Positions 1 to 64,000 of a DNA stretch of 64,000 nt are shown here, one piece after another. The position numbers and the translations under genes are program-made. How positions within the stretch are numbered: position 1 is the first letter of the stretch; each line of letters starts with the position of its first letter. A model generated the notes under the pieces. The model searched no databases. It had not been told where the DNA came from and was given only the letters and a program-made list of their open reading frames with translations. Origin of the DNA: Acinetobacter phage ZZ1; the sequence record NC_018087.3. One strand, 5' to 3'.

Positions 1-1939
1 CACTCAAAGCACAGTTGTGCAAAATGCAACAGGCCGTGCCGCAATGGCAGGTAAATTTCAGTGGGGCCCAGCTTTCCAGGTAATTCAAGTTACAAATGAA
101 GTTGAACTTGTTGATTTATTTGGTCAGCCTGATAATGCAACCGCTGATTATTTTATGAGCGCTGCAAACTTTTTACAATATGGTAATGACTTGCGTTTAG
201 TCCGTGTTGTAAATGAAGACTCGGCCAAAAACTCTAGCCCTATTGCAGGTCATTTAAAAACAACTATTACTGCGTCAGGTAGTAACTATGCTGTAAATGA
301 CAAAGTTATTATTAAGTACAATACAACAACTATTGAAGATGCTGGCGTTGTAACTGCGGTTGATAAAGACGGCAAAATCTTAAAAATCTTTGTACCTTCT
401 GAAAAAATCATTGCATATGCAAAATCAATCGGTCAATATCCTGCATTAAGTGATTCATGGACTGCAGAAGTTGTTTCAGTTGCCTCTGGTATTTCTGGTG
501 CAATTAATGTGGATTCTATTGAAACTGATTCTGGTATCTTATTAACTGATCCAGAAAATGCAGACGAAAAAATTACATCAGTTGCATTCCAAGCTAAACT
601 TGCTGCGTATGCTATGCCTGGTGTTGTTGCATTATATCCAGGTTCAACTGGCGATCAATTAGAAGTAGAAATTGTATCTAAAGAAACTTATGATAAAGGT
701 ACTGCAGTCCCTTTAACCATTTATCCTAATGGTGGTTCACGTACATCTTTAGCTAAAGCAATTTTCGGTTATGGCCCACAAAATGATAATGAATATGCAT
801 TTATTGTTCGTCGTAATGGTGAAGTTGTAGAATCATATGTTCTTTCAACTGAGCGCGGTGCAAAAGATATGTATGGAAGCAATATTTTCTTAGATGATTA
901 TTTTGCACGGGGTTCAAGTAACTATATTTTTGCAACAGCACAAGGATTCCCTAAAGGTTTTTCAGGTATCATTCGTTTATCTGGTGGTATTTCAGCTAAT
1001 GATGCAGTTACAGCTGGCGATCTTATGCAAGGTTGGGATAAATTTGCAGATTCAGAAGCACTACATGTCAATTTAATGATTGCCGGTTCTTGTGCGGGTG
1101 AAGATGCAGAAGTTGCATCAACCGTTCAAAAACATGTTGTTGCTCTTGCTGATGAACGTATGGATTGTTTGGCCCTTATCAGCCCACCCCGTGAAACTAT
1201 TGTAAATATCGGCTTAACTCGCGCTGTTGATAATTTGATTGCATGGCGTGAAGGTACTGGTGCATACGAAGCGGCTAATATGAATATTAGTTCAACTTAT
1301 GCATTTATCGATGGTAACTACAAATACCAATATGACAAATATAATGATGTAAACCGTTGGGTTCCATTGGCTGCTGATATTGCAGGTCTTTGTGCCCGCA
1401 CTGATGATATCTCTCAACCTTGGATGTCACCAGCCGGTTATGTCCGTGGTCAAATTCTTAATTGCATTAAACTTGCTATTGAGCCTCGTAAAGCACAGCG
1501 TGATAGATTATATCAAGATTCTATTAACCCAGTTATTGGTGCTCAAGGCGGCGATGGTTTCTTACTTTTTGGTGATAAAACAGCAACTAAAGTTCCATCT
1601 CCATTTGACCGTGTAAACGTACGCCGTTTATTCAATATGCTTAAAAAGAATATTGGTGACGCATCTAAATTCCGTTTATTCGAAATTAATGACGCATTTA
1701 CTCGTAGTTCATTCCGGATGGAAACAACTGCGTACTTAGCGGGTATTAAATCGCTTGGTGGTGTATACGATTTCCGAGTAGTATGTGATGAGACAAATAA
1801 TACTCCGGCGGTTATTGATCGCAATGAATTTGTTGCTACATTCTATATTAAACCGGCGCGTGCAATTAACTTCATTCAATTGAACTTTGTTGCTACTGCA
1901 ACAGGTGCTGATTTTGATGAAATCATTGGTCGTCAATAA
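1..1939 (+). CDS. 18: Tail sheath protein gp18, 5'-truncated by the window edge. The frame is open from nt 2 and the annotated GTG at 17 is internal.
   Basis: The translation aligns with T4 gp18 along its whole length (AGKFQWGPAFQ, FLQYGNDLR, WVPLAADIAGLCART, RNEFVATFYI). Confidence 0.95.
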   Translation, partial: TQSTVVQNATGRAAMAGKFQWGPAFQVIQVTNEVELVDLFGQPDNATADYFMSAANFLQYGNDLRLVRVVNEDSAKNSSPIAGHLKTTITASGSNYAVNDKVIIKYNTTTIEDAGVVTAVDKDGKILKIFVPSEKIIAYAKSIGQYPALSDSWTAEVVSVASGISGAINVDSIETDSGILLTDPENADEKITSVAFQAKLAAYAMPGVVALYPGSTGDQLEVEIVSKETYDKGTAVPLTIYPNGGSRTSLAKAIFGYGPQNDNEYAFIVRRNGEVVESYVLSTERGAKDMYGSNIFLDDYFARGSSNYIFATAQGFPKGFSGIIRLSGGISANDAVTAGDLMQGWDKFADSEALHVNLMIAGSCAGEDAEVASTVQKHVVALADERMDCLALISPPRETIVNIGLTRAVDNLIAWREGTGAYEAANMNISSTYAFIDGNYKYQYDKYNDVNRWVPLAADIAGLCARTDDISQPWMSPAGYVRGQILNCIKLAIEPRKAQRDRLYQDSINPVIGAQGGDGFLLFGDKTATKVPSPFDRVNVRRLFNMLKKNIGDASKFRLFEINDAFTRSSFRMETTAYLAGIKSLGGVYDFRVVCDETNNTPAVIDRNEFVATFYIKPARAINFIQLNFVATATGADFDEIIGRQ

Positions 1940-1945
1940 TAAAAT

Positions 1946-1959
1946 GGGCCTTCGGGCCC
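1946..1959 (+). terminator. GGGCC-TTCG-GGCCC hairpin just after the gp18 stop.
   Basis: Perfect 5-bp stem with a UUCG tetraloop. The downstream U-run is weak. Confidence 0.45.
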
Positions 1960-1980
1960 TAATAAATTAAGGATAAAATA

Positions 1981-2472
1981 ATGGAAATTACTGATATTCT
2001 CCGAGCATTTGAATCAGGCGACTTTGCCCGTCCTAACCTGTTTCAATTAGAAATTCCTTATTTAGGTAAGAATTTCACATTTAAAGCAAAAGCTACAGCA
2101 ATGCCACCAGGCCAAGTCGATAAAATTGCTATTGGCTTTATGAACCGTAAATTTAATATCGGTGGTGATCGTACATTTGACGATTGGAGTTGTACAATTT
2201 ACAATGATGACGCACATGATACTCGTCAACAAATTTTAGATTGGCAAGCATTAGTCCATGGCCAAGGTGCTGAAATTACAGGTTCTACTCCCGCTGAGTA
2301 TAAGAAAACTGCTATTATTCGTCAATATGGCCGTGATGGTAAAACTATTACCAAAGAACATACCATTTATGGATTATGGCCGACTTTGGTTGGTGAAGTG
2401 GCACTAGACTGGGATACAAATTCGGAAGTAGAAACATTTGAGTGTACATTTGCACTTGATTACTGGATTTAA
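1981..2472 (+). CDS. 19: Tail tube protein gp19.
   Basis: 163 aa, the same length as T4 gp19. Motifs FESGDFARPNLFQ, YKKTAIIRQY and LDYW match T4. Confidence 0.95.
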   Translation: MEITDILRAFESGDFARPNLFQLEIPYLGKNFTFKAKATAMPPGQVDKIAIGFMNRKFNIGGDRTFDDWSCTIYNDDAHDTRQQILDWQALVHGQGAEITGSTPAEYKKTAIIRQYGRDGKTITKEHTIYGLWPTLVGEVALDWDTNSEVETFECTFALDYWI

Positions 2473-2479
2473 TTTGCGA

Positions 2480-2517
2480 AATCCGATTGATATAAATAAT
2501 TCTATATCAATCGGATT
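2480..2517 (+). promoter_or_regulatory. 15-bp perfect inverted repeat (aatccgattgatata/tatatcaatcggatt) with the late-promoter core TATAAATA embedded at 2491-2498. It lies between genes 19 and 20.
   Basis: Read directly: arms at 2480-2494 and 2503-2517 with an 8-nt loop, and the TATAAATA octamer inside. Confidence 0.5.
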
Positions 2518-2530
2518 CAGTCTGTAGGAG

Positions 2531-4093
2531 ATGAGTATGCTAGCGGATAGTGATTTGAAAATGTTCGCATTCTGGCACAAAGTTGACGACACAGAATACG
2601 ACAAAATTATTAACGATAAAGCAGAATCTATTACTGCCCCAAAGTTTGATGACGGTGCGACAGAAGTTGATTCGCAAGATATTGCATATAATGGTGTATT
2701 CCAAAAACTTTATGGTAGTCAGGACCCAACGGCAACATCCACACGCGAATTAATCAATACTTATCGCAGTTTATTAAATAATTATGAAGTTGATAATGCT
2801 GTACAAGAAATTGTTTCAGATGCAATTGTATATGAAGAGGGTTTTGATGTAGTTTCAATTGATTTGGATCAAACCGCTTTTACCGAAAATATTAGAAATT
2901 TAATTTCAGATGAATTTAATTCTGTTTTAAATATGTTAAATTTTCAACGCAAAGGTTCTGATCATTTTAAACGTTGGTACGTCGATTCTCGTGTATTTTT
3001 TCATAAAATTATCAACCCAAATAGGCCAAAAGATGGAATTATTGAACTTCGTCGATTAGATCCACGTAATGTTCAATTCGTCCGTGAACTTGACACCAAA
3101 ATGGAAAATGGTGTTAAAGTTGTAAAAGGTTATCGCGAATATTTTTTATATGATACAGAATTAGAATCATATCAATGCGGTCATCAACATTTTGCAGCTG
3201 GTACAAAAATTAAAATTCCATATTCTGCTATGGTTTATGCCCATTCGGGATTAGTAGACTGTTGTGGTAAAAATATTATCGGATATTTACATAGAGCAGT
3301 AAAACCGGCAAATCAATTAAAATTGCTTGAAGACGCAATGATGATTTACCGTATTACACGTGCTCCAGACCGTCGTGTTTTTTATATTGATACCGGTAAT
3401 ATGCCTGCTCGTAAAGCTGCACAACATATGCAGCATATTATGAATTCACATAGAAATAGAATTTCATATGATGCAAGAACGGGTAAAGTAAAAAATCAAG
3501 CCAATATGATGGCCTTAACTGAGGATTATTGGCTACAACGACGTGATGGTAAAGCTGTCACAGAAGTTGAAACATTACCAGGTATGACCGGAATGAATGA
3601 AATGGATGACATTTTATATTTCCGTAAAGCACTTTATATGGCGCTTAGAGTACCATTATCACGTATTCCTGATGAACAAACACAAAATGTGTTTGATATG
3701 TCAACGGCTATTTCAAGAGATGAATTATCATTTGATAAGTTTATTTCGGAATTACAACATAAATTTGAGGAAATTTTCCTCAGTCCGTTAAAAAGTAATC
3801 TTTTACTTAAACGCGTAATTACAGAAGATGAGTGGGAAGCAGAACTAAATAATATTAAGATTGTGTTCCACAAAAATTCATACTTTTCAGAAATGAAAAC
3901 GATTGAAATAACGGAACGCCGCGTTAATGTTTTAAGTTTAATGGAACCTTATATTGGAAAGTATATTTCTAACCATACTGCCATGAAAGACTTCTTGCAA
4001 ATGTCAGACGAAGACATCGCAGCCGAACGAAAGCTCATTGATGAAGAGCTATCAGACAAAATATTTAACCCACCAGAACCAGAGGAAATCTAA
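2531..4093 (+). CDS. 20: Portal vertex protein gp20.
   Basis: 520 aa. Long blocks are identical to T4 gp20 ([55 protein letters not shown]). Confidence 0.95.
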
Positions 4094-4344
4094 TGAGCGA
4101 TATTATCCAAGCCATTAATTCCAACGACCTTGTAAAATTTAAGCGATGCTTTGCTGAAGCTATGAAGGAAAAAGTTGGAAAAATCTTAAAAGAAGAACAA
4201 CTTGCTATTGCCAAAAGCATCATGGTTGAAGGCGAATATGTTGTTGAATCAGAAGAAGACGCTATCGAAGATGAAGACGATGGCTCTAATGATGCAGACA
4301 ATGATGATAAAAAGAAAAAGAATCATAAAAAAGACGAGGACTAA
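4093..4344 (+). CDS. 67: Small acidic prohead core protein (gp67-like).
   Basis: 83 aa with an acidic D/E-rich C-terminus. It sits in the T4 gp67 position and its start overlaps the gp20 stop (ATGA). Confidence 0.65.
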
Positions 4345-4346
4345 AA

Positions 4347-4772
4347 ATGCAACTTATTGTTGAGAACGAATTAGTTTTTGATGATGTAGTTAATTTTTTG
4401 CCAGAAGCTGAACAACGATTTAAGGATTTATCTGCTGTATTTTCACATGAAGAAATTCAACGTATCGTCGAAAATATGGTAGATAAAACACCTATTATGG
4501 CAATTGCATTAGGTTCACTTGTTGAATCTATGCCATTAAATGAATTTATGGTTAAGCATGTTAGTTCTAAAGGTGAATTAACTCGCACCAAAGACCGTAA
4601 AACTCGTCAGCGTCTTGCATTTCAAACTACAGGTTTATCTAAATCAGCTCGCCGCCAAATCGCTCGCAAAGCTGTTAAAACCAAAAAAGCTAATCCAAAT
4701 GATCAAATTCGTGCCCAAAAGAAAATTAAAAAGGCAAAACTTAAACGTAAATCAATGTATGGATTAGACTAA
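4347..4772 (+). CDS. 68: Prohead core protein gp68-like.
   Basis: 141 aa, the same length as T4 gp68, with a basic C-terminus, in the T4 position between 67 and 21. Confidence 0.65.
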
Positions 4773-5416
4773 TGACCGAAGAAATGCTACTTATTGAGCA
4801 TTGGGGTCAACCAGCAACCGTTAATGATGTTACACCGACGATGATTAGCGAATCAGCTAATGGTAAATTAAAACCGGGATTATATATCGAAGGTGTATTT
4901 CTTCAAGCAGAAGTAGTTAATAGAAATAAGCGTCTTTATCCAAAACGTATTCTTGAAACTGCTGTTGATAAGTACATTAAAGAACAGGTTGTTACAATGC
5001 AGGCTTTGGGTGAATTAAATCATCCTGCTCGAGCCCATGTTGATCCAATGCAAGCTGCCATTATCATTGAAGATATGTGGTGGGAAGGTAATAATGTTAT
5101 GGGCCGCGCTCGTATTATTGAGGGTGATAATGGTCCAGGTGATAAACTTGCTGCAAATATTAGAGCAGGCTGGATTCCAGGAGTATCTAGTCGAGGTTTA
5201 GGGTCAATTAAAAGTTCCGGCCGAGGTTATAATATTGTACAAGAAGGTTTCCGTTTAACAGTGGGTGTAGATGCTGTTTGGGGCCCAAGTGCACCTGATG
5301 CCTTTGTTACACCAAAACAAATTACTGAGAGTGTAGAACCAGCTGAAGAACCGGTTAAAAGTTCAAGTGCTGATTCAGCTTTTAAAACCTTAATTGGCAA
5401 CTTAAAAGCATTATAA
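4772..5416 (+). CDS. 21: Prohead core scaffold and protease gp21.
   Basis: 214 aa, against 212 aa in T4, in the syntenic position. The start overlaps the preceding stop. Confidence 0.85.
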   Translation: MTEEMLLIEHWGQPATVNDVTPTMISESANGKLKPGLYIEGVFLQAEVVNRNKRLYPKRILETAVDKYIKEQVVTMQALGELNHPARAHVDPMQAAIIIEDMWWEGNNVMGRARIIEGDNGPGDKLAANIRAGWIPGVSSRGLGSIKSSGRGYNIVQEGFRLTVGVDAVWGPSAPDAFVTPKQITESVEPAEEPVKSSSADSAFKTLIGNLKAL

Positions 5417-5419
5417 ATA
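5412..5419 (+). promoter_or_regulatory. Late-promoter core TATAAATA upstream of gene 22.
   Basis: Exact octamer 27 nt upstream of the gp22 ATG. Confidence 0.45.
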
Positions 5420-5445
5420 AAAGTATATTAAAACAGGACACCAAA

Positions 5446-6282
5446 ATGCTGAAAGAACAATTACTCAATGAAGCGAAAACTATTACCGCTTCTGTAGAAT
5501 TAGACGGTATTTTTGAATCAGTTGAACTTTCACCAGAAACTCAAGAAAGCTTCAAAACAGTATTCGAACAAGCCGTTAAGAAAAACGCTGTTGATTTGGC
5601 TGAAAAGCATATTTTAGATATTGCTGAAAAAGCTGAAGAAAAATTAGAAGAAGCTACTTTAGCTGCAACTACTAAGCTTGAAGAAAAAATGTTAGCAATC
5701 GCAGACAAATTCTTTGAACATACTGCTGCAGATTGGCTCGCTGAAAATAAAGTCGAAGTCCATCGTGGAATCAAAGCTGATTTATTTGAATCTATGTTTG
5801 GTGGTTTAAAAGCATTGTTTGTTGAGCATAATGTTGAACTTCCTGCAGAATCTGTTGATGTTGTTGCAGAAATGGAAGAAGAACTCCAAGAAACAAAAAA
5901 TGAAACTTCTAAATTATTTGATACTTTAACAGAAACACAAAGTGAATTAAGTGAATTAAAACGCACAGTCGCTGTTGATAAAGCGGTTGCGGATTTAACA
6001 GAATCACAAAAAGAAAAAGTTCATAACTTAATTGAAGGTTTAGATTATAGCGATACTTTTGATGTTAAGTTGAATGCAATTGTTGAAATGGCTAAGGGCT
6101 CAAAAGAAGCACCAGTTCTTTCAGAATCAACTCAAAATGAGCCAGTTGCAAATGAACTAAATAAAGTTAATGATGCTGATGCTGCTGGACTTAATTTTGT
6201 CGTAGAAGCACATGAACCAGCTGAAGAAGCTAAACCAACAACTAATATGAACCGCTACGTTTCTGCGGCGCAAAAGCTTTAA
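5446..6282 (+). CDS. 22: Prohead core scaffold protein gp22.
   Basis: 278 aa, very acidic and predicted alpha-helical, in the T4 gp22 position immediately upstream of gp23. Confidence 0.8.
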   Translation: MLKEQLLNEAKTITASVELDGIFESVELSPETQESFKTVFEQAVKKNAVDLAEKHILDIAEKAEEKLEEATLAATTKLEEKMLAIADKFFEHTAADWLAENKVEVHRGIKADLFESMFGGLKALFVEHNVELPAESVDVVAEMEEELQETKNETSKLFDTLTETQSELSELKRTVAVDKAVADLTESQKEKVHNLIEGLDYSDTFDVKLNAIVEMAKGSKEAPVLSESTQNEPVANELNKVNDADAAGLNFVVEAHEPAEEAKPTTNMNRYVSAAQKL

Positions 6283-6307
6283 TAAAATTTTTATAGGTAC
6301 ATAACAC

Positions 6308-7888
6308 ATGACTACTAAACAAAAATCACAATCTGATCTTATGGTTGAAAACTGGACTCCACTTATTGAAGCTGAAGGCCTTCCAGAAATTTCAAAAGAC
6401 AAATATAAAATTATGGCCCGCATTTTCGAAAATCAAGAAAAAGATTTCGAAACTGGTATTGAATATCGTGACCCAGAAATTGCTAAAGCATTTAGTGGCT
6501 TCTTAGCTGAAGCTGAAGTTGGCGGTGACCATGGTTACGACGCAACAAATATTGCAGCTGGTCAAACTTCTGGTGCAGTGACGCAAATTGCTCCTGCTGT
6601 TATGGGTATGGTTCGTCGTTCACTTCCAAATTTAATCGCATTTGATATTGCTGGTGTTCAACCACTTGACAAACCTACTGGCCAATTCTTTGCAGTTCGT
6701 TCTGTTTATGGTGCTGACCCTCTTGCAGCTGGTGCTAAAGAAGCATTACACCCAATGTTCTCACCTGACACAATGCATTCTGGTCAAGGTGCGGCTGAAG
6801 CATTTGAAAACGTTAAAGCTGGTGATTCATTAGCAATTGGTGACATTAAACGTCATGACTTTGCAGATACTGGCCGTGTTTATATCCAAGCGGTTAAAGC
6901 TGTAACTGTTGACGCTGGTGCAACTGATGCAGAAAAACTTGATATCGAAGTTAAAAAATTGATGGAAGCTGGTTCTGTTGCTGAAATCGGTGAAGGTATG
7001 GCTACTTCTGTTGCTGAACTTCAAGAAGGTTTCAATGGTTCAACAGGTAATCCTTGGAATGAAATGTCATTCCGTATTGACAAACAATCAGTTGAAGTTA
7101 AATCACGTCAATTAAAAGCACAATACACAATTGAACTTGCTCAAGACTTAAAAGCTGTTCATGGTATGGATGCTGATGCTGAATTAGCTGGTTTACTTGC
7201 TACTGAAATTATGCTTGAAATCAACCGTGAAATCGTTGACTGGATTAACTTCTCTGCTCAAATCGGTAAAACTGGTTGGACACAAGCTCCTGGTTCTAAA
7301 GCTGGTGTGTTTGATTTCCAAGACCCAGTAGATGTTAAAGGCGCTCGTTGGGCTGGTGAAGCTTACAAAGCACTCTTAATCCAAATCGATAAAGAAGCTT
7401 CTGAAATTGCACGTCAAACAGGTCGTGGTATTGGTAACTTTATCATTGCATCTCGTAACGTTGTAATGGCTCTTGCTCAAGTTGATACTAATGTAACTCC
7501 AGCTGCTCAAGGTCTTGCAAAAGGTCTTAACTACGATACAACTAAAGCAACATTTGCTGGTGTATTAGGTGGCCGTTATAAAGTTTATATCGATCAATAT
7601 GCTCGCCAAGACTACTTCACAGTAGGTTTCAAAGGCGGTAGTGAAATGGATGCTGGTATCTACTACATGCCATATGTTCCATTAACACCATTACGCGGTG
7701 CTGATCCTAAGAACTTCCAACCTGTGATGGGCTTCAAAACTCGTTATGCAGTTGGTGTGAACCCGTTCGCAAACTCTGCTGAACAAGCTCCTGCTGGTAA
7801 TAAGCGTATTAGCAATGGTATGCCTACTATCGAAAATTCTGCAGGTAAAAATGCATACTTCCGTAAGGTATATGTTAAAGGAATTTAA
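6308..7888 (+). CDS. 23: Major capsid protein gp23.
   Basis: 526 aa. Very long identities with T4 gp23 (FENQEKDF, GGDHGY.ATNIAAGQTSGAVTQI.PAVMGMVRR, AELQEGFNGST.NPWNEM.FRIDKQ, NAYFR.VYVKGI). Confidence 0.97.
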   Translation: MTTKQKSQSDLMVENWTPLIEAEGLPEISKDKYKIMARIFENQEKDFETGIEYRDPEIAKAFSGFLAEAEVGGDHGYDATNIAAGQTSGAVTQIAPAVMGMVRRSLPNLIAFDIAGVQPLDKPTGQFFAVRSVYGADPLAAGAKEALHPMFSPDTMHSGQGAAEAFENVKAGDSLAIGDIKRHDFADTGRVYIQAVKAVTVDAGATDAEKLDIEVKKLMEAGSVAEIGEGMATSVAELQEGFNGSTGNPWNEMSFRIDKQSVEVKSRQLKAQYTIELAQDLKAVHGMDADAELAGLLATEIMLEINREIVDWINFSAQIGKTGWTQAPGSKAGVFDFQDPVDVKGARWAGEAYKALLIQIDKEASEIARQTGRGIGNFIIASRNVVMALAQVDTNVTPAAQGLAKGLNYDTTKATFAGVLGGRYKVYIDQYARQDYFTVGFKGGSEMDAGIYYMPYVPLTPLRGADPKNFQPVMGFKTRYAVGVNPFANSAEQAPAGNKRISNGMPTIENSAGKNAYFRKVYVKGI

Positions 7889-7910
7889 TCGATACGATTA
7901 ACCTGAAATT

Positions 7911-7940
7911 AAAAAGGAGCCATGCGGCTCCTTTTATTTT
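7911..7940 (+). terminator. Rho-independent terminator after gene 23.
   Basis: GGAGCC-atgc-GGCTCC hairpin followed by TTTTATTTT. Confidence 0.7.
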
Positions 7941-7981
7941 ATGTAATATCTAAATATGTTATATAACCTAGGAATAATAAA

Positions 7982-9253
7982 ATGAAACGTATTGACCAAC
8001 TAATTACAGAGTCAACAAATACTCAAGCGGATAGTTTGGCTAGACCTGCATTATTATCATTAACACGTGCAACAACAAAATTAATTTATCAAGATTTAGT
8101 GGCTTCTCAGCCGACAGATCAACCATTGGCAGCATTATACGGTATCAAATATCTAAACCCTAACAAAGAATTAACTTTTCTTACAGGGGCAACTTATGGT
8201 GGTCAATATGGCGTTGGTGATCGCGAATCTATGCCTATTTTATCAAATGCCAATAAAGATTCATTTAAAAAAGGTGATTTATTTATCTTTCAAAATGTAG
8301 TTTTTAAAGTTCTTAAAGATGCCCCATTTGATGGAACAACTGAAACCGAATTATTTGATATTGTATCAGAAGCTAATGCTGCCTCAACAGTTCGTATGGC
8401 ACCAGAAGCTGCGGATGTTATGAAATTTGAAACTCATAATGCAGAAATTGCTGAAGCTGGATTTGTTGTAAACAAATGGCAAGCAGAAGTAAAAAGCCGC
8501 AAACTAAAGACAGAATTAACTGTTGAGCTTATCCAGGACATGGAAGCAAATGGATTTAATGCACCAGAAATGATTGAAGATATTCTTGCTACTCAAATGG
8601 CAGAAGAAGTTAATAAAGATGTAATGCAATCATTAGTTACAGTTTCAAAACGATTTAAAGTTGCAGGCGTTTCGGATAAAGGTGTTTTAGACTTATCGAC
8701 AGTAGGTAGTTCTGTTGAACAAGCTCGAAATTTATATCGTTATATCTGTGAAATGAATGCATCTATTCAACGTCAAACATCGTATTCTGCAACATATGTT
8801 GTTGCCACGTCTCGTGTTGCGGCTTTATTAGCTTCATCAGGTTGGATGAATCAACAAGATGACCAACCCGATGCAGCATATGGTACATTATTAAACGGAT
8901 TACATGTATATTGTGACAATAATAGTCCAGTAGAATATGTTATTGTTGGTGTTAAAGATACTTATGGTTCTGACGAAATGATCGGTTCATTATTTTATGC
9001 ACCTTATACCGAAGGTCTTAGTCCTGAAGCCGACCCGACAGACCATGTAGGGGCATATACTGTTATTAATGACGCATCATCATTACAACCAAAAATTGCA
9101 TTATTATTACGATATGCACTTTGTGTAAATCCGTATACAATGGGATTAGATGATTCTGAAGCACGAGTTATTGACGCTTCAGATATGGATCAATTTGCAG
9201 GTCAAAGTGATATGTCTGTATTACTTGGTGTTAAATTGCCAAAACTTGTGTAA
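7982..9253 (+). CDS. 24: Head vertex protein gp24.
   Basis: 423 aa, against 427 aa in T4. It is a gp23-fold paralogue (WQAEVKSRKLK like gp23 KSRQLKA) in the syntenic position. Confidence 0.88.
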   Translation: MKRIDQLITESTNTQADSLARPALLSLTRATTKLIYQDLVASQPTDQPLAALYGIKYLNPNKELTFLTGATYGGQYGVGDRESMPILSNANKDSFKKGDLFIFQNVVFKVLKDAPFDGTTETELFDIVSEANAASTVRMAPEAADVMKFETHNAEIAEAGFVVNKWQAEVKSRKLKTELTVELIQDMEANGFNAPEMIEDILATQMAEEVNKDVMQSLVTVSKRFKVAGVSDKGVLDLSTVGSSVEQARNLYRYICEMNASIQRQTSYSATYVVATSRVAALLASSGWMNQQDDQPDAAYGTLLNGLHVYCDNNSPVEYVIVGVKDTYGSDEMIGSLFYAPYTEGLSPEADPTDHVGAYTVINDASSLQPKIALLLRYALCVNPYTMGLDDSEARVIDASDMDQFAGQSDMSVLLGVKLPKLV

Positions 9254-9258
9254 TAAAT

Positions 9259-9274
9259 CGGGGCTTTAGCCCCA
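9259..9274. terminator. GGGGC-TTTA-GCCCC hairpin after gene 24.
   Basis: Read directly. An A-run follows on the + strand, so the T-run is on the - strand. Confidence 0.4.
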
Positions 9275-9287
9275 AAAAGGAAATTAA

Positions 9288-9608
9288 ATGCGCTTTACTA
9301 TAAATTTTACTATTAAACCAGATTTCAAATTTAATGATTTAATTTTGAAATCTTTTAAAGATCGTGATTCTACTGAATCAATTAAAGAATATAAAGAGTT
9401 TTTACATTTAACATATGGTTATGAAGAAGAAAATTTACATGAAACTTTTTTGGGAATGAATTGGTTTCCATATAAAGCTATATTAACACTTATAGAAAGT
9501 GCTGCCAAGGCAACTGAGTATAAGGATATCACTGGATTAGTATTATATCCACGCGGGGTTAATGACAATGCTGGTTCTTTTAGAATCACTAGGTTTATTC
9601 CTATTTAA
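9288..9608 (+). CDS. Hypothetical protein, first of an AT-rich two-ORF cassette.
   Basis: 106-aa ORF. Local AT content and K/N/F/Y-rich codon usage differ from the flanking structural genes. No similarity recognised. Confidence 0.4.
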   Translation: MRFTINFTIKPDFKFNDLILKSFKDRDSTESIKEYKEFLHLTYGYEEENLHETFLGMNWFPYKAILTLIESAAKATEYKDITGLVLYPRGVNDNAGSFRITRFIPI

Positions 9609-9921
9609 TAGCGGAATGTTCAAAGCCGTGTATGAACGCGATGGTTGGGGTTCCGGTATTAATATATTATATGAGAATTTTGAAATTATAAAAGAAAAAC
9701 CTTCTATAGAATTTTATCAAGAAATTATGTCGTTATTAATAGTAAAACCCAATATCCCTGATACATTTGAACGTATCCTACCGCCAATTGAACAACATGC
9801 TGAAAAATTTAATAGTATTTTAAATTCTGTAAAATATGAGTTAAGGCAACAAGCAAAAAATCAAGAATCTATAAATGGTATTTCCATTCTTTTAAATGGG
9901 GGTATCAGAATTAATTACTGA
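9562..9921 (+). CDS. Hypothetical protein, second ORF of the cassette. The true start is probably an internal Met near 9616.
   Basis: 119-aa ORF. Its 5' end overlaps the previous ORF in another frame. Confidence 0.35.
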   Translation: MTMLVLLESLGLFLFNSGMFKAVYERDGWGSGINILYENFEIIKEKPSIEFYQEIMSLLIVKPNIPDTFERILPPIEQHAEKFNSILNSVKYELRQQAKNQESINGISILLNGGIRINY

Positions 9922-9972
9922 TGAAATTGTAGCATGGTTACAATTATCAGGGTTTAATACAGCAATAAAAGC

Positions 9973-9994
9973 ACCAAGAGAAGCTTCTCTTGGT
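9973..9994. repeat. 22-bp perfect palindrome accaagagaagcttctcttggt.
   Basis: Read directly. It lies just downstream of the cassette and upstream of the bidirectional terminator. Confidence 0.5.
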
Positions 9995-10034
9995 GACCAG
10001 TATTGGTCAATCAATTTTTAAAACCTTTAAGGTC

Positions 10035-10064
10035 AAAAAAGCCGCTCAATTGAGCGGCTTTTTA
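10035..10064. terminator. Bidirectional terminator between the cassette (+) and hoc (-).
   Basis: The palindrome gccgctcaattgagcggc is flanked by A6 upstream and T5 downstream. Confidence 0.7.
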
Positions 10065-11183
10065 TTAATAAATGATACCAACTTCAAATGCAGATCGATG
10101 AATAATTCGACCATTACGAGATTCTTGAACATCAACTTCAGGGAAGTCTTCTAACATTTTTGCAAGAACCGCTAAATGGCAGTAATAGGGCGAATCCTCT
10201 TTTGTAGCGGATTTCCAATCTTTACCTTCTTTGGTTAATTTTTCGATGGCATCCATTACCCACCATCCAGTCCAAATATACGCAGAATTACGTTGTGGCA
10301 AAGGATGAACATATACTAATGGGCATTCTTCAGGAACTTCAATTGTTTTAACTGAAATAGCCAATTCATTAGAAGTTACGGTAACAGAATCATAATCAGT
10401 AGCAGAAACAGCAACAGTTAATTTTACAGTTTCAGTGCCAGCTTCCGTAGGTGTTTTTGTTAAAGTATTTCCCGTAGAATTATCAGACCATTTATACTCA
10501 ACAGTTGCACCTTCTGGTATCCCATTCACTGCAGATGTTATTGTATATGATTCGCCTAATTTAATAACTGGCGTTTCAGTTGCAATAACAACCGTTGGAG
10601 ACATAGTTTTATTTTTAATAGTAATTTGAACAGCATTTGATGTAGCTATGCCATCTTGATAGTTTGGTGCTTTAACGGTAACTTTACAAGTATATGATGT
10701 TTGGCTATTTTTAGCAGCTATAAGTGCAATACTTTTGGTTTTATTTGTGCTAGCACTACCCCAATCATAATCAATAGTAGCACCTTCTGGCGCCCCAGTA
10801 ACTTCACATGTTAAAGTATATTGATCGCCAATTGTAACGAGTTCTTTATCCGTAGTAAGAAGAACTGTTAAATTCATAACGTTGTCTTCAACAGTTAAAG
10901 TAACAGTGTCTTCGGCTATTGAATCTTCAGTATCTTGAGCCTTTGTTGTTGCTATTACCTTAACAGAATATGTTCCTGCTTTTGCGGGCTTATACGTCAT
11001 TGTTGATGCGGTTGAATCTTGTGCAGCACCATCTACAGTCCAAACATATGTTGTAATAGCATCAGGAATTTCTTCGGTACCACTGACTGTTGCAGTGAAT
11101 AACTGCGATTTTCCTGTTGCAATTGATGCAGCGACTGGCGTAATTTTTACTGTTGTTGCCATTATTCTAGGCTCCGTTGTCAT
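10065..11183 (-). CDS. hoc: Hoc-like outer capsid decoration protein with tandem Ig-like domains.
   Basis: 372 aa. It has three roughly 90-aa T/S/V-rich beta-sandwich-like repeats (TYSVKVIAT.., TYTCKVTVKA.., TVKLTVAVSA..) and a distinct C-terminal domain. Size and position match T4 hoc. Confidence 0.7.
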   Translation of the reverse strand: MTTEPRIMATTVKITPVAASIATGKSQLFTATVSGTEEIPDAITTYVWTVDGAAQDSTASTMTYKPAKAGTYSVKVIATTKAQDTEDSIAEDTVTLTVEDNVMNLTVLLTTDKELVTIGDQYTLTCEVTGAPEGATIDYDWGSASTNKTKSIALIAAKNSQTSYTCKVTVKAPNYQDGIATSNAVQITIKNKTMSPTVVIATETPVIKLGESYTITSAVNGIPEGATVEYKWSDNSTGNTLTKTPTEAGTETVKLTVAVSATDYDSVTVTSNELAISVKTIEVPEECPLVYVHPLPQRNSAYIWTGWWVMDAIEKLTKEGKDWKSATKEDSPYYCHLAVLAKMLEDFPEVDVQESRNGRIIHRSAFEVGIIY

Positions 11184-11239
11184 TGTGAATGATTTTTCTA
11201 ATGTTAGTTCTTGATTGACGTAATCAGGATGAGATAATT

Positions 11240-11470
11240 TTATACACCTTTAATTGTGTGTTTACCAGGATGAGTAGCCGGTATAGCTAATTCATTTTCT
11301 TTAATAGATTCAACAATATTATTATCCAAATACCATATAGGCTTATGGATAGTTAATTCATCGGAATTTTCTATTAAATCAAGTCCAGTTATATTATGTA
11401 CAGCAGTTAATAACTCACCCCAAGGCGATAACTTTATCATTAAGATATACTGGAACTTCCGGTATATCAT
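11240..11470 (-). CDS. Hypothetical small protein.
   Basis: 76-aa ORF only. Confidence 0.25.
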   Translation of the reverse strand: MIYRKFQYILMIKLSPWGELLTAVHNITGLDLIENSDELTIHKPIWYLDNNIVESIKENELAIPATHPGKHTIKGV

Positions 11471-11519
11471 GCACTATGATTTTACTAAATGCCATTATAA
11501 CCTCTTATAATGTGAAATT

Positions 11520-11536
11520 GGGACCGAGAAGGTCCC
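11520..11536. other. GGGACC-gaga-aGGTCCC hairpin in an intergenic region.
   Basis: Read directly. Confidence 0.35.
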
Positions 11537-11541
11537 ATTTG

Positions 11542-12255
11542 TTATGATAACACAACAAAACTTGAATTTCGTGTTTCACGAATACGGACATAACCGTCGC
11601 GTTTAATATAATAAATTAAACTATATATTGTGTCATACCCATATGCATGAGGGAATGACGTTGGATTTGACATCCAATTTGGGTTTTGAACGATCCAATC
11701 ATAAATCCAAAACGGTAAAGTCACATACGAATGTTGACCATGACCAAGCATTAATAATGTTGGAGAAAAGTTTTTAGGTAATGAATCTAAAACACTTTTG
11801 CGTTCTTCAAGAGCATCAGTTAATTTTTCAGTAAAATCTTCAGGTAATGAAGATTGATCAAGAGATGTCATTTGGGGTTGATTAAAAGCTTCTGCTAAAT
11901 CTTCATGTGTTAAACCTTTATCTGGTTTAATCTCTGACTGGTTTTCAATAACTTTAATATCTTCAACAATTGGGGAATCAACTAAAAGTTCAGGTTCTTC
12001 TTTAAACTCGCCCTGTAATGTACCATCAACACTGGCTTGAATCATATCTGCAATTGATATACCTTCATTATCTTCAGGCATTGGCTCATTTGCTAGTTCT
12101 TCTAATTGAGCTTCAATATCAGCAACCATCTTATCAAAAGATTGGTTTTTCTTAACAGTAATATTAAAGGTTTTAGCATATTCAACTAAAGCTACTTTTG
12201 ATGCTTTTAAATCTTCAATTTCACGCAATTCATTAATATAATTAACATCTATCAT
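11542..12255 (-). CDS. Hypothetical protein, possibly an Inh-like prohead-protease inhibitor. The call rests on position and size only.
   Basis: 237 aa, against 226 aa for T4 Inh. It lies between hoc and uvsW as inh does in T4, and has an acidic N-terminal half. I could not recognise direct sequence similarity. Confidence 0.3.
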   Translation of the reverse strand: MIDVNYINELREIEDLKASKVALVEYAKTFNITVKKNQSFDKMVADIEAQLEELANEPMPEDNEGISIADMIQASVDGTLQGEFKEEPELLVDSPIVEDIKVIENQSEIKPDKGLTHEDLAEAFNQPQMTSLDQSSLPEDFTEKLTDALEERKSVLDSLPKNFSPTLLMLGHGQHSYVTLPFWIYDWIVQNPNWMSNPTSFPHAYGYDTIYSLIYYIKRDGYVRIRETRNSSFVVLS

Positions 12256-12324
12256 AAGATTTCCTCTATGAGTTTTATTTTATTTAGCTAAATACATTTA
12301 TACTTTTATAATGAGCAATGTGCC

Positions 12325-13827
12325 ATGACTGATATTAAAATTGAATTTTACAATTATAGTCATGTGAGAATTATTGCTAAACAATCGATTTTTAGAGAGC
12401 TTCGCGATTATTTTTCATACTTCGCAGACGGATACCAATTTCATCCAAAATATGTATATGGTGATTGGGACGGAAAAATTAAGCTAATGGAACCAAATGG
12501 TTTATTGCCTTTTGGCCTCGTTAATCAAGTGGTAAAATTCTCACAAAATAATATGATGACTATCAGCATCCATCCGGATGTATCACATATAAATGATCTA
12601 GATAAAGAAGTATTTATGAATTGGATAGATTCTAAAAAATATTTTTCTGGGCCGGATGAAATTTATCCACATTGGTATCAAATTGAAGCTGTTTACCAAT
12701 CATTGGTTAATAAAAGACGTATTTTAAATTTACCTACTTCTGCTGGTAAATCACTTATTCAGGCATTATTGACAAAATATACTTTAGAACACTCCGATCG
12801 ATCTGTATTAATTATTGTACCTACGACCGCATTAGTAACTCAAATGAAAGATGATTTTGTAGATTATCGTTTATTTGAACCAGAAGAAATTGCAGAAGTG
12901 CGTTCAGGTTCAAAAATGAAACATCAACGAGTTGTTGTATCGACTTGGCAAAGTGCTGTTAAAAAACCTGCAGATTGGTTTAATCAATTTGGGATGCTAT
13001 TACTTGATGAAATGCATTTAGCAATTGGAACATCAATTTCTTCTATTATTAAAAAATTAGCATATTGCGAATATAAAATCGGCCTATCAGGTTCATTGCG
13101 TGATGGCAAAGCTAATTTAATGCAATATGTTGGTTTATTTGGAGAAATTTATTGCCCGGTTACTACTAAACAATTAATGGATACGGGACAAGTCTCACAA
13201 CTTAAAATCAATGCGTTATTCTTAAAATATCCTGAACGGTTTTCAAATGCTATTGCTTCTTTAGATTATAAAGAGGAAATTAAAGTCATTACAAATTCGG
13301 CTAGACGCACACAGTGGGTGGCCGGCCTTTCTACAAAATTGGCAAGTAGAAATGAAAATGTATTTGTAATGTTTAAGCATGTTGAACATGGTAAACGAAT
13401 TTATGATGAAATTAAATCATTAGGCTATGAACATGTTTATTATGTATCTGGTGAAATTTCAACAGAGCAAAGGACATTTTTTAAAAAATTAGCGGAAGAA
13501 AATGCAGGTGTAATTATTGTTGCATCATATGGTGTATTTTCAACAGGAATTTCAGTTAAAAATTTGCATCATGTAATTTTTGCACATCCCGTAAAATCTA
13601 AAGTAATTGTTCTTCAAACTGTTGGACGGGTACTAAGAAAACACAAGTCTAAGTCTCTTGCACAGATTTGGGACTTGATCGATGATTCATCCATGACTGT
13701 TGAGAGTCATGGAATGAAGAGACGTAAAAACGTCAACTATGCATTAAAACATGGCATTGAGAGAATTGAGAGATATGGTATCGAACAATTTGATTATGTC
13801 ATGAAAAATGTGAACTTTCTTGAATAA
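12325..13827 (+). CDS. uvsW: UvsW RNA-DNA and DNA-DNA helicase.
   Basis: 500 aa. It is collinear with T4 UvsW throughout (PHWYQ..AV, RRILNLPTSAGKSLIQALL, IIVPTTAL.TQM.DDFVDYRLF, GLSGSLRDGKANLMQYVG, FVMFKHV.HGK, IIVASYGVFSTGISVKNLHHV, IVLQT.GRVLRKH). Confidence 0.95.
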   Translation: MTDIKIEFYNYSHVRIIAKQSIFRELRDYFSYFADGYQFHPKYVYGDWDGKIKLMEPNGLLPFGLVNQVVKFSQNNMMTISIHPDVSHINDLDKEVFMNWIDSKKYFSGPDEIYPHWYQIEAVYQSLVNKRRILNLPTSAGKSLIQALLTKYTLEHSDRSVLIIVPTTALVTQMKDDFVDYRLFEPEEIAEVRSGSKMKHQRVVVSTWQSAVKKPADWFNQFGMLLLDEMHLAIGTSISSIIKKLAYCEYKIGLSGSLRDGKANLMQYVGLFGEIYCPVTTKQLMDTGQVSQLKINALFLKYPERFSNAIASLDYKEEIKVITNSARRTQWVAGLSTKLASRNENVFVMFKHVEHGKRIYDEIKSLGYEHVYYVSGEISTEQRTFFKKLAEENAGVIIVASYGVFSTGISVKNLHHVIFAHPVKSKVIVLQTVGRVLRKHKSKSLAQIWDLIDDSSMTVESHGMKRRKNVNYALKHGIERIERYGIEQFDYVMKNVNFLE

Positions 13828-13828
13828 C

Positions 13829-13856
13829 AAAAAGGAGCCGTTAGGCTCCTTTTTTA
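13829..13856. terminator. Bidirectional terminator after uvsW.
   Basis: GGAGCC-gtta-GGCTCC hairpin followed by TTTTTTAT. Confidence 0.7.
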
Positions 13857-14174
13857 TACATATTCCTTTTCATCAACATAAAATTCAATGTATTTTTCAA
13901 CATCTTTAGAAGTTGCATATGCTATTACAACACCGTGCTTAAAGTCAAGTTCTTTGACTAAAAGACGTTCATGCCAAGGATCAACGGCCCAACCAAATGG
14001 AAATTTACGATATGGACAAACAAAGTGAACATTACGTTCTTCAATTCCGTTAAACATTAAACCGGGTGAACCAACAAATTGAACAACCCAACGTTCAGAC
14101 GTATTACGTACTGTTGGTACGTCACATGTTAATTTTGTAGTTTCTGCACGAAATGAATTAACTTTGTTTGTCAT
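13854..14174 (-). CDS. Hypothetical protein.
   Basis: 106-aa ORF. No similarity recognised. Confidence 0.35.
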   Translation of the reverse strand: MTNKVNSFRAETTKLTCDVPTVRNTSERWVVQFVGSPGLMFNGIEERNVHFVCPYRKFPFGWAVDPWHERLLVKELDFKHGVVIAYATSKDVEKYIEFYVDEKEYV

Positions 14175-14197
14175 ATCAATTTTCTCACTTTTAAAAT

Positions 14198-14488
14198 TTA
14201 GGAAAGTTGTTCATCACATTCTTCGCAGACTGTCATTTCTGCAATTTGATTGTGAACACGTGTATCAGGAGAGCACCAACAATCACAGTTTTCACACAAG
14301 AATGTGTATGTTTCTAAGGTGTCATTGTAAATTACAGAGTCTCGTAAATCTGTATCAAGCCCTAACTCTGTCAAAACACGTTTATGTGTTCGACCAAAGT
14401 CATCACTACAACCTTCAAGTTCATCACGAATTTGTTCAAATTGTTCTTCAGTTGGTTGAATTAGATTTTCCATCATGTGCCTCATCAA
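14198..14488 (-). CDS. Hypothetical acidic protein with a C-terminal Cys cluster (CxxC..C..CxxC), a zinc-ribbon-like motif.
   Basis: 96-aa ORF. The C-terminus reads CENCDCWCSPDTRVHNQIAEMTVCEECDEQ. Confidence 0.4.
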   Translation of the reverse strand: MMRHMMENLIQPTEEQFEQIRDELEGCSDDFGRTHKRVLTELGLDTDLRDSVIYNDTLETYTFLCENCDCWCSPDTRVHNQIAEMTVCEECDEQLS

Positions 14489-14675
14489 TAGCTTCTAATA
14501 AAGTGCTCAACTTATTTGTGCTTAAAGTTGTATGGCCATTTAATGACGGATGACCTTCATATGTTACCATTTTAGATGTGCACCCACATGCGCATGGTGT
14601 AAGAAGAGTTAGAATTTGATATCCGCGGTAAAACAATTCACCTGTCGGTGAAACTTTCATTGTAACTGTACGCAT
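14448..14675 (-). CDS. Hypothetical protein with a CACGC motif.
   Basis: 75-aa ORF. Its stop overlaps the start region of the next ORF in another frame. Confidence 0.35.
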   Translation of the reverse strand: MRTVTMKVSPTGELFYRGYQILTLLTPCACGCTSKMVTYEGHPSLNGHTTLSTNKLSTLLEAIDEAHDGKSNSTN

Positions 14676-14745
14676 TTTAACTCCGGTACATTTAGTCGAT
14701 AGAAGAATAATATCATCATTTAATTAAGATGTAAACCTTCAAATA

Positions 14746-14778
14746 TGAAAAAGCCACAATTAAGTGGCTTTCTTTTTA
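14746..14778. terminator. Bidirectional terminator with stem AAGCCAC/GTGGCTT.
   Basis: The hairpin is flanked by an A-run and TCTTTTT. Confidence 0.65.
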
Positions 14779-14938
14779 ACATCTGTATTTTTACAGCATG
14801 GTACGAAATGTGAAATGTATACACCCTGATCATGACAAGGACAATCACAGTGTTTAAGTTCTTCTTGAATACGGGCATTGCGCTTTTTGAAAAATACAGG
14901 CGCAATTATTGATAAGATTTGAACTACTGGAATAGCCA
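14762..14938 (-). CDS. Unlisted small protein of 59 aa with an N-terminal hydrophobic segment and a Cys-rich tail (CDCPCH..CC).
   Basis: Translated by hand as MAIPVVQILSIIAPVFFKKRNARIQEELKHCDCPCHDQGVYISHFVPCCKNTDVKKKAT. Its ATG overlaps the upstream stop (TAATG) and its stop lies in the terminator stem. Confidence 0.4.
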
Positions 14939-15107
14939 TTATAATAACAACTCCGTTTCAGCTAAAATATTATCTTGCTCGCTTTCAGAAAAAGGCATTT
15001 CAGTTACATGTTGATAACAATGGCCAGGATGAACCGGACCATACTCGGTTTCAATTACTAATGCATCGTCAATTGGGGCCTTACACACGGCACAAATACG
15101 TTGCTCC
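14937..15107 (-). CDS. Unlisted small protein of 56 aa with putative zinc-binding residues (CAVC...HPGHC).
   Basis: Translated by hand as MEQRICAVCKAPIDDALVIETEYGPVHPGHCYQHVTEMPFSESEQDNILAETELLL. A strong RBS (TAGGAGA) sits 5 nt upstream of the ATG. Confidence 0.45.
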
Positions 15108-15160
15108 ATATTATTCTCCTAATTAAGCACCGATGGTGCTGTGGCTACGCCACAAAATAT

Positions 15161-15168
15161 TATTTATA
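15161..15168 (-). promoter_or_regulatory. Late-promoter core TATAAATA on the - strand upstream of the small Cys-protein pair.
   Basis: The + strand reads TATTTATA at 15161-15168. Two small hairpins (gcacc-gat-ggtgc and gtggc-tac-gccac) follow at 15127-15153. Confidence 0.4.
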
Positions 15169-15331
15169 AAATTATTTCCTTTATATATTAGATAAATTAG
15201 ATACGCTTCTATATTCTATCCCCTAGATATATCCCAATGGCGCAGCCCGCATTATACAAGTATGTTATCATAAAATAAAAGAAAAGCAAATTAATGCTAT
15301 ATAAATAGCATTCTGACTGATCGGAAATTGA

Positions 15332-15727
15332 TCAACGTCCAGCGCCAGATAATTGTAATTTCAATTGTTCTAGTGTATCAGGATTATCTAGGATACTGAA
15401 TAAGACTGTTACGATAATCGCATTGGCATCATATTGTGCTTGCACATCAACTGAAAGTCTAACAACCCTTGGTTCATATCGTCTAATTGCCGATGTAATA
15501 CTTTTTTCAATAGTATTGGCTGTTAAAGGTGTCATATTTTCAAATAAGCTATCACCAATATCACATCCGAATTCTGGATCAAATGGTTTCGATCCTTTAG
15601 GTGTAGTAATAATTCCAACTAAAGAATTTTTAACCGCTCGGGCCCCGACTGAAGATGACATGTCTCTATTCCATGCCATCTTCATATCGGGTGATATGTC
15701 TTTATACATATCATTAATATTTTGCAT
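15332..15727 (-). CDS. 25: Baseplate wedge subunit gp25.
   Basis: 131 aa, against 132 aa in T4. Strong identity (GIITT.KGS.PFDPEFGCD, LFENMTPLTA, IDNPD..EQ.KLQL). Confidence 0.95.
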   Translation of the reverse strand: MQNINDMYKDISPDMKMAWNRDMSSSVGARAVKNSLVGIITTPKGSKPFDPEFGCDIGDSLFENMTPLTANTIEKSITSAIRRYEPRVVRLSVDVQAQYDANAIIVTVLFSILDNPDTLEQLKLQLSGAGR

Positions 15728-16371
15728 TATAAAATCTCCATAAAGCTCTTAAACCCTTTTATAATATGAACATGTGATTTGCCACATGATTTACATTTAA
15801 TTGGTACGGGTAAAACCGGTTTTGGTGTCAATAAAATATTTTTAATTTTTTGAAGATGATCTTCTGTTAATAATTCATATAAATCATTTAATTCAGTGTC
15901 ATTTAAATCTTCAATATTAATACGTTCTGTACCAATATAAATTGCCTCTATGCATTCAACAATCATTTTGGTAATATTATCATCAGCCCAAAGCTTTGGC
16001 CAACGTAGTTTTAATTTAAATTTATCGATTGGATATAATTCTTCAATTGATACATCATTATAATCAATATAAGTATGGCTAACATTTAATTTAACACTTT
16101 GTGTATGTCCACATTCGCATGTATAATCTTGCTGAACAATATCTTCATGTTCTGATGCTGCTATTAACATAATCAAAATTAATTCGGCTTGATGTTTTTC
16201 ATTGTGCGTATACGATGTATTGTTCATTAAAATATCGGAATATGCTTTTTTCAATAATTCGGAATCTGCATTTAGTTTTGCCAAATTTAATGCAGTATGT
16301 TCTCTCAATGTATAAGTTTTAGCGTTAACAGATTCGGTATCAAGATTGATCGATAATTTTTTTTCAAACAT
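15727..16371 (-). CDS. 26: Baseplate hub subunit gp26.
   Basis: 214 aa, against 208 aa in T4, with synteny upstream of 25 and overlapping start/stop. Confidence 0.75.
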   Translation of the reverse strand: MFEKKLSINLDTESVNAKTYTLREHTALNLAKLNADSELLKKAYSDILMNNTSYTHNEKHQAELILIMLIAASEHEDIVQQDYTCECGHTQSVKLNVSHTYIDYNDVSIEELYPIDKFKLKLRWPKLWADDNITKMIVECIEAIYIGTERINIEDLNDTELNDLYELLTEDHLQKIKNILLTPKPVLPVPIKCKSCGKSHVHIIKGFKSFMEIL

Positions 16372-16405
16372 GGTAATGTTCTGCCTATAAATGGGTATAT
16401 ATCTC

Positions 16406-16417
16406 TATTTATAAATA
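16406..16417. promoter_or_regulatory. Overlapping divergent late-promoter cores (TATTTATAAATA) between gene 26 (-) and gene 51 (+).
   Basis: TATAAATA at 16410-16417 on +. Its reverse complement is at 16406-16413, for the - strand. There is also a 7/8 match at 16386-16393. Confidence 0.5.
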
Positions 16418-16438
16418 TTTTAATAAACGGAGACCTCT

Positions 16439-17193
16439 ATGGCTAATATTATTAGATGTAAATTACCAGACGGCGTTCATCGTTTCAAACCATTTACTGT
16501 TGCTGATTACCGTGACTTTTTACTGGTTAGAAATGATATGGTCAGTAAAGACGAAGAAGAACAAGAAGTTTTGGTGAATGAGCTTGCTGCAGATTATTTT
16601 GGTGAATACCCAGAATCATGGCAGCATTATTTTTTTTTCAAGCCTTTACGGGATCAATTGGTAAAACTAAAATTCCAATTGTATTTGAATGTCCTGTATG
16701 CGGCAAAAAAACAAAGCGATTATTTAATTTGTCTCAGGGACCTTTAGATAACCCTAAAGTACAGTTAAATGACGATACTTATATTTCATTTAAATTTCCA
16801 GAAAATTTAGAAGACGAACCAAGTCAATTGATATTAAAAAATGTAGATAAAATTGAATATCAAGGTTCTACTTATAATTGGATGGAATTATCGAAAGAAA
16901 CACAAGATGCAATAATTTCAATGATTAATTTTGAAAAGTTTGAAGCTATTGTTAAAATGTTAAAGCCCCTGCATTTTGAAATGAAATTAAAGTGCTGTGA
17001 AGAACATACCTTGGTTTATGATGATTTATGTTCTATTTTTAAATTATTAATAAATCCTGACGAAGTATTTCCATTTTATGAAATTAATCATATCTTAATT
17101 AAAAATAATTATGATATTAATTCAATTATGGCAATGCTTCCAGCAGAACGTTCAATTGCTTTATCTTTGATTGAAAAGGATAATAAAAAATGA
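16439..17193 (+). CDS. 51: Baseplate hub assembly protein gp51, interrupted by a frame change at a T9 homopolymer. The N-part is in frame 2 to 16747 and the C-part in frame 1 from 16618.
   Basis: The two ORFs (102 and 191 aa) overlap around T9 at 16630-16638. Joined, they give about 250 aa, the size of T4 gp51 (249 aa). The C-part has a CPVCGKK zinc-finger-like motif. Confidence 0.65.
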
Positions 17194-18779
17194 CAGTGCA
17201 ACAAAAACCAGGATATCCTAACGTTAGTATTAAGTTGTATGAAGATTATGATGCTTGGACGGATAATCGATTTGTAGAATTGGCTGCAACATTTACAACA
17301 TTAACAATGCGTGATGGTCTATACGGAAGAAACGAAGGTATCTTGCAATTTTATGATAATAAAAATATGCATATGAAAATGGATGGAGATCAAATTGTTC
17401 AGATTTCATTATCTAATGCAAATTCTAAAGATGTAGTAACTCGATTATATGGTGTTAAAGATAGTTCTGTTTCTGTTGATTCTAAAGGCGATAATATTAT
17501 TGCGTTTAATTTAGCACCCTTACATGTTGTTGAAAATGTGTTATTTAGCAGAGCATTTTTTGCTAATGCTACTGAAACTATTCAAACTATGATCGATTCA
17601 ATTTATCAGAAACGTGCCGAGATTAAGCCTAAAGTAGAAGGTATTAACATTTATGTACCTCGTGTTGCTTGGGTTAATGGTATTACTGAATATATGGATT
17701 ATGTTCGTGAAATTGGTATTTCTGTTGATTCGGAAACACATGCCTTTGTTTGGGAAGATATTTCTGGTATTAATATTACTGATTATAAATTTTTAATTGA
17801 TCAAAAACCTCGCGTTATGGTTGTCGGGGATCAAAAACAAGTCGGTTCTTATGTTCAGCATATGGAATATGGTCTGGCTTATGATTTTACATGGTTAACT
17901 AAAACAAATCGCAATATACGCAACCCTTTAACTGATGTTACAATATATTCACATTCATTTAATGATAAAGAAATTCAGCGTATTTCAATTGGAGAAGGTA
18001 CAAATACTGTTGTTGTATCTCGTTCTGGTGGATATTCTGAAATGACATATCGTAATGGATATGAAGAGGCCTTTAGATTATTAACAATGGCCCAATATGA
18101 TGGTTATGCTACATGCAAATTAGTTGGTGATTTTACTTTAACGCCTGGTGTCAAATTGAATTTCGGCGATCGTAAAAATCAATTCGCTACTGATTTTTAT
18201 ATTGATGAAGTCGTACATGTTATTACAAATAATTCATCAGAGACACATTTATACATGTTTACTAATGGTAAAGACTTAGTTCCTGTTGAAATTGAAAAAA
18301 TTAAAAATGAAATCGAAACTATCACACCGCCTTCAGATACAACACAACCAGAAGCGATGGGTGATAAGAAAGGTGCTCAATGGGATTTAGATAAATTGGC
18401 CGAAGTTGTCACAAGAAATGCTCAAGGACGTAAAGCTACTGGTAAATGTGCATTGTATGTTCGTAAGGCATTACAGGCAGCACAATTGCAAAGTTTCTTT
18501 GCCGGTGGTTTAGGAAATGCAAATGAAATGGCTAAACCTCTTGAAAATATGGGCTGGATTGCTGTTGGTCAAAATGTTAAAAACGTTAAAAAAGGCGATA
18601 TTTCAATATTCATGAAAACTAATACCCCATTAGGTTCACAGTATGGACATATTGCGATCTTTAATGGAAGTCAATGGGTGTCAGATTTTATTCAAAATAG
18701 TGTACAACCTAATTCAAAAGATAACTTAACTTATACAGTTTATAGAGCACGTTATGGTTATAGTGCGGGAGGTAATTAA
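17190..18779 (+). CDS. 27: Baseplate hub subunit gp27 fused to a C-terminal CHAP-like cysteine peptidase domain of about 140 aa.
   Basis: The N-terminal roughly 385 aa are collinear with T4 gp27 (PGYPN.S.KL...YDAW..NRFVELAAT.TTLTMRD.LYGRNEG.LQFYD, SRSG.YSEMTYRNGYEEA.RL.TMAQYDGYA). T4 gp27 ends near this point at 391 aa. Here the frame continues with TGKCALYVRKAL ... YGHIAIFNGSQWVSDF, a Cys...His pattern typical of CHAP/NlpC-P60 amidases. Confidence 0.85.
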   Translation: MTVQQKPGYPNVSIKLYEDYDAWTDNRFVELAATFTTLTMRDGLYGRNEGILQFYDNKNMHMKMDGDQIVQISLSNANSKDVVTRLYGVKDSSVSVDSKGDNIIAFNLAPLHVVENVLFSRAFFANATETIQTMIDSIYQKRAEIKPKVEGINIYVPRVAWVNGITEYMDYVREIGISVDSETHAFVWEDISGINITDYKFLIDQKPRVMVVGDQKQVGSYVQHMEYGLAYDFTWLTKTNRNIRNPLTDVTIYSHSFNDKEIQRISIGEGTNTVVVSRSGGYSEMTYRNGYEEAFRLLTMAQYDGYATCKLVGDFTLTPGVKLNFGDRKNQFATDFYIDEVVHVITNNSSETHLYMFTNGKDLVPVEIEKIKNEIETITPPSDTTQPEAMGDKKGAQWDLDKLAEVVTRNAQGRKATGKCALYVRKALQAAQLQSFFAGGLGNANEMAKPLENMGWIAVGQNVKNVKKGDISIFMKTNTPLGSQYGHIAIFNGSQWVSDFIQNSVQPNSKDNLTYTVYRARYGYSAGGN

Positions 18780-19339
18780 TGCAAGGTATTCATTTAAATA
18801 TTGTACCGGAAACTAAACAGCTAAATGTAAACGGTAAAACTATTAAAGTCCCAAAGCTGGGACTTAAGCATAGATTACTTTTAAAGCCAAATGAAAATCA
18901 TGAAGAGTCAATGAAAACATTATTAGCTTCTATTGCTCCTAATTTATCCATGGCAGAGCGTGATCTATTAACTATACATTTACTAGCGTATAATGGTAAG
19001 ATTCCAAATACGGTCATTAAGGACGGTCATACGTATTCTATTGAAGATGTGTATATATGCCAGAAATTAAAATTCACATATGGTGATTACGAGTTCAAAT
19101 TTAGATCACCTACATTTGAACTTTTGAAAGGTCCGGCCGATATACTGCTAAGTCAATGTTGTGTATATGTTAAAAAGAATGATGAAAAAATACAAGTGCC
19201 TGATTTTATGGATTTGCCTCCATTTGTCATTAATTGGGTGGAACAAATTACAAAAACGATTGCTATTGATGGTCCAAACGGACCAATTAAAGGCCTTTAT
19301 GAATTAGTGGAGTTATTCGATGGACCAACCAGCTCGTAA
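18779..19339 (+). CDS. 28: Baseplate hub distal subunit gp28.
   Basis: 186 aa, against 177 aa in T4, syntenic, with ATGA overlap. Confidence 0.75.
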   Translation: MQGIHLNIVPETKQLNVNGKTIKVPKLGLKHRLLLKPNENHEESMKTLLASIAPNLSMAERDLLTIHLLAYNGKIPNTVIKDGHTYSIEDVYICQKLKFTYGDYEFKFRSPTFELLKGPADILLSQCCVYVKKNDEKIQVPDFMDLPPFVINWVEQITKTIAIDGPNGPIKGLYELVELFDGPTSS

Positions 19340-21077
19340 TATTAATAGCTTGCGTAGACAGGCTATTCCTGCCGCAAATGATGAAAACTTATCAGAAACT
19401 AGTTCATTACGTCGCGAAGTGCTTTTGGCCAATCAGACTAAAGCACAACAAATGCAAGCTGAAGCCGCAAATGATGAGGTAACAGAGTCTGAACGCCAAA
19501 CGGAAGCATCTGAAACCCAAGTTAAACAAAATATTGATCAAATTGTAAATCAAAAAACTCAAATTGATCAAGGTGCTATAGGTAATTTATCATTATCAGA
19601 GATTTCATCTAATACGGGTGAAATGAATATTAAATTAGCCGCTTTAAGCGAACGACTTAAAGAAAAATATGAGGCTGCTAATGATGCTACTGTTGATTTA
19701 CCGGTTAAGGCCGAAGAACCTACTACATCAGAAAGTTTAAGTAGTAGAATTTCACCCGAAGACACAAATAACAATGTTATTCCTTCAGTAGTAGCCGATG
19801 ACCCAAAGCCATCAAAAGATCTTTTAGAAAGTACCAATGAAGTTAAAGGTGCACCCTCATTAGGGCCGGCTGCAATGATTGTCTCAGGACTTCAAACTTT
19901 AACAGGTGCAGTTAAAACAGGCTTTGCTAAATCCAAATCTGTTAGTGATAAAATTGCGGGTATGCTTTTTAAATATACTGTAACTCAAGCCGTCAATGCT
20001 GCTAAAATTGCTTTGGCTGTATTTGGAATTATCTTAGCGTTAGATTTACTTAAAATGGCATGGAATGCCTGGGGCGAAAAAATAATGGCTAAGTTTGAAG
20101 AATGGACTCAAACGTTTTCTAAATGGTGGGATAATTTTAAAGAATGGTCTACATATTTTTCTGATATGAAATATGCCTTTGAGGGTATGCAAGGCGATTT
20201 AATGGGTATCAGAAATGCTTGGGAATCTGGCGATTGGCCTGCATTAGCTTCTGCAATTGGCACTGCTTTTGTGGATGGGATAAAAACTTTAAGTGGTATT
20301 ATGGATCGAGTGATAACAAAATTAATCGCTACAATTTTGAATAAACTTGGGTTTAAAGACACTGCAAAATCTATCGAAGCTGAAGGCTTGCAAAGATATC
20401 AGAATATGACTAATAATAAGTTAGACCCTGAAAATCAGCAAAAACTGGCAGAAGAACAACTTAAACGTGAAAAGAAAGACGGTCTTACTTCTACTCAAAG
20501 AGGCGTAACATCATTTTTACCAGATTCATGGCGAGAGAAACTCGGTTTTATTACTAAAAATGAGCATTCTCAAATTGAAGCTGAAAAGAAAGACCAGAAG
20601 GCTCGACAATCTCTTAGTAAAGATGATCAAGTTAAAGTGGTTGCTGCTAGTAATGAAGCCAGAGAAGCTGTGGCTAGATTAGAAAATATTGCAGTCAATG
20701 CTGATCCAAATAATAAAGGCCAAATGGCTACTTTGGATAAATACAGAAAAGAAGCTCAAAATTATATAAATAATCCTGCTTTGTCAAAATCACCTAATGT
20801 TAAAGCTGAATTACAAAATCAATTAGATCGTTTGACACCAAAACAATCTGTCAAAAATACAGTAACGCCTGAAACATCAACTGCGAGCAAAGACGTTCAA
20901 ACAGCAAAAAATATTCAAATTGCAGAAGCCCAAAAGGCTAAAACAAATGCTGTTCAGAACAATAATACAGCAAATGTTCAGAACAATATTGTTAAATCTA
21001 GTCGACAATATAATGTTCAAGCCCCTATTACAGGTACTGCGGCACCAGGTATTTTTAAGGCAACAGGTGTAAATTAA
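19320..21077 (+). CDS. 29: Baseplate hub subunit and tail length determinator gp29.
   Basis: 585 aa, against 590 aa in T4, with a coiled-coil-rich sequence, in the syntenic position. Confidence 0.8.
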   Translation: MDQPARNINSLRRQAIPAANDENLSETSSLRREVLLANQTKAQQMQAEAANDEVTESERQTEASETQVKQNIDQIVNQKTQIDQGAIGNLSLSEISSNTGEMNIKLAALSERLKEKYEAANDATVDLPVKAEEPTTSESLSSRISPEDTNNNVIPSVVADDPKPSKDLLESTNEVKGAPSLGPAAMIVSGLQTLTGAVKTGFAKSKSVSDKIAGMLFKYTVTQAVNAAKIALAVFGIILALDLLKMAWNAWGEKIMAKFEEWTQTFSKWWDNFKEWSTYFSDMKYAFEGMQGDLMGIRNAWESGDWPALASAIGTAFVDGIKTLSGIMDRVITKLIATILNKLGFKDTAKSIEAEGLQRYQNMTNNKLDPENQQKLAEEQLKREKKDGLTSTQRGVTSFLPDSWREKLGFITKNEHSQIEAEKKDQKARQSLSKDDQVKVVAASNEAREAVARLENIAVNADPNNKGQMATLDKYRKEAQNYINNPALSKSPNVKAELQNQLDRLTPKQSVKNTVTPETSTASKDVQTAKNIQIAEAQKAKTNAVQNNNTANVQNNIVKSSRQYNVQAPITGTAAPGIFKATGVN

Positions 21078-21087
21078 GGTTAATTAT

Positions 21088-22170
21088 ATGCAAGTTAAAG
21101 AGTTAACAAGTGACTTTATGGCCAAAGCCGGTAGTATTATTTCTGCCGGGCAAAGTCAAAAGTCGAAAGAAACAAAAACTAAAATTATGACCGCTCAGTT
21201 TCCAGCTGAGCGTGCTGCTAGTGTTGATACAACAAATGCTGCGGAAGTAGGACAAAATTATCAAAATGGCTTACTTTTTACTGCATACGAGTACACATCT
21301 AGAACAACACCTGATTTAAGATCAATGCGACAACGTGTTCAAAAATCATACAAAGTTTTAGAAAGTACTCAAAAAATACTTTCTGCTGTTGCGGGAGTAT
21401 CTGGCCAAACTGAAGGCCGTTCTACAAGTAAAGCACCAGTTGCAAATATTTTAATGCCTAGATCAAAAACAGATTCAGATAATACATCTCATAAATTTAA
21501 TGATGTTGGAGAATCTTTAATCACTCGTGGTAACGGTTCACCGACAGGTATTTTATCTAATATGGCATCAACTGCTGTATTTGGTGCAATTGAATCTGCA
21601 ACACAAGGCGCAATGGCTGATCATGGTGAACAAATCTATAACACATCAAGATCAATGTATGCAGGCGCTGAAAATCGTACTAAAACATATTCTTGGGATT
21701 TAACACCAAGAACACCAGAAGATTTAAGCCAAATTTTAAAGATTTATGAAATTTTTAATTATCTGTCATATGGTATGACCGGCAATTCGGCTTTTGCAAA
21801 ATCAATTAAAGATGAAATTGATAATTGGTATAAGAAGACATTTATTAAGCCAATTAATGATGCGACCGGAACAACAACACAGTCAACCGTAATGGAATCA
21901 GTTACAAGCTTTTTATCCAATGTAATTGTTGTTTCAAATCCAACAGTATGGTTTATTCAAAATTTTGGTACGCAATCAAAATATGATGGTCTTGCCGATA
22001 TTTTTGGACCAGCCCAGATTTCTAATATTAGATTTGAAAAGACATCTGATGGTAATTTTAATGGGTTGGCCATTGCACCAAATATGCCTTCAACTTTTGT
22101 GTTGGAAGTTACATTTCGTGAAATTCTTACTCTTAATAGAGCATCATTATATGGTGAGGACGTATTATGA
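21088..22170 (+). CDS. 48: Baseplate tail tube cap gp48.
   Basis: 360 aa, against 364 aa in T4, syntenic. Confidence 0.8.
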   Translation: MQVKELTSDFMAKAGSIISAGQSQKSKETKTKIMTAQFPAERAASVDTTNAAEVGQNYQNGLLFTAYEYTSRTTPDLRSMRQRVQKSYKVLESTQKILSAVAGVSGQTEGRSTSKAPVANILMPRSKTDSDNTSHKFNDVGESLITRGNGSPTGILSNMASTAVFGAIESATQGAMADHGEQIYNTSRSMYAGAENRTKTYSWDLTPRTPEDLSQILKIYEIFNYLSYGMTGNSAFAKSIKDEIDNWYKKTFIKPINDATGTTTQSTVMESVTSFLSNVIVVSNPTVWFIQNFGTQSKYDGLADIFGPAQISNIRFEKTSDGNFNGLAIAPNMPSTFVLEVTFREILTLNRASLYGEDVL

Positions 22171-23057
22171 AAAATACTGCTATTGCATTTACACTTGATG
22201 AATTCAATAATCAAATTGGTAATTTTGATTTTCAACGTACCAATATGTTTTCTATGCATTTTGCAACTCGTCCAGCATCAAAGTCACAAGAATATCTAGG
22301 TACAATTTCACAAAAATCAAATGATAGCATTATGTCTACTCTTGAGGCTATGGGAGTTACAAACGATAGTATCCAAAATGCAATTGCATCTATAATTACA
22401 ATAGGTACTCAAAAGATTGTAAGAAAATCTGGTGTAACTAAAATACTTATGGGTGCAATGACTAATCGTGTTGTTCAGTCTCTTTTAGGTGAATTAAAAG
22501 TTGGAACATATTTGCTTGATTACTTTGATCAAGCATTTCCAACATCAGGTTTAATGGTTCAATCTTGTAAAATACCTGATAACCATTTAAATTATGAAAT
22601 GGACCGTCAGCATAATGCACCCAATATCAAAATTACAGGTCGTGATTTTGAGCCTCTTGTTATAACTTTCCGTATGGATGCGACTGCATCCAACCATCGA
22701 GCAATGAATGATTGGGTAAATGCAGTTGAGGACCCTATTACTGGCCTTAGAGCTTTACCTATTGATGTAGAAGCAGATATCCAGATCAATCTACATAATA
22801 GAAAAGGATATCCTCACACGGCATATATGTTTTCTGGGTGTATTCCAATGATTGTAGGAGGTCCGCAAGTATCATATGAAGATAATAATCAAATTACAAC
22901 ATTTGACGTTACTTTTGCTTATAGATCAATGCAAGCAGGTGCAGTAGGATTAGAAGCTGCAAGAGCATGGATGGAAGACACAACTATTGATATTTCAAAA
23001 GGTCAAGTGAGCCCCAATATGAATGCAATCCCGCCACAGCAATCAAGATTGCGTTAA
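22167..23057 (+). CDS. 54: Baseplate tail tube initiator gp54.
   Basis: 296 aa, against 320 aa in T4, syntenic, with ATGA overlap with gp48. Confidence 0.8.
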   Translation: MKNTAIAFTLDEFNNQIGNFDFQRTNMFSMHFATRPASKSQEYLGTISQKSNDSIMSTLEAMGVTNDSIQNAIASIITIGTQKIVRKSGVTKILMGAMTNRVVQSLLGELKVGTYLLDYFDQAFPTSGLMVQSCKIPDNHLNYEMDRQHNAPNIKITGRDFEPLVITFRMDATASNHRAMNDWVNAVEDPITGLRALPIDVEADIQINLHNRKGYPHTAYMFSGCIPMIVGGPQVSYEDNNQITTFDVTFAYRSMQAGAVGLEAARAWMEDTTIDISKGQVSPNMNAIPPQQSRLR

Positions 23058-23082
23058 ATAAATTTAAATTGGAGAATATAAA

Positions 23083-25170
23083 ATGTTTGATCTTTTAACA
23101 GAAACTCAATTAAATGAAATTTTTGATGCGGATACACCAGGTGTCGTGTATCCTGTTGAAAATCTAACACCTAATGCAAAAGTACCACAAATGTTACATA
23201 TGAAAGTACCGGGCACTAATGATTTAATTATTAGATTGACTCATTTGGATACAATAGGTACTCGTGTAAAAGCTGTGCAGCCAAATGATAAAACAGTTCA
23301 AGTCTTTTTAATGTCATTATCAGATAAGGGCAATATTACTGATTTTAGAGGTGGTTTAGGTACTGATCCAGTTGGTGCAATTAATACAATGTTTGCAACT
23401 GTAATGGATATTTCTAAAAAATATCACTTCGAATCGGTTTTATTCAGATTCACTAGAACAAAAATGAAAGGTAAATCTGAACAGGCTAAACGTGTTTTAT
23501 CTCGTTTAATTAAGCAAAGATCAGGAGGACGATATACTACTTTAGAAGAAGTAACTCGATCGGAATCCAAAAAGTTTGATTTCGCTTTGGCTATAAAGAA
23601 AAATTCTGATTTATTAGATGATATTGCTTCTTCTGCTAAGGGATATCAAAAAGTTGAAACTAAAGCCGGTATTACATATATTAATGACAACACTGGTAAT
23701 CAAGTAACTAAAGCTGAAGTTGTCGCTGATGTATTAACATCCCAATCTGCTAAAATTACAGATCAACAAATTGCAGCAAAATCTAAAATTTCCAGACGAG
23801 CAGCATTTGATGCAATGTATAATGTCGGAACAGAATTTTCAGCTAAACGTAATGAAACTAATGAAGCGACATTCCAAGAGTTAAAAAATACTGTTCCTAT
23901 TACGCCTGCAACTCGTCCGGAATCAATAGTTTTTAGACATATTGCAAATAAAATTAAATATAAAAGTTATGCAGATTCTTTGCGTAATTGGAACCCAAAA
24001 GAAGTTAAGTACGGTCCTGGTAATTTAAATGCAGAAACATTCTTAAGCATGATGGCCGATGTTTTTAAAACCACACCTGCGAACATTTTTAAATTGTTTC
24101 AAGAACATGTCGATGCATTTGCTGATATTGTTGAGCAGACGGACCCACGAGATACAAATGCAACTGTCGTTAAAATTGCAAATTATTTTTCATCTGGTAG
24201 ATTTGCAGAATTAGATTTTGATGATAGACAAACATTAATCAAAGGCGCTGTATACACTTTTATTCATTACATTTCAAATGATATAAGAGAAGCTTATAGT
24301 GATTATACAATAGGTGAAATTTCAGCAGAAACCAAATATACTGATGAAGATATTAAAGCTATTCAGTCATATACTGGCAATCGATATGTAGAAATGAACG
24401 ACTTTTTGACTGGCAGTCGTCCAAATATTAGTCCTGCGACATTGGCTGAAATTAAAACATTAGATAATATTTTTGTGAATAAAGGTGATACTTTACCAAA
24501 AGGCACTAAAGTTTACCGCGGGATGTCAATGAAGGTTCCGCAACTTAAAACGGTTGTAGAATCAAAAATTATGTATTTTGCTAATATTGTATCCACATCA
24601 TTACTGCCTGTAATTTATAACGGGGCCTTTGCTGCAGTACATCCTACAATTGATAATGCGTCTACTGACATTACAAATTTAGATACAATTGAAGATGTAT
24701 TGGGTTCAAAATTGTATACTCCAGACGATGCATATGATTATAAACGTCATGGCGAAATTGGTAAAACTATTTCATTAGGTATGGTTATTTCAGGTGTTGA
24801 TAAAATTAACTGTATTGTTCCCGGGAATGTTTCATCATATTCTCACGAGTGCGAAGTTATGTTACCTCGCGGTACAGCAATGCGAATTATAAAGTTTATG
24901 GCGCCACCTGAAGATTCTGATGGTTGGGCTGCAACCGGTCTTATGTACTTAGATATAATTGAGCCTGATCAACTTACAGAATCAATGGAATTTATTGATG
25001 GAGATAAATTCTTAGCCGAAGGCGTTTTAGAACCTATCTCATTTAGTAATATGTTTAATACTAGACATAAAATATTAACCGAGTCATTAACACCAGATAA
25101 TGAAATGTCTAAAGATTTATTATTAAGCTGTATTAATATGAATCAAGTTCCAGATAGATTTATGCGTTAA
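23083..25170 (+). CDS. alt: Alt-type ADP-ribosyltransferase, a packaged and injected enzyme.
   Basis: 695 aa, against 682 aa in T4. The C-terminal catalytic triad is in ART order: R (VYRGMSM), STS (NIVSTSL) and ExE (ECEVMLPRG). Confidence 0.88.
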   Translation: MFDLLTETQLNEIFDADTPGVVYPVENLTPNAKVPQMLHMKVPGTNDLIIRLTHLDTIGTRVKAVQPNDKTVQVFLMSLSDKGNITDFRGGLGTDPVGAINTMFATVMDISKKYHFESVLFRFTRTKMKGKSEQAKRVLSRLIKQRSGGRYTTLEEVTRSESKKFDFALAIKKNSDLLDDIASSAKGYQKVETKAGITYINDNTGNQVTKAEVVADVLTSQSAKITDQQIAAKSKISRRAAFDAMYNVGTEFSAKRNETNEATFQELKNTVPITPATRPESIVFRHIANKIKYKSYADSLRNWNPKEVKYGPGNLNAETFLSMMADVFKTTPANIFKLFQEHVDAFADIVEQTDPRDTNATVVKIANYFSSGRFAELDFDDRQTLIKGAVYTFIHYISNDIREAYSDYTIGEISAETKYTDEDIKAIQSYTGNRYVEMNDFLTGSRPNISPATLAEIKTLDNIFVNKGDTLPKGTKVYRGMSMKVPQLKTVVESKIMYFANIVSTSLLPVIYNGAFAAVHPTIDNASTDITNLDTIEDVLGSKLYTPDDAYDYKRHGEIGKTISLGMVISGVDKINCIVPGNVSSYSHECEVMLPRGTAMRIIKFMAPPEDSDGWAATGLMYLDIIEPDQLTESMEFIDGDKFLAEGVLEPISFSNMFNTRHKILTESLTPDNEMSKDLLLSCINMNQVPDRFMR

Positions 25171-25172
25171 AA

Positions 25173-25201
25173 GAAAGGGCCCTTCATGGGCCCTTTCTTT
25201 A
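25173..25201 (+). terminator. Terminator hairpin after alt.
   Basis: gaaagggccc-ttcat-gggccctttc followed by TTT. Confidence 0.6.
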
Positions 25202-25207
25202 TAAATA
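25200..25207 (+). promoter_or_regulatory. Late-promoter core TATAAATA upstream of the alt paralogue.
   Basis: Exact octamer 23 nt upstream of the 25230 ATG. Confidence 0.45.
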
Positions 25208-25229
25208 GAATATAGCTAGGAGAAATAAC

Positions 25230-25919
25230 ATGTTATTAGAAAATATGACAATTGATCAATTAAACGAAGTTTTTGACGCCGATAATTTGGGTACAATTTA
25301 TCCCGTTCAAGATTTAACCCCAAAGGCAAAAGTACCTCAAATGCTTCATATTAAAGTGCCTGGTACTAATGATCTATTAGTTCGATTAACTCATTTGGAT
25401 ACTGTTGGGACTCGTGTAAAAGCAGTTCAACCTGGTGATAAAACCGTTCAAGTGTTTTTAATGTCACTATCTGAAAAAGGAAATATTACAGACTTTCGTG
25501 GTGGTTTAGGTACCGATCCAGTTGGTGCAATTAATACTATTTTTACAACCGTTTTAGATATTTCTAAAAAATTTAGATTTGATTCCGTATTATTCCGTAT
25601 CCCTAAAAATAAAATGAAAGGTCAAGAACGTGCGGTACAACGAGTTCTTTCAAGATTAATTAAAAATCGTTCAGGTGGTCGTTTCACAACATTAGATGAA
25701 ATTGAACGCGATGAATCAAAGAAATTTAGTTTTGTAATGGCGTATCGTAAAAATTCAGATGTTTTAGATCAAGTCCCATTATCGGATAATATTGAAAAAG
25801 TTGAGACTAAGGCAGGTGATACTTTTATTGATAAAGATACTGGAAAGCAAGTTTCTAAGGCAGAGGCGGTGGCTTCCGAAATTGTTAAAAAAGCTGAAAA
25901 GATTACAACAAAAATGTAA
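25230..25919 (+). CDS. Alt N-terminal-domain paralogue as a stand-alone ORF.
   Basis: 229 aa. About 75% identical to Alt residues 1-215 (LTPKAKVPQMLHIKVPGTNDL.VRLTHLDTVGTRVKAVQP.DKTVQVFLMSLSEKGNITDFRGGLGTDPVGAINT...). It ends with a TAA. Confidence 0.8.
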   Translation: MLLENMTIDQLNEVFDADNLGTIYPVQDLTPKAKVPQMLHIKVPGTNDLLVRLTHLDTVGTRVKAVQPGDKTVQVFLMSLSEKGNITDFRGGLGTDPVGAINTIFTTVLDISKKFRFDSVLFRIPKNKMKGQERAVQRVLSRLIKNRSGGRFTTLDEIERDESKKFSFVMAYRKNSDVLDQVPLSDNIEKVETKAGDTFIDKDTGKQVSKAEAVASEIVKKAEKITTKM

Positions 25920-25987
25920 TTTCAAAAACTAAAGTAAGTAAGCAAGCTTTAATCGCAGCCCTTTATGGTGAAATCGAAACTATTAAA

Positions 25988-27379
25988 ATGAGTACCGCTG
26001 CTCTTGAAGTTTTTAATGATTTACAATCAACAGCAGAACCTTTATCATCAAAAGGTGTAGAACTTTCAAAAGGCGTTTCTATGGCTGAAAGTTCAATGAA
26101 GAATAGTTTAACTACTTTATCATATAATCTTGAGCGAGTTTCTCAAGTTGGCCGTGATCAACGTTTTGTGAATCACCCTGCGACTAATTTGGTAACTCAT
26201 GTTGAGTATCAATTAGCAAGCAATATTGGTTGGCCGATGGCTGAAGCGGAATCATTTGGTCGCTATCTATTGGGTCGAATTTCAGATGTTTTACGTAAAG
26301 CAAAACCGCTTCAATTAAATAATGCATTTAAAGATATCGCAACGGCTGCCTTAGAACATGAAGGATTTAGAAAATTAACTCTTGCACAACGTTTAGATGT
26401 TATTGCACCTATTGTGACTTATATTATTTATGATACATCAGAAGATATGTCTAGAGTTGTTTCACGATCGCCTAATTTGTATGGCACTGCAAAATGGTCT
26501 CAGGCTCAAGCAGAAGTTGTTAAAAATTATTGTGATACGTCATATGACTTAATTAATGGTTTCTTGCGAGGTATTAATAACCCAGGTTCGCCTAAACGTC
26601 TGTATGAATTGGTTGAAACTATGGACTCAGTATTTGAAGAGCATGGGATTCGTCTTAAGAAAGGCACATTATTATACCGTGGCCAAAAATTAACAAAGCA
26701 AGATTTTGTTAAAACTATGGAAAATAAAATGTTCTATTTCCGAAATTATGTTTCCACTTCAATGACTCCAATCATTTATGGTATATCGCAATTTGGTGAA
26801 GGTAGTATTGCTGCAATGTTAGCTGATAATCCAACTAACGCAGATACGCATACACCTGAAGAAATTGTTCAATCTGCTCAAGGTGAAGTTTCACCTCAAG
26901 ATGAACTTATGAATATGACATATTATGGTGAGCGTGAAGTTCCAAGTATTTCATATATTATTTCGGGTGCGGATAAACTTAAAGTGATTATCCCAGGTTC
27001 ATTAGCCGAATATTATGATGAACAGGAAGTTATTCTTCCTCGAGGTACAGTCATTAAGTATAATACTGTAATAGGTGGAAACCTTGATAAAACTGCCGAT
27101 GGTTCTGCTCTATTAAAAAATATTATAGTTGAAGCCGAAGTTTTAGATCCATCTTTATTAAAAGAATCTGTTGTTTATGATGGCGATCTTTTCATGGAAA
27201 CAGGTGAAATGGTTGCAGTTGATTTAATTACAGAAGATGTGGCAGAAGTTACGGAATCACCATCTAATTCCTTTTCAGCACAATTCCGTAAACCAAGATT
27301 CGAAAATGAGTCTAATGAAATTTTACAAGCTTTATCTGCAATAGCATTTAAAAATATTAAACCTAAATTTATTAGCTAA
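25988..27379 (+). CDS. Alt-like ADP-ribosyltransferase catalytic protein, the C-terminal part of a second alt copy.
   Basis: 463 aa with R (LLYRGQKL), STS (YVSTSMT) and ExE (EQEVILPRG). The region SYDLINGFLRG parallels Alt's RYVEMNDFLTG. It begins 68 nt after the previous ORF in a different frame. Confidence 0.8.
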   Translation: MSTAALEVFNDLQSTAEPLSSKGVELSKGVSMAESSMKNSLTTLSYNLERVSQVGRDQRFVNHPATNLVTHVEYQLASNIGWPMAEAESFGRYLLGRISDVLRKAKPLQLNNAFKDIATAALEHEGFRKLTLAQRLDVIAPIVTYIIYDTSEDMSRVVSRSPNLYGTAKWSQAQAEVVKNYCDTSYDLINGFLRGINNPGSPKRLYELVETMDSVFEEHGIRLKKGTLLYRGQKLTKQDFVKTMENKMFYFRNYVSTSMTPIIYGISQFGEGSIAAMLADNPTNADTHTPEEIVQSAQGEVSPQDELMNMTYYGEREVPSISYIISGADKLKVIIPGSLAEYYDEQEVILPRGTVIKYNTVIGGNLDKTADGSALLKNIIVEAEVLDPSLLKESVVYDGDLFMETGEMVAVDLITEDVAEVTESPSNSFSAQFRKPRFENESNEILQALSAIAFKNIKPKFIS

Positions 27380-27380
27380 A

Positions 27381-27408
27381 GAAAAGGGAGCCTTATGGCT
27401 CCCTTTCT
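27381..27408. terminator. Bidirectional terminator (AAGGGAGCC-ttat-GGCTCCCTT).
   Basis: Read directly. It lies between the plus-strand alt block and the minus-strand ligase block. Confidence 0.65.
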
Positions 27409-27614
27409 TATACAATATGTAAAATCCGATGGACCATAGTATGGCCTAAATCTTCATTTTTAATTAAATTTTTTGCAAATTTATCTCGTTGTTCCAATGA
27501 TTCAAAATTTAATTGTGTAACAGCCACACTAGTTGACACTGTAGTGTTATTGGTTACACCTGTTCGTATTATTTTGGCATGAACTTCTAAAATTGCTGTA
27601 CACATTTTACTCAC
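27408..27614 (-). CDS. Hypothetical small protein downstream of the ligase.
   Basis: 68-aa ORF. Its start overlaps the ligase stop region. Confidence 0.3.
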   Translation of the reverse strand: MSKMCTAILEVHAKIIRTGVTNNTTVSTSVAVTQLNFESLEQRDKFAKNLIKNEDLGHTMVHRILHIV

Positions 27615-29115
27615 CTATTACATTCATTGCATCAGGGAATACATCTACAAGGGTATTTGTATCGGTTTTATCTCGGCGAAGTTTAAGAATAATTGGTAAG
27701 AATAAACTCACATGATCTTTACGACCTTCTGCAGTAATCCATCCATTGCATTTAATTTCAGCAATAGTTCCAATTAATTCTTCAGACATTACCATTAGTT
27801 TTGTGCGATTTAGTTCATCTAATTCATCAAATGGGATGTCAATCCATTCGCCTTTAACTTTAATGGCATTTGTATCTGTAAACCCTGAACCACATTTAAC
27901 TCGGATTAAATTATCATCAGATAGTAATAAAACAGCGCCAACTTTAGATGGGTCTTTAGAATATTCAACTACACCGACAATACGCAAATCGATTGTAATT
28001 TCTTCTTTAAACTTAACTTGGTTTTTAGATCGTTTGTTTTCCCAAAGACCAAATGTATTTTTAAGAATAATACCTTCAAGGCCTTGCTCAACATATGATT
28101 TATAGATTTCACGAGCTTCATCTACATTATTAACAATTGTACTTTCAATTAAAATAACACGACGAGATTTATGAGCTAACTCGGTTAATTGCTGGAATCT
28201 GACCGAATATTCTAAAGACTTTTCGCCATCATAAATTACTTTTAACGGCACTAAATCCCATACTTGGAAGCTCATTGATGCGGCTTCTTGTTTACTAATT
28301 GTGCCTTTAAGAGATTTATTTGCGATACCATTTGATTCAGAACGTAATGCAACAACAGCTTTACTTTCTTTATCTGATACAACTTGGGCGGTGCCTGTGA
28401 CTTCTTCGTTATCCATCATCCACTCGATACCAACAGCTTGATTACCAGTATCTTTTGAAGCAAAGTAAACCAATTCACCATCAACCATACATGGTCCATG
28501 TACTTCACGGAAAGCTCGGGTCATTGAGATTAAATCGGATTTTAAAATATCCAAGCCGAGATATTCATTACCGGCGCGTGAAAATAATTTTACATCTTCA
28601 AGATTATCTCCGCGGATTTCAGCAAAACAGCGTGCACCATCTGCTTTTAATTGTGCATATGCTGGATATTTAATTTCAGCCAATGCTTTCGCAGACATAG
28701 AAGACGCAAGCATTTGAGGTTGTTTTGGAATTAAACCTTTCCAAACTTTGTTTGCAATTGTGGCACCAGCCCCAATATCTAAATCACGTGCAATGACACG
28801 TTCAACTACAATTGCGTCTGCTTCCGGTAAAGAGCTTAGACAATCTGCTAACATTGCAATAGCCGCATTTCCTGTTACTTGACGTGTTGCAATTACTTGT
28901 TCTAAAATATTAAGAACATCGTCTAAACTACGTTCGGTATCTGATCCTTGTACATCATAAAATGGAATTTTCTTAATACCGTATTGTAGACGAGGATGGT
29001 ACGCCATACGGAATACACGCTTAAAAATATCATTTTTCGCATATTCTTTAATAATTTCTTGCTTTTGATTTGTCGAATCTGTTGCAGCAATTTCATTTAA
29101 AATATCTAAAATCAT
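27607..29115 (-). CDS. 30: ATP-dependent DNA ligase gp30.
   Basis: 502 aa. Collinear with T4 gp30, including the adenylation motif region FAQLKADGARCFAEVRGD, plus SRAGNEYLGLD and GLEGIILKN. Confidence 0.95.
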   Translation of the reverse strand: MILDILNEIAATDSTNQKQEIIKEYAKNDIFKRVFRMAYHPRLQYGIKKIPFYDVQGSDTERSLDDVLNILEQVIATRQVTGNAAIAMLADCLSSLPEADAIVVERVIARDLDIGAGATIANKVWKGLIPKQPQMLASSMSAKALAEIKYPAYAQLKADGARCFAEIRGDNLEDVKLFSRAGNEYLGLDILKSDLISMTRAFREVHGPCMVDGELVYFASKDTGNQAVGIEWMMDNEEVTGTAQVVSDKESKAVVALRSESNGIANKSLKGTISKQEAASMSFQVWDLVPLKVIYDGEKSLEYSVRFQQLTELAHKSRRVILIESTIVNNVDEAREIYKSYVEQGLEGIILKNTFGLWENKRSKNQVKFKEEITIDLRIVGVVEYSKDPSKVGAVLLLSDDNLIRVKCGSGFTDTNAIKVKGEWIDIPFDELDELNRTKLMVMSEELIGTIAEIKCNGWITAEGRKDHVSLFLPIILKLRRDKTDTNTLVDVFPDAMNVIGE

Positions 29116-29174
29116 TTAGAACTCCAAGTTAATAGGGACATATACATTTTAACATATAAATTTGTACAGCAAGA

Positions 29175-29837
29175 TTAAAAAGTTTTTTCTGCATATTCTT
29201 GAATAGGAAGAACTCTCGATAGGTAATGCAATCGTACTTCATTTAAGTCTTTAGCAGTATAATGTGGGACTGGACATTCAGGTCTTGGTCCACGTTGAAT
29301 ATAATAACGCGGTACATCAGGCAACACGCGCGAAGCAGACTCGATATTAGAGCATACATCATCAATAAACATGACAATATTTTCATATTTAAAACGCACA
29401 CGTTTTAAGATTTGGTCTTTACTTTCACCAAAATTACAAACAAAAATATCTTTAAATGCACCCGGAAATAATGCATTTAAGTTAAACATACGGTTCATAA
29501 CGGTATCTTTGTCTGTACCTAATGCTGTAACTGCAACAAAATCCCAATGTTCCTTCATTGTATTAATCATCTCAAGGGCATCTTGATATGGAGACAAATA
29601 CTTAATAAAATTAGATTTATTGTAATCTTCCATAAAAATTTTGGCAATAGCCGGATCACATCCGAACAATTCTGCAGGAGACATAAATTCTTCGGTTAAA
29701 ATACATTTAAGTGCATTGTCTGTATTTAAAGCATGTTTGGTCAAATAATACGGTAGACCAGATTGCCATTTTACACATACACCGTCAATATCAATTGCAA
29801 TTACAGGTCGCTTACTTTCATTACGAATAAAATTCAT
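29175..29837 (-). CDS. HAD-superfamily 5'(3')-deoxyribonucleotidase-like protein (NT5C family).
   Basis: 220 aa. The N-terminus has the IAIDIDGVCV (DxDGV) motif characteristic of NT5C/HAD nucleotidases. Confidence 0.55.
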   Translation of the reverse strand: MNFIRNESKRPVIAIDIDGVCVKWQSGLPYYLTKHALNTDNALKCILTEEFMSPAELFGCDPAIAKIFMEDYNKSNFIKYLSPYQDALEMINTMKEHWDFVAVTALGTDKDTVMNRMFNLNALFPGAFKDIFVCNFGESKDQILKRVRFKYENIVMFIDDVCSNIESASRVLPDVPRYYIQRGPRPECPVPHYTAKDLNEVRLHYLSRVLPIQEYAEKTF

Positions 29838-29842
29838 TTCAA

Positions 29843-30334
29843 TTATCCAAATTTCTTAATTAAAAATTCTGCATACTTTTCACGGATGCGTGTTAAATTA
29901 CCCACAAATTCTTCAATTGTGAGAATTGTATCATATGGATCGGTTTTACCAATAGAATGCTTTAGTTCCTTACCTAAAGAATCATACAAAGCCTTTTGGT
30001 ATTTTTCATTCTGAGCAAAACAACACATAAACCCGCGCTTTAATAGTTCTTGATAAAAATCAGAATGCCTATTAAATGGTTGCCCTTTCCAATATAAAGT
30101 TTGACCTTTAATCGGACGAATACCTCCAGAGGTTTTAGCCTGGATTCCATGCATTGCAAAGATTTCTTTTTGTCTTTTCGGATTACTCTCGCGAAGACCT
30201 TGTAAAAATCCTTCTGTCGAACCAAAGTACATATTATCCATTATAAATGGATTTGCAGTTAAATTACTCAATTGCCCGGCTGGACCAGACAATCGAAAGT
30301 AAATGTCAATACAATCAGACATATGAAAGTCCAC
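29843..30334 (-). CDS. NADAR / YbiA-like (DUF1768) protein, a putative N-glycosidase or ADP-ribosyl-hydrolase family member.
   Basis: 163 aa. The N-terminal pattern IYFRLSGPAGQLSNLTANPF...YFGSTEGFLQGLRE resembles the E. coli YbiA core FY..G.FSNF..PI...W.TSEHYFQAQKF. Confidence 0.6.
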   Translation of the reverse strand: MDFHMSDCIDIYFRLSGPAGQLSNLTANPFIMDNMYFGSTEGFLQGLRESNPKRQKEIFAMHGIQAKTSGGIRPIKGQTLYWKGQPFNRHSDFYQELLKRGFMCCFAQNEKYQKALYDSLGKELKHSIGKTDPYDTILTIEEFVGNLTRIREKYAEFLIKKFG

Positions 30335-30382
30335 TTGTTGAAATTTGATTTATTATATAACAAGTGAAATACAATGTAAATA

Positions 30383-30416
30383 AAAAGGCCTCAATTATTT
30401 GAGGCCTTTTTATTTT
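30383..30416. terminator. Bidirectional terminator (GGCCTCA-attattt-TGAGGCC) between two A/T runs.
   Basis: Read directly. It separates the rIII-like operon from the NADAR/NT5C/ligase unit. Confidence 0.6.
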
Positions 30417-30717
30417 ATTTAAAGTATTTTAGATCGCCAGAATAAACTGACATATACTGTGCTTTGTTCGCACTTTTGTCATATTCATTTATCTGAAAAT
30501 CAGATCCTTTCTTTTGAACAAATCGAAGTGTAGTTTTAGATGCTTCCAAAATTACAATATCTTTAAATTCTTTACCGGCTTTATTGACACCATGATCACC
30601 TGGTTTACGATCAGCATTGGCATCAATCAAGTCATATTCTACTTGTTTAAGGGTTGAAGAATAGCCTTCATTTAATTGAAATTTAGATTCTTCTGCGATT
30701 TGGCTAAACGGTTTCAT
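30415..30717 (-). CDS. Hypothetical protein.
   Basis: 100-aa ORF, tightly packed with its neighbours. Confidence 0.4.
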   Translation of the reverse strand: MKPFSQIAEESKFQLNEGYSSTLKQVEYDLIDANADRKPGDHGVNKAGKEFKDIVILEASKTTLRFVQKKGSDFQINEYDKSANKAQYMSVYSGDLKYFK

Positions 30718-30718
30718 G

Positions 30719-31042
30719 TTACTTTCCTTGATTTAAAAATTTTGCGCTTGATAGTGGGATATGGATTGAATTCCAAAGGTCTCTGTACATTTCTACAGAT
30801 TCAATATGATATTCATTTTCAGCACCCTCTTTATGAGAATATTGAAATATGCGAGCATTATTTTGAAGAATAACACTACCTTCTAAAACCGTACCATCGA
30901 ACTTAAGTGCATTAGATCCAATTGCCCTATTTGCATTTGTAGCAACAAATTGATAATCTTTTGGTCCTAATTCGCGAGGCGTGTATAATTCATGAGGATA
31001 TCCGGCATCACGGGCATCCTCAAATAAGTGTTTGTATTTCAT
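30719..31042 (-). CDS. Hypothetical protein.
   Basis: 107-aa ORF. Confidence 0.4.
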   Translation of the reverse strand: MKYKHLFEDARDAGYPHELYTPRELGPKDYQFVATNANRAIGSNALKFDGTVLEGSVILQNNARIFQYSHKEGAENEYHIESVEMYRDLWNSIHIPLSSAKFLNQGK

Positions 31043-31043
31043 A

Positions 31044-31292
31044 TTATTTCAGCGTTACAATAATGTGCCGAACTGATTTATGAGCACGTGAACAAAGACG
31101 TTTAGCATATTTAATTTCATCTAATTGAACAAGTTCATCATGTAATGCTTTTTGTGCAGGATTTAAATGCTTAAAATATTGCAAAAAGTGCAGCATTGAT
31201 GAACTTACATCAATAATAGAACCGTAATTATCGTGGCCTCTTGACCAAGCTGTACGCTGAATATTTAGAATATGTTGAATTTCTTGTTCCAT
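31044..31292 (-). CDS. Hypothetical protein, possibly rIII-like. The call rests on position and size only.
   Basis: 82 aa, the same length as T4 rIII, in the slot immediately downstream of gene 31 in transcription order. Confidence 0.3.
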   Translation of the reverse strand: MEQEIQHILNIQRTAWSRGHDNYGSIIDVSSSMLHFLQYFKHLNPAQKALHDELVQLDEIKYAKRLCSRAHKSVRHIIVTLK

Positions 31293-31333
31293 TTCTTTTA
31301 CTCTATAAAGTTATTTTATAGTAGTATTTATAA

Positions 31334-31358
31334 TAGAAAAAGGGCCCGAAGGCCCCTT
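31334..31358 (-). terminator. Terminator after gene 31 (GGGCCC-gaag-GGCCCC).
   Basis: On the minus strand the hairpin is followed by a T5 run. Confidence 0.6.
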
Positions 31359-31360
31359 AA

Positions 31361-31693
31361 TTAATTATTTGATACACAAGCAATATTACGATAATGACAT
31401 GTGATGTATTTTTCATCTCGATCTTTTTCTTTAACATTACCATATGCTACATCGGGATGTGGTACATTTAATTTATCCCCTAATGGGAATGGGCAACCGT
31501 CGCCAATTTCAAATAATCCTTTTGGAACATTAGGGCCAATTTTAAACACTTCGCAAATTTTAGGTACTTCACCTTGTTCGCGAACACCAATGACCAAATC
31601 TGGAACTACATCTGAAAAAATTTCAGTACCAGCTGAACGCGCTACCGCTTTTAATACAACATATTCGCCTAATGCAACAATTTCTTTTGACAT
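31361..31693 (-). CDS. 31: Co-chaperonin gp31 (GroES analogue).
   Basis: 110 aa, against 111 aa in T4. Identity with T4 gp31 is clear (VGEYV.L, VQGEVPE.C.V..GP.VP.G..E.GD, NVPHP.VA.G, TCHY..I.C). Confidence 0.9.
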   Translation of the reverse strand: MSKEIVALGEYVVLKAVARSAGTEIFSDVVPDLVIGVREQGEVPKICEVFKIGPNVPKGLFEIGDGCPFPLGDKLNVPHPDVAYGNVKEKDRDEKYITCHYRNIACVSNN

Positions 31694-31696
31694 AAT

Positions 31697-32026
31697 TTAC
31701 CCTTCAATTTTAGATTGAGCTTGTTTTAAGATTTCATCTTTATTTAGTCCACCAAATCCAATTAAATCATCAAAAGAGAATGAACGCCATCCATCTTTAA
31801 TATCATATACCGGCAATGATGTAGTAGATTCTTTACGAATAGAACCATCTGATTTAGGTGGTGGATTCATATACTTTTCATAAAGTTCTTGATCAATTAG
31901 ACCCGGATCACGTGTTGCTGATAACACACGAATAGAACCATCTTTCTTTTTAAAAACAACTTCATGAATACCTAAAGATAGTTTTAGTTTTAGGTATTCG
32001 CGTAAAACAATATTGGAATCAGACAT
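31697..32026 (-). CDS. Hypothetical protein between cd and 31.
   Basis: 109-aa ORF. ATGA overlap with cd. Confidence 0.45.
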   Translation of the reverse strand: MSDSNIVLREYLKLKLSLGIHEVVFKKKDGSIRVLSATRDPGLIDQELYEKYMNPPPKSDGSIRKESTTSLPVYDIKDGWRSFSFDDLIGFGGLNKDEILKQAQSKIEG

Positions 32027-32574
32027 TATTCGCCTCCGAAATTAACAATATTTTCCCAATTCAAATTTTTAAGTTGGACTTTACTGATTTGGTGGACTTG
32101 GACACCGGCATCTGTGAGAATTTTTTCCCACCCTGGTTGATTTCGATCATAGCTCTCTGAGTAGACCAATTGTTTAATACCACTGTTGGCAATAGCTTTT
32201 GCGCAATCAGGACACGGGCTAAGAGTGACGTACATTGTCGCACCTTCAATCGCTGTACCATTCTTAGCTGCATATAAGATTGCATTAAGTTCTGCATGGA
32301 TTTCATTTGCCTTGCTCCAGGCACTGTGTAATTCACGACACTCACGTTTAAGAGCGGTTTGGTTGGTATGAGGAGGCACCGGATTGTATCTGTTAACGGT
32401 CCATCCTTCTTGTTCGGCATGATCACAGCAATTTACTCCTCCGGCCGGTGAGCCGTTATATCCAGTCGAAATAATACGACCATTTTTTGCAATAACGGCG
32501 CCAACTTTCCAAGATACACATTTAGATTCTTGTGACACAAGATATGCAATTTGCATTAATGATGTTGATTTCAT
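32026..32574 (-). CDS. cd: dCMP deaminase.
   Basis: 182 aa. It carries the cytidine/dCMP deaminase zinc motifs HAE (CDHAEQEG / HAELNAI) and PCxxC (SPCPDCAKAI). Confidence 0.9.
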   Translation of the reverse strand: MKSTSLMQIAYLVSQESKCVSWKVGAVIAKNGRIISTGYNGSPAGGVNCCDHAEQEGWTVNRYNPVPPHTNQTALKRECRELHSAWSKANEIHAELNAILYAAKNGTAIEGATMYVTLSPCPDCAKAIANSGIKQLVYSESYDRNQPGWEKILTDAGVQVHQISKVQLKNLNWENIVNFGGE

Positions 32575-32600
32575 ATCATTTACCTCTAAAGTATAACTTA

Positions 32601-33134
32601 TTATAGCGCAACAACTTCCGAGCGTATGATAGTTGCTTTACCTTTTTTATGATGAAGTAATTCTTTAATTGCTTCAATTTTATTAACATGTATAACTAAC
32701 CAAGTTTCTTCATACCCATAATTATTTTCACAAATAAGACGATATTGCTCGGCTAAACCAAAATGACGAAGCATACGGGCGTTGTAATCTTTAAAATGGC
32801 CTTGCATTAAATCAAGTGGATCGACCCATTTAACAAGACCTGTTTCAGATTCTGCTACTTCTTGTCGAGGCACAGTATAATCGATTACTGCTAAAAATGT
32901 TGATACTTCCCATTCACTTGAATTATCACATTCAACAAATCGATCGCTATTTACCAAATTAACGGTATAACCAGTCTCTTCTAATGTTTCTCGAATGGCA
33001 CATTCTTCTGGAGTTTCACCAGGGTCTGCTTTGCCCCCTGGTAATCCAAAATCGTTATGATCATTTTTCCGAGAAACTCCTAAAATTTTATTTGTTTTAG
33101 GATCAATAATTAATGTACAAGCTGAATATCGCAT
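32601..33134 (-). CDS. nudE: Nudix hydrolase.
   Basis: 177 aa with a Nudix box: GGKADPGETPEECAIRETLEETG. Confidence 0.85.
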   Translation of the reverse strand: MRYSACTLIIDPKTNKILGVSRKNDHNDFGLPGGKADPGETPEECAIRETLEETGYTVNLVNSDRFVECDNSSEWEVSTFLAVIDYTVPRQEVAESETGLVKWVDPLDLMQGHFKDYNARMLRHFGLAEQYRLICENNYGYEETWLVIHVNKIEAIKELLHHKKGKATIIRSEVVAL

Positions 33135-33135
33135 A

Positions 33136-33447
33136 TTACCACCAAATTGTTATCGTGTCATCGCTGAAATTTGAGCTATTTTCACAAGTACATCCAACGG
33201 CTCGCATATTTTTAATAAATTCATTTCTAAATTTAACTTGTGGACAATCTGCACCACCGGCTCTTGAACCCACTTTTGCCAAAATAGTACATTTTGTTGA
33301 TGTGCCAATTGTTAATGACGAAAACCCTAACATCGCTTTATGTTCAATTTCTTTAAAAACCAGTTGGGTTAGATAAATTAAACGTTTATGCGCATCGGCA
33401 GGCGTGGATAACCGACTTAGACTTTTTGCTTCTTGAATTAACATCAA
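33136..33447 (-). CDS. Hypothetical protein.
   Basis: 103-aa ORF. ATGA-type overlap with the pseT start. Confidence 0.35.
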   Translation of the reverse strand: MMLIQEAKSLSRLSTPADAHKRLIYLTQLVFKEIEHKAMLGFSSLTIGTSTKCTILAKVGSRAGGADCPQVKFRNEFIKNMRAVGCTCENSSNFSDDTITIWW

Positions 33448-34361
33448 AACTCTCCAAAATTACATTGTAAACATGGTACACCGATACGGCGCCACATTTC
33501 ACAAACTCTGTCGCGGTCATCAAAGGCGCATTCAACATTATAATGTGGTGCAATTTCATCCCAAAAGATTTCTTCTTTAACAATGTCATCCGCTCGAGTA
33601 TCATGCCACTTACGCATTAATAAACGATCTGCGGGAATACCATTTTTATTCAACCATGTTGCTGTTAGATTTTGATATTCAATATGATCATCTGCGTGAC
33701 CTGCATTGCGGCCTGATACGCAAATAATCAAATAACCCTTTTCTTTGTACATTTTAAGAATATTTGCAACAAAATCATTGACAGTATCATCAATTAATTT
33801 TGGATAATCAAATGCATGACGATGATCATTATTGGCTAAAGTGCCATCTAAGTCAAAGATAACCGCTTTTGGTTTAGACTCATCAGGAATATAATCAAAT
33901 TGTTTACCTGAAAATTGCTGCATTTTTAAGAACATGTCGCGCAAGACTTGCTTAGGAACCGCTTTATTTCCACGCACATTATTACGCTTTTCTAATTCAA
34001 TCCAAGGTACATAAAAAGGTTCCAATGTAAACTCATATGTATTTTTTGGAAACATTGCAGCAACATCATCAACAATAGCTTTATACGTTGATCGTGTATC
34101 AAAATTTAAGTTTGTATCTGCAATAATAATTGTCTCGGTAGACTGATTTGTCAAAGCAAATTTAAGAGACTCTTTAACTGCATTTGTAACAATATTTTCA
34201 GTTACACGTGAATACTTATATTGACCACCACCTTTTAACATAGTACGAAGATCATCACGATTTAATACAATTGTATTTTTATTTTTGGCAGCATATTCCG
34301 CAGCCCAAGTTGATTTACCCGATCCAGGTGCACCGACTGTTAAAATTACATGTTTACGCAT
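33444..34361 (-). CDS. pseT: Polynucleotide 5'-kinase/3'-phosphatase PseT.
   Basis: 305 aa. It has a P-loop kinase N-terminus (GAPGSGKSTWA, NRDD.R) and a HAD phosphatase C-terminus (KAVIFDLDGTLA, VSGR, DDR..V.EMWRRIGV.C.Q), collinear with T4 PseT. Confidence 0.95.
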   Translation of the reverse strand: MRKHVILTVGAPGSGKSTWAAEYAAKNKNTIVLNRDDLRTMLKGGGQYKYSRVTENIVTNAVKESLKFALTNQSTETIIIADTNLNFDTRSTYKAIVDDVAAMFPKNTYEFTLEPFYVPWIELEKRNNVRGNKAVPKQVLRDMFLKMQQFSGKQFDYIPDESKPKAVIFDLDGTLANNDHRHAFDYPKLIDDTVNDFVANILKMYKEKGYLIICVSGRNAGHADDHIEYQNLTATWLNKNGIPADRLLMRKWHDTRADDIVKEEIFWDEIAPHYNVECAFDDRDRVCEMWRRIGVPCLQCNFGEF

Positions 34362-34362
34362 T

Positions 34363-34554
34363 TTATTTTCTCACACAACTATATTTGGCTTTACTTACAA
34401 ATTTTTTGGTGTTTTCATCTTTAAGTTGCTCGCCTGCAACTAGACATACATTTGGATTTCTGAATCCATCGATGGTAATAGTATGAACCTCGTCTGAAAA
34501 CCAACCAAACATTGTAATAGTAACAATTAATGTATACATTTTTATTTCCCACAC
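34363..34554 (-). CDS. Hypothetical small protein with an N-terminal hydrophobic segment.
   Basis: 63-aa ORF. Confidence 0.3.
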   Translation of the reverse strand: MWEIKMYTLIVTITMFGWFSDEVHTITIDGFRNPNVCLVAGEQLKDENTKKFVSKAKYSCVRK

Positions 34555-35030
34555 AATAAATCGATTAACTCCGCTGCTTCTTCAAGGTCTAACCCATCAA
34601 ATAAAATATGACGTTTGCATGTAGTTGATTTGGCTTTATCTTTACCTGAAGCAATAAGCATTTCATCGAATGTCGCTTCTTTATGTAAAATACCCATACG
34701 AATTTTTGGAGATGTACCACAAATAATGTATACTTTGCAACCATTAATTAATACGTTAGGTTGAGTTTCATTAATAAAAACTTCACCATTTTTGATACGA
34801 TTTTCAAAGAAACGTTTCGCTTCACGAATATGATCATCTTTTGCTAAAGAAGCTGCTAATTTTTTACGTTCTGCTACATCAGCTAAAGTTTGACGTTTTA
34901 ATACAAGTTTACGTAAATCTGCAAAAGTCCCAACACGTTTACCGTTTTTAAGTACACTATACCAATCCTTTGAATCTCCGAACATTTCAACTAAAACTTC
35001 TGGAGTCAATGTATACACAGTATGTTTCAT
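34542..35030 (-). CDS. Hypothetical protein.
   Basis: 162-aa ORF. Confidence 0.4.
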   Translation of the reverse strand: MKHTVYTLTPEVLVEMFGDSKDWYSVLKNGKRVGTFADLRKLVLKRQTLADVAERKKLAASLAKDDHIREAKRFFENRIKNGEVFINETQPNVLINGCKVYIICGTSPKIRMGILHKEATFDEMLIASGKDKAKSTTCKRHILFDGLDLEEAAELIDLLCGK

Positions 35031-35101
35031 TTTATTTTCCTCATGTGTTTAAAAAGAATAAACCCATTATGCACAAGTCATAATGGGTTGTAAACATTAA
35101 T

Positions 35102-35335
35102 TTATTCATGTGTTCGAAAAATATTCAAAGTTCTTTCAAAATTACGTAGAGTAGTTGACTTTACTTGAATAACTTTAACTTTACCGGGCTTAACACTATT
35201 GCTTAAATTATAAATTTCAGTTTGTTGTACAAATATTTTAACTTCTAATTTCATTAGCTCTGTACTAAGACTTTTAACTTTATACATTAGAAAACATATA
35301 CACAAAAAACATATAATAAGCAATAGTGTTACCAT
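35102..35335 (-). CDS. Small membrane protein with an N-terminal TM helix.
   Basis: 77-aa ORF whose first roughly 20 aa read LLLIICFLCICFLMY. Confidence 0.35.
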   Translation of the reverse strand: MVTLLLIICFLCICFLMYKVKSLSTELMKLEVKIFVQQTEIYNLSNSVKPGKVKVIQVKSTTLRNFERTLNIFRTHE

Positions 35336-35337
35336 TT

Positions 35338-36489
35338 TTATTCATCCACAATATTTGTTCTGTACTCAGGTGGTACAAAGCGGCCAAAATTTTTCAGAAA
35401 TACTTTATTGATTTCTTTAACCATATCTTCAATAGAAATTTTACCGGTGTATAATAACATAGAAACACCAAAAAGTTCAAACATATTTAAATTTTTAAAG
35501 TATGTTTGGGCATCTATGGCATAATCTTTCCGCTCTACTCCTTTATGGCTATCATGGAAACGGGTTAATTCAGTAATAGCCGTGTTTAAATAAGTGAAAA
35601 ATATATTTTCAAATTTTTCAATTTTGGCTTTAGATAGTTCATCATCAAACAATGATTTAATATCATCTGAACCACCTTCAACAACTACTTGAAATAAACC
35701 CTCATTATTGTTTAATGTGTCTTTGACTCGATGTAAATTTGAATACCATGCAGTTTTAAGTTTAAATTGAAGACCTGATTTCATTACAAATACATAGCCT
35801 TCTGTATTTTGCATTGATCTAATTTCTTCAATGACTTCATCAGGATCACCCTGTGGAATTATTGCATCCACTAAAAATGGTCGCAATGCAGCATCAGCTT
35901 GAATTTCTCGATACGGTACATACTCGCCAGTTTCATTATTACGGATATTTAATAAAATTAAAGCTCGTTCTGGATAAGCAATAACAATTCGATTATTAGG
36001 TGCAACATATTCAAAATTACATGTATAACCAGCTTCAGCTAATTCTAAAACACGGGCTCTTAAATGTTTATATTGAATAGCCCACAATAAGTTTGTAGCC
36101 TCAATCGCTTGCGTAGACGTAATACTGGCCTTTGATTTTAAGTATAAATCACCTTTATCAATGTAAGATGAAACCAATGAACCATCTACTTTATCCATAC
36201 CATACTCAATTGTAGATAAATCTAAATCTGTAGTAAATGGATTTTCATTTAAGTTAAAAAATTTCTCCATTGGTCTTGACATAATACGAACTGGAGTTTC
36301 ATCATCCATTTCGAACATAATGCCTCGACATTCTAATGCATCGGGTTTTAACCAATCACTATAACTTGCATAATGGTATGTAAAGATGCGAACTTTTGTA
36401 CCTTGAATAGTTGTAAAATCTTTATAGAAAAAATTAGTAAAATTACCCGGCACAATTAAGGCCATTAAATTGTTGTATAATTCTTGCAT
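35338..36489 (-). CDS. rnlA: RNA ligase 1 (gp63, RnlA).
   Basis: 383 aa. Very strong identity with T4 Rnl1 (SYSDWL.PDALECRGIMFEMD.E.PVRI.SRPMEKFFNLNENPFT, the adenylation lysine region KVDGSLVS, NFE.VAP.NRIV.AY). Confidence 0.95.
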   Translation of the reverse strand: MQELYNNLMALIVPGNFTNFFYKDFTTIQGTKVRIFTYHYASYSDWLKPDALECRGIMFEMDDETPVRIMSRPMEKFFNLNENPFTTDLDLSTIEYGMDKVDGSLVSSYIDKGDLYLKSKASITSTQAIEATNLLWAIQYKHLRARVLELAEAGYTCNFEYVAPNNRIVIAYPERALILLNIRNNETGEYVPYREIQADAALRPFLVDAIIPQGDPDEVIEEIRSMQNTEGYVFVMKSGLQFKLKTAWYSNLHRVKDTLNNNEGLFQVVVEGGSDDIKSLFDDELSKAKIEKFENIFFTYLNTAITELTRFHDSHKGVERKDYAIDAQTYFKNLNMFELFGVSMLLYTGKISIEDMVKEINKVFLKNFGRFVPPEYRTNIVDE

Positions 36490-36503
36490 GACAACTCCAA
36501 AAT

Positions 36504-36527
36504 AAAGGGGCGAAAAGCCCCTTTTTA
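36504..36527. terminator. GGGGC-gaaaa-GCCCC hairpin with flanking A/T runs between nrdB and rnlA.
   Basis: Read directly. Confidence 0.55.
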
Positions 36528-37661
36528 TTAACGTTTTAAGTATTTACGACGGAATTCAGCAATTATATTTGAATCCACATCATTGTCAATTTGATTAATC
36601 AAGTAAGAACTTAATTCAGCCTCTTGCTTTGCAACTTGTACCGAAGATGCCATTAAGTATTTGTTTACCCAAGGCAAAGGGTGTGATTTAGGTCGTTCAA
36701 TTGGGCAACGCAACCCAACGTTATTCATTGATGGTACTAATTGGTAATCAATAAAGTCCCAAACAAGTTCAACGGTTAAACCATCTGGACACCCATTGCG
36801 ATAAACATATTGAGCCCATGCACGTTCTTGATCACGAACATCCATAAACATAGATTCAGCTTCTTCTTTACATTCAAGTGCAATTTCGCGCCATTCTGTG
36901 CCGTCAATACCTTTGTTCATTTGTTGAATGATATAACGAGTGCCTTGGTGATGAAGGTTTTCGTCTCGTGCAATAAATTGCATGATTTTCATGTTACCTT
37001 CCATGATTTTCATGTTTTCAAAGAAGTTCCACGTCGAGATGAAAGACACATAAAAACGAATTGCTTCTAATGCATTAATTGCATGTAAACATAAGTACAA
37101 TGCTTTCTTTAATTCACGGAATTGTTCAGGAGTATCAACGCCGCGAATTTTATCAGCTTGCCACAAAATAGTTTGTTGACGTAAAGCATCATAGCGTTCA
37201 CAGATTGCGGTGGCTCGAGCCATAATTTCTTTATTTGCAACTACGCCATCAAAAATTTTAGATGGGTCAGAATATAAGTTACGAATAATATGTGTGTATG
37301 ACCGAGAGTGAATAGTTTCAGAGAACGTCCACGTGACCAACCAAGTTTCAAGTGCAATATCAGAACAAATATCACCAAGGGCTAAAATTGGAGCTCGGCC
37401 TTGTACAGAGTCCATTAGAATTTGATAACCAAGATTATTTGTAAAAACTTCTTGCATTGCTTCGTTTAATTTCTTAAACTGGCCGACATCCGTTGAAAGG
37501 TTTACTTCCTCAGGTCTCCAAAACTGCGCTAATTGATTTGTAGTTAAATCTTCAAACTTTTGATGCTTTACTTCTTCATAACGTGCCACACCAGTAGGCT
37601 CACCAAAAAACATTGGCTGTAACATATGATTGGCTAATTGATTAAAAACTGTGTTGCTCAT
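36528..37661 (-). CDS. nrdB: Ribonucleotide reductase small subunit NrdB, with no intron.
   Basis: 377 aa. It is collinear with T4 NrdB (FWRPEEV, TWTFSETIHSRSYTHI.RNLY.DPSK, NALEAIRFYVSF, EGN.KIM.FIARDE.LH) as one continuous ORF. Confidence 0.95.
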   Translation of the reverse strand: MSNTVFNQLANHMLQPMFFGEPTGVARYEEVKHQKFEDLTTNQLAQFWRPEEVNLSTDVGQFKKLNEAMQEVFTNNLGYQILMDSVQGRAPILALGDICSDIALETWLVTWTFSETIHSRSYTHIIRNLYSDPSKIFDGVVANKEIMARATAICERYDALRQQTILWQADKIRGVDTPEQFRELKKALYLCLHAINALEAIRFYVSFISTWNFFENMKIMEGNMKIMQFIARDENLHHQGTRYIIQQMNKGIDGTEWREIALECKEEAESMFMDVRDQERAWAQYVYRNGCPDGLTVELVWDFIDYQLVPSMNNVGLRCPIERPKSHPLPWVNKYLMASSVQVAKQEAELSSYLINQIDNDVDSNIIAEFRRKYLKR

Positions 37662-37677
37662 TTAAAATTCCTATGTA

Positions 37678-37698
37678 GTGAGGCCCGAAGGCCTCAAT
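37678..37698. other. TGAGGCC-cgaa-GGCCTCA hairpin between nrdA and nrdB.
   Basis: Read directly. There is no T-run on the coding (minus) side, so this is more likely an RNA stability or processing structure than a terminator. Confidence 0.4.
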
Positions 37699-37715
37699 TT
37701 AAATCTATTGTATCA

Positions 37716-40127
37716 TTAAAGTTTGCAAGCATCGCAATCCGCTTCTGATGCATCATCTACGCCTGACCCATCATCCGTATTGTGATAATACATATTCTTG
37801 TTACCAAAATAGAAACAGAACAACATATCATCCATCATTTGCGACATAGGAACTTTACCATTTTCATATGAATTTGGTACATAATACGTGTTAATTGAAA
37901 TGGCTTGGTCGGTCCACTTTTGTTCAATAGCCATTTGAGTTAAATAACCCTTATTGCCATTGCGTGCGGCAGATTCCCATGCAAAATCATAGAACATCTG
38001 ATTTACTTCATAGTTAGGAACCATTTGGTTAAACGAACCATCTTTGGATTGTTTATAAGTTACAGGCTTAAGAGGTTTTTCAATACCATTTGTTGAATTG
38101 GATACTTGAGAAGATGATTCACAAGGCATTTGGGCAGATAACGTTACATTACGCATACCAAATTCTTTAAGATCAATTCGTAATGCTTCCCAATTCAATA
38201 CGTAGTTTGGCGGAACCAATTCATCAACATTTTTACAATACCAATCGATCGGTAATTCACCACGGCCATATTTGGTTTTCCAAAGTTGTGGCGAAGGACC
38301 TTTCTCTTTGGCTAACTCAATCGATGCTTTGATGAGAGCATATTGTAGACGTTCAAACAATTCATGAGTAAGCTCATTACCATCTTCATATGATGCTGCT
38401 TGTGATGCTAACCAGGCAGCAAAGTTAGTAACACCAATACCTAATGAACGGTATTCTTTTGCTTTTAATGCATTTTTATGAGGATAATCTTGATAATCAA
38501 GTAAGTTATCCAAGGCGCGTACCATTACCATACCGATGCGATTTACTTCATCCTGGTTCTTCCAATCAAAGTTGTCAAGTACCCAAGCAGATAGTGTACA
38601 TAATGCAATTTCACCGAGGTCTTCTTGAACATTAAACGCATACTCATTTTCAGTAGGTTCATATTCATTTGATACACGCTTAAACAAATCTTCTACGGTT
38701 GGCAATACAACTTGATTTGTTCCATAAGTTTCAATGAATTTAACAATATCACCTTTTGCAACGGCAAGGCGTTGATCTTTATATGTACCTAATGCAACAG
38801 TATGCAGGGCGATTTCTGCACATAAGTTAGACATTTTAACGGGTGCAATTGTACGAATCCATGGGCCAAAATTATTGATATTATCCACATGTGATGGGTA
38901 TAAACGAGCAGTATTTGCACGTTCTGTCATGAATAAACCCATAAACAACTCGGTTGCTTTAATACGTTTTTTACGTACAAACGGGTCCTTTTCTAAATTT
39001 TCATATAATTCACGGAACAGATTTTCATCTCGGAAGAATGCATCATAAAGTTTACCCTCTAGTACATCCGGGCTAAACAATGTAACATAATCATCCATTA
39101 AATAGCGTTCAATCATTAAATTGTTTAATTGAATACCATAATCCATATGACGAATACGGTTTTCTTCAATGCCCTTATTGTTCTTAAGAACCATAAGGTT
39201 TTCACATTCTAAATGCCAAATAGGCCAGTACGCAGTAGCAGAACCTTTACGAATACCACCTTGAGAACATGAATGGACCGCTGCATTTTTAAGTTTCCAA
39301 AATGGTGTTACACCAGTGTGTTTAACTTCACCTGGACCAATTTTAGACCCTTCGGCACGGATTGCACCACCGCCGATACCAATACCAGCACGTTTAGAAA
39401 CATATTTTACAATAGCTGATGTACTTTCAGTAATTGAATCTAGGCTATCGCCGGTTTCAATTAAAACACATGAACTAAATTGACGAGTTGGGGTACGAAC
39501 ACCGGCAAGAATAGGAGTAGGTAAACTAACTTGTTTTAATGATGTTGCATCATAAAAATCTTTTACGTATTGAATACGTTTATCTAAAGGCTCATCTTGA
39601 TGTAAACACATACCAATGAGTATAAACATAAATTGTGGTGTTTCATAAATTTTACCAGAAGATCGATCTTTTACAAGATACTTATCTTTAACTTGCATCG
39701 CACCTGCATATGTAAAATTAAAATCACGGTCATGATCGATAATTGAATTTAAACTATCATAGTCTGCTTTAGACCACTTTGTTAAAAGTTCTTTATCATA
39801 TACACCCTGTTCTACACCAGATTTAACATGATCATATAAATGGGGTGGATCAAATTGACCAAATACTTCTTTACGAAGACCAAACATTGCTAGATTTGAT
39901 GCGACATATTGATAATCTGCGGATTCGACTTGAATGGAATCGGCTGCAACTTTAACAATAGCCCGTTGAATTTCAGTTGTGGTCATTTCATCTTTAAAGA
40001 ATACTTGTGCCCGTTCATAAAGTTCATACGGATTAATTGTCGTACCTTCGACAGACCATTCTAAAACTTGAATAATTTTTGCAGGGTCAAACTCTTGTGC
40101 AATACCTGAACTTTTGATTACTTTCAT
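37716..40127 (-). CDS. nrdA: Ribonucleotide reductase large subunit NrdA.
   Basis: 803 aa. It has an ATP-cone N-terminus, catalytic cysteines and C-terminal thiols, with class Ia architecture. Confidence 0.95.
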   Translation of the reverse strand: MKVIKSSGIAQEFDPAKIIQVLEWSVEGTTINPYELYERAQVFFKDEMTTTEIQRAIVKVAADSIQVESADYQYVASNLAMFGLRKEVFGQFDPPHLYDHVKSGVEQGVYDKELLTKWSKADYDSLNSIIDHDRDFNFTYAGAMQVKDKYLVKDRSSGKIYETPQFMFILIGMCLHQDEPLDKRIQYVKDFYDATSLKQVSLPTPILAGVRTPTRQFSSCVLIETGDSLDSITESTSAIVKYVSKRAGIGIGGGAIRAEGSKIGPGEVKHTGVTPFWKLKNAAVHSCSQGGIRKGSATAYWPIWHLECENLMVLKNNKGIEENRIRHMDYGIQLNNLMIERYLMDDYVTLFSPDVLEGKLYDAFFRDENLFRELYENLEKDPFVRKKRIKATELFMGLFMTERANTARLYPSHVDNINNFGPWIRTIAPVKMSNLCAEIALHTVALGTYKDQRLAVAKGDIVKFIETYGTNQVVLPTVEDLFKRVSNEYEPTENEYAFNVQEDLGEIALCTLSAWVLDNFDWKNQDEVNRIGMVMVRALDNLLDYQDYPHKNALKAKEYRSLGIGVTNFAAWLASQAASYEDGNELTHELFERLQYALIKASIELAKEKGPSPQLWKTKYGRGELPIDWYCKNVDELVPPNYVLNWEALRIDLKEFGMRNVTLSAQMPCESSSQVSNSTNGIEKPLKPVTYKQSKDGSFNQMVPNYEVNQMFYDFAWESAARNGNKGYLTQMAIEQKWTDQAISINTYYVPNSYENGKVPMSQMMDDMLFCFYFGNKNMYYHNTDDGSGVDDASEADCDACKL

Positions 40128-40453
40128 AAATCCTCTATACTAAATTCGTCTTTAAAAATTCTGTTAACTACCTTAGCAATTATATCACCATGACATGCGC
40201 GAGGCGCACAAGTGCAACCTAAACGTTGCCCACGGAGCACTTCTAAATGATCAATAGTAATAACACCAGATTTGACCTGGTTAATAAAATAGTCTTTAAA
40301 TAGGGGAATTGCTTTATCACCATATTCTTCTACAGTGAAGGGATTTCCCCAAATTGTCCCGCGCTGAATATTCACATCGAAGTCGGATTTGTATTTATTA
40401 ACAACTCGGCAGACCTCATTGGCCCGCCATAGTCTCACAGATCGATCTATCAT
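40124..40453 (-). CDS. Hypothetical protein with a GNPF and LGC.C.P..CHGD motif, resembling the DUF4326 family.
   Basis: 109-aa ORF reading RGTIWGNPF...RLGCTCAPRACHGDII. Confidence 0.4.
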   Translation of the reverse strand: MIDRSVRLWRANEVCRVVNKYKSDFDVNIQRGTIWGNPFTVEEYGDKAIPLFKDYFINQVKSGVITIDHLEVLRGQRLGCTCAPRACHGDIIAKVVNRIFKDEFSIEDL

Positions 40454-40659
40454 TTTTTAGATTCAAGTTTTGTCTTTGCATCAGAATATTCTAATGCAAA
40501 GTAAATTACTAAAGCCCAAGCAAAAACAGCAGAAGCAAAAAATGGATCATTTGACACTAGATATGCCAAAGCACCAAAACCTCCTGCAGCCGGAATACCA
40601 AAACACCAGAATTCAGTCATTAATACTAAAATTGGAATTATTGCTTTAAACTTATTCAT
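40450..40659 (-). CDS. Small membrane protein with two predicted TM segments.
   Basis: 69-aa hydrophobic ORF between td and nrdA. Confidence 0.35.
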   Translation of the reverse strand: MNKFKAIIPILVLMTEFWCFGIPAAGGFGALAYLVSNDPFFASAVFAWALVIYFALEYSDAKTKLESKK

Positions 40660-41591
40660 TACGCTGACATCGGCATCGGAATTGCAGGATGATGCAAGTA
40701 ATTAATCAATTTAAAATCTGCTGGAGTTGCCTTTTCAAAATCTTCCAAAGTACGTAATTCTGGATTAATCCAAAGTTTTGGTAAATCATATGGTACACGA
40801 GTTAATTGCTCTTTAATGCCATCGATTTGGTTTAAGTAAATGTGTGTATTACCAAATTGACCAACTAATTCACCAGGTTGCTTATTTAAAATACGACAGA
40901 AAATATGTGTTAAAACAGCATAAGACGCAATATCAAACGGCATTCCAAGCGGAACATCTACACTTCGCATTTTAAACAATAAACTAAGTTTATCGCCTTG
41001 AATATTAATCTGGAATCCAGTATGACAAGGTGGTAAGATAGGTTTATCAACACTTAACTCTGTGCCTTGTGGACCAGTTGGATTTTCCCAAGTTAATTGT
41101 GGATTGTATGCTTCTACCAATAACCGACGTGAAGTTGGATTTGCTTGAGCTTCTTTAATTACAGCTTTTACCTGGTCCAAACGAGGTAAAAATACAAGAT
41201 CACCATCGGCATCACGAACTGCATTTAAACCAAATCCACGCCATTGTGTACCATAAATTAAACCACAATACCCATCAGTGTATCCAAGTTCTGTACCTTG
41301 TTTTTCATAGTTTGCGTCCCAAATCGTTTTCTTTTCAGGATTATAACGATGCTCTTCACCATGTGTAATTGCACGCAATTCATTTAAATCTGTTGAACCT
41401 CGAAGGAACCACAATAATTCTGCAACTACAGATTTAAATGCTAATTTTTTAGTTGTTACTGCCGGAAACCCTTTTGATAAATCAAATTTTAGTTGTTCAC
41501 CAAATGTAGCTAAAGTGCCGACACCTGTACGATCATCACCTTTATAACCATTTTCAAGTACATGTTTTAATAAATCATTATAGTTACGCAT
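40659..41591 (-). CDS. td: Thymidylate synthase, with no intron.
   Basis: 310 aa. ThyA motifs are present (R.G.GT...FG, LPPCH active site, DVPLGMPFDIASYA). Confidence 0.95.
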   Translation of the reverse strand: MRNYNDLLKHVLENGYKGDDRTGVGTLATFGEQLKFDLSKGFPAVTTKKLAFKSVVAELLWFLRGSTDLNELRAITHGEEHRYNPEKKTIWDANYEKQGTELGYTDGYCGLIYGTQWRGFGLNAVRDADGDLVFLPRLDQVKAVIKEAQANPTSRRLLVEAYNPQLTWENPTGPQGTELSVDKPILPPCHTGFQINIQGDKLSLLFKMRSVDVPLGMPFDIASYAVLTHIFCRILNKQPGELVGQFGNTHIYLNQIDGIKEQLTRVPYDLPKLWINPELRTLEDFEKATPADFKLINYLHHPAIPMPMSA

Positions 41592-41632
41592 ATTAAACTC
41601 TCAGTTAAGGATAATTAAATTATACCGTGAAA

Positions 41633-42154
41633 TTACAGTGAGCGAATAGTTTCTACAAGTTGAATACCCGGCGAAATATTCCAAAAATTAATATCTTGAA
41701 TCATGCCAAATGTTTGACATGCAATTAAAAAATCTTTACTTAAATGTTGGGTAATCTCTTTTGTAGGCTTTAATACTAATTGAGATTCATAAACAATATT
41801 CGCATAAGGTAATGCAATCTTAAGTAATTCTGCGCCACCGATTATTGAATAAGTTTCAAGTTCATCTTTTGACCATTCTTCTAAACGATCATAGATATGA
41901 TCAATATTCGCATATCTATATGCTTTGCTGCCATCTTTAGTTTTAGGGGCAGTTCTACTAAAATTACATGCAACAATATGATCACGATCGGGTAATAAAC
42001 CAGGCAAAGACATAAATGTTTTTGCGCCCATTACTAATTTTGTATTAGTAGTCCACTTTTTAAAATTTTTAAAGTCTTGACTAATGTGTGGCCAGGGCAT
42101 ACCATCATGAGAACCAAATGCAGTGCCGCAATGCGCAAATACAAGTTGAATCAT
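41633..42154 (-). CDS. frd: Dihydrofolate reductase.
   Basis: 173 aa with a DHFR-like N-terminus (IQLVFA...GMPW..) and LVMGAKTF.SLPGLLPDR.HIV matching T4 Frd. Confidence 0.85.
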   Translation of the reverse strand: MIQLVFAHCGTAFGSHDGMPWPHISQDFKNFKKWTTNTKLVMGAKTFMSLPGLLPDRDHIVACNFSRTAPKTKDGSKAYRYANIDHIYDRLEEWSKDELETYSIIGGAELLKIALPYANIVYESQLVLKPTKEITQHLSKDFLIACQTFGMIQDINFWNISPGIQLVETIRSL

Positions 42155-42537
42155 TTTAAATATCCTTTTTGTTCAAAATATGTTTCCGGTTCATTTTTAC
42201 AAGAAATTTTATAATGCCAAATATTATGCACACGCACACGTGTAATTTTATATCGATCATGCATTTCATGGCCTTTCAAATCAAAACAATATTTTAAAGC
42301 CATACAAATAAGAACACGCTTAGGCATAATTTTCAAAATAATTTTACTAAGAAAATCTAATTTGTAACCCATCGCATTAAAAATTTCAATAATCCAATCT
42401 CGGCTTAAACGCGCAAATGTTTCACGTTCTGCTGAATTTTTTAACTGTTGTGCGCGGTTTAAAAACTCTTGACGTTGTTGCTCTTTAGTATCACTAACTA
42501 ACTTTGCAATTGCATCTAAATGCTTTTCTGTTTTCAT
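42151..42537 (-). CDS. Hypothetical protein (position of frd.1).
   Basis: 128-aa ORF. Confidence 0.4.
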   Translation of the reverse strand: MKTEKHLDAIAKLVSDTKEQQRQEFLNRAQQLKNSAERETFARLSRDWIIEIFNAMGYKLDFLSKIILKIMPKRVLICMALKYCFDLKGHEMHDRYKITRVRVHNIWHYKISCKNEPETYFEQKGYLK

Positions 42538-42863
42538 TTCAATTTCTCCATAAATTTTAGAGTTGCATCTTTATCAAATTTTGTAAAAGACTTAACTTTT
42601 ACAAAGGGCTGTTTTTCTCGACGTAACATAACTTCATGATTTGATACCCGATGCAACACCCAATCATCTTCAATTTCATAAACCACAAGATAATCATATC
42701 GATTAGGTTTAAATTTGGAATTATTAAAATTTCCATCTTTAACCCGTTTTAAAAATTCTATTGTATCAGTAAACCATTTAAAGCGACTTTGCCATGCAAA
42801 AGGTTGAAATTCTGATACCTTATTGAATTCATCTTCACACATTAAACGATATAAAGTAATCAC
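42534..42863 (-). CDS. Hypothetical protein (position of frd.2).
   Basis: 109-aa ORF. Confidence 0.4.
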   Translation of the reverse strand: MITLYRLMCEDEFNKVSEFQPFAWQSRFKWFTDTIEFLKRVKDGNFNNSKFKPNRYDYLVVYEIEDDWVLHRVSNHEVMLRREKQPFVKVKSFTKFDKDATLKFMEKLK

Positions 42864-43348
42864 TTAGATGTACTCAAATTTGTAACCAAATAATTTTCCA
42901 AATGCCCTAAATTTTGACGTAATGATTGTGCTACATTAAGAGCTTGTTGAATTTCGTCTCGACTTTTACTCTCTAATGAAGATGTTACCAACTTGGTTAA
43001 CTTTTCATTATTTTTTGCAATTGCAGCAGTCAGACGAAGTTCTATTGGCGGAAGCTTATCACCAATTAAACGTAAATTTTCATTTAGAATATCATAACTA
43101 TTAAAGAAACACCACATACCAAAAATATCAATATCTATAGTATACACAGCTTTTGTTTCAATGTCTTTAATCATTGTTACGCCAACCGTAATTCCATTAC
43201 GGTCATTTACTTCAAGCACTTCAAATTTAGCACCAGGGACAAATGCTGGAACATAATGACTTATAGCCGCATTGGATGCTGTAGTATGATTCCAACGATC
43301 TAATACTTCATAAATTTCGCCTACACGAATTTGTGGGTAATTACTCAT
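42860..43348 (-). CDS. Hypothetical protein (position of frd.3).
   Basis: 162-aa ORF. Confidence 0.4.
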   Translation of the reverse strand: MSNYPQIRVGEIYEVLDRWNHTTASNAAISHYVPAFVPGAKFEVLEVNDRNGITVGVTMIKDIETKAVYTIDIDIFGMWCFFNSYDILNENLRLIGDKLPPIELRLTAAIAKNNEKLTKLVTSSLESKSRDEIQQALNVAQSLRQNLGHLENYLVTNLSTSK

Positions 43349-43406
43349 ATATCATGCACTCTTTAAAGTATTTGAAAATTATATCACAACTAAAATAAAA
43401 ATGGAA

Positions 43407-43432
43407 TAAAAAAAGAGGACCGAAGTCCTCTT
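43407..43432 (-). terminator. Terminator after gene 32 (GAGGAC-cgaa-GTCCTC).
   Basis: On the minus strand the hairpin is followed by a T7 run. Confidence 0.65.
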
Positions 43433-43437
43433 TAAAA

Positions 43438-44357
43438 TTATAAACCTTTTAACAAGTCATCTAAACCAGGATCAGCAGCCGGAGCAGCTTTAACAGGTTC
43501 AGGTGTTGCAGCAGGTTCTACATCAGTTTGAGCGGTAGCAGTGAAACCAGCCATTTGCTCTTCAAAATTATCAAGTTCATTTGCAATATTATCAGCCTGA
43601 GTTGCGGCTTGTGCTGCTGCACCACCCATAACAGCAGTACCCATAATACGTTTAAATGTTTCTTCATTTTTTTCAAAATATTGAATTGATCTTTTGCAGT
43701 TAACACATCAATATCAACCATATTATCGATTAATTGTTTTTGATATGCTTCATCTTCAATATTTTGAATCTTAGATTGACCTAAGAATTTACATTCGTCG
43801 TAGTTGCTAAAACCACCAACTTGCTTAACTTTAAGAATAAAGTTTGCACCTTCGAATGGACATGTTACATCAACAGGAATTTCACCCATATCAGCATTTA
43901 CTTCAATCATCGCATTGATCTTATCCATAACTTTTTGACCAAAACGATATTTAAACACTTGACCTTCATTTTTAGGATTAGCTGGGTCTTTAATAACCAA
44001 GATGTTACACCAGAAAGAAGTTTTGCGTTTAATTTTACCATACAATTGATTGTCTGTATTATATAAATCATTATCAGAAATATATTTACATACAGGGCAT
44101 GATTCAAAATCGCCATGAGTAGATGTACAGTTTTCGATATACCATTTACCGTTATTTTTGAAACCGTGGTTTACAAGTTTAACAAATGGGATTGATTCGG
44201 GTGTACGACCAGGCAAGAAACGAATTACAGCAGTACCATTTTTTGCATTGTCTAGCTCAAGTTTCCATTCTTTACCATCGGCTTCATTAAATGAACCTGC
44301 ACCTTTCATTGCTTGAAGTTGAGCGGCTAATTGAGCTGGGTCTTTACGTTGAAACAT
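43438..44357 (-). CDS. 32: Single-stranded DNA-binding protein gp32, split between two reading frames. The N-part runs 43518..44357 and the acidic C-terminal part 43438..43644.
   Basis: The N-part is collinear with T4 gp32 through the zinc site ([33 protein letters not shown]) to ...QKQLIDNMV. After that the long ORF turns into a nonsense hydrophobic tail. The other frame then gives QYFE.NEE...MGGAA...DDLLKGL, matching the T4 C-terminus. Confidence 0.85.
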
Positions 44358-44487
44358 AATTTATTTTCCTAACAGTTGGTGATACACCTTGGATATTAAA
44401 CTCACAAAAGCTTGTGTACCTAAGCTTCAGGAGAGATTTTATTTTATCATTAAGATTTTGAAAAGCATCTTAACAATATTATTTATA

Positions 44488-45138
44488 TCAGTATTTTGCA
44501 GCCTTTATTGATGTTTTAAATGCCTCACGGCACTCATCAGCATCAACTATAAACAATAGTCTATAGGCTTTTAATCGTACCGAATAATTCGACCATATGA
44601 TGTTGTCATATTGATCATGCTTTTCAATAATATTCAAAAAGCTATCAAGCATAATAAATGTTTCAAATGAAATTATTCCACTCTGTAAAAGCTTGAATAT
44701 ATAAGACATTTGAGTTGATTCATTATAACAAAAGATATCGTTAAGCGAGTTTACATTAACTTTCTTTGCAAAATAATAAATGTTTCGAACATCTGCGTCA
44801 TATCGAGACTTAACTTGACGAAGTCTAGCTAAATAAGTCTGATAAAAGTTGACGGCATCTGCATCAGAAATATCGCCAATCCAAGCATCTTGGTTGGCAA
44901 CCAAATTACTAATGAAGATTAAAGACAATTCTTTAAGAGTAAATTTTTTAGACAATTTTTCAAAGAAAAATTTATCTTTCCGTTTGGCGTATGCAGAGTC
45001 AGAAACTTTCATACGCCAATCGGATTTAATGACATCTCGACGACCATTAAAATGATTTTTCAATTGAAGATACAAGTTATATACACTTTTGCCGTCAATT
45101 TGAATGTTATTGTTTGGAGGCAATAACAATTTAACCAT
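44488..45138 (-). CDS. 59: gp59 loader of the gp41 helicase.
   Basis: 216 aa, against 217 aa in T4. Near-identical blocks include IDGKSVY.LYL, FISNLVANQDAWIGDISDADA, IRNIYYF.KKV and YIFKLLQS.IISFETFI.LDSFLNII.KHD. Confidence 0.95.
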   Translation of the reverse strand: MVKLLLPPNNNIQIDGKSVYNLYLQLKNHFNGRRDVIKSDWRMKVSDSAYAKRKDKFFFEKLSKKFTLKELSLIFISNLVANQDAWIGDISDADAVNFYQTYLARLRQVKSRYDADVRNIYYFAKKVNVNSLNDIFCYNESTQMSYIFKLLQSGIISFETFIMLDSFLNIIEKHDQYDNIIWSNYSVRLKAYRLLFIVDADECREAFKTSIKAAKY

Positions 45139-45478
45139 ATAAAAAGTCCAATGTACTATGGGTATTTTGTTTAGTTAAAGAAGGTTTTAAAATATTGTCT
45201 TCAATAACCTCAAGCTTTAATTGCTCAATAACTGCCTCTGGTATATACCGGGCAAATTGCGATTCAGGAATTGATCGTTCTTCCATCCACCAAGTCACAG
45301 CTTCAAGCACCGATAATCCAGTTGCGACAAGATCATCGATCTCTGCCGCAGTGGTCTGTTTATCATATGCTTCTGCAACTAACTTAGTTGGATTCCCCGT
45401 AACCGGGGTTTCTTCAGTTAGTAAACAATGCATCGTAGGCTTCCAAAGTTTCTTCAGATTCATTTTCAAAAGCTTCAC
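45131..45478 (-). CDS. 33: Late transcription accessory protein gp33. The true start is probably an internal Met.
   Basis: The C-terminal half matches T4 gp33 (SIPE.QFA..IP...IE....E.I.DN.L.PS, TLDFL). Confidence 0.8.
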   Translation of the reverse strand: MKLLKMNLKKLWKPTMHCLLTEETPVTGNPTKLVAEAYDKQTTAAEIDDLVATGLSVLEAVTWWMEERSIPESQFARYIPEAVIEQLKLEVIEDNILKPSLTKQNTHSTLDFLYG

Positions 45479-45680
45479 GACTATCTTTATGATACATGCT
45501 CAAAAGCTTATTAAATTGTTTCGGTTCAAACCCAAACTCATCTTGTGCGCGCTTACGAATTTCTTTAATCGCATCATTTGCACCTTCAATAATAGCTTTA
45601 TGATTAGAACATTCTTTAATCATTGATTTGATCATGTCGCCATGTGCAGCTTGATTGTATTCAACTTTAGTTTTAGCCAT
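45414..45680 (-). CDS. dsbA: Double-stranded DNA-binding protein DsbA.
   Basis: 88 aa, against 89 aa in T4 (MAK...E...A.HG, LL..YHKD.R..FE.E.EE..E.YD..F). Confidence 0.8.
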   Translation of the reverse strand: MAKTKVEYNQAAHGDMIKSMIKECSNHKAIIEGANDAIKEIRKRAQDEFGFEPKQFNKLLSMYHKDSREAFENESEETLEAYDALFTN

Positions 45681-45739
45681 TTCATTTACCTCATTGATTT
45701 GGTATGTGTTTATTTTAACATTTACTCCCGGAAAGCGTC

Positions 45740-46810
45740 TTAAAACGCATTGATATCCGGGAGTAATTTAGTTAAACCTGATTTTACAAAATAAGAATAA
45801 ATCTTACCTCGTGGCGCAGGTGTTGATGTTTTATATGCTTCCAAGATTGCATCTTGGATATCCTGACGGATATAATTAAAATCAATTAAAACACGGTTTT
45901 GTGTAAAGCGATGAAATTGTATTTTTGCAATGCGTTCTGCCATTATTTCAATATCACCATTAAATGATTCAATAGCTTCTTCTGACATACCTTGCAGCAT
46001 TAAAAGATTTTTTGCACGTTCAAGACCTTTCTTTTTATCTCTAACTTTATTTTGCACATCTTCTAAGTAAATTTGATAAATTTCATCATCAGTTTTGCCA
46101 ACACATGCTTTAATAAATGCTTCATAAGTCGGAGGCGTACGCTCAATAGATGTATCAGCAGTTAAGAAATAATCGCCTCGTACTTTTGTTGATGCAACAC
46201 AGTCCTTTTTATCACCTTTAATAATTTTTGTTAAACAATCTTCCTCAGGTGAACCTGTTTTATGTTTAACGAATTTCTTTTGAATTGGTGAATATTGATC
46301 AACATTTTCAATAGTATGCAACTGCGTAAAGTCACCATCTGATGAAATAATACGAACTTTATAACCAAGTGAACTGAGATATTTTGATAATACCGCAATA
46401 CAGTCATCGGCCTCTGCAAATTTAACATCAATTACATGATAAGGCATATTATCTTTTAACTCTTGAATAACAATATTAAGAGCTTCAAAATATCCTTCCC
46501 AGTCAAATGATTCTTTTTCTTTATCGGCATCGCGTTTAATAGCCCGATTTCGTTTATAATAATCTTGGAATTGTCTGCGCCAATATCCAAACTTCGCATT
46601 ATCTACTGTAATAATAATTTCGGTAAAACCTTCAGCTTTAAATTTTAAAGCATTTACTTTTAAAGTAGATAAAACTAGTTGTCGTACTTTAGGAACAGTA
46701 AATTTTTCACCTGGATCATATGCTACTGCAACAGTTGCTAATGCAATTTGAGACAAGTCAATAAGAGCAGCACCTTTTTCAGGTTCACCCATCATAAAAT
46801 CTAAACTCAT
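45740..46810 (-). CDS. rnh: RNase H / 5'-3' exonuclease (FEN-family).
   Basis: 356 aa. Matches T4 RNase H (IDFSQIAL, GYWRR.F..YYK.NR, WDWEGYFE, EADD.IAVL, ISSDGDFTQLH, KILKGDKKD.VAS.KVR, PRGKIYSYFVK.GL.KL). It has an insertion of about 50 aa relative to T4. Confidence 0.93.
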   Translation of the reverse strand: MSLDFMMGEPEKGAALIDLSQIALATVAVAYDPGEKFTVPKVRQLVLSTLKVNALKFKAEGFTEIIITVDNAKFGYWRRQFQDYYKRNRAIKRDADKEKESFDWEGYFEALNIVIQELKDNMPYHVIDVKFAEADDCIAVLSKYLSSLGYKVRIISSDGDFTQLHTIENVDQYSPIQKKFVKHKTGSPEEDCLTKIIKGDKKDCVASTKVRGDYFLTADTSIERTPPTYEAFIKACVGKTDDEIYQIYLEDVQNKVRDKKKGLERAKNLLMLQGMSEEAIESFNGDIEIMAERIAKIQFHRFTQNRVLIDFNYIRQDIQDAILEAYKTSTPAPRGKIYSYFVKSGLTKLLPDINAF

Positions 46811-47039
46811 AATATAATCTCTCTAAAAGAAGTTGTACCCATCATATAATATAAATATTAAAAGCATCTAAATTGCACATTTATGTGCTGGGCGAAGCCC
46901 TATATCTATCCCGGCTTAAATAGTAAAAGCATAGGGGGTAGGGGGTAAACCCATTATAACATTTAGATTTTGTAAAGCAAGTTTACTCAAATTTTAAGTG
47001 GTCAAAATACATACAGTATAGGTCCACGGAGACGCTTTT

Positions 47040-47047
47040 TATAAATA
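47040..47047 (+). promoter_or_regulatory. Late-promoter core TATAAATA upstream of gene 34.
   Basis: Exact octamer 39 nt upstream of the gp34 ATG. Confidence 0.55.
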
Positions 47048-47085
47048 CAAGATATAATATCTTTAATATTAAAGGATAAATTCAA

Positions 47086-50000
47086 ATGGCAGAAATAAAG
47101 ACAAGTTTCCGTGCCACATACGGAATTGATGCGGGTGGCGAAAAAGTTATCAATGTCAAAAAAGCAGATAAAACTGTAATGACTGATGGCGTAAACGTTG
47201 AATACCTAATTCAAGAAAACACAACTCAAATGTATGACCCTGAACGCGGCTATCCAAAAGATTTCGCGGTTTTATTTAATGGTCGTTTATGGTATGCAAA
47301 ACAAGCTACACCAACTCCAGCTGGGCCTTTTAATGAAGGTTACTGGTCTCCTGCACGTACTGACCCTAAATGGTATCAAGTCGCGGGTAATCGTACAATG
47401 CAAGTTGGTGAATATCTAACTATTGATACTCTTTCAGTTCGTAATCTTGAATTAACATTACCATCAAATGCACAAGAAGGCGATAACATTACTATTCGTG
47501 ATGTAGGCGGTGAACCTGGTTATGCAGATATTTTAATTAAAGCCGGAACTCAATCTATTATAGATAAGGGTGAACGACTTAAAGAAATTAAAATGACAAT
47601 TCCATTTTCAGAATGGACTTTCATTTATGTTAATAAATTATGGACATTGTACAATGGTTCAGAAGCAGATTTAGCAAGAACTCTTAGACCGGCTGATACT
47701 CCATATAAAATTCAATCGGGTGAAACTATTTTACGCTCATATGATAGAGCAAGTCCGATTAAAGTTCAGTTTCCTAAAAATGCTAATAACGGAGACATGA
47801 TTCACTTTGTTGGTATGGATGCAGCAACATCAGCCCCGTATTTTCATTTAGAATTAAATTCTTTTGACGCAAATACAAGTATTATTGCACCAAATACGCC
47901 AAAAGTTGTATTACAACGTTCATTATCTGGTTATTTTATCTATAATGCAACGACTAGAATCTGGATGTTATTTGATTCTGATATGACTGATCGTCTTCGT
48001 ACAGTTAGTTCAGATACAAACCTATTTCCGAATGAAACTGTATCTGTTGTGGGTACATCAAATGCAACTGTACCTGCATTTACACTGACTTTACCTACTC
48101 AAGTGTCAGATGGTGATCAAATTACGGTGGCATTGAATTATATGCGTAAGGGTCAAACAGTTAATATTACGGCTTCGGGACGTGATATGATTTTGACCAA
48201 TAAAAATCTGACACAATTTCCAAAGCGTAAAGACTACCCAGAAGAAGGTAATTGGGTTAATACAAAATCACTTCAATATAATGGTGCTAGTGATTATCCT
48301 CCGGTAATTACGTTTGTATATATTATCATGAATCCAGATCCAGACCCAACCAAATTCCTGGCGCAATGGATGGTTGTTGATAATAATCCTATGATTGAAC
48401 GCGTTGACCCTACTAATCCAGCACGTTTGGGTGTTATAGCTTTAGCAACTCAAAATCAAGCCAATTTAGATAAAGGTCAAATTGCAGCTAACCCAATTGC
48501 AAAAGAACTCGCAATTACTCCTGAAACATTGGCAAATCGTACTGCTCTTGAAAGTAGACAAGGTATTGCGGCAATTTCAACTAAAGATCAAAACTCTTTG
48601 CCTACGGATAGTGCAGCTTATGATGATTTAACGATTGTTACACCATTAAAGTTGAATCAAAAACAAGCAACAGAAACTATGCGAGGTTTAGCCGAAATTG
48701 TAGATGATACTGAGATAAAGAGTAATACTAATGATACTCATATTATTACACCTAAGAAATTAGATGCTCGTCGCGCGACAGCTTCATTATCTGGTGTGGC
48801 AATGTTAGTAGAAACAGGTGGTGTTTCAGCAACTGCTCGTAATGCGCCAGGTACTGGTGTTTTTAACTATGCCGATAATGCACGTGTCATTACCCCTACA
48901 ACATTGCGTGAATTTAAAGCAACTGAGACCCAACAGGGTGGTGGTTTCTTAGCAATGGACTCAGAAGTTATCGCAGGTACACCTAATCCAGCTGGTATAC
49001 CATTATTGGTTACCCCTGAACAACTTCATAAAAAGACAGCAACAACAGGCCGTATTGGTTTTGTTCAAACTGCGACCGAAGCTGAAGTTTTAGCCGGAAC
49101 TGATCCATTGAAATATGTTTCGCCATTTACTTTAGCTAAACGTGTTGCTACAGATAGTGCGACTGGTCTTGCTAGATTTGCAAAACAGACTGAGTTTAAT
49201 GCAGGCACAGCTGGTTTAATTTCAGACCCTGCTGTAATTAAAACATTCTTTAGTGATGCAACTAGAACCGAGGTGGATAATACTTCAGGACTTACACAAA
49301 GTGGAAATTTATGGACTTCTACAGTGTTTAATATTGTTGCGCCAACTGATAAACAACGAGGTACAGCTAGATTATCTACTCAAGCTGAAGTGAATACTGG
49401 TACAGATTATACTACTATTGTTACACCTTTAACACTACATAATAAGAAGTCGACTACAACAGCTGAAGGTATTATTCGTGTTGCTAATACAAGTGAAACT
49501 GATGCAGGCACTTCTGTTAATACTGCAGTTTGCCCATTAAACTTAAAGCATATGATTCAAAAACAAGAATCATGGGCTGCAAGTAATACGGTGCGAGGAC
49601 CAGTATTGTTATCTGAAGGTGCAATGACTTTTGCTGGAAATGATGTAACAGGTTCAACTGCCGCGTTATTGCCTACATATAAACAAGTTGGATATGCAAT
49701 ATCGCCATATGAATTGAATAAAACTTTAATGAATTTCTTGCCAGCTAAAGCTAAAGCCGTTGATTCTGATAAGTTAGATGGATTAGATTCAACTCAATTT
49801 ATTCGTAGAGATATTGCTCAAACAGTTACAGGTTCTTTAACTTTTAATGCGGTTAGCACTTTTAATGCCAATGTTAATTTAATCGGTGCAAATACAACAT
49901 TAACTGCTGATGGCGTGGTCCAGGCCAAACAGGGTTTAACTGTAGGTCGTAGTTTTAATGTCACCGTAGTTGATAATACCGGATTAAGTTTAGGTGGTGG

Positions 50001-50997
50001 CATTCAAACCAATTCAAATAATAGACCAATGTATGGAATGTATGTAGGTCATAAAAATTGGGCGGGTTGTGGTGCACATGGCGCAGTAAATCAAGATTTT
50101 GCAATTTATAATATTTGTTCCGTTTCTGGTTCTGAAAAACGAGGCTGGGTTTTTCAACGAGGTTTAGTATCCACTGAGCAAGTTAATAATACAAATGTGG
50201 CATCAATATCGGTGTATGGCGAAGCGACGTTTGATGGCTATGTTGATGCTGGCGCGCATTATCGACTTCGTACTATTCCGGTAGTTGATATGGACGCAGG
50301 TAAAACAAATATTAGAATAGGATCTAATTCACAAGCTCTTACGTTAGTATCTAATGCGCCAACTGCAATTGAAGCATCTGATGGAGCGACATTATTAACA
50401 ACTAATAATTATACGACATTAGCTGCACCAACCTTTGTTAAAAAAGCTGGTGATACAATGACTGGTGATTTGTTAATTCAAGCTGCCTCAATTAAAGTTG
50501 TTAGACCCGAAAGTGCTGCAATGGCAACAGCTGCACCAATTGCAGGTAGTTGGAGTTCAAATATTGAAAATCCTGCAATTTATAGTTTGTTTAAGGCTGG
50601 GTATAAAGTTCCAATTATGGATCCATTAAAACCAACAATTATCTCAGGATATGAAGAATTTGATGGACCTGGTATTTTATCTCAAGTTGGTACGGATAAA
50701 ACACAAGGTACATATCAAATTTGGGTCCCTAGACCTACTGCAGCCAATGCAACAAAACCAAATCATGCTGCTAATACAATTTGGACACGTGTTTGGAATC
50801 CTGTTAAAAATGCATGGGAAAGCTGGTCGTATATGTTCACATCAAGTGTAAAACCAACTGCAAGTGATATAGGGGCAATTCCTAATAACGGTTCGGCTTT
50901 AAATAACTTAACTATTCGCGACTGGATTCAAGTTGGTAATTTGCGCATTTATGCTGATCCATTAACTAAAAATGTCCGCTTTGATTGGATTGAATAA
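47086..50997 (+). CDS. 34: Long tail fibre proximal subunit gp34.
   Basis: 1303 aa, against 1289 aa in T4. It shares the N-terminus (MAEIK..FRA..G.DAGG.K.INV, YLIQENT) and C-terminus (GNLTIRD...GN.RI..DP..K.V.F.W.E) with T4 gp34. Confidence 0.93.
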   Translation: MAEIKTSFRATYGIDAGGEKVINVKKADKTVMTDGVNVEYLIQENTTQMYDPERGYPKDFAVLFNGRLWYAKQATPTPAGPFNEGYWSPARTDPKWYQVAGNRTMQVGEYLTIDTLSVRNLELTLPSNAQEGDNITIRDVGGEPGYADILIKAGTQSIIDKGERLKEIKMTIPFSEWTFIYVNKLWTLYNGSEADLARTLRPADTPYKIQSGETILRSYDRASPIKVQFPKNANNGDMIHFVGMDAATSAPYFHLELNSFDANTSIIAPNTPKVVLQRSLSGYFIYNATTRIWMLFDSDMTDRLRTVSSDTNLFPNETVSVVGTSNATVPAFTLTLPTQVSDGDQITVALNYMRKGQTVNITASGRDMILTNKNLTQFPKRKDYPEEGNWVNTKSLQYNGASDYPPVITFVYIIMNPDPDPTKFLAQWMVVDNNPMIERVDPTNPARLGVIALATQNQANLDKGQIAANPIAKELAITPETLANRTALESRQGIAAISTKDQNSLPTDSAAYDDLTIVTPLKLNQKQATETMRGLAEIVDDTEIKSNTNDTHIITPKKLDARRATASLSGVAMLVETGGVSATARNAPGTGVFNYADNARVITPTTLREFKATETQQGGGFLAMDSEVIAGTPNPAGIPLLVTPEQLHKKTATTGRIGFVQTATEAEVLAGTDPLKYVSPFTLAKRVATDSATGLARFAKQTEFNAGTAGLISDPAVIKTFFSDATRTEVDNTSGLTQSGNLWTSTVFNIVAPTDKQRGTARLSTQAEVNTGTDYTTIVTPLTLHNKKSTTTAEGIIRVANTSETDAGTSVNTAVCPLNLKHMIQKQESWAASNTVRGPVLLSEGAMTFAGNDVTGSTAALLPTYKQVGYAISPYELNKTLMNFLPAKAKAVDSDKLDGLDSTQFIRRDIAQTVTGSLTFNAVSTFNANVNLIGANTTLTADGVVQAKQGLTVGRSFNVTVVDNTGLSLGGGIQTNSNNRPMYGMYVGHKNWAGCGAHGAVNQDFAIYNICSVSGSEKRGWVFQRGLVSTEQVNNTNVASISVYGEATFDGYVDAGAHYRLRTIPVVDMDAGKTNIRIGSNSQALTLVSNAPTAIEASDGATLLTTNNYTTLAAPTFVKKAGDTMTGDLLIQAASIKVVRPESAAMATAAPIAGSWSSNIENPAIYSLFKAGYKVPIMDPLKPTIISGYEEFDGPGILSQVGTDKTQGTYQIWVPRPTAANATKPNHAANTIWTRVWNPVKNAWESWSYMFTSSVKPTASDIGAIPNNGSALNNLTIRDWIQVGNLRIYADPLTKNVRFDWIE

Positions 50998-51007
50998 GGA
51001 GATTTAA

Positions 51008-53044
51008 ATGGCTAAAGAGACATTCATTGCCTCATTTGCAAAAGATGTAATTGAGGCGAGTGTCTTTTCAGAAGCTGATGCTGTAGTATATCAGTTTAAA
51101 ATTGGAGGGGCTACGAATTATTCGACCGCTCCTTATCTGAAAAGAAATGATGAAGATTTAACCGGGACGACTTTAAAAGGTTTAAATCTTAGAGGATTTA
51201 AAACAGCCAATGGTATTCCAGAAATTAAATCTTTTGAATTAACGCCAACAGATTCAACAATGAATACTGGATTTACTTCATATATGAATAGTTCAGGTAA
51301 TCCGTATGTTATTATTATGAGTGGACCTGGGCTTAAATCATCGCCTTCTGTTGATACTTGGTTTAAGTCTGTCGGTTCAGTAAATTGGCCAGGCACATTT
51401 TTAGCAAATAATTATTCATGCGGTTATGTTGGAATTTATAATTCGGCTCGTAAAAAGATTGTGTCTGAAGTTTTATTGTCGACCGATGGTACTGATAAAA
51501 ATTTAGCAGAACTATCAGTAGTTTTTGATGAACTTAATGATATTGGTGCAGTTGGAATGCCCTCTAGAATTGTGTATGATACTGAAGAATATGCAACAAT
51601 GAACGGGTATGAATATAAACGGTTTCCAACAAATAATGCTATTAATAAAATGTCAGATTATGGTTTATTACCAGGGGCTGTTGTAGAATTATCTGCAGAT
51701 TTATACGCTGATGCTGTTATGACATCTTCTAATATGAAAACCCGTGTAAATTTACGTTGGTATAATGCATCAAATGCTTTAGTAGATTCATCTACAATAT
51801 TAGAATCTAACGGCACTGGCTGGACTTCAATTGGTAAGTATTCTACTGCACCAGCTGCAGCAACTGGGTTTACAGTTGTGGTTTCAAGATTTCCTCGTAA
51901 TGATGCTGTAACTGGTAAATCATCTATTAAAAATATTGTTTTGACTGAGACTTCTCGAGATGGTAGTAAGAAGAATGGTAATGCAATTATCGGTATTCAC
52001 GGTATTAAAGCGGGTCGTTTTGTTGAACAGCAAACAGCAAATCATTTAATGGATTTAGGTATTTTTACAACAAGCGAAACCAATACTGTTCCAATTGTTG
52101 GTATTCGAGAAAATAATGGTACCTTTGTTTCAGAAGAAATTGATTTTACTATTGATCAAAAATTACCAACATTTTTATTATTCAAACGAAATTCATCAGG
52201 TTCATACCATAGTGATGGTCTATCAATGAATATGTATGAGGTTGGACCAAATATCCCTAGATTTGATACCGGATATGATACAACTACTCGTAAGGCTTAT
52301 AATAGGGGATTGTTGGTTGAAAAACGTGCTACTAATTTGTTAGTTAATAGTAATTTTGATGTACTTGACCCTGTTCCATGGGGTAGCACTAAACCATTTA
52401 CAACTACACGCAATGCAAATGGCACTATTAAAGTTGCAGTAAATACATCAAGTAGATTAGACTTTCAAAATCACCCTACATTGCGTAAATTAAATCTTGC
52501 TGCAAATATTGATTATACCACATCTCATTATTTGAATGGTAACTATCCAAATAGTTATATGTATTGGTTAAATCCGAATGGTGCAGGTGCTCTTTATTTG
52601 GGCACAATTGGTGATATAACGCCACTAGCTACAACTAATGCATTAATATCTCGTACTTTTACTACTAGACGATTAACAACGCCTTTAGCTAATGGTGATT
52701 TAATGCGAGGGTATAATGCCAATGAGGTAACCGATGGTTGGTATAATGTTGGTTATTCACAAGTCGAAGCAGGTTCATACCCTACTTCATGGATTCGTAC
52801 TCTTGAATCGCCCGCAACAAGAGAGCCTGATATTTTAATATTAAATGTTGATAATTATACAGGGTCTGTTTTATTAGAATATGAGCGCCAAGACAATAAC
52901 AAAATAGAGAAAAAATGGGTTGATTTAACAAATGCCAAACAACCTGACCTATCTGCTTATTTGGATGTTGGTGTATGGATGCGTTCTGTTAAAATGTGTA
53001 AATACATATTATCAGATGCTCAAAAACAAGTGTTTACGGGATAA
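51008..53044 (+). CDS. 35: Long tail fibre hinge/connector, a gp35-like protein assigned by position.
   Basis: 678-aa ORF between genes 34 and 36. T4 gp35 is shorter at 372 aa, and I could not confirm sequence similarity. Confidence 0.45.
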   Translation: MAKETFIASFAKDVIEASVFSEADAVVYQFKIGGATNYSTAPYLKRNDEDLTGTTLKGLNLRGFKTANGIPEIKSFELTPTDSTMNTGFTSYMNSSGNPYVIIMSGPGLKSSPSVDTWFKSVGSVNWPGTFLANNYSCGYVGIYNSARKKIVSEVLLSTDGTDKNLAELSVVFDELNDIGAVGMPSRIVYDTEEYATMNGYEYKRFPTNNAINKMSDYGLLPGAVVELSADLYADAVMTSSNMKTRVNLRWYNASNALVDSSTILESNGTGWTSIGKYSTAPAAATGFTVVVSRFPRNDAVTGKSSIKNIVLTETSRDGSKKNGNAIIGIHGIKAGRFVEQQTANHLMDLGIFTTSETNTVPIVGIRENNGTFVSEEIDFTIDQKLPTFLLFKRNSSGSYHSDGLSMNMYEVGPNIPRFDTGYDTTTRKAYNRGLLVEKRATNLLVNSNFDVLDPVPWGSTKPFTTTRNANGTIKVAVNTSSRLDFQNHPTLRKLNLAANIDYTTSHYLNGNYPNSYMYWLNPNGAGALYLGTIGDITPLATTNALISRTFTTRRLTTPLANGDLMRGYNANEVTDGWYNVGYSQVEAGSYPTSWIRTLESPATREPDILILNVDNYTGSVLLEYERQDNNKIEKKWVDLTNAKQPDLSAYLDVGVWMRSVKMCKYILSDAQKQVFTG

Positions 53045-53045
53045 A

Positions 53046-53072
53046 GAAAGGGCTTCGGCCCTTTTCTCTTTT
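53046..53072 (+). terminator. Terminator hairpin (AAAGGGC-ttcg-GCCCTTT) after the gp35-like gene.
   Basis: A T-rich tract follows. Confidence 0.6.
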
Positions 53073-53080
53073 TATAAATA
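53073..53080 (+). promoter_or_regulatory. Late-promoter core TATAAATA upstream of gene 36.
   Basis: Exact octamer 23 nt upstream of the gp36 ATG. Confidence 0.5.
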
Positions 53081-53102
53081 TCTTTAAAGAGGATAAATTG
53101 AT

Positions 53103-53816
53103 ATGGCAGATTTAAAAGCCGGTACAACGATTGGCGGGACACTCGTTTGGACTCAAGGTAACTTCCCGTTGTTCCCTACAGGCGACACACTTTTATACAA
53201 AACATACAAAGTCTATTCAGAAAAAGATAAACCCCAAGCTATTGACAATGATTTTGTGTCAAAGGCTGAAGGAGGTACTTATAACTCGACAGTCGTTTTT
53301 AATAAAAATATTGTTTTACGAGCTGCCGGCGGCACATCAGGCAATTTGACATCTATTAATCTTTATGGAGGCCTTGGCGATGGTGCTATGCCAACATATG
53401 GCTTTTATGTCGGAAGTACGGTTGATGAGTCAAACGGAAACCACGGCTCTGTATTTGGTAACTGGGCGGTCTATAACGTTGCAGCAAATGGCGGCTGGAT
53501 TTTCAGAACACAGACAAAGAATGTTGCATCTATTAATACTGAAGGAACCGGCACATTCAACGCAGTTAACATTGACTTAAATCCTACTATAGCGTCACAT
53601 GCTACACGCAAAGACTACGTTGACAATTTAATAAATACCGTTACAAATAACGCAAATAGTAAAGTTTCTAAGACAAATCCTAATGGTGATACAATGGTAG
53701 GCCCATTAACTGCTCCAAACTTTATTTCAACAAAGGTTGCTACTGCGTCAAACCAAGTTCCTCAATTAGGACAAGTTGTTCAACGGGGCGTAATTCTAGA
53801 TTATGGAACATTTTAA
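53103..53816 (+). CDS. 36: Long tail fibre distal connector gp36.
   Basis: 237 aa, against 221 aa in T4. Clear identity (MADLK.G.T.GG...W.QGNFPL.P.GD..LYK..K.YSE..KPQA.DNDFVSKA.GGTY, TRKDYVD..INTVT.NANS.V...GDTM.G.LTAPNF.S). Confidence 0.9.
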   Translation: MADLKAGTTIGGTLVWTQGNFPLFPTGDTLLYKTYKVYSEKDKPQAIDNDFVSKAEGGTYNSTVVFNKNIVLRAAGGTSGNLTSINLYGGLGDGAMPTYGFYVGSTVDESNGNHGSVFGNWAVYNVAANGGWIFRTQTKNVASINTEGTGTFNAVNIDLNPTIASHATRKDYVDNLINTVTNNANSKVSKTNPNGDTMVGPLTAPNFISTKVATASNQVPQLGQVVQRGVILDYGTF

Positions 53817-53828
53817 GGAAATTATCAG

Positions 53829-56800
53829 ATGGCATTAGATCCAAATATTAACAGAATTAAATTTATGAGATCGAGCACTGCCGGTGCAGTGCCTGCACCG
53901 TCTCTATTAGATGAAGGCGAAATAGCGGTAAACTTAGTTGATCGTACAATATTTTCAAAGAACGGTGCAAATGTAGTAGAACTCGGTTTTGGAAAGGGTG
54001 GTACTGTAACAGGCCCAATCAATGTTACAGGCGGCAATGCAGTATCAGCTTCACAATTCAATGGTGCCTTAAATGGCAACGCTGCAACTGCATCAAGACT
54101 TCTTACAGGAAGAAAAATTAATAATGTAGTTTTTGATGGTACTAAAGATATTACTATCGAAGATTCTACTAAATTATACAAAACCAATGTGCTGACCGCT
54201 GCTGGTGATTCTCGTGTTATTCGTGATGCAGCAACAATTCGTGCATCAGGTACTGCTAAAGGAGCAGTAGTAATTCATTTGCCGAAAAAGGCAAATTCAG
54301 ATAACACAATGATGAAATTGTGCATTCAAGGATTTGATTATGTTGCTGGGCGAGCTACTCAAAGTAACTGGTCTGTAGATATTAGTGGATATAATTACAC
54401 TGGTGCAGCTTGGCACTCATACCAAGCAATTTCAACAGGCGGCCCAGCGCCATTCGATACTGTTCGTTGGGGGCAAGCCGACAATCACCAAGTTATTATT
54501 TTAGGCGAAGCCGGTGCATCACCTTCTTCATGGTCATATTACAATATTAGTATTGAGAAAATTTATTTAACTGCTAATAGTGCAGCATCATATGATGATC
54601 CTGCTGACCCGATTTATATGGCAATTGAAGCCGATATATCTAACTATACAATAAATGCCACTATGCCACTTGAAGGTGTAGCAATGGCTAAACGTTTAGA
54701 AATAGGCCGTACATTTACTTTCACTGGTGACGCTAGAGGTTCATTGTCATTTGACGGTACTGCAAACGTTGCAACAGCGTTGACAATTAATTCTGCAACT
54801 ACAGGCCAAGCAGGTTTAGTTAAATTAAACAATACATTAACTTCTACATCTGTCACAGAAGCGTTAACTGCTGCTCAAGGCAAAGCCCTTCAAGACACCA
54901 AAGTCAATAGAAGTGGAGATACCATTTCAGGACGTTTAGTCGTTACTCAAGGTATTACTACTCCTAGCATTAGTAATGACGTCACCGTACCGATTAGCTT
55001 TTTAGGGCCTAGTGTTAATAATTCAAATGCTGGCGGAATACGAGTAAGAAATCTAGAAGTAAATGGCGCTTATGGGGAAGCGACACGACCATTCGGTATT
55101 TTTTCTAAAGATGGTATTGTTACTGGTGATTCAATGTCATACTCTACATTGGCTGCTCTAGGTACTGGCGATAATATCCCATTTAAAGTAAAAGATACTA
55201 ATGTTGGAACAACATATGGATTCGTGCCTTTCCTTGGTGGTAGTGTACAATCATCTTCAGGATACAGAACAGTTACATCTATCGGCGTGTATCGCCCAGG
55301 ACCAAACTGGGCGGGCTCTGGGATGTATATGGCACTCGGTGGAACTGATAGCGCATCAACTGAAGCGTTTTTATTCAAATTGGGACGAACAATTTCTAGT
55401 ACAACGGGTCCGGTTTATCTTGATGGTATTGCTGACTTTTCGAGAAATATTGATGCATCTTCTAGCATGTTTGCAAGTGATGGTACTAGCGGATGGAGAA
55501 AATTAGGTACTGCAACAATTCCGCAGTCTGGTCGAAATGTCACTATTCAACTTTTTGGTGGAATAGGGTTTAATGCAGGAGCTCCATCACAAGCACATCC
55601 TACGACTATTGTTCTGAAATCAGGCAATGGTAACCCAGCATCAATTAACATGGTTGTCAATGTTAATCAAAAGGCTAATATTTTATCTAATGGTGGTTGG
55701 ACTCCTGGCATCGGCCCTAGCGCATGTTTTGTTAAATCTACCGATCCTGCTACACCTAATGATTATGACATTTACATTCACACTGGGGGTTATTTGTATG
55801 CATCTGTTGTAGTTATAACAGGTTACCAAACATCTTGGGTGAAGGATTTTCAATATACCGCAGTAGGAGCTAAACCAGATGGTGCAGTCGACGCATATGT
55901 GTACAACACATTAGATTCACTCGACCCTGAAGTGTTTGGCGCAATCACATTTAAAAATTCTGTAGCGACACCTGCAAAAAATACAGAATACACAAAACTG
56001 AGCATGATACCTCCTACTCACACTGGCGGCACATGGCTTCATCGGTTGAATGACACGGTTTCTACTGCAGAATACATCATCAAATATGGGCCGACTCCAG
56101 TTCTACGTATGGATTCAAGTGGTACAGTTTATACAGCTACTTTACGAAATAGCGGTGCTACACATTTAGGAAATCAAATGGAATTGGGTAATGTCGGTAC
56201 AGCTAGCCCAGTTTATATTGATTTTCATTCTGGCGCAAGCGATATCGATTATGACGCCCGTATTATTTCCACTGGCGGAACTACCGCTATAGGAAATGGA
56301 GCGTTGTCATATATTGCAGCTTCTCATACATTTAATGGCTCAATAGGCGCAGGAATTATTTCTGCTTCTAGTGTTAGTGTATCTACTGGATTAGGTATTG
56401 CTAATAGTTCAAATACAGTTTTAGCGGGTTTAAGTTTATACGGTGGCGCTCAATCCGGTAAACCAACTTACGGCATTACTTTCACTGGTACTAGTAATGC
56501 GGGAACTGGTAGACATGGCGATTTGACTAATGCTACATGGGCAGTGTATTTAACTTGTGCCACTGCAGGTGCTGAAAAGCGCGGTTGGATTTTCCAACGA
56601 AGTGATAATAACACAAATGTTGCATCTATCTCGACTAACGGTGTATTGTCTACTAATGGGAGCATCCAAACATTAAGTGACAACACAATGATCAACGTCG
56701 GCAACAACAGCGATCTTGCATTAGTTAAAAAGGTCGGTGGAGCGGGATTTATTGGAGTCGGTTCTAACGCAGGATTCGCAGTTAAATGCTCTAACGCGTC

Positions 56801-57566
56801 ATCTGTAGATCCTTCTAATACATTTACAAATTTGTTTACAGTAAGTTCGGCAGGTGTTGCTAATGCAGTTGGAGGATTCACTGGTACGTTCAGTGGTACA
56901 TTCAACGGTACTATTAGCGGAACACTTACAGGTTCGCTTAATGGCAATGCATCTACTGCAACCACATTACAAACTGCTCGCGCAATTGGTATTACAGGTT
57001 CAGGTGCATCAGGTTCAGTGCAATTTGATGGATCAGACAACGCTATCATCCCATTAACTGTTGCGACACAAGCCACTGCAACTAACAACACAACAATTGC
57101 CACTACAGCATTTGTTCAAAATGTTAATGTTGCTGAAACTGGCGCATCTGCATACGCAGTACGTTTAAAAACACCGCGATCTTTCCAAATTACTGGTGGC
57201 ATCACAACAGATGCAGTATCATTTGACGGACAACAAAACGTTACATTGACCGCATCTAATGTCGATGGTTCTAAAGTTACAGGCAAAGTTCCTGCAGCTG
57301 CACAAGCGGATAATGCAACAAATGCTACTAAGGCAAACACATTAGATATTGCAGGGCAAAAGGAGGCCAAATTAGTTGCAACTTGGACTGGTGGAGTTTA
57401 TGTTGGATATTCAAAGCCAGCAAAATATTATTCACCTACTCAAATTCAGATTGAACTTGGCACGGGTACAGTAGTACAAGATCGAATTTCCCAAATTAAA
57501 GTAGGATCTTTATTACATGGTGTGTTTGCTGGTTCTACTGGATGGGCTAATGGATTGTCTACCTGA
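53829..57566 (+). CDS. 37: Long tail fibre distal subunit gp37, ending in tandem TGA-TAA stops.
   Basis: 1245 aa. The N-terminus matches T4 gp37 (I.F.RS...G..PA.S.L.EGE.A.NL.DRTIF.K, LGF.KGG.V.G...) and the protein has long G/T/S-rich beta-repeat regions. Confidence 0.9.
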   Translation: MALDPNINRIKFMRSSTAGAVPAPSLLDEGEIAVNLVDRTIFSKNGANVVELGFGKGGTVTGPINVTGGNAVSASQFNGALNGNAATASRLLTGRKINNVVFDGTKDITIEDSTKLYKTNVLTAAGDSRVIRDAATIRASGTAKGAVVIHLPKKANSDNTMMKLCIQGFDYVAGRATQSNWSVDISGYNYTGAAWHSYQAISTGGPAPFDTVRWGQADNHQVIILGEAGASPSSWSYYNISIEKIYLTANSAASYDDPADPIYMAIEADISNYTINATMPLEGVAMAKRLEIGRTFTFTGDARGSLSFDGTANVATALTINSATTGQAGLVKLNNTLTSTSVTEALTAAQGKALQDTKVNRSGDTISGRLVVTQGITTPSISNDVTVPISFLGPSVNNSNAGGIRVRNLEVNGAYGEATRPFGIFSKDGIVTGDSMSYSTLAALGTGDNIPFKVKDTNVGTTYGFVPFLGGSVQSSSGYRTVTSIGVYRPGPNWAGSGMYMALGGTDSASTEAFLFKLGRTISSTTGPVYLDGIADFSRNIDASSSMFASDGTSGWRKLGTATIPQSGRNVTIQLFGGIGFNAGAPSQAHPTTIVLKSGNGNPASINMVVNVNQKANILSNGGWTPGIGPSACFVKSTDPATPNDYDIYIHTGGYLYASVVVITGYQTSWVKDFQYTAVGAKPDGAVDAYVYNTLDSLDPEVFGAITFKNSVATPAKNTEYTKLSMIPPTHTGGTWLHRLNDTVSTAEYIIKYGPTPVLRMDSSGTVYTATLRNSGATHLGNQMELGNVGTASPVYIDFHSGASDIDYDARIISTGGTTAIGNGALSYIAASHTFNGSIGAGIISASSVSVSTGLGIANSSNTVLAGLSLYGGAQSGKPTYGITFTGTSNAGTGRHGDLTNATWAVYLTCATAGAEKRGWIFQRSDNNTNVASISTNGVLSTNGSIQTLSDNTMINVGNNSDLALVKKVGGAGFIGVGSNAGFAVKCSNASSVDPSNTFTNLFTVSSAGVANAVGGFTGTFSGTFNGTISGTLTGSLNGNASTATTLQTARAIGITGSGASGSVQFDGSDNAIIPLTVATQATATNNTTIATTAFVQNVNVAETGASAYAVRLKTPRSFQITGGITTDAVSFDGQQNVTLTASNVDGSKVTGKVPAAAQADNATNATKANTLDIAGQKEAKLVATWTGGVYVGYSKPAKYYSPTQIQIELGTGTVVQDRISQIKVGSLLHGVFAGSTGWANGLST

Positions 57567-57569
57567 TAA

Positions 57570-58001
57570 GTAGCACAAGTAACAACTAATCCAGTATCCG
57601 GTGTTATTGATGCTATTGTTGAAATTCCTCATTCTATTGACCCAGGTAATTTTACTTCGTTTAATGTTTTAGCTGTGACATATAACTCATCTAATTGTAG
57701 TTTTATTGGTAATATTGCAGCATACGCCAAACTAGACCTAGGTGCAGATTCAGTTTGGTCTTGGTTATTACGTACATCTACTAATATAAACAATCCTTCT
57801 GTGTCAATAAGTACCTCTGGTGATATTGCAAATAGAGATGCTCGCCTTGATTTAGGTTGGTTCTTATCAGGTAGAAATCCAACAGTTGGTTCTGCAACTA
57901 TGATTAACTCAAACACATGCAATTTTATTGTGTCTGATAATAATAATGATGGCGCATCAAATTGTGGTTATATATCAGTTCAAATTTGGGATGTTGTATA
58001 A
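57570..58001 (+). other. 144-codon open frame in the same frame as gp37, starting directly after its TGA-TAA stops. The only canonical start is a GTG at 57675 with no RBS. It may be a cryptic distal tip or adhesin segment, or a remnant.
   Basis: Frame 0 is open from 57570 to 58001. The translation is S/T/N/G-rich with Cys residues, like a fibre-tip domain. The next terminator lies after it at 58014-58041. Confidence 0.3.
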
Positions 58002-58013
58002 TTCAAAACACCG

Positions 58014-58041
58014 AAAACAGGAGCCATAAGGCTCCTGTTTT
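58014..58041 (+). terminator. Terminator (AACAGGAGCC-ataa-GGCTCCTGTT) closing the tail-fibre operon.
   Basis: 10-bp stem followed by TTTTCAT. Confidence 0.65.
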
Positions 58042-58043
58042 CA

Positions 58044-58051
58044 TATAAATA
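58044..58051 (+). promoter_or_regulatory. Late-promoter core TATAAATA upstream of holin t.
   Basis: Exact octamer 28 nt upstream of the t ATG. Confidence 0.5.
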
Positions 58052-58078
58052 TCTCTATTAAATCATAAATGACTAACT

Positions 58079-58810
58079 ATGAACACTTCAATCAAAGACC
58101 AACAACCCTCAGCACAGGCTGAAGATAGCACACTTACACCTGAAAAAAATGGAAATGCTTCACATCGTAGCTCTCTACCAGTGTTTGATTTTATATTTGG
58201 CTTATTGAATATACTATTCAAGGATGGAGCAACAGGAAAACTTCTCGCATCTCGAGTAGCAGCCCTTTTTGCAGTGTTTATCATGATAATGATTTGGGTG
58301 AAAGCTGATGCTATAGGAAAATTATACGTAGAGGCGTCATATGAATCATATGCGCATGCATTGCAAGTAGAACGTAACAAAAGATTTGATTTAACTATAC
58401 AAGAACAAATCCAAAGCGTTCATGTCGCAACGGGTTCTGATTTTTCTGGTGTTTACGTATTTCGTCCAAAAAATTTAAATTATTTTGTTGACTTAGAAGT
58501 ATATGAAGGGAAAATACCAGAATCGGTCGATCCTAAAAATTTAGGTGGATTTCCTGTAGATAAAACATCTAATGAATATATGGCACATCTTGCCGGTCGA
58601 TCATTTGATTCTGAGACTGAATTTGCATATTTGCCTAGTACAGAAGATAATAAAGGCCTTGCATACATGTATTCGTGTCCATATTTTAATTTGGATAATA
58701 TCTATTCTGGTTCTGTTGCGATGTACTGGTATGGTAAACCCCATATAACAAAAAAGCGACTTGAATCAATTTGTAATCAAGCCGCTCGTGCGATAGGTAG
58801 AACTCGTTAA
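58079..58810 (+). CDS. t: Holin T, with its lysis-inhibition periplasmic domain.
   Basis: 243 aa. Extensive identity with T4 T (LFKD.ATGK.LASRVA, FRPKNLNYFVD, YEGK.P, LGG.PVDKT..EY..HL.GR, YMYSCPYFNLDNIY.G...MYWY, RLESIC.QAAR). Confidence 0.9.
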   Translation: MNTSIKDQQPSAQAEDSTLTPEKNGNASHRSSLPVFDFIFGLLNILFKDGATGKLLASRVAALFAVFIMIMIWVKADAIGKLYVEASYESYAHALQVERNKRFDLTIQEQIQSVHVATGSDFSGVYVFRPKNLNYFVDLEVYEGKIPESVDPKNLGGFPVDKTSNEYMAHLAGRSFDSETEFAYLPSTEDNKGLAYMYSCPYFNLDNIYSGSVAMYWYGKPHITKKRLESICNQAARAIGRTR

Positions 58811-59127
58811 GCTAACTTAGCCGAGTTCATTACCATTGTTAATTTTCTATAAATCGGTTCATGACCAGAAAGAAATTCTTCGATAAGAGCTTCTTTCTGA
58901 CGATTTGTAATATCTTGAGTTAAATTCCAAAGTGACGTAGCAGTCACTTTTTTATTACCAATAGTAATCCCAAGTTCATTTAAGAATGCAATGAATAACG
59001 CTTTATTTTCTAAAATATCATCATGACCAAATTTAATTAAGATTGATGCTACTGCGATAATTTCTTGTAAAGTTTCAAACAACATGATATTTCTCCAATT
59101 AAGCTTTAATATATTTGATAACGGCAT
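58807..59127 (-). CDS. asiA: Anti-sigma-70 protein AsiA. The true start is probably the internal Met, giving about 92 aa.
   Basis: II.VASILIKF...DI.EN.A.FIAFLNE.G.T matches T4 AsiA. Confidence 0.8.
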   Translation of the reverse strand: MPLSNILKLNWRNIMLFETLQEIIAVASILIKFGHDDILENKALFIAFLNELGITIGNKKVTATSLWNLTQDITNRQKEALIEEFLSGHEPIYRKLTMVMNSAKLA

Positions 59128-59722
59128 TTACTAAAATTTCAAGATTTTCCATTGTGCGTGGTAAATCCATATATGTTACGGTTGGAGTTACTTTATGAAC
59201 TACCATACCGATAGTTTTAAAATATTCAACTTGACCCTCTTCAGGTTTACGAATACTAATTCGTAATAAGTCTGCATTGCGGATTTCAATACTTGCAATA
59301 CCCTTTAAACGCTTTGTGAAATGTACAAATAAATTACTACGATCTTCTGTATAATCAGGTTTCGTATCAATATTATTTTCTAACATTGCAAATGTGCGTG
59401 ATACCATTTCTAACATTTCATCATTAATTTTTCGCTTAACTGTACCACGTTGTTTAATGTTTAAATCAATATTTTCGCCTTTAATCCACAATTCTGCTGC
59501 AAGTTCAATTAATTCTTGACCTTCGGGTGAGATTGTAATTTTATCTGCAGACTCATTAATATAACCATATTCAATTAATTGATCTATAATAACCGGAACA
59601 AATTCAATACGTTTAATGTATGTTTTATTGTAAAGATCTTCTAACAATTCAAGACCTTCAGACCAAGGCGTTTGTTTATGAAGTTGTTCAGCGGCTAATT
59701 GATAATATTCAATCTTATTCAT
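59099..59722 (-). CDS. motA: MotA middle-promoter transcription activator.
   Basis: 207 aa, against 211 aa in T4. Regional similarity (ITISPEGQELIELAAELW against T4 IITGEAQDIISNAATLY), in the position between asiA and gene 52. Confidence 0.65.
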   Translation of the reverse strand: MNKIEYYQLAAEQLHKQTPWSEGLELLEDLYNKTYIKRIEFVPVIIDQLIEYGYINESADKITISPEGQELIELAAELWIKGENIDLNIKQRGTVKRKINDEMLEMVSRTFAMLENNIDTKPDYTEDRSNLFVHFTKRLKGIASIEIRNADLLRISIRKPEEGQVEYFKTIGMVVHKVTPTVTYMDLPRTMENLEILVNAVIKYIKA

Positions 59723-59792
59723 AATTTAAAATAACTCACATTTCATTTGTTAAGGGTATATTAACAATTATCCCTTATTTTGTACAATTAAG

Positions 59793-59816
59793 AGGGGCCA
59801 TTTTAGGCCCCTTTTT
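59793..59816. other. AGGGGCC-atttta-GGCCCCT hairpin between gene 52 and motA.
   Basis: Read directly. The T-run is on the + strand only. Confidence 0.35.
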
Positions 59817-59818
59817 AA

Positions 59819-61165
59819 TCAAACGAGGCGTTCTAATGCATCAAGGTCTAATTTATATTCAGTTTGAGCAGTTGTGGTCTGCCAATACTCTAAATCTTTT
59901 TTAGCTTCATGTGCACGAGCTTTTAAGTTTTCAATTTCATCATCTGTCATATGATAGATGTTCATTGATACTAATTGATCTTCAAAGCCAACAAACGGCT
60001 GATAAGTAGACAATTCGTCCTTAAGGGCCGCTTTAGTTTTACCCTTAATAACAATATTTCCACTATTAACTTCTTTAATGAAAAGTGCTTTTGCCAATGC
60101 AAGTTTAAAAGTATGTTCACTTTTAACTTTCATATAGTCAATACGTTTATCAACATATGTTAAGCGAGCTTTAACAAATACATTAATTAGTTCCGATGCA
60201 TTTTCAAATTTATCGTTTAAGCGACCTTTATCATCAATAACTACAATATTTTGTGAGACCTTTTCAATTAATTTAAAGTCTGACATAATTTTTGCATGTT
60301 TTGCTGCTTCGTCTTCCGGGAATCGATAATCTTTACGGAATTTAATTTTAAATCCAAATCCTGCTTTAGAGCAGTCATCTTCGTATGTAATTAAGCCTTT
60401 ATCTTCAAGATCATCTAAAACCTTTTCAACATATTTTGCACGATCAAATGAATATGGAATTTCCGTAATATGCATTTGGGTTCGAGATGTAAAAGTGTAT
60501 TTTCCATGCAATTCATATTTGCCCGGCTCATCAAGTTTAATCACTTCTCCTTTAAATTGAGGGAATGACACTAATGGTTCTTTGTCAAGCTTACCCTCAA
60601 GCGCCAATCGGGTACATTCTAATACACTTGCAAAACTATGAGGTAAAATATTTGTTGCATATCCTGTAGCAATACCCTTAACACCATTTAATAATACTGT
60701 AGGTACTACCGGCAAATAAAAACGAGGAGGTAAATGCTCTTCATCTGGATGCTTCGGTGCAATTTCAATATCTTTATAAACCTTTCTAAAGTTTTCAGAG
60801 ATACGACAAAATACATAACGAGATGCAGCAGCTTCTTGTACAAGACGCGAACCAAAGTTACCTTGACCGTCTAAGAATGGCAAATTATTATTCCAAGTAT
60901 TTGCCATTAAAGCACCAGCTTCTTGTGCAGATACTTCACCATGATGGTATCCAGCATCGGCCACGCCGCCTGCAACAGACGCTAATTTATGAAATTTTGC
61001 ATGATTGCCTTTAGACATTTCTAAAGCACGATAAATCATAAAACGTTGAACGGGTTTAAACCCATCCATCATATTAGGAATTGCACGGTTTTCAACTGTA
61101 TATAAAGCATACCCTTTAGCTTCATTATTAATAATATCAACTAAATCACGATTGATATTCTGCAT
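59819..61165 (-). CDS. 52: DNA topoisomerase II medium subunit gp52.
   Basis: 448 aa, against 442 aa in T4. Long identities (YTVENRAIPNM.DGFKPVQRF.I.RAL, FHKLASIAGGVAD.GYHHGE.SAQ.AGALMANTWNNN.P.LDGQGNFGSR.VQ.AAASRY.F.R.S.NF..VYKD.E.AP.H.D.EH.PP.FYLP..PTVLLNG..GIATGYAT.ILPHS). Confidence 0.95.
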   Translation of the reverse strand: MQNINRDLVDIINNEAKGYALYTVENRAIPNMMDGFKPVQRFMIYRALEMSKGNHAKFHKLASVAGGVADAGYHHGEVSAQEAGALMANTWNNNLPFLDGQGNFGSRLVQEAAASRYVFCRISENFRKVYKDIEIAPKHPDEEHLPPRFYLPVVPTVLLNGVKGIATGYATNILPHSFASVLECTRLALEGKLDKEPLVSFPQFKGEVIKLDEPGKYELHGKYTFTSRTQMHITEIPYSFDRAKYVEKVLDDLEDKGLITYEDDCSKAGFGFKIKFRKDYRFPEDEAAKHAKIMSDFKLIEKVSQNIVVIDDKGRLNDKFENASELINVFVKARLTYVDKRIDYMKVKSEHTFKLALAKALFIKEVNSGNIVIKGKTKAALKDELSTYQPFVGFEDQLVSMNIYHMTDDEIENLKARAHEAKKDLEYWQTTTAQTEYKLDLDALERLV

Positions 61166-61198
61166 ATTAACTCCTCTATAATTTTAAATACACAATTA

Positions 61199-61390
61199 TT
61201 ACTTAATTAATTTAAAACAAATAATAATTGTAATAACTGAAGTGATTGCGAGTTTAACCAAATAAATTGGGTCACTAAAATTAACAACTTGCATTGTTTT
61301 ATGTATAGTAGCATATACAAACAATAACACTAAAGCTAAAAGTTGATTAGTACTCATTTGACATATACCCCTTAGTATTTTTGTGCCCAA
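61199..61390 (-). CDS. Small membrane protein (position of ac/stp).
   Basis: 63-aa ORF with two hydrophobic segments. Confidence 0.3.
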   Translation of the reverse strand: MGTKILRGICQMSTNQLLALVLLFVYATIHKTMQVVNFSDPIYLVKLAITSVITIIICFKLIK

Positions 61391-61851
61391 AATTTAAAGT
61401 TATCATTTAACATACGATTCTGTTCTTCCAAATTTTGGAAATCATCAGAATATTGCGCTGTAAATGCCAAAGCAAGTTTACCTTTACCAAACCCATTTGT
61501 TAAAACTTTTAATTTATCAAGACTTACAAAATAAATGTCAAATGCTTCAAGTGTAGAACATAATGCCTCACCGGTTTTTGTACGTCGACGACGAATTTGT
61601 GAAACAATATTACGAAGACCCGATTTTGTGCGTTGACGTCCTACATAAAAACGAGCGTATACTTCACCTCGCTTAACATGTACAAAGAAATAAAACCCTG
61701 GAGCATTTAAATTTGACACTGGCGGTTCATCGGTAAAAGGCTCATATAAATTACCTTTAGCCGTTAAACGCGCGATATGTTGTGCCTTTGCCAATTTTAA
61801 ATCTTTTAGATACATGTGGCTACGAGTTGTGTTCAATTTCGATTTTTTCAT
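61372..61851 (-). CDS. ndd: Ndd nucleoid disruption protein.
   Basis: 159 aa, against 151 aa in T4. PGFYF.V....G......ARFYVG.QR.K.G.....S.IR.RR and T.GFGKG.LALAFT.....F..LEE.NRML.DNFKF match T4 Ndd. Confidence 0.8.
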   Translation of the reverse strand: MKKSKLNTTRSHMYLKDLKLAKAQHIARLTAKGNLYEPFTDEPPVSNLNAPGFYFFVHVKRGEVYARFYVGRQRTKSGLRNIVSQIRRRRTKTGEALCSTLEAFDIYFVSLDKLKVLTNGFGKGKLALAFTAQYSDDFQNLEEQNRMLNDNFKFWAQKY

Positions 61852-61899
61852 ATCATTAACCTTTGTTTGATGATGAGATTATTTTAACACCATTTAATA

Positions 61900-62523
61900 T
61901 TAATGTAAACCCTTATAAAAGAAATAATTTGAATTATTTTCAGAGGGTCGTTGCCTATCATTAATATAATATCCAGTAAAATTGGATTTTTGAACAACTT
62001 CTTTTAAGCCTTCTTGATTTGCAATTAAAAAAGGCTCAAATGTCCATACACTTCTATGCAATTCTGTTGTTTTAAAAATAACAATTATATCTGGAATACC
62101 TGTAGTTAAAAAAGGTTTTATATTAAGGCCTGTTGTCCCAGGATATAAACCAGATTGACCTGTATTTACAGATACCCATTTAGCGCCAGATTGTTGTGTT
62201 TTAACTTCAATTCTCATACCGTAATATTCGGGTCCTGCTAACACATCAAATGCATACGTCCATGGATCATTAATATTAACGTTCTCATCATTAATGCAAT
62301 GTCCTTTCATGTGTTGTGCGATATATTGTTCAGCAAGCTGTGCAATAACACATCTTTGTAAAACAGATTCAGTATCAGTTTCACCATTATATTCTAGGGC
62401 ATGTTTGGTTGTATCAATAACCTTTTGTTTAGATTCAGGTGTTAGATCGCTAACGCCTAATGTAATAGGTTTTAATGTAGTTAAATGTATCCACGCCTTA
62501 TTTTCTTGCATCTTTATCTCCAA
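61900..62523 (-). CDS. Hypothetical protein (position of the T4 ndd.x/denB region).
   Basis: 207-aa ORF. No similarity recognised. Confidence 0.4.
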   Translation of the reverse strand: MEIKMQENKAWIHLTTLKPITLGVSDLTPESKQKVIDTTKHALEYNGETDTESVLQRCVIAQLAEQYIAQHMKGHCINDENVNINDPWTYAFDVLAGPEYYGMRIEVKTQQSGAKWVSVNTGQSGLYPGTTGLNIKPFLTTGIPDIIVIFKTTELHRSVWTFEPFLIANQEGLKEVVQKSNFTGYYINDRQRPSENNSNYFFYKGLH

Positions 62524-62525
62524 TG

Positions 62526-62552
62526 AAAAAGGGCCCGAAGGCCCCTTTATTT
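62526..62552. terminator. GGGCCC-gaag-GGCCCC hairpin with flanking A/T runs after rIIB.
   Basis: Read directly. Confidence 0.6.
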
Positions 62553-62554
62553 AA

Positions 62555-63892
62555 TTACATTTTAACCTCATCTAATACAGTATATTCGCAGGTTCTCATT
62601 TTAGCCGATGCATAATCTACCGGAATAGATACAACATCTTTTGGATGTACTTTAACACGTACAACTTTATTACCAGGTGTAGTACCATAATGATCCAAAT
62701 AAGATTTTGAACATACATGTAGACCAGCTGAGCATGTTTGGTTATCATCTGAATTAACTAGGCCACGCACCATTTTTAAGGTTTTACCCGGAGAATTATC
62801 CATTGTACCAGTAAAGATATCCAAGAAATCTGAACGAACTTTCTTCCATGCAATAAAATGGCCATCTGCAGTAATTTCAATGTCATTGGCTTGTAAAAAG
62901 TCAAATAAACGCTCAATTGCGACATCGCTTGGGTTAAGCATTAAATTCTCTAAGAATGGCAAGAAGAATTCAAAATCTTCTCCTTTATTCATAGCTTCAA
63001 TAATGCGACGGGTTAAACCTGATTTAATTTCAACGCCTTGATAAAATAATTGACCATTAGTAATAGTTACATTATTTTTAACATATTTTGAAACTGCATG
63101 CTCAATATTAAGAAGTTGAATAGCTTTATCAAATTCTTTTGCCACCAAAGCTTCAATTGCTTGTTTAAAATTCGGATGGCTAGAGTCAGCATTAATAGTC
63201 TTGCGACCTTCTGTAATGCTAATAAACTTATTTGATGCGGACCAAACAGGTTCAGCTTTATGCTCTTCTTTTTGTGCTTTTGCAATAGCTTGATTTGTAC
63301 CCTCAATAATTGCTGCACTAAAATCTGGGCGTGCTTCAAGCTGCGCCTTTTCAATTTGCTTTTTGCTAAAATATTTGTGTAGCGTAATATGGTCTCGAAT
63401 CCAAGTAGTATCTTGGCCATTATTTTCAAACTTATTACTCGGGTCATATACTACAGGTGTTTCGCCGTCATAGTCGTGAGTACGAACCACAATTTTTCCA
63501 ATACGGAATTTACGCAGAACACCCATATCATGTTCATTGAAGAACCAATCACCAAAACCTTCTTTTGGATCAACGTCGTCTTTGGTTTCATCAGTAATAT
63601 AAACGTCTTCACAAACAATTACACCATCCAATGGATTACCTGTAACTTCAAATGATTTTACAATAAAATCATCACGAACTTGTAAAATTGTTCCTGGCCA
63701 AGCAAGTTGTGCCACACCGTCTTTAATTTTAAACAATTTCAATGTAGCTTCAGAGCGCGGAGTTTTTAATGCACGAGTGATTGTATCAACATGGACACCA
63801 AAATCACGAGCAATTGAAACTTTAGATTGACCTGACAAGAATGCAATAATTACCGCATTAATATCTGCAATTGATAATTTACTATTTCGCAT
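62555..63892 (-). CDS. rIIB: rIIB protector-from-prophage-exclusion protein, with an insertion of about 130 aa after the N-terminal HTH.
   Basis: 445 aa. The C-terminal 250 aa are collinear with T4 rIIB (ASNKFISIT, G.LFYQ..E..SGL..RI...M.KGE.FEF..PFLENL..NPS..A..RLFDFL.ANDIEIT.DG.F.AWK.VRS...D, DNSPGK..KM.R..VN.DD.QTC..GLHVCSKSY..H.G, V.VKVHP.DVVSIP.DY..AKMRTC.Y.V). The HTH reads VDTITRAL, against VDTIRRVL in T4. Confidence 0.9.
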   Translation of the reverse strand: MRNSKLSIADINAVIIAFLSGQSKVSIARDFGVHVDTITRALKTPRSEATLKLFKIKDGVAQLAWPGTILQVRDDFIVKSFEVTGNPLDGVIVCEDVYITDETKDDVDPKEGFGDWFFNEHDMGVLRKFRIGKIVVRTHDYDGETPVVYDPSNKFENNGQDTTWIRDHITLHKYFSKKQIEKAQLEARPDFSAAIIEGTNQAIAKAQKEEHKAEPVWSASNKFISITEGRKTINADSSHPNFKQAIEALVAKEFDKAIQLLNIEHAVSKYVKNNVTITNGQLFYQGVEIKSGLTRRIIEAMNKGEDFEFFLPFLENLMLNPSDVAIERLFDFLQANDIEITADGHFIAWKKVRSDFLDIFTGTMDNSPGKTLKMVRGLVNSDDNQTCSAGLHVCSKSYLDHYGTTPGNKVVRVKVHPKDVVSIPVDYASAKMRTCEYTVLDEVKM

Positions 63893-64000
63893 GACGACTT
63901 CCTATAAAAAGAGTTGTATAAAATTCAATAAATGGCCAGACTAACACGCCAATGCCTGTTAGTCCGAGTGTTACTGCAACATATATTTCAATAATACTCA
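63889..64000 (-). CDS. rIIA: 3' end of rIIA, partial, continuing beyond the window.
   Basis: An open frame on the - strand ends with a TAG overlapping the rIIB start. The hydrophobic C-terminal peptide reads ...VLVWPFIEFYTTLFIGSRHAK. The call rests on position and on typical rIIA-rIIB coupling. Confidence 0.4.

Follow-up and report, generated by a model that had tools for sequence, protein, structure and literature searches.

The window, by which we mean the whole stretch of 64,000 nucleotides analysed here from Acinetobacter phage ZZ1 (sequence record NC_018087.3), contains a complete gene 27 that lies in the conserved hub cluster 26-51-27-28-29-48 (Table 1), the neighbouring genes being identified with Pfam and PHROGs, plus the annotation of phage W16. 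Gene 27 is read in a single uninterrupted frame, and phages Henu6 and vB_AbaSt_W16 each have a 'baseplate hub' CDS with 100% identity to it. The product is matched by phrog_1135 (baseplate hub) with E 1e-183, and both Pfam families of the T4-type hub, Phage-tail_1 (PF09097; aa 5-199, 264 bits, cut-off 27) and Phage-tail_2 (PF09096; aa 202-374, 233 bits, cut-off 25), are found well above their gathering scores. With phmmer, aa 1-383 are aligned to residues 1-384 of the 391 residues of T4 gp27 (1K28_D, E 9e-152), the identity of the core to T4 gp27 being 57%, and the AF2 model is superimposed on T4 gp27 with a TM-score of 0.96 and an rmsd of 1.7 A over 375 columns. The gene 27 product is thus a T4-type hub protein by both the Pfam pair and the full-length T4 alignment.

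Table 1. Features of the gene 27 region of the window (all coordinates in the window).
Feature	Coordinates	Strand	Basis
Gene 51 (hub assembly catalyst), upstream; overlaps the start of gene 27; split in two frames	16439..17193	+	Pfam T4_baseplate, phrog_150/634
Gene 27, complete ORF (529 aa + stop); baseplate hub gp27 with C-terminal extension	17190..18779	+	ORF list, Pfam, PHROGs
gp27 core, aa 5-374; the four hub domains that form the channel, with homology to the whole of T4 gp27	17202..18311	+	phmmer, AF2
Linker, aa 375-397, containing ETITPPSDTTQPEAMGDKKGAQ; predicted unstructured, fast-evolving	18312..18380	+	AF2, identity comparison
Tae3-like CHAP-superfamily peptidoglycan hydrolase domain, aa 398-522	18381..18755	+	Pfam, PHROGs, phmmer, profile, Foldseek
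Cys420, codon TGT; predicted catalytic nucleophile	18447..18449	+	aligns to Tae3 C23
His487, codon CAT; predicted catalytic base	18648..18650	+	aligns to Tae3 H81
Asp499, codon GAT, in WVSDFxQ; candidate third polar active-site residue	18684..18686	+	conservation
Gene 28 (baseplate hub distal subunit), downstream; start codon overlaps the stop of gene 27	18779..19339	+	Pfam Phage_hub_GP28 E 8e-39, phrog_1140
Gene 29 (hub subunit / tail tape measure)	19320..21077	+	Pfam T4_Tape_measure E 2.6e-48, phrog_1283
Gene 48 (tail tube cap)	21088..22170	+	Pfam T4_tail_cap E 3e-134

A first-pass annotation of this DNA, concerned with positions 18300-18779 (aa 371-529 and the stop codon), had proposed that the homology to the 391-aa T4 gp27 stops near aa 385 while the same ORF runs on, and that the extension carries a peptidoglycan hydrolase. 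The first two points agree with what was found, as the phmmer alignment ends at aa 383 and one uninterrupted frame continues to aa 529. The third is considered below.

The extra domain and its family

In the full-length AF2 model, aa 361-398 are without secondary structure, with pLDDT below 50 at aa 374-385. Among the fusion homologues the linker is variable in sequence and slightly so in length, with a stop codon in none, and its identity to the window is 9-45% in homologues where the core and the extra domain are at 50-78%. Following the linker, about 125 aa (14 kDa) are predicted to be folded, with pLDDT 85-91, the N-terminal helices bearing the Cys and the subsequent beta-sheet bearing the His; in this monomer prediction the domain hangs on the disordered linker without packing onto the gp27 core. 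Separate expression of the domain from an internal start was considered and rejected, because Met389 of the linker is not conserved among the homologues.

The first-pass annotation had assigned the extension to the CHAP / NlpC-P60 enzymes. Against Pfam CHAP (PF05257), where the gathering threshold is 26 bits, the isolated tail scores 26.9 bits and the same region in the full protein 24.3 bits; relatives of the domain range from no match up to 36 bits, and in the precomputed Pfam assignments PF05257 is flagged on only some of the fusion clusters. Pfam Tae4 scores 20 bits and phrog_38472 ('endolysin') is matched with E 6e-14. NlpC/P60 (PF00877) gives no Pfam match at E up to 1, and NCBIfam holds no family that matches the domain or its bacterial homologues. 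For Tae3, single-sequence phmmer against the crystal-structure sequence 4HZ9_A gives E 6e-6, and hmmsearch with a 41-sequence family profile gives E 1.9e-33, the match running from residue 6 to residue 118 of a Tae3 chain of 119 aa. Tae3 4HZ9_A is also the top Foldseek match of the AF2 domain model (E 1e-7, TM 0.83 normalised to Tae3, rmsd 2.2 A, probability 1.00), with CHAP endolysins, Tae4, NlpC1, MepS and the hub CHAP domain of phi812 ranking after it; the structural likeness to NlpC1, MepS and Acd24020 is weak (E 0.02-0.06).

Pfam, phmmer, Foldseek and the family profile thus concur on a hydrolase domain that is fused in frame to gp27, and the assignment is far beyond chance expectation. 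We place the domain in the papain-like CHAP/NlpC-P60 superfamily, and in the model the order of Cys and then His within an alpha+beta papain-like fold is of the CHAP type. It is therefore the superfamily part of the first-pass assignment that holds: the precise family is Tae3-like, Pfam CHAP is borderline and the NlpC/P60 family membership is not borne out. Tae3 is the closest characterised relative of the extra domain, with homology over the whole domain, a dyad equivalent in the alignment to C23/H81, and a fold that is predicted to be the same. Since a phage structural protein carries the domain in the same polypeptide, with genes 51 and 28 on either side and no T6SS genes, the domain is regarded as a homologue of the Tae3 enzyme and not as a T6SS effector; no immunity gene is apparent beside gene 27 in those two flanking positions.

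The Tae3-like family numbers 860 representatives, and the relatives of the module are found in several settings. The closest ones (50-55% identity) are parts of large phage proteins that also have a VgrG3-like muramidase domain (PF21277, VgrG3-like_C), on a phage contig with an adjoining T4_baseplate gene, and others are fused to a VanY M15 peptidase. A myovirus 'tail tape measure' has the module as well, and so does a Campylobacter phage protein of 1,159-1,184 aa encoded directly upstream of gp48. Pfam gives no matches on the 1,184-aa form of the latter, which by its position upstream of gp48 may be a gp29-like tape measure. The occurrence of the module in several tail-tip carriers points to its repeated use in tail-tip proteins. 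As a side remark, Acinetobacter and Campylobacter are both listed as known or predicted peptidoglycan O-acetylators. A T6SS origin of the bacterial relatives was also considered and is not borne out by the Moraxellaceae chromosomal copies examined, which lie amid housekeeping genes (thyA/folA-like, dusA, lgt-like), none with T6SS neighbours, one copy having a signal peptide; around the Bacteroidota copy P0075 no obvious T6SS cluster is seen.

As a rival reading, the domain could be a protease with protein instead of murein as its substrate, active for example in processing of the hub or the tape measure or in cleavage of a host periplasmic protein or lipoprotein (a Braun-lipoprotein-like tether). 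The papain-like fold is common to many proteases, distant Foldseek matches to deubiquitinases and transglutaminases are present, and T4 gp5 itself matures by proteolysis. However, the protease-like Foldseek matches are all at E above 1, the significant sequence and structure matches are all to peptidoglycan hydrolases (Tae3, Tae4, CHAP endolysins, NlpC/P60, MepS), and the fusions of the relatives noted above are to murein hydrolases, so that we consider a protease very unlikely.

Active-site residues and distribution of the fusion

Of the two motifs quoted in the first-pass annotation, GKCALYVRKAL occupies aa 418-428 and YGHIAIFNGSQWVSDF aa 485-500, and the spacing given there of about 70 residues from the Cys to the GH motif corresponds to the 67 residues from Cys420 to His487. 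In the 41-sequence alignment of stand-alone homologues the Cys, the His, a GD and WVSDFxQ are invariant, Asp499 being D119 of the domain there; a catalytic role of Asp499 would be in line with this invariance. Among the gp27 fusion clusters the Cys420 position is kept in 35 of 36 and the Asp499 position in all 36, with Cys420, His487 and Asp499 all retained together in 35 of 36, down to 51% overall identity. More broadly, the C...GH...WxSD pattern is retained in 134 of the 148 top representatives. At the level of sequence, purifying selection on the extra domain is demonstrated.

The sole fusion cluster that has lost both residues, P0375 (Cys to Ser and His to Tyr in the domain), bears an additional, canonical CHAP domain that is appended. 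That a second CHAP was gained where the Cys and the His were lost argues that catalysis is the selected trait. The same cluster can also be read in another way, because it keeps the domain despite the two substitutions, which implies that the fold may have value beyond catalysis; moreover, the 'clip' domain of the phi812 weld protein gives an example of a dead CHAP fold, without Cys-His-Glu, that has a structural role (PMC13433997). The domain would then be a non-catalytic peptidoglycan-binding or structural module that anchors or orients the tube tip, or that clamps or assembles the hub. Nevertheless, the near-complete retention of the three residues in the fusion clusters and their invariance in the stand-alone homologues, the compensation of the only degenerate copy by an added CHAP, and the modelled disordered tether in place of packing on the core all speak against such a module, and we regard it as unlikely.

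The extension was found by tblastn in 78 phage records, with at least 80% coverage in 70 of them, always inside the gene-27 CDS and in Acinetobacter phages (Acj9, Acj61, Ac42, 133, KARL-1 and others). About 34 protein clusters of 518-534 aa, with 51-100% identity, bear the gp27 fusion, and all 83 gp27 clusters retrieved that are not of the Acinetobacter type are 297-406 aa long. Across the fusion clusters the identity to the window is 48-94% for the domain, 51-79% for the core and down to 9% for the linker; by this comparison the extra domain is conserved as well as the gp27 core. It is noted that the GenBank notes of phages 133 and Ac42, from about 2010, read 'fused to Acinetobacter hypothetical protein'.

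This distribution also decides on whether the extension may be an artefact of annotation or sequencing, with two genes joined by a missed stop or a frameshift. The frame of the neighbouring gene 51 is broken by a T-run change relative to W16; the window thus has at least one probable homopolymer error, which would lend some colour to such a suspicion. With the fusion uninterrupted, and its linker free of stops, in about 70 independently sequenced genomes and in about 34 clusters, the artefact is ruled out for practical purposes.

Proposed role in entry

The first-pass annotation took gp5 to lie outside the window, consistent with tblastn of the window, which gave no gp5 match, and it left the gp27 enzyme as either additional or alternative to the lysozyme domain of gp5. 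In the near-identical phage W16, gp5 keeps Gp5_OB, Phage_lysozyme and the beta-helix, the catalytic E/D/T motif of the lysozyme domain being intact. With this domain intact, the peptidase on gp27 is additional and not a replacement, and of the two options the alternative one falls away. The injection device thus probably has two different wall-degrading enzymes.

Taking the evidence as a whole, we consider the best explanation to be a normal gp27 hub with a tethered wall-cutting domain that aids entry beside gp5, a reading that we hold to be probable. According to this model, on contraction of the sheath the gp5 spike would breach the outer membrane and the gp27-gp5 tip would reach the periplasm, with three tethered endopeptidase/amidase domains riding on the tube tip. 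There the glycan strands would be the target of the gp5 muramidase and the peptide stems or cross-links that of the gp27 domain, and the two enzymes jointly may open a tube-wide hole. Moreover, gp27 is expected to remain on the tube tip once gp5 departs, and thus its enzyme could keep working. Russell et al. reportedly described Tae3 in 2012 as a DD-endopeptidase, and by analogy the bond cut by the gp27 domain may be of the DD-endopeptidase type. Presence in the mature virion, enzymatic activity and a benefit to infection are what we infer for the domain, noting that it could be cleaved off or never be exposed. The structure predictions cover monomers. The open-access papers and bioRxiv preprints searched gave no functional description, enzyme data or virion proteomics for this gp27 fusion, and no lid or immunity-like protein was identified that might silence the enzyme in the virion.

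It could be argued, by contrast, that the domain acts late or outside the infected cell, whether as an additional lysin, in lysis from without or like an interbacterial toxin, in the way of a T6SS effector on an evolved VgrG, given that its family includes a genuine T6SS toxin and that gp27 is the phage homologue of the N-terminal part of VgrG, with the full-length model matching VgrG structures. However, the domain lacks its own signal sequence and is a covalent part of a late-made baseplate protein, separate lysis genes are present in the phage (with RI lysis inhibition annotated), and the three copies of a virion would hardly lyse a cell unless the multiplicity were very high. We therefore regard a late or outside action as quite unlikely and retain the aid to entry beside gp5.

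A further step, which we put forward tentatively and which is rather doubtful, is that the gp27-Tae3 fusion is a host-specific adaptation, the counterpart of an 'evolved VgrG', with a peptide cutter being required where O-acetylation blunts the gp5 lysozyme. The argument starts from the two listed O-acetylators named above, Acinetobacter and Campylobacter, the T4-like phages of the latter having the module in a different tail-tip protein: with muramidases hampered by O-acetylation, efficient entry would call for a hub enzyme that cuts peptides. If this is true, the gp27 variants with a VanY peptidase or a second CHAP would imply that wall-degrading modules can dock interchangeably at the C-terminus of gp27 as a general site, and that these modules pass between phage tail tips, T6SS effectors and host autolysins.

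On the reading of an aid to entry, T4-type phages could mount on gp27 a second, chemically complementary enzyme, where the textbook has gp5 only; the cell-puncturing device would then be modular in the manner of the evolved VgrG spikes of type VI secretion, and a T6SS toxin family (Tae3) would be linked to the phage entry machinery. As practical matters, a small conserved 'from-without' hydrolase against Acinetobacter baumannii, a WHO priority pathogen, would be a candidate enzybiotic or lysin module, and the conserved fusion is a handy marker of the Acinetobacter T4-like phage lineage.

Comparison with known systems

In T4 (PDB 1K28), gp27 ends at residue 391 without an enzymatic domain, and the gp5 lysozyme is the only wall-degrading activity of the device. 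In other respects the two phages are alike, with the same gene order 25-26-51-27-28-29-48 and a T4-like layout of gp5 (OB, lysozyme, beta-helix), the PAAR protein gp5.4 being also present.

Tae3 of Ralstonia pickettii (PDB 4HZ9/4HZB), with the catalytic dyad C23/H81 (PMC11796386), has C420/H487 as the matching residues in the phage domain, and WxSDFxQ is common to both (WISDF in Tae3), although the pairwise identity is only about 26-30%. The activity of Tae3 is given in review as 'peptidoglycan amidase' only. In both cases a contractile injection machine would bring the enzyme into the periplasm of a Gram-negative cell. The differences are that Tae3 is a free cargo effector of roughly 120-140 aa with a cognate immunity protein, Tai3, and kills competitors, whereas the phage domain is a covalent part of the hub protein and would serve self-entry.

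In the evolved VgrG proteins (e.g. V. cholerae VgrG3, with a C-terminal muramidase), a spike/hub protein is likewise extended at its C-terminus by a wall-degrading domain, which travels with it into the periplasm of the target. There the effector sits after the gp5-like beta-helix, while the phage domain sits directly after the gp27 module, and the VgrG effectors are toxins with immunity proteins. The tape-measure and other tail-tip carriers, which are virion-associated peptidoglycan hydrolases, have the same Tae3-like module but have it in proteins other than gp27 and at a different position.

A precedent of the same architecture is Staphylococcus phage 812/K, where the hub consists of gp27-like domains I-IV, then a clamp and a C-terminal CHAP 'cleaver' (PMC13433997; PDB 9EUF, 9EUM) that is muralytic by zymogram (PMC13433997). 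In both phages a channel-forming gp27-type hub and a C-terminal Cys-His hydrolase are thus in one polypeptide, and our full-length gp27 model is aligned to the phi812 hub 9EUF_E with E 2e-11, the extra-domain model giving a weak Foldseek match to 9EUM (E 0.08). By contrast, phi812 belongs to the Herelleviridae and has a Gram-positive host, together with a weld-protein lid and a further, saposin-like clamp domain; the CHAP of phi812 is of a distant subfamily with Cys-His-Glu, and its central spike is without lysozyme, while the gp5 lysozyme is kept in the Acinetobacter phage. With this precedent, and with the fusion having been noted already for 133 and Ac42, the arrangement is less unusual than was thought in the first-pass annotation, and the enzyme fusion of gp27 is a real and conserved variation on a known theme, and no more than moderately surprising.

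Gene 27 and the reality of its extension

In the window, gene 27 stands among the baseplate-hub genes of a T4-like Acinetobacter phage, which are in the T4 order. The 'baseplate hub' CDSs of the Acinetobacter phages Henu6 (MK240351) and vB_AbaSt_W16 (PP174317, hereafter W16) show 100% identity to the gene 27 ORF, and gene 27 of Acj9 shows 74% identity at the DNA level.

Baseplate-hub genes in the window and the evidence for their assignment
Gene	Position	Strand	Evidence
25	15332-15727	minus	Pfam/PHROGs, W16 annotation
26	15727-16371	minus	Pfam/PHROGs, W16 annotation
51 (hub assembly catalyst)	16439-17193	+	Pfam/PHROGs, W16 annotation
27 (ORF of 1,590 nt, 529-aa product)	17190-18779	+	ORF, Pfam, PHROGs
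28	18779-19339	+	Pfam/PHROGs, W16 annotation
29	19320-21077	+	Pfam/PHROGs, W16 annotation
48	21088-22170	+	Pfam/PHROGs, W16 annotation

It is noted that gene 51 appears in the window as two overlapping frames (ORFs 16439-16747 and 16618-17193) and is annotated in W16 as one 756-nt CDS, with a T-run differing at about 16630-16640 (TTATTTTTTTTTC in the window, TTATATTTTTTTAC in W16). The split is probably a homopolymer sequencing error, a real frameshift being less likely. Note also that positions 1-9257 (tail sheath to head vertex genes) have only 99.06% identity to W16, unlike the 100% of gene 27, and that the window coordinates cross the start points of both deposited records (W16 and Henu6), so that its source is either a record with another permutation or a closely related isolate.

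The gp27 protein has the Pfam domains Phage-tail_1 (aa 5-199) and Phage-tail_2 (aa 202-374), and its aa 1-383 align to residues 1-384 of the 391-aa T4 gp27 (E 9e-152). Beyond this homology the single ORF runs on for about 145 residues, as the first-pass annotation had read it, with the motifs GKCALYVRKAL at aa 418-428 and YGHIAIFNGSQWVSDF at aa 485-500. That the extension is an artefact is ruled out by the recurrence of the fusion in many phage records and about 34 protein clusters. By tblastn, 78 phage records match the extension, 70 of them with coverage of at least 80%, and in every Acinetobacter T4-like phage matched (Acj9, Acj61, Ac42, 133, KARL-1, AbTZA1 and others) it falls under the gene-27 CDS. 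Moreover, in a search of 5.8 billion proteins the gp27 lengths split cleanly into ordinary proteins of 297-406 aa, about 34 clusters of 518-534 aa and three clusters of 698-746 aa. The extension is real and conserved. The fusion had already been noticed by about 2010, with no function assigned: in GenBank, gene 27 of both phage 133 and phage Ac42 bears the note 'fused to (the conserved) hypothetical Acinetobacter protein'.

A Tae3-like domain on a variable linker

The extension had been proposed to be a CHAP or NlpC/P60 enzyme from a Cys followed about 70 residues later by a GH motif, and Cys420 and His487 are indeed 67 residues apart. In Pfam, the CHAP half of the proposal is borderline, the isolated tail scoring 26.9 bits and the full protein 24.3 bits against a cut-off of 26 bits; because the same search gives no NlpC/P60 match, the extension, judged by its sequence, lies outside Pfam NlpC/P60 proper. 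A weak Tae4 match is also present in Pfam, and in PHROGs the match is phrog_38472 'endolysin' (E 6e-14).

With a single-sequence query, the sole significant match among all PDB sequences is 4HZ9_A (E 6e-6), which is Tae3, a type VI secretion (T6SS) amidase effector of Ralstonia pickettii. The catalytic dyad of Tae3 is C23/H81 (PMC11796386), and counting residues along the alignment places C23 at C420 and H81 at H487. A profile from 41 sequences (the domain and 40 homologues) matches Tae3 over nearly its whole length with E 1.9e-33, versus only E 0.04-0.3 for other CHAP and NlpC/P60 structures. For the AlphaFold2 model of the isolated domain (pLDDT 76.8; 85-91 within the full-length gp27 model), the top Foldseek match is again Tae3 (E 1e-7, TM 0.83 normalised to Tae3, rmsd 2.2 A), followed by a CHAP endolysin, Tae4, NlpC1, Acd24020, MepS and the CHAP 'cleaver' of the phage phi812 hub protein. 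We conclude that the extension belongs to the Tae3 branch of the CHAP/NlpC-P60 papain-like superfamily.

In the 41-sequence alignment the Cys motif (C-A-L-Y-V-R), G-D, G-H and W-V-S-D-F-x-Q are invariant. Of the 36 gp27 clusters that exceed 500 aa, 35 keep Cys420 and all keep Gly486, Trp496 and Asp499; the pattern C...GH...WxSD is retained by 134 of the best 148 representatives from a library of 1.84 billion proteins. Across the fusion clusters, identity to the window is 48-94% in the domain and 51-79% in the core, and goes down to 9-45% in the 22-residue linker. Such a pattern is typical of two folded units, both under selection, on a free tether, in agreement with the full-length model, where aa 361-398 have no secondary structure and pLDDT is below 50 at aa 374-385.

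The single exception to catalytic-residue conservation, the metagenomic variant P0375 (698 aa), is informative: its Tae3-like domain is degenerate (Cys to Ser, His to Tyr), and a second, canonical CHAP domain is present C-terminal to it. In P0367 and P0373 (about 745 aa, also metagenomic), Cys and His are retained and a VanY/M15 peptidase is added after the Tae3-like domain. Based on these three architectures, the gp27 C-terminus appears to gather wall-degrading modules and to offer lytic domains a modular docking site.

Relatives in phages and bacteria

Outside gp27, the domains nearest to the extension (50-55% identity) lie inside proteins of 1,000-1,700 aa. Several of these proteins contain in addition the VgrG3-like C-terminal muramidase domain PF21277, and one is encoded on a phage-like contig close to a gene of the T4_baseplate family. 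The large phage proteins combining VgrG3-like and Tae3-like domains (P0122-P0136; L007:10001-13135 on a metagenomic phage-like contig) otherwise have no assigned function. The module is also found within tail-fibre-like phage giants of 2,400-2,950 aa, in a metagenomic myovirus 'tail tape measure' and, by BFVD fold search, in a 1,159-aa protein of Campylobacter phage CP220. In Campylobacter phage CJLB-12 it lies in a 1,184-aa ORF (L010:3715-7269) that has no Pfam match and is directly upstream of a gp48-like tube-cap gene; this Eucampyvirinae protein may correspond to the hub or the tape measure in those phages. Its Tae3-like domain matches phrog_38472, with the annotation 'endolysin' or 'membrane protein', and the CP21 counterpart (L005:4520-7242) is split into three CDSs.

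Among bacteria, relatives with 30-40% identity are numerous in Bacteroidota and in Moraxellaceae (Acinetobacter, Moraxella, Psychrobacter), the phage's host family, which agrees with the 'hypothetical Acinetobacter protein' of the GenBank notes. The Moraxella catarrhalis homologue (L026:5683-6360) has a clear signal peptide, and two tandem paralogues among housekeeping genes of Acinetobacter sp. ANC 3813 (L012:5617-6390 and 6568-7116) have no obvious one; a further Moraxellaceae chromosomal homologue is at L006:5719-6228. These chromosomal proteins, annotated 'hypothetical', are presumably periplasmic murein hydrolases. As to database labels, the gp27 fusion cluster P0272 has the NCBI name 'LysM domain protein [Acinetobacter baumannii]', being a phage protein under a bacterial assembly, and CAKLQH020000017 and CAKLQF020000020, labelled 'Acinetobacter phage MD-2021a', contain ordinary bacterial chromosome (dusA, acnA, LysR regulator).

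Proposed mechanism and comparison with known hub enzymes

As had been stated, gp5 is outside the window, where a tblastn search gave no match. The W16 gene 5 product (593 aa), which is followed by the PAAR protein gp5.4, has Gp5_OB, Phage_lysozyme and a C-terminal beta-helix, matches T4 gp5 (E 7.5e-152) and T4 lysozyme (E 1e-30), and conserves the catalytic Glu/Asp/Thr context (GDEG...YWD...YPTVGIGH). Since the lysozyme is intact in this near-identical relative, the predicted gp27 enzyme would add to it; of the murein peptidase suggested as 'additional or alternative', the first word is retained and the second dropped.

The extension very probably serves as a peptidoglycan peptidase/amidase carried by the virion, of which we infer both the virion presence and the activity. 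Three flexibly tethered Tae3-like domains would cross the outer membrane together with the gp5 lysozymes, and would cut peptide stems or cross-links while gp5 cuts the glycan strands. Tae3 is said, after work by Russell et al. in 2012, to cleave the mDAP-D-Ala cross-link; a review describes it as a 'peptidoglycan amidase'. As a speculation, the host restriction of the fusion could be explained by peptidoglycan O-acetylation. Muramidases are inhibited by this modification. The Gram-negatives that a review lists as known or predicted to O-acetylate murein include Acinetobacter and Campylobacter, and not E. coli (PMC6783866).

In a literature search limited to open-access papers, no prior description of the function of the gp27-Tae3-like fusion was found. 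The arrangement is less unusual than the first-pass annotation had claimed, because lytic domains on hub proteins are already documented. In the phi812/K hub, gp27-like domains I-IV are accompanied by a clamp and a zymogram-active C-terminal CHAP cleaver, with additional hub proteins carrying enzymatic domains also mentioned (PMC13433997), and evolved VgrGs are the T6SS analogue of a hub with a lytic domain. By contrast with these known lytic hubs, the carrier here is a bona fide T4-type gp27, 57% identical to T4 gp27, the gp5 lysozyme is retained, giving a two-enzyme device of which the second enzyme is predicted, and this enzyme shares its family with a T6SS toxin.
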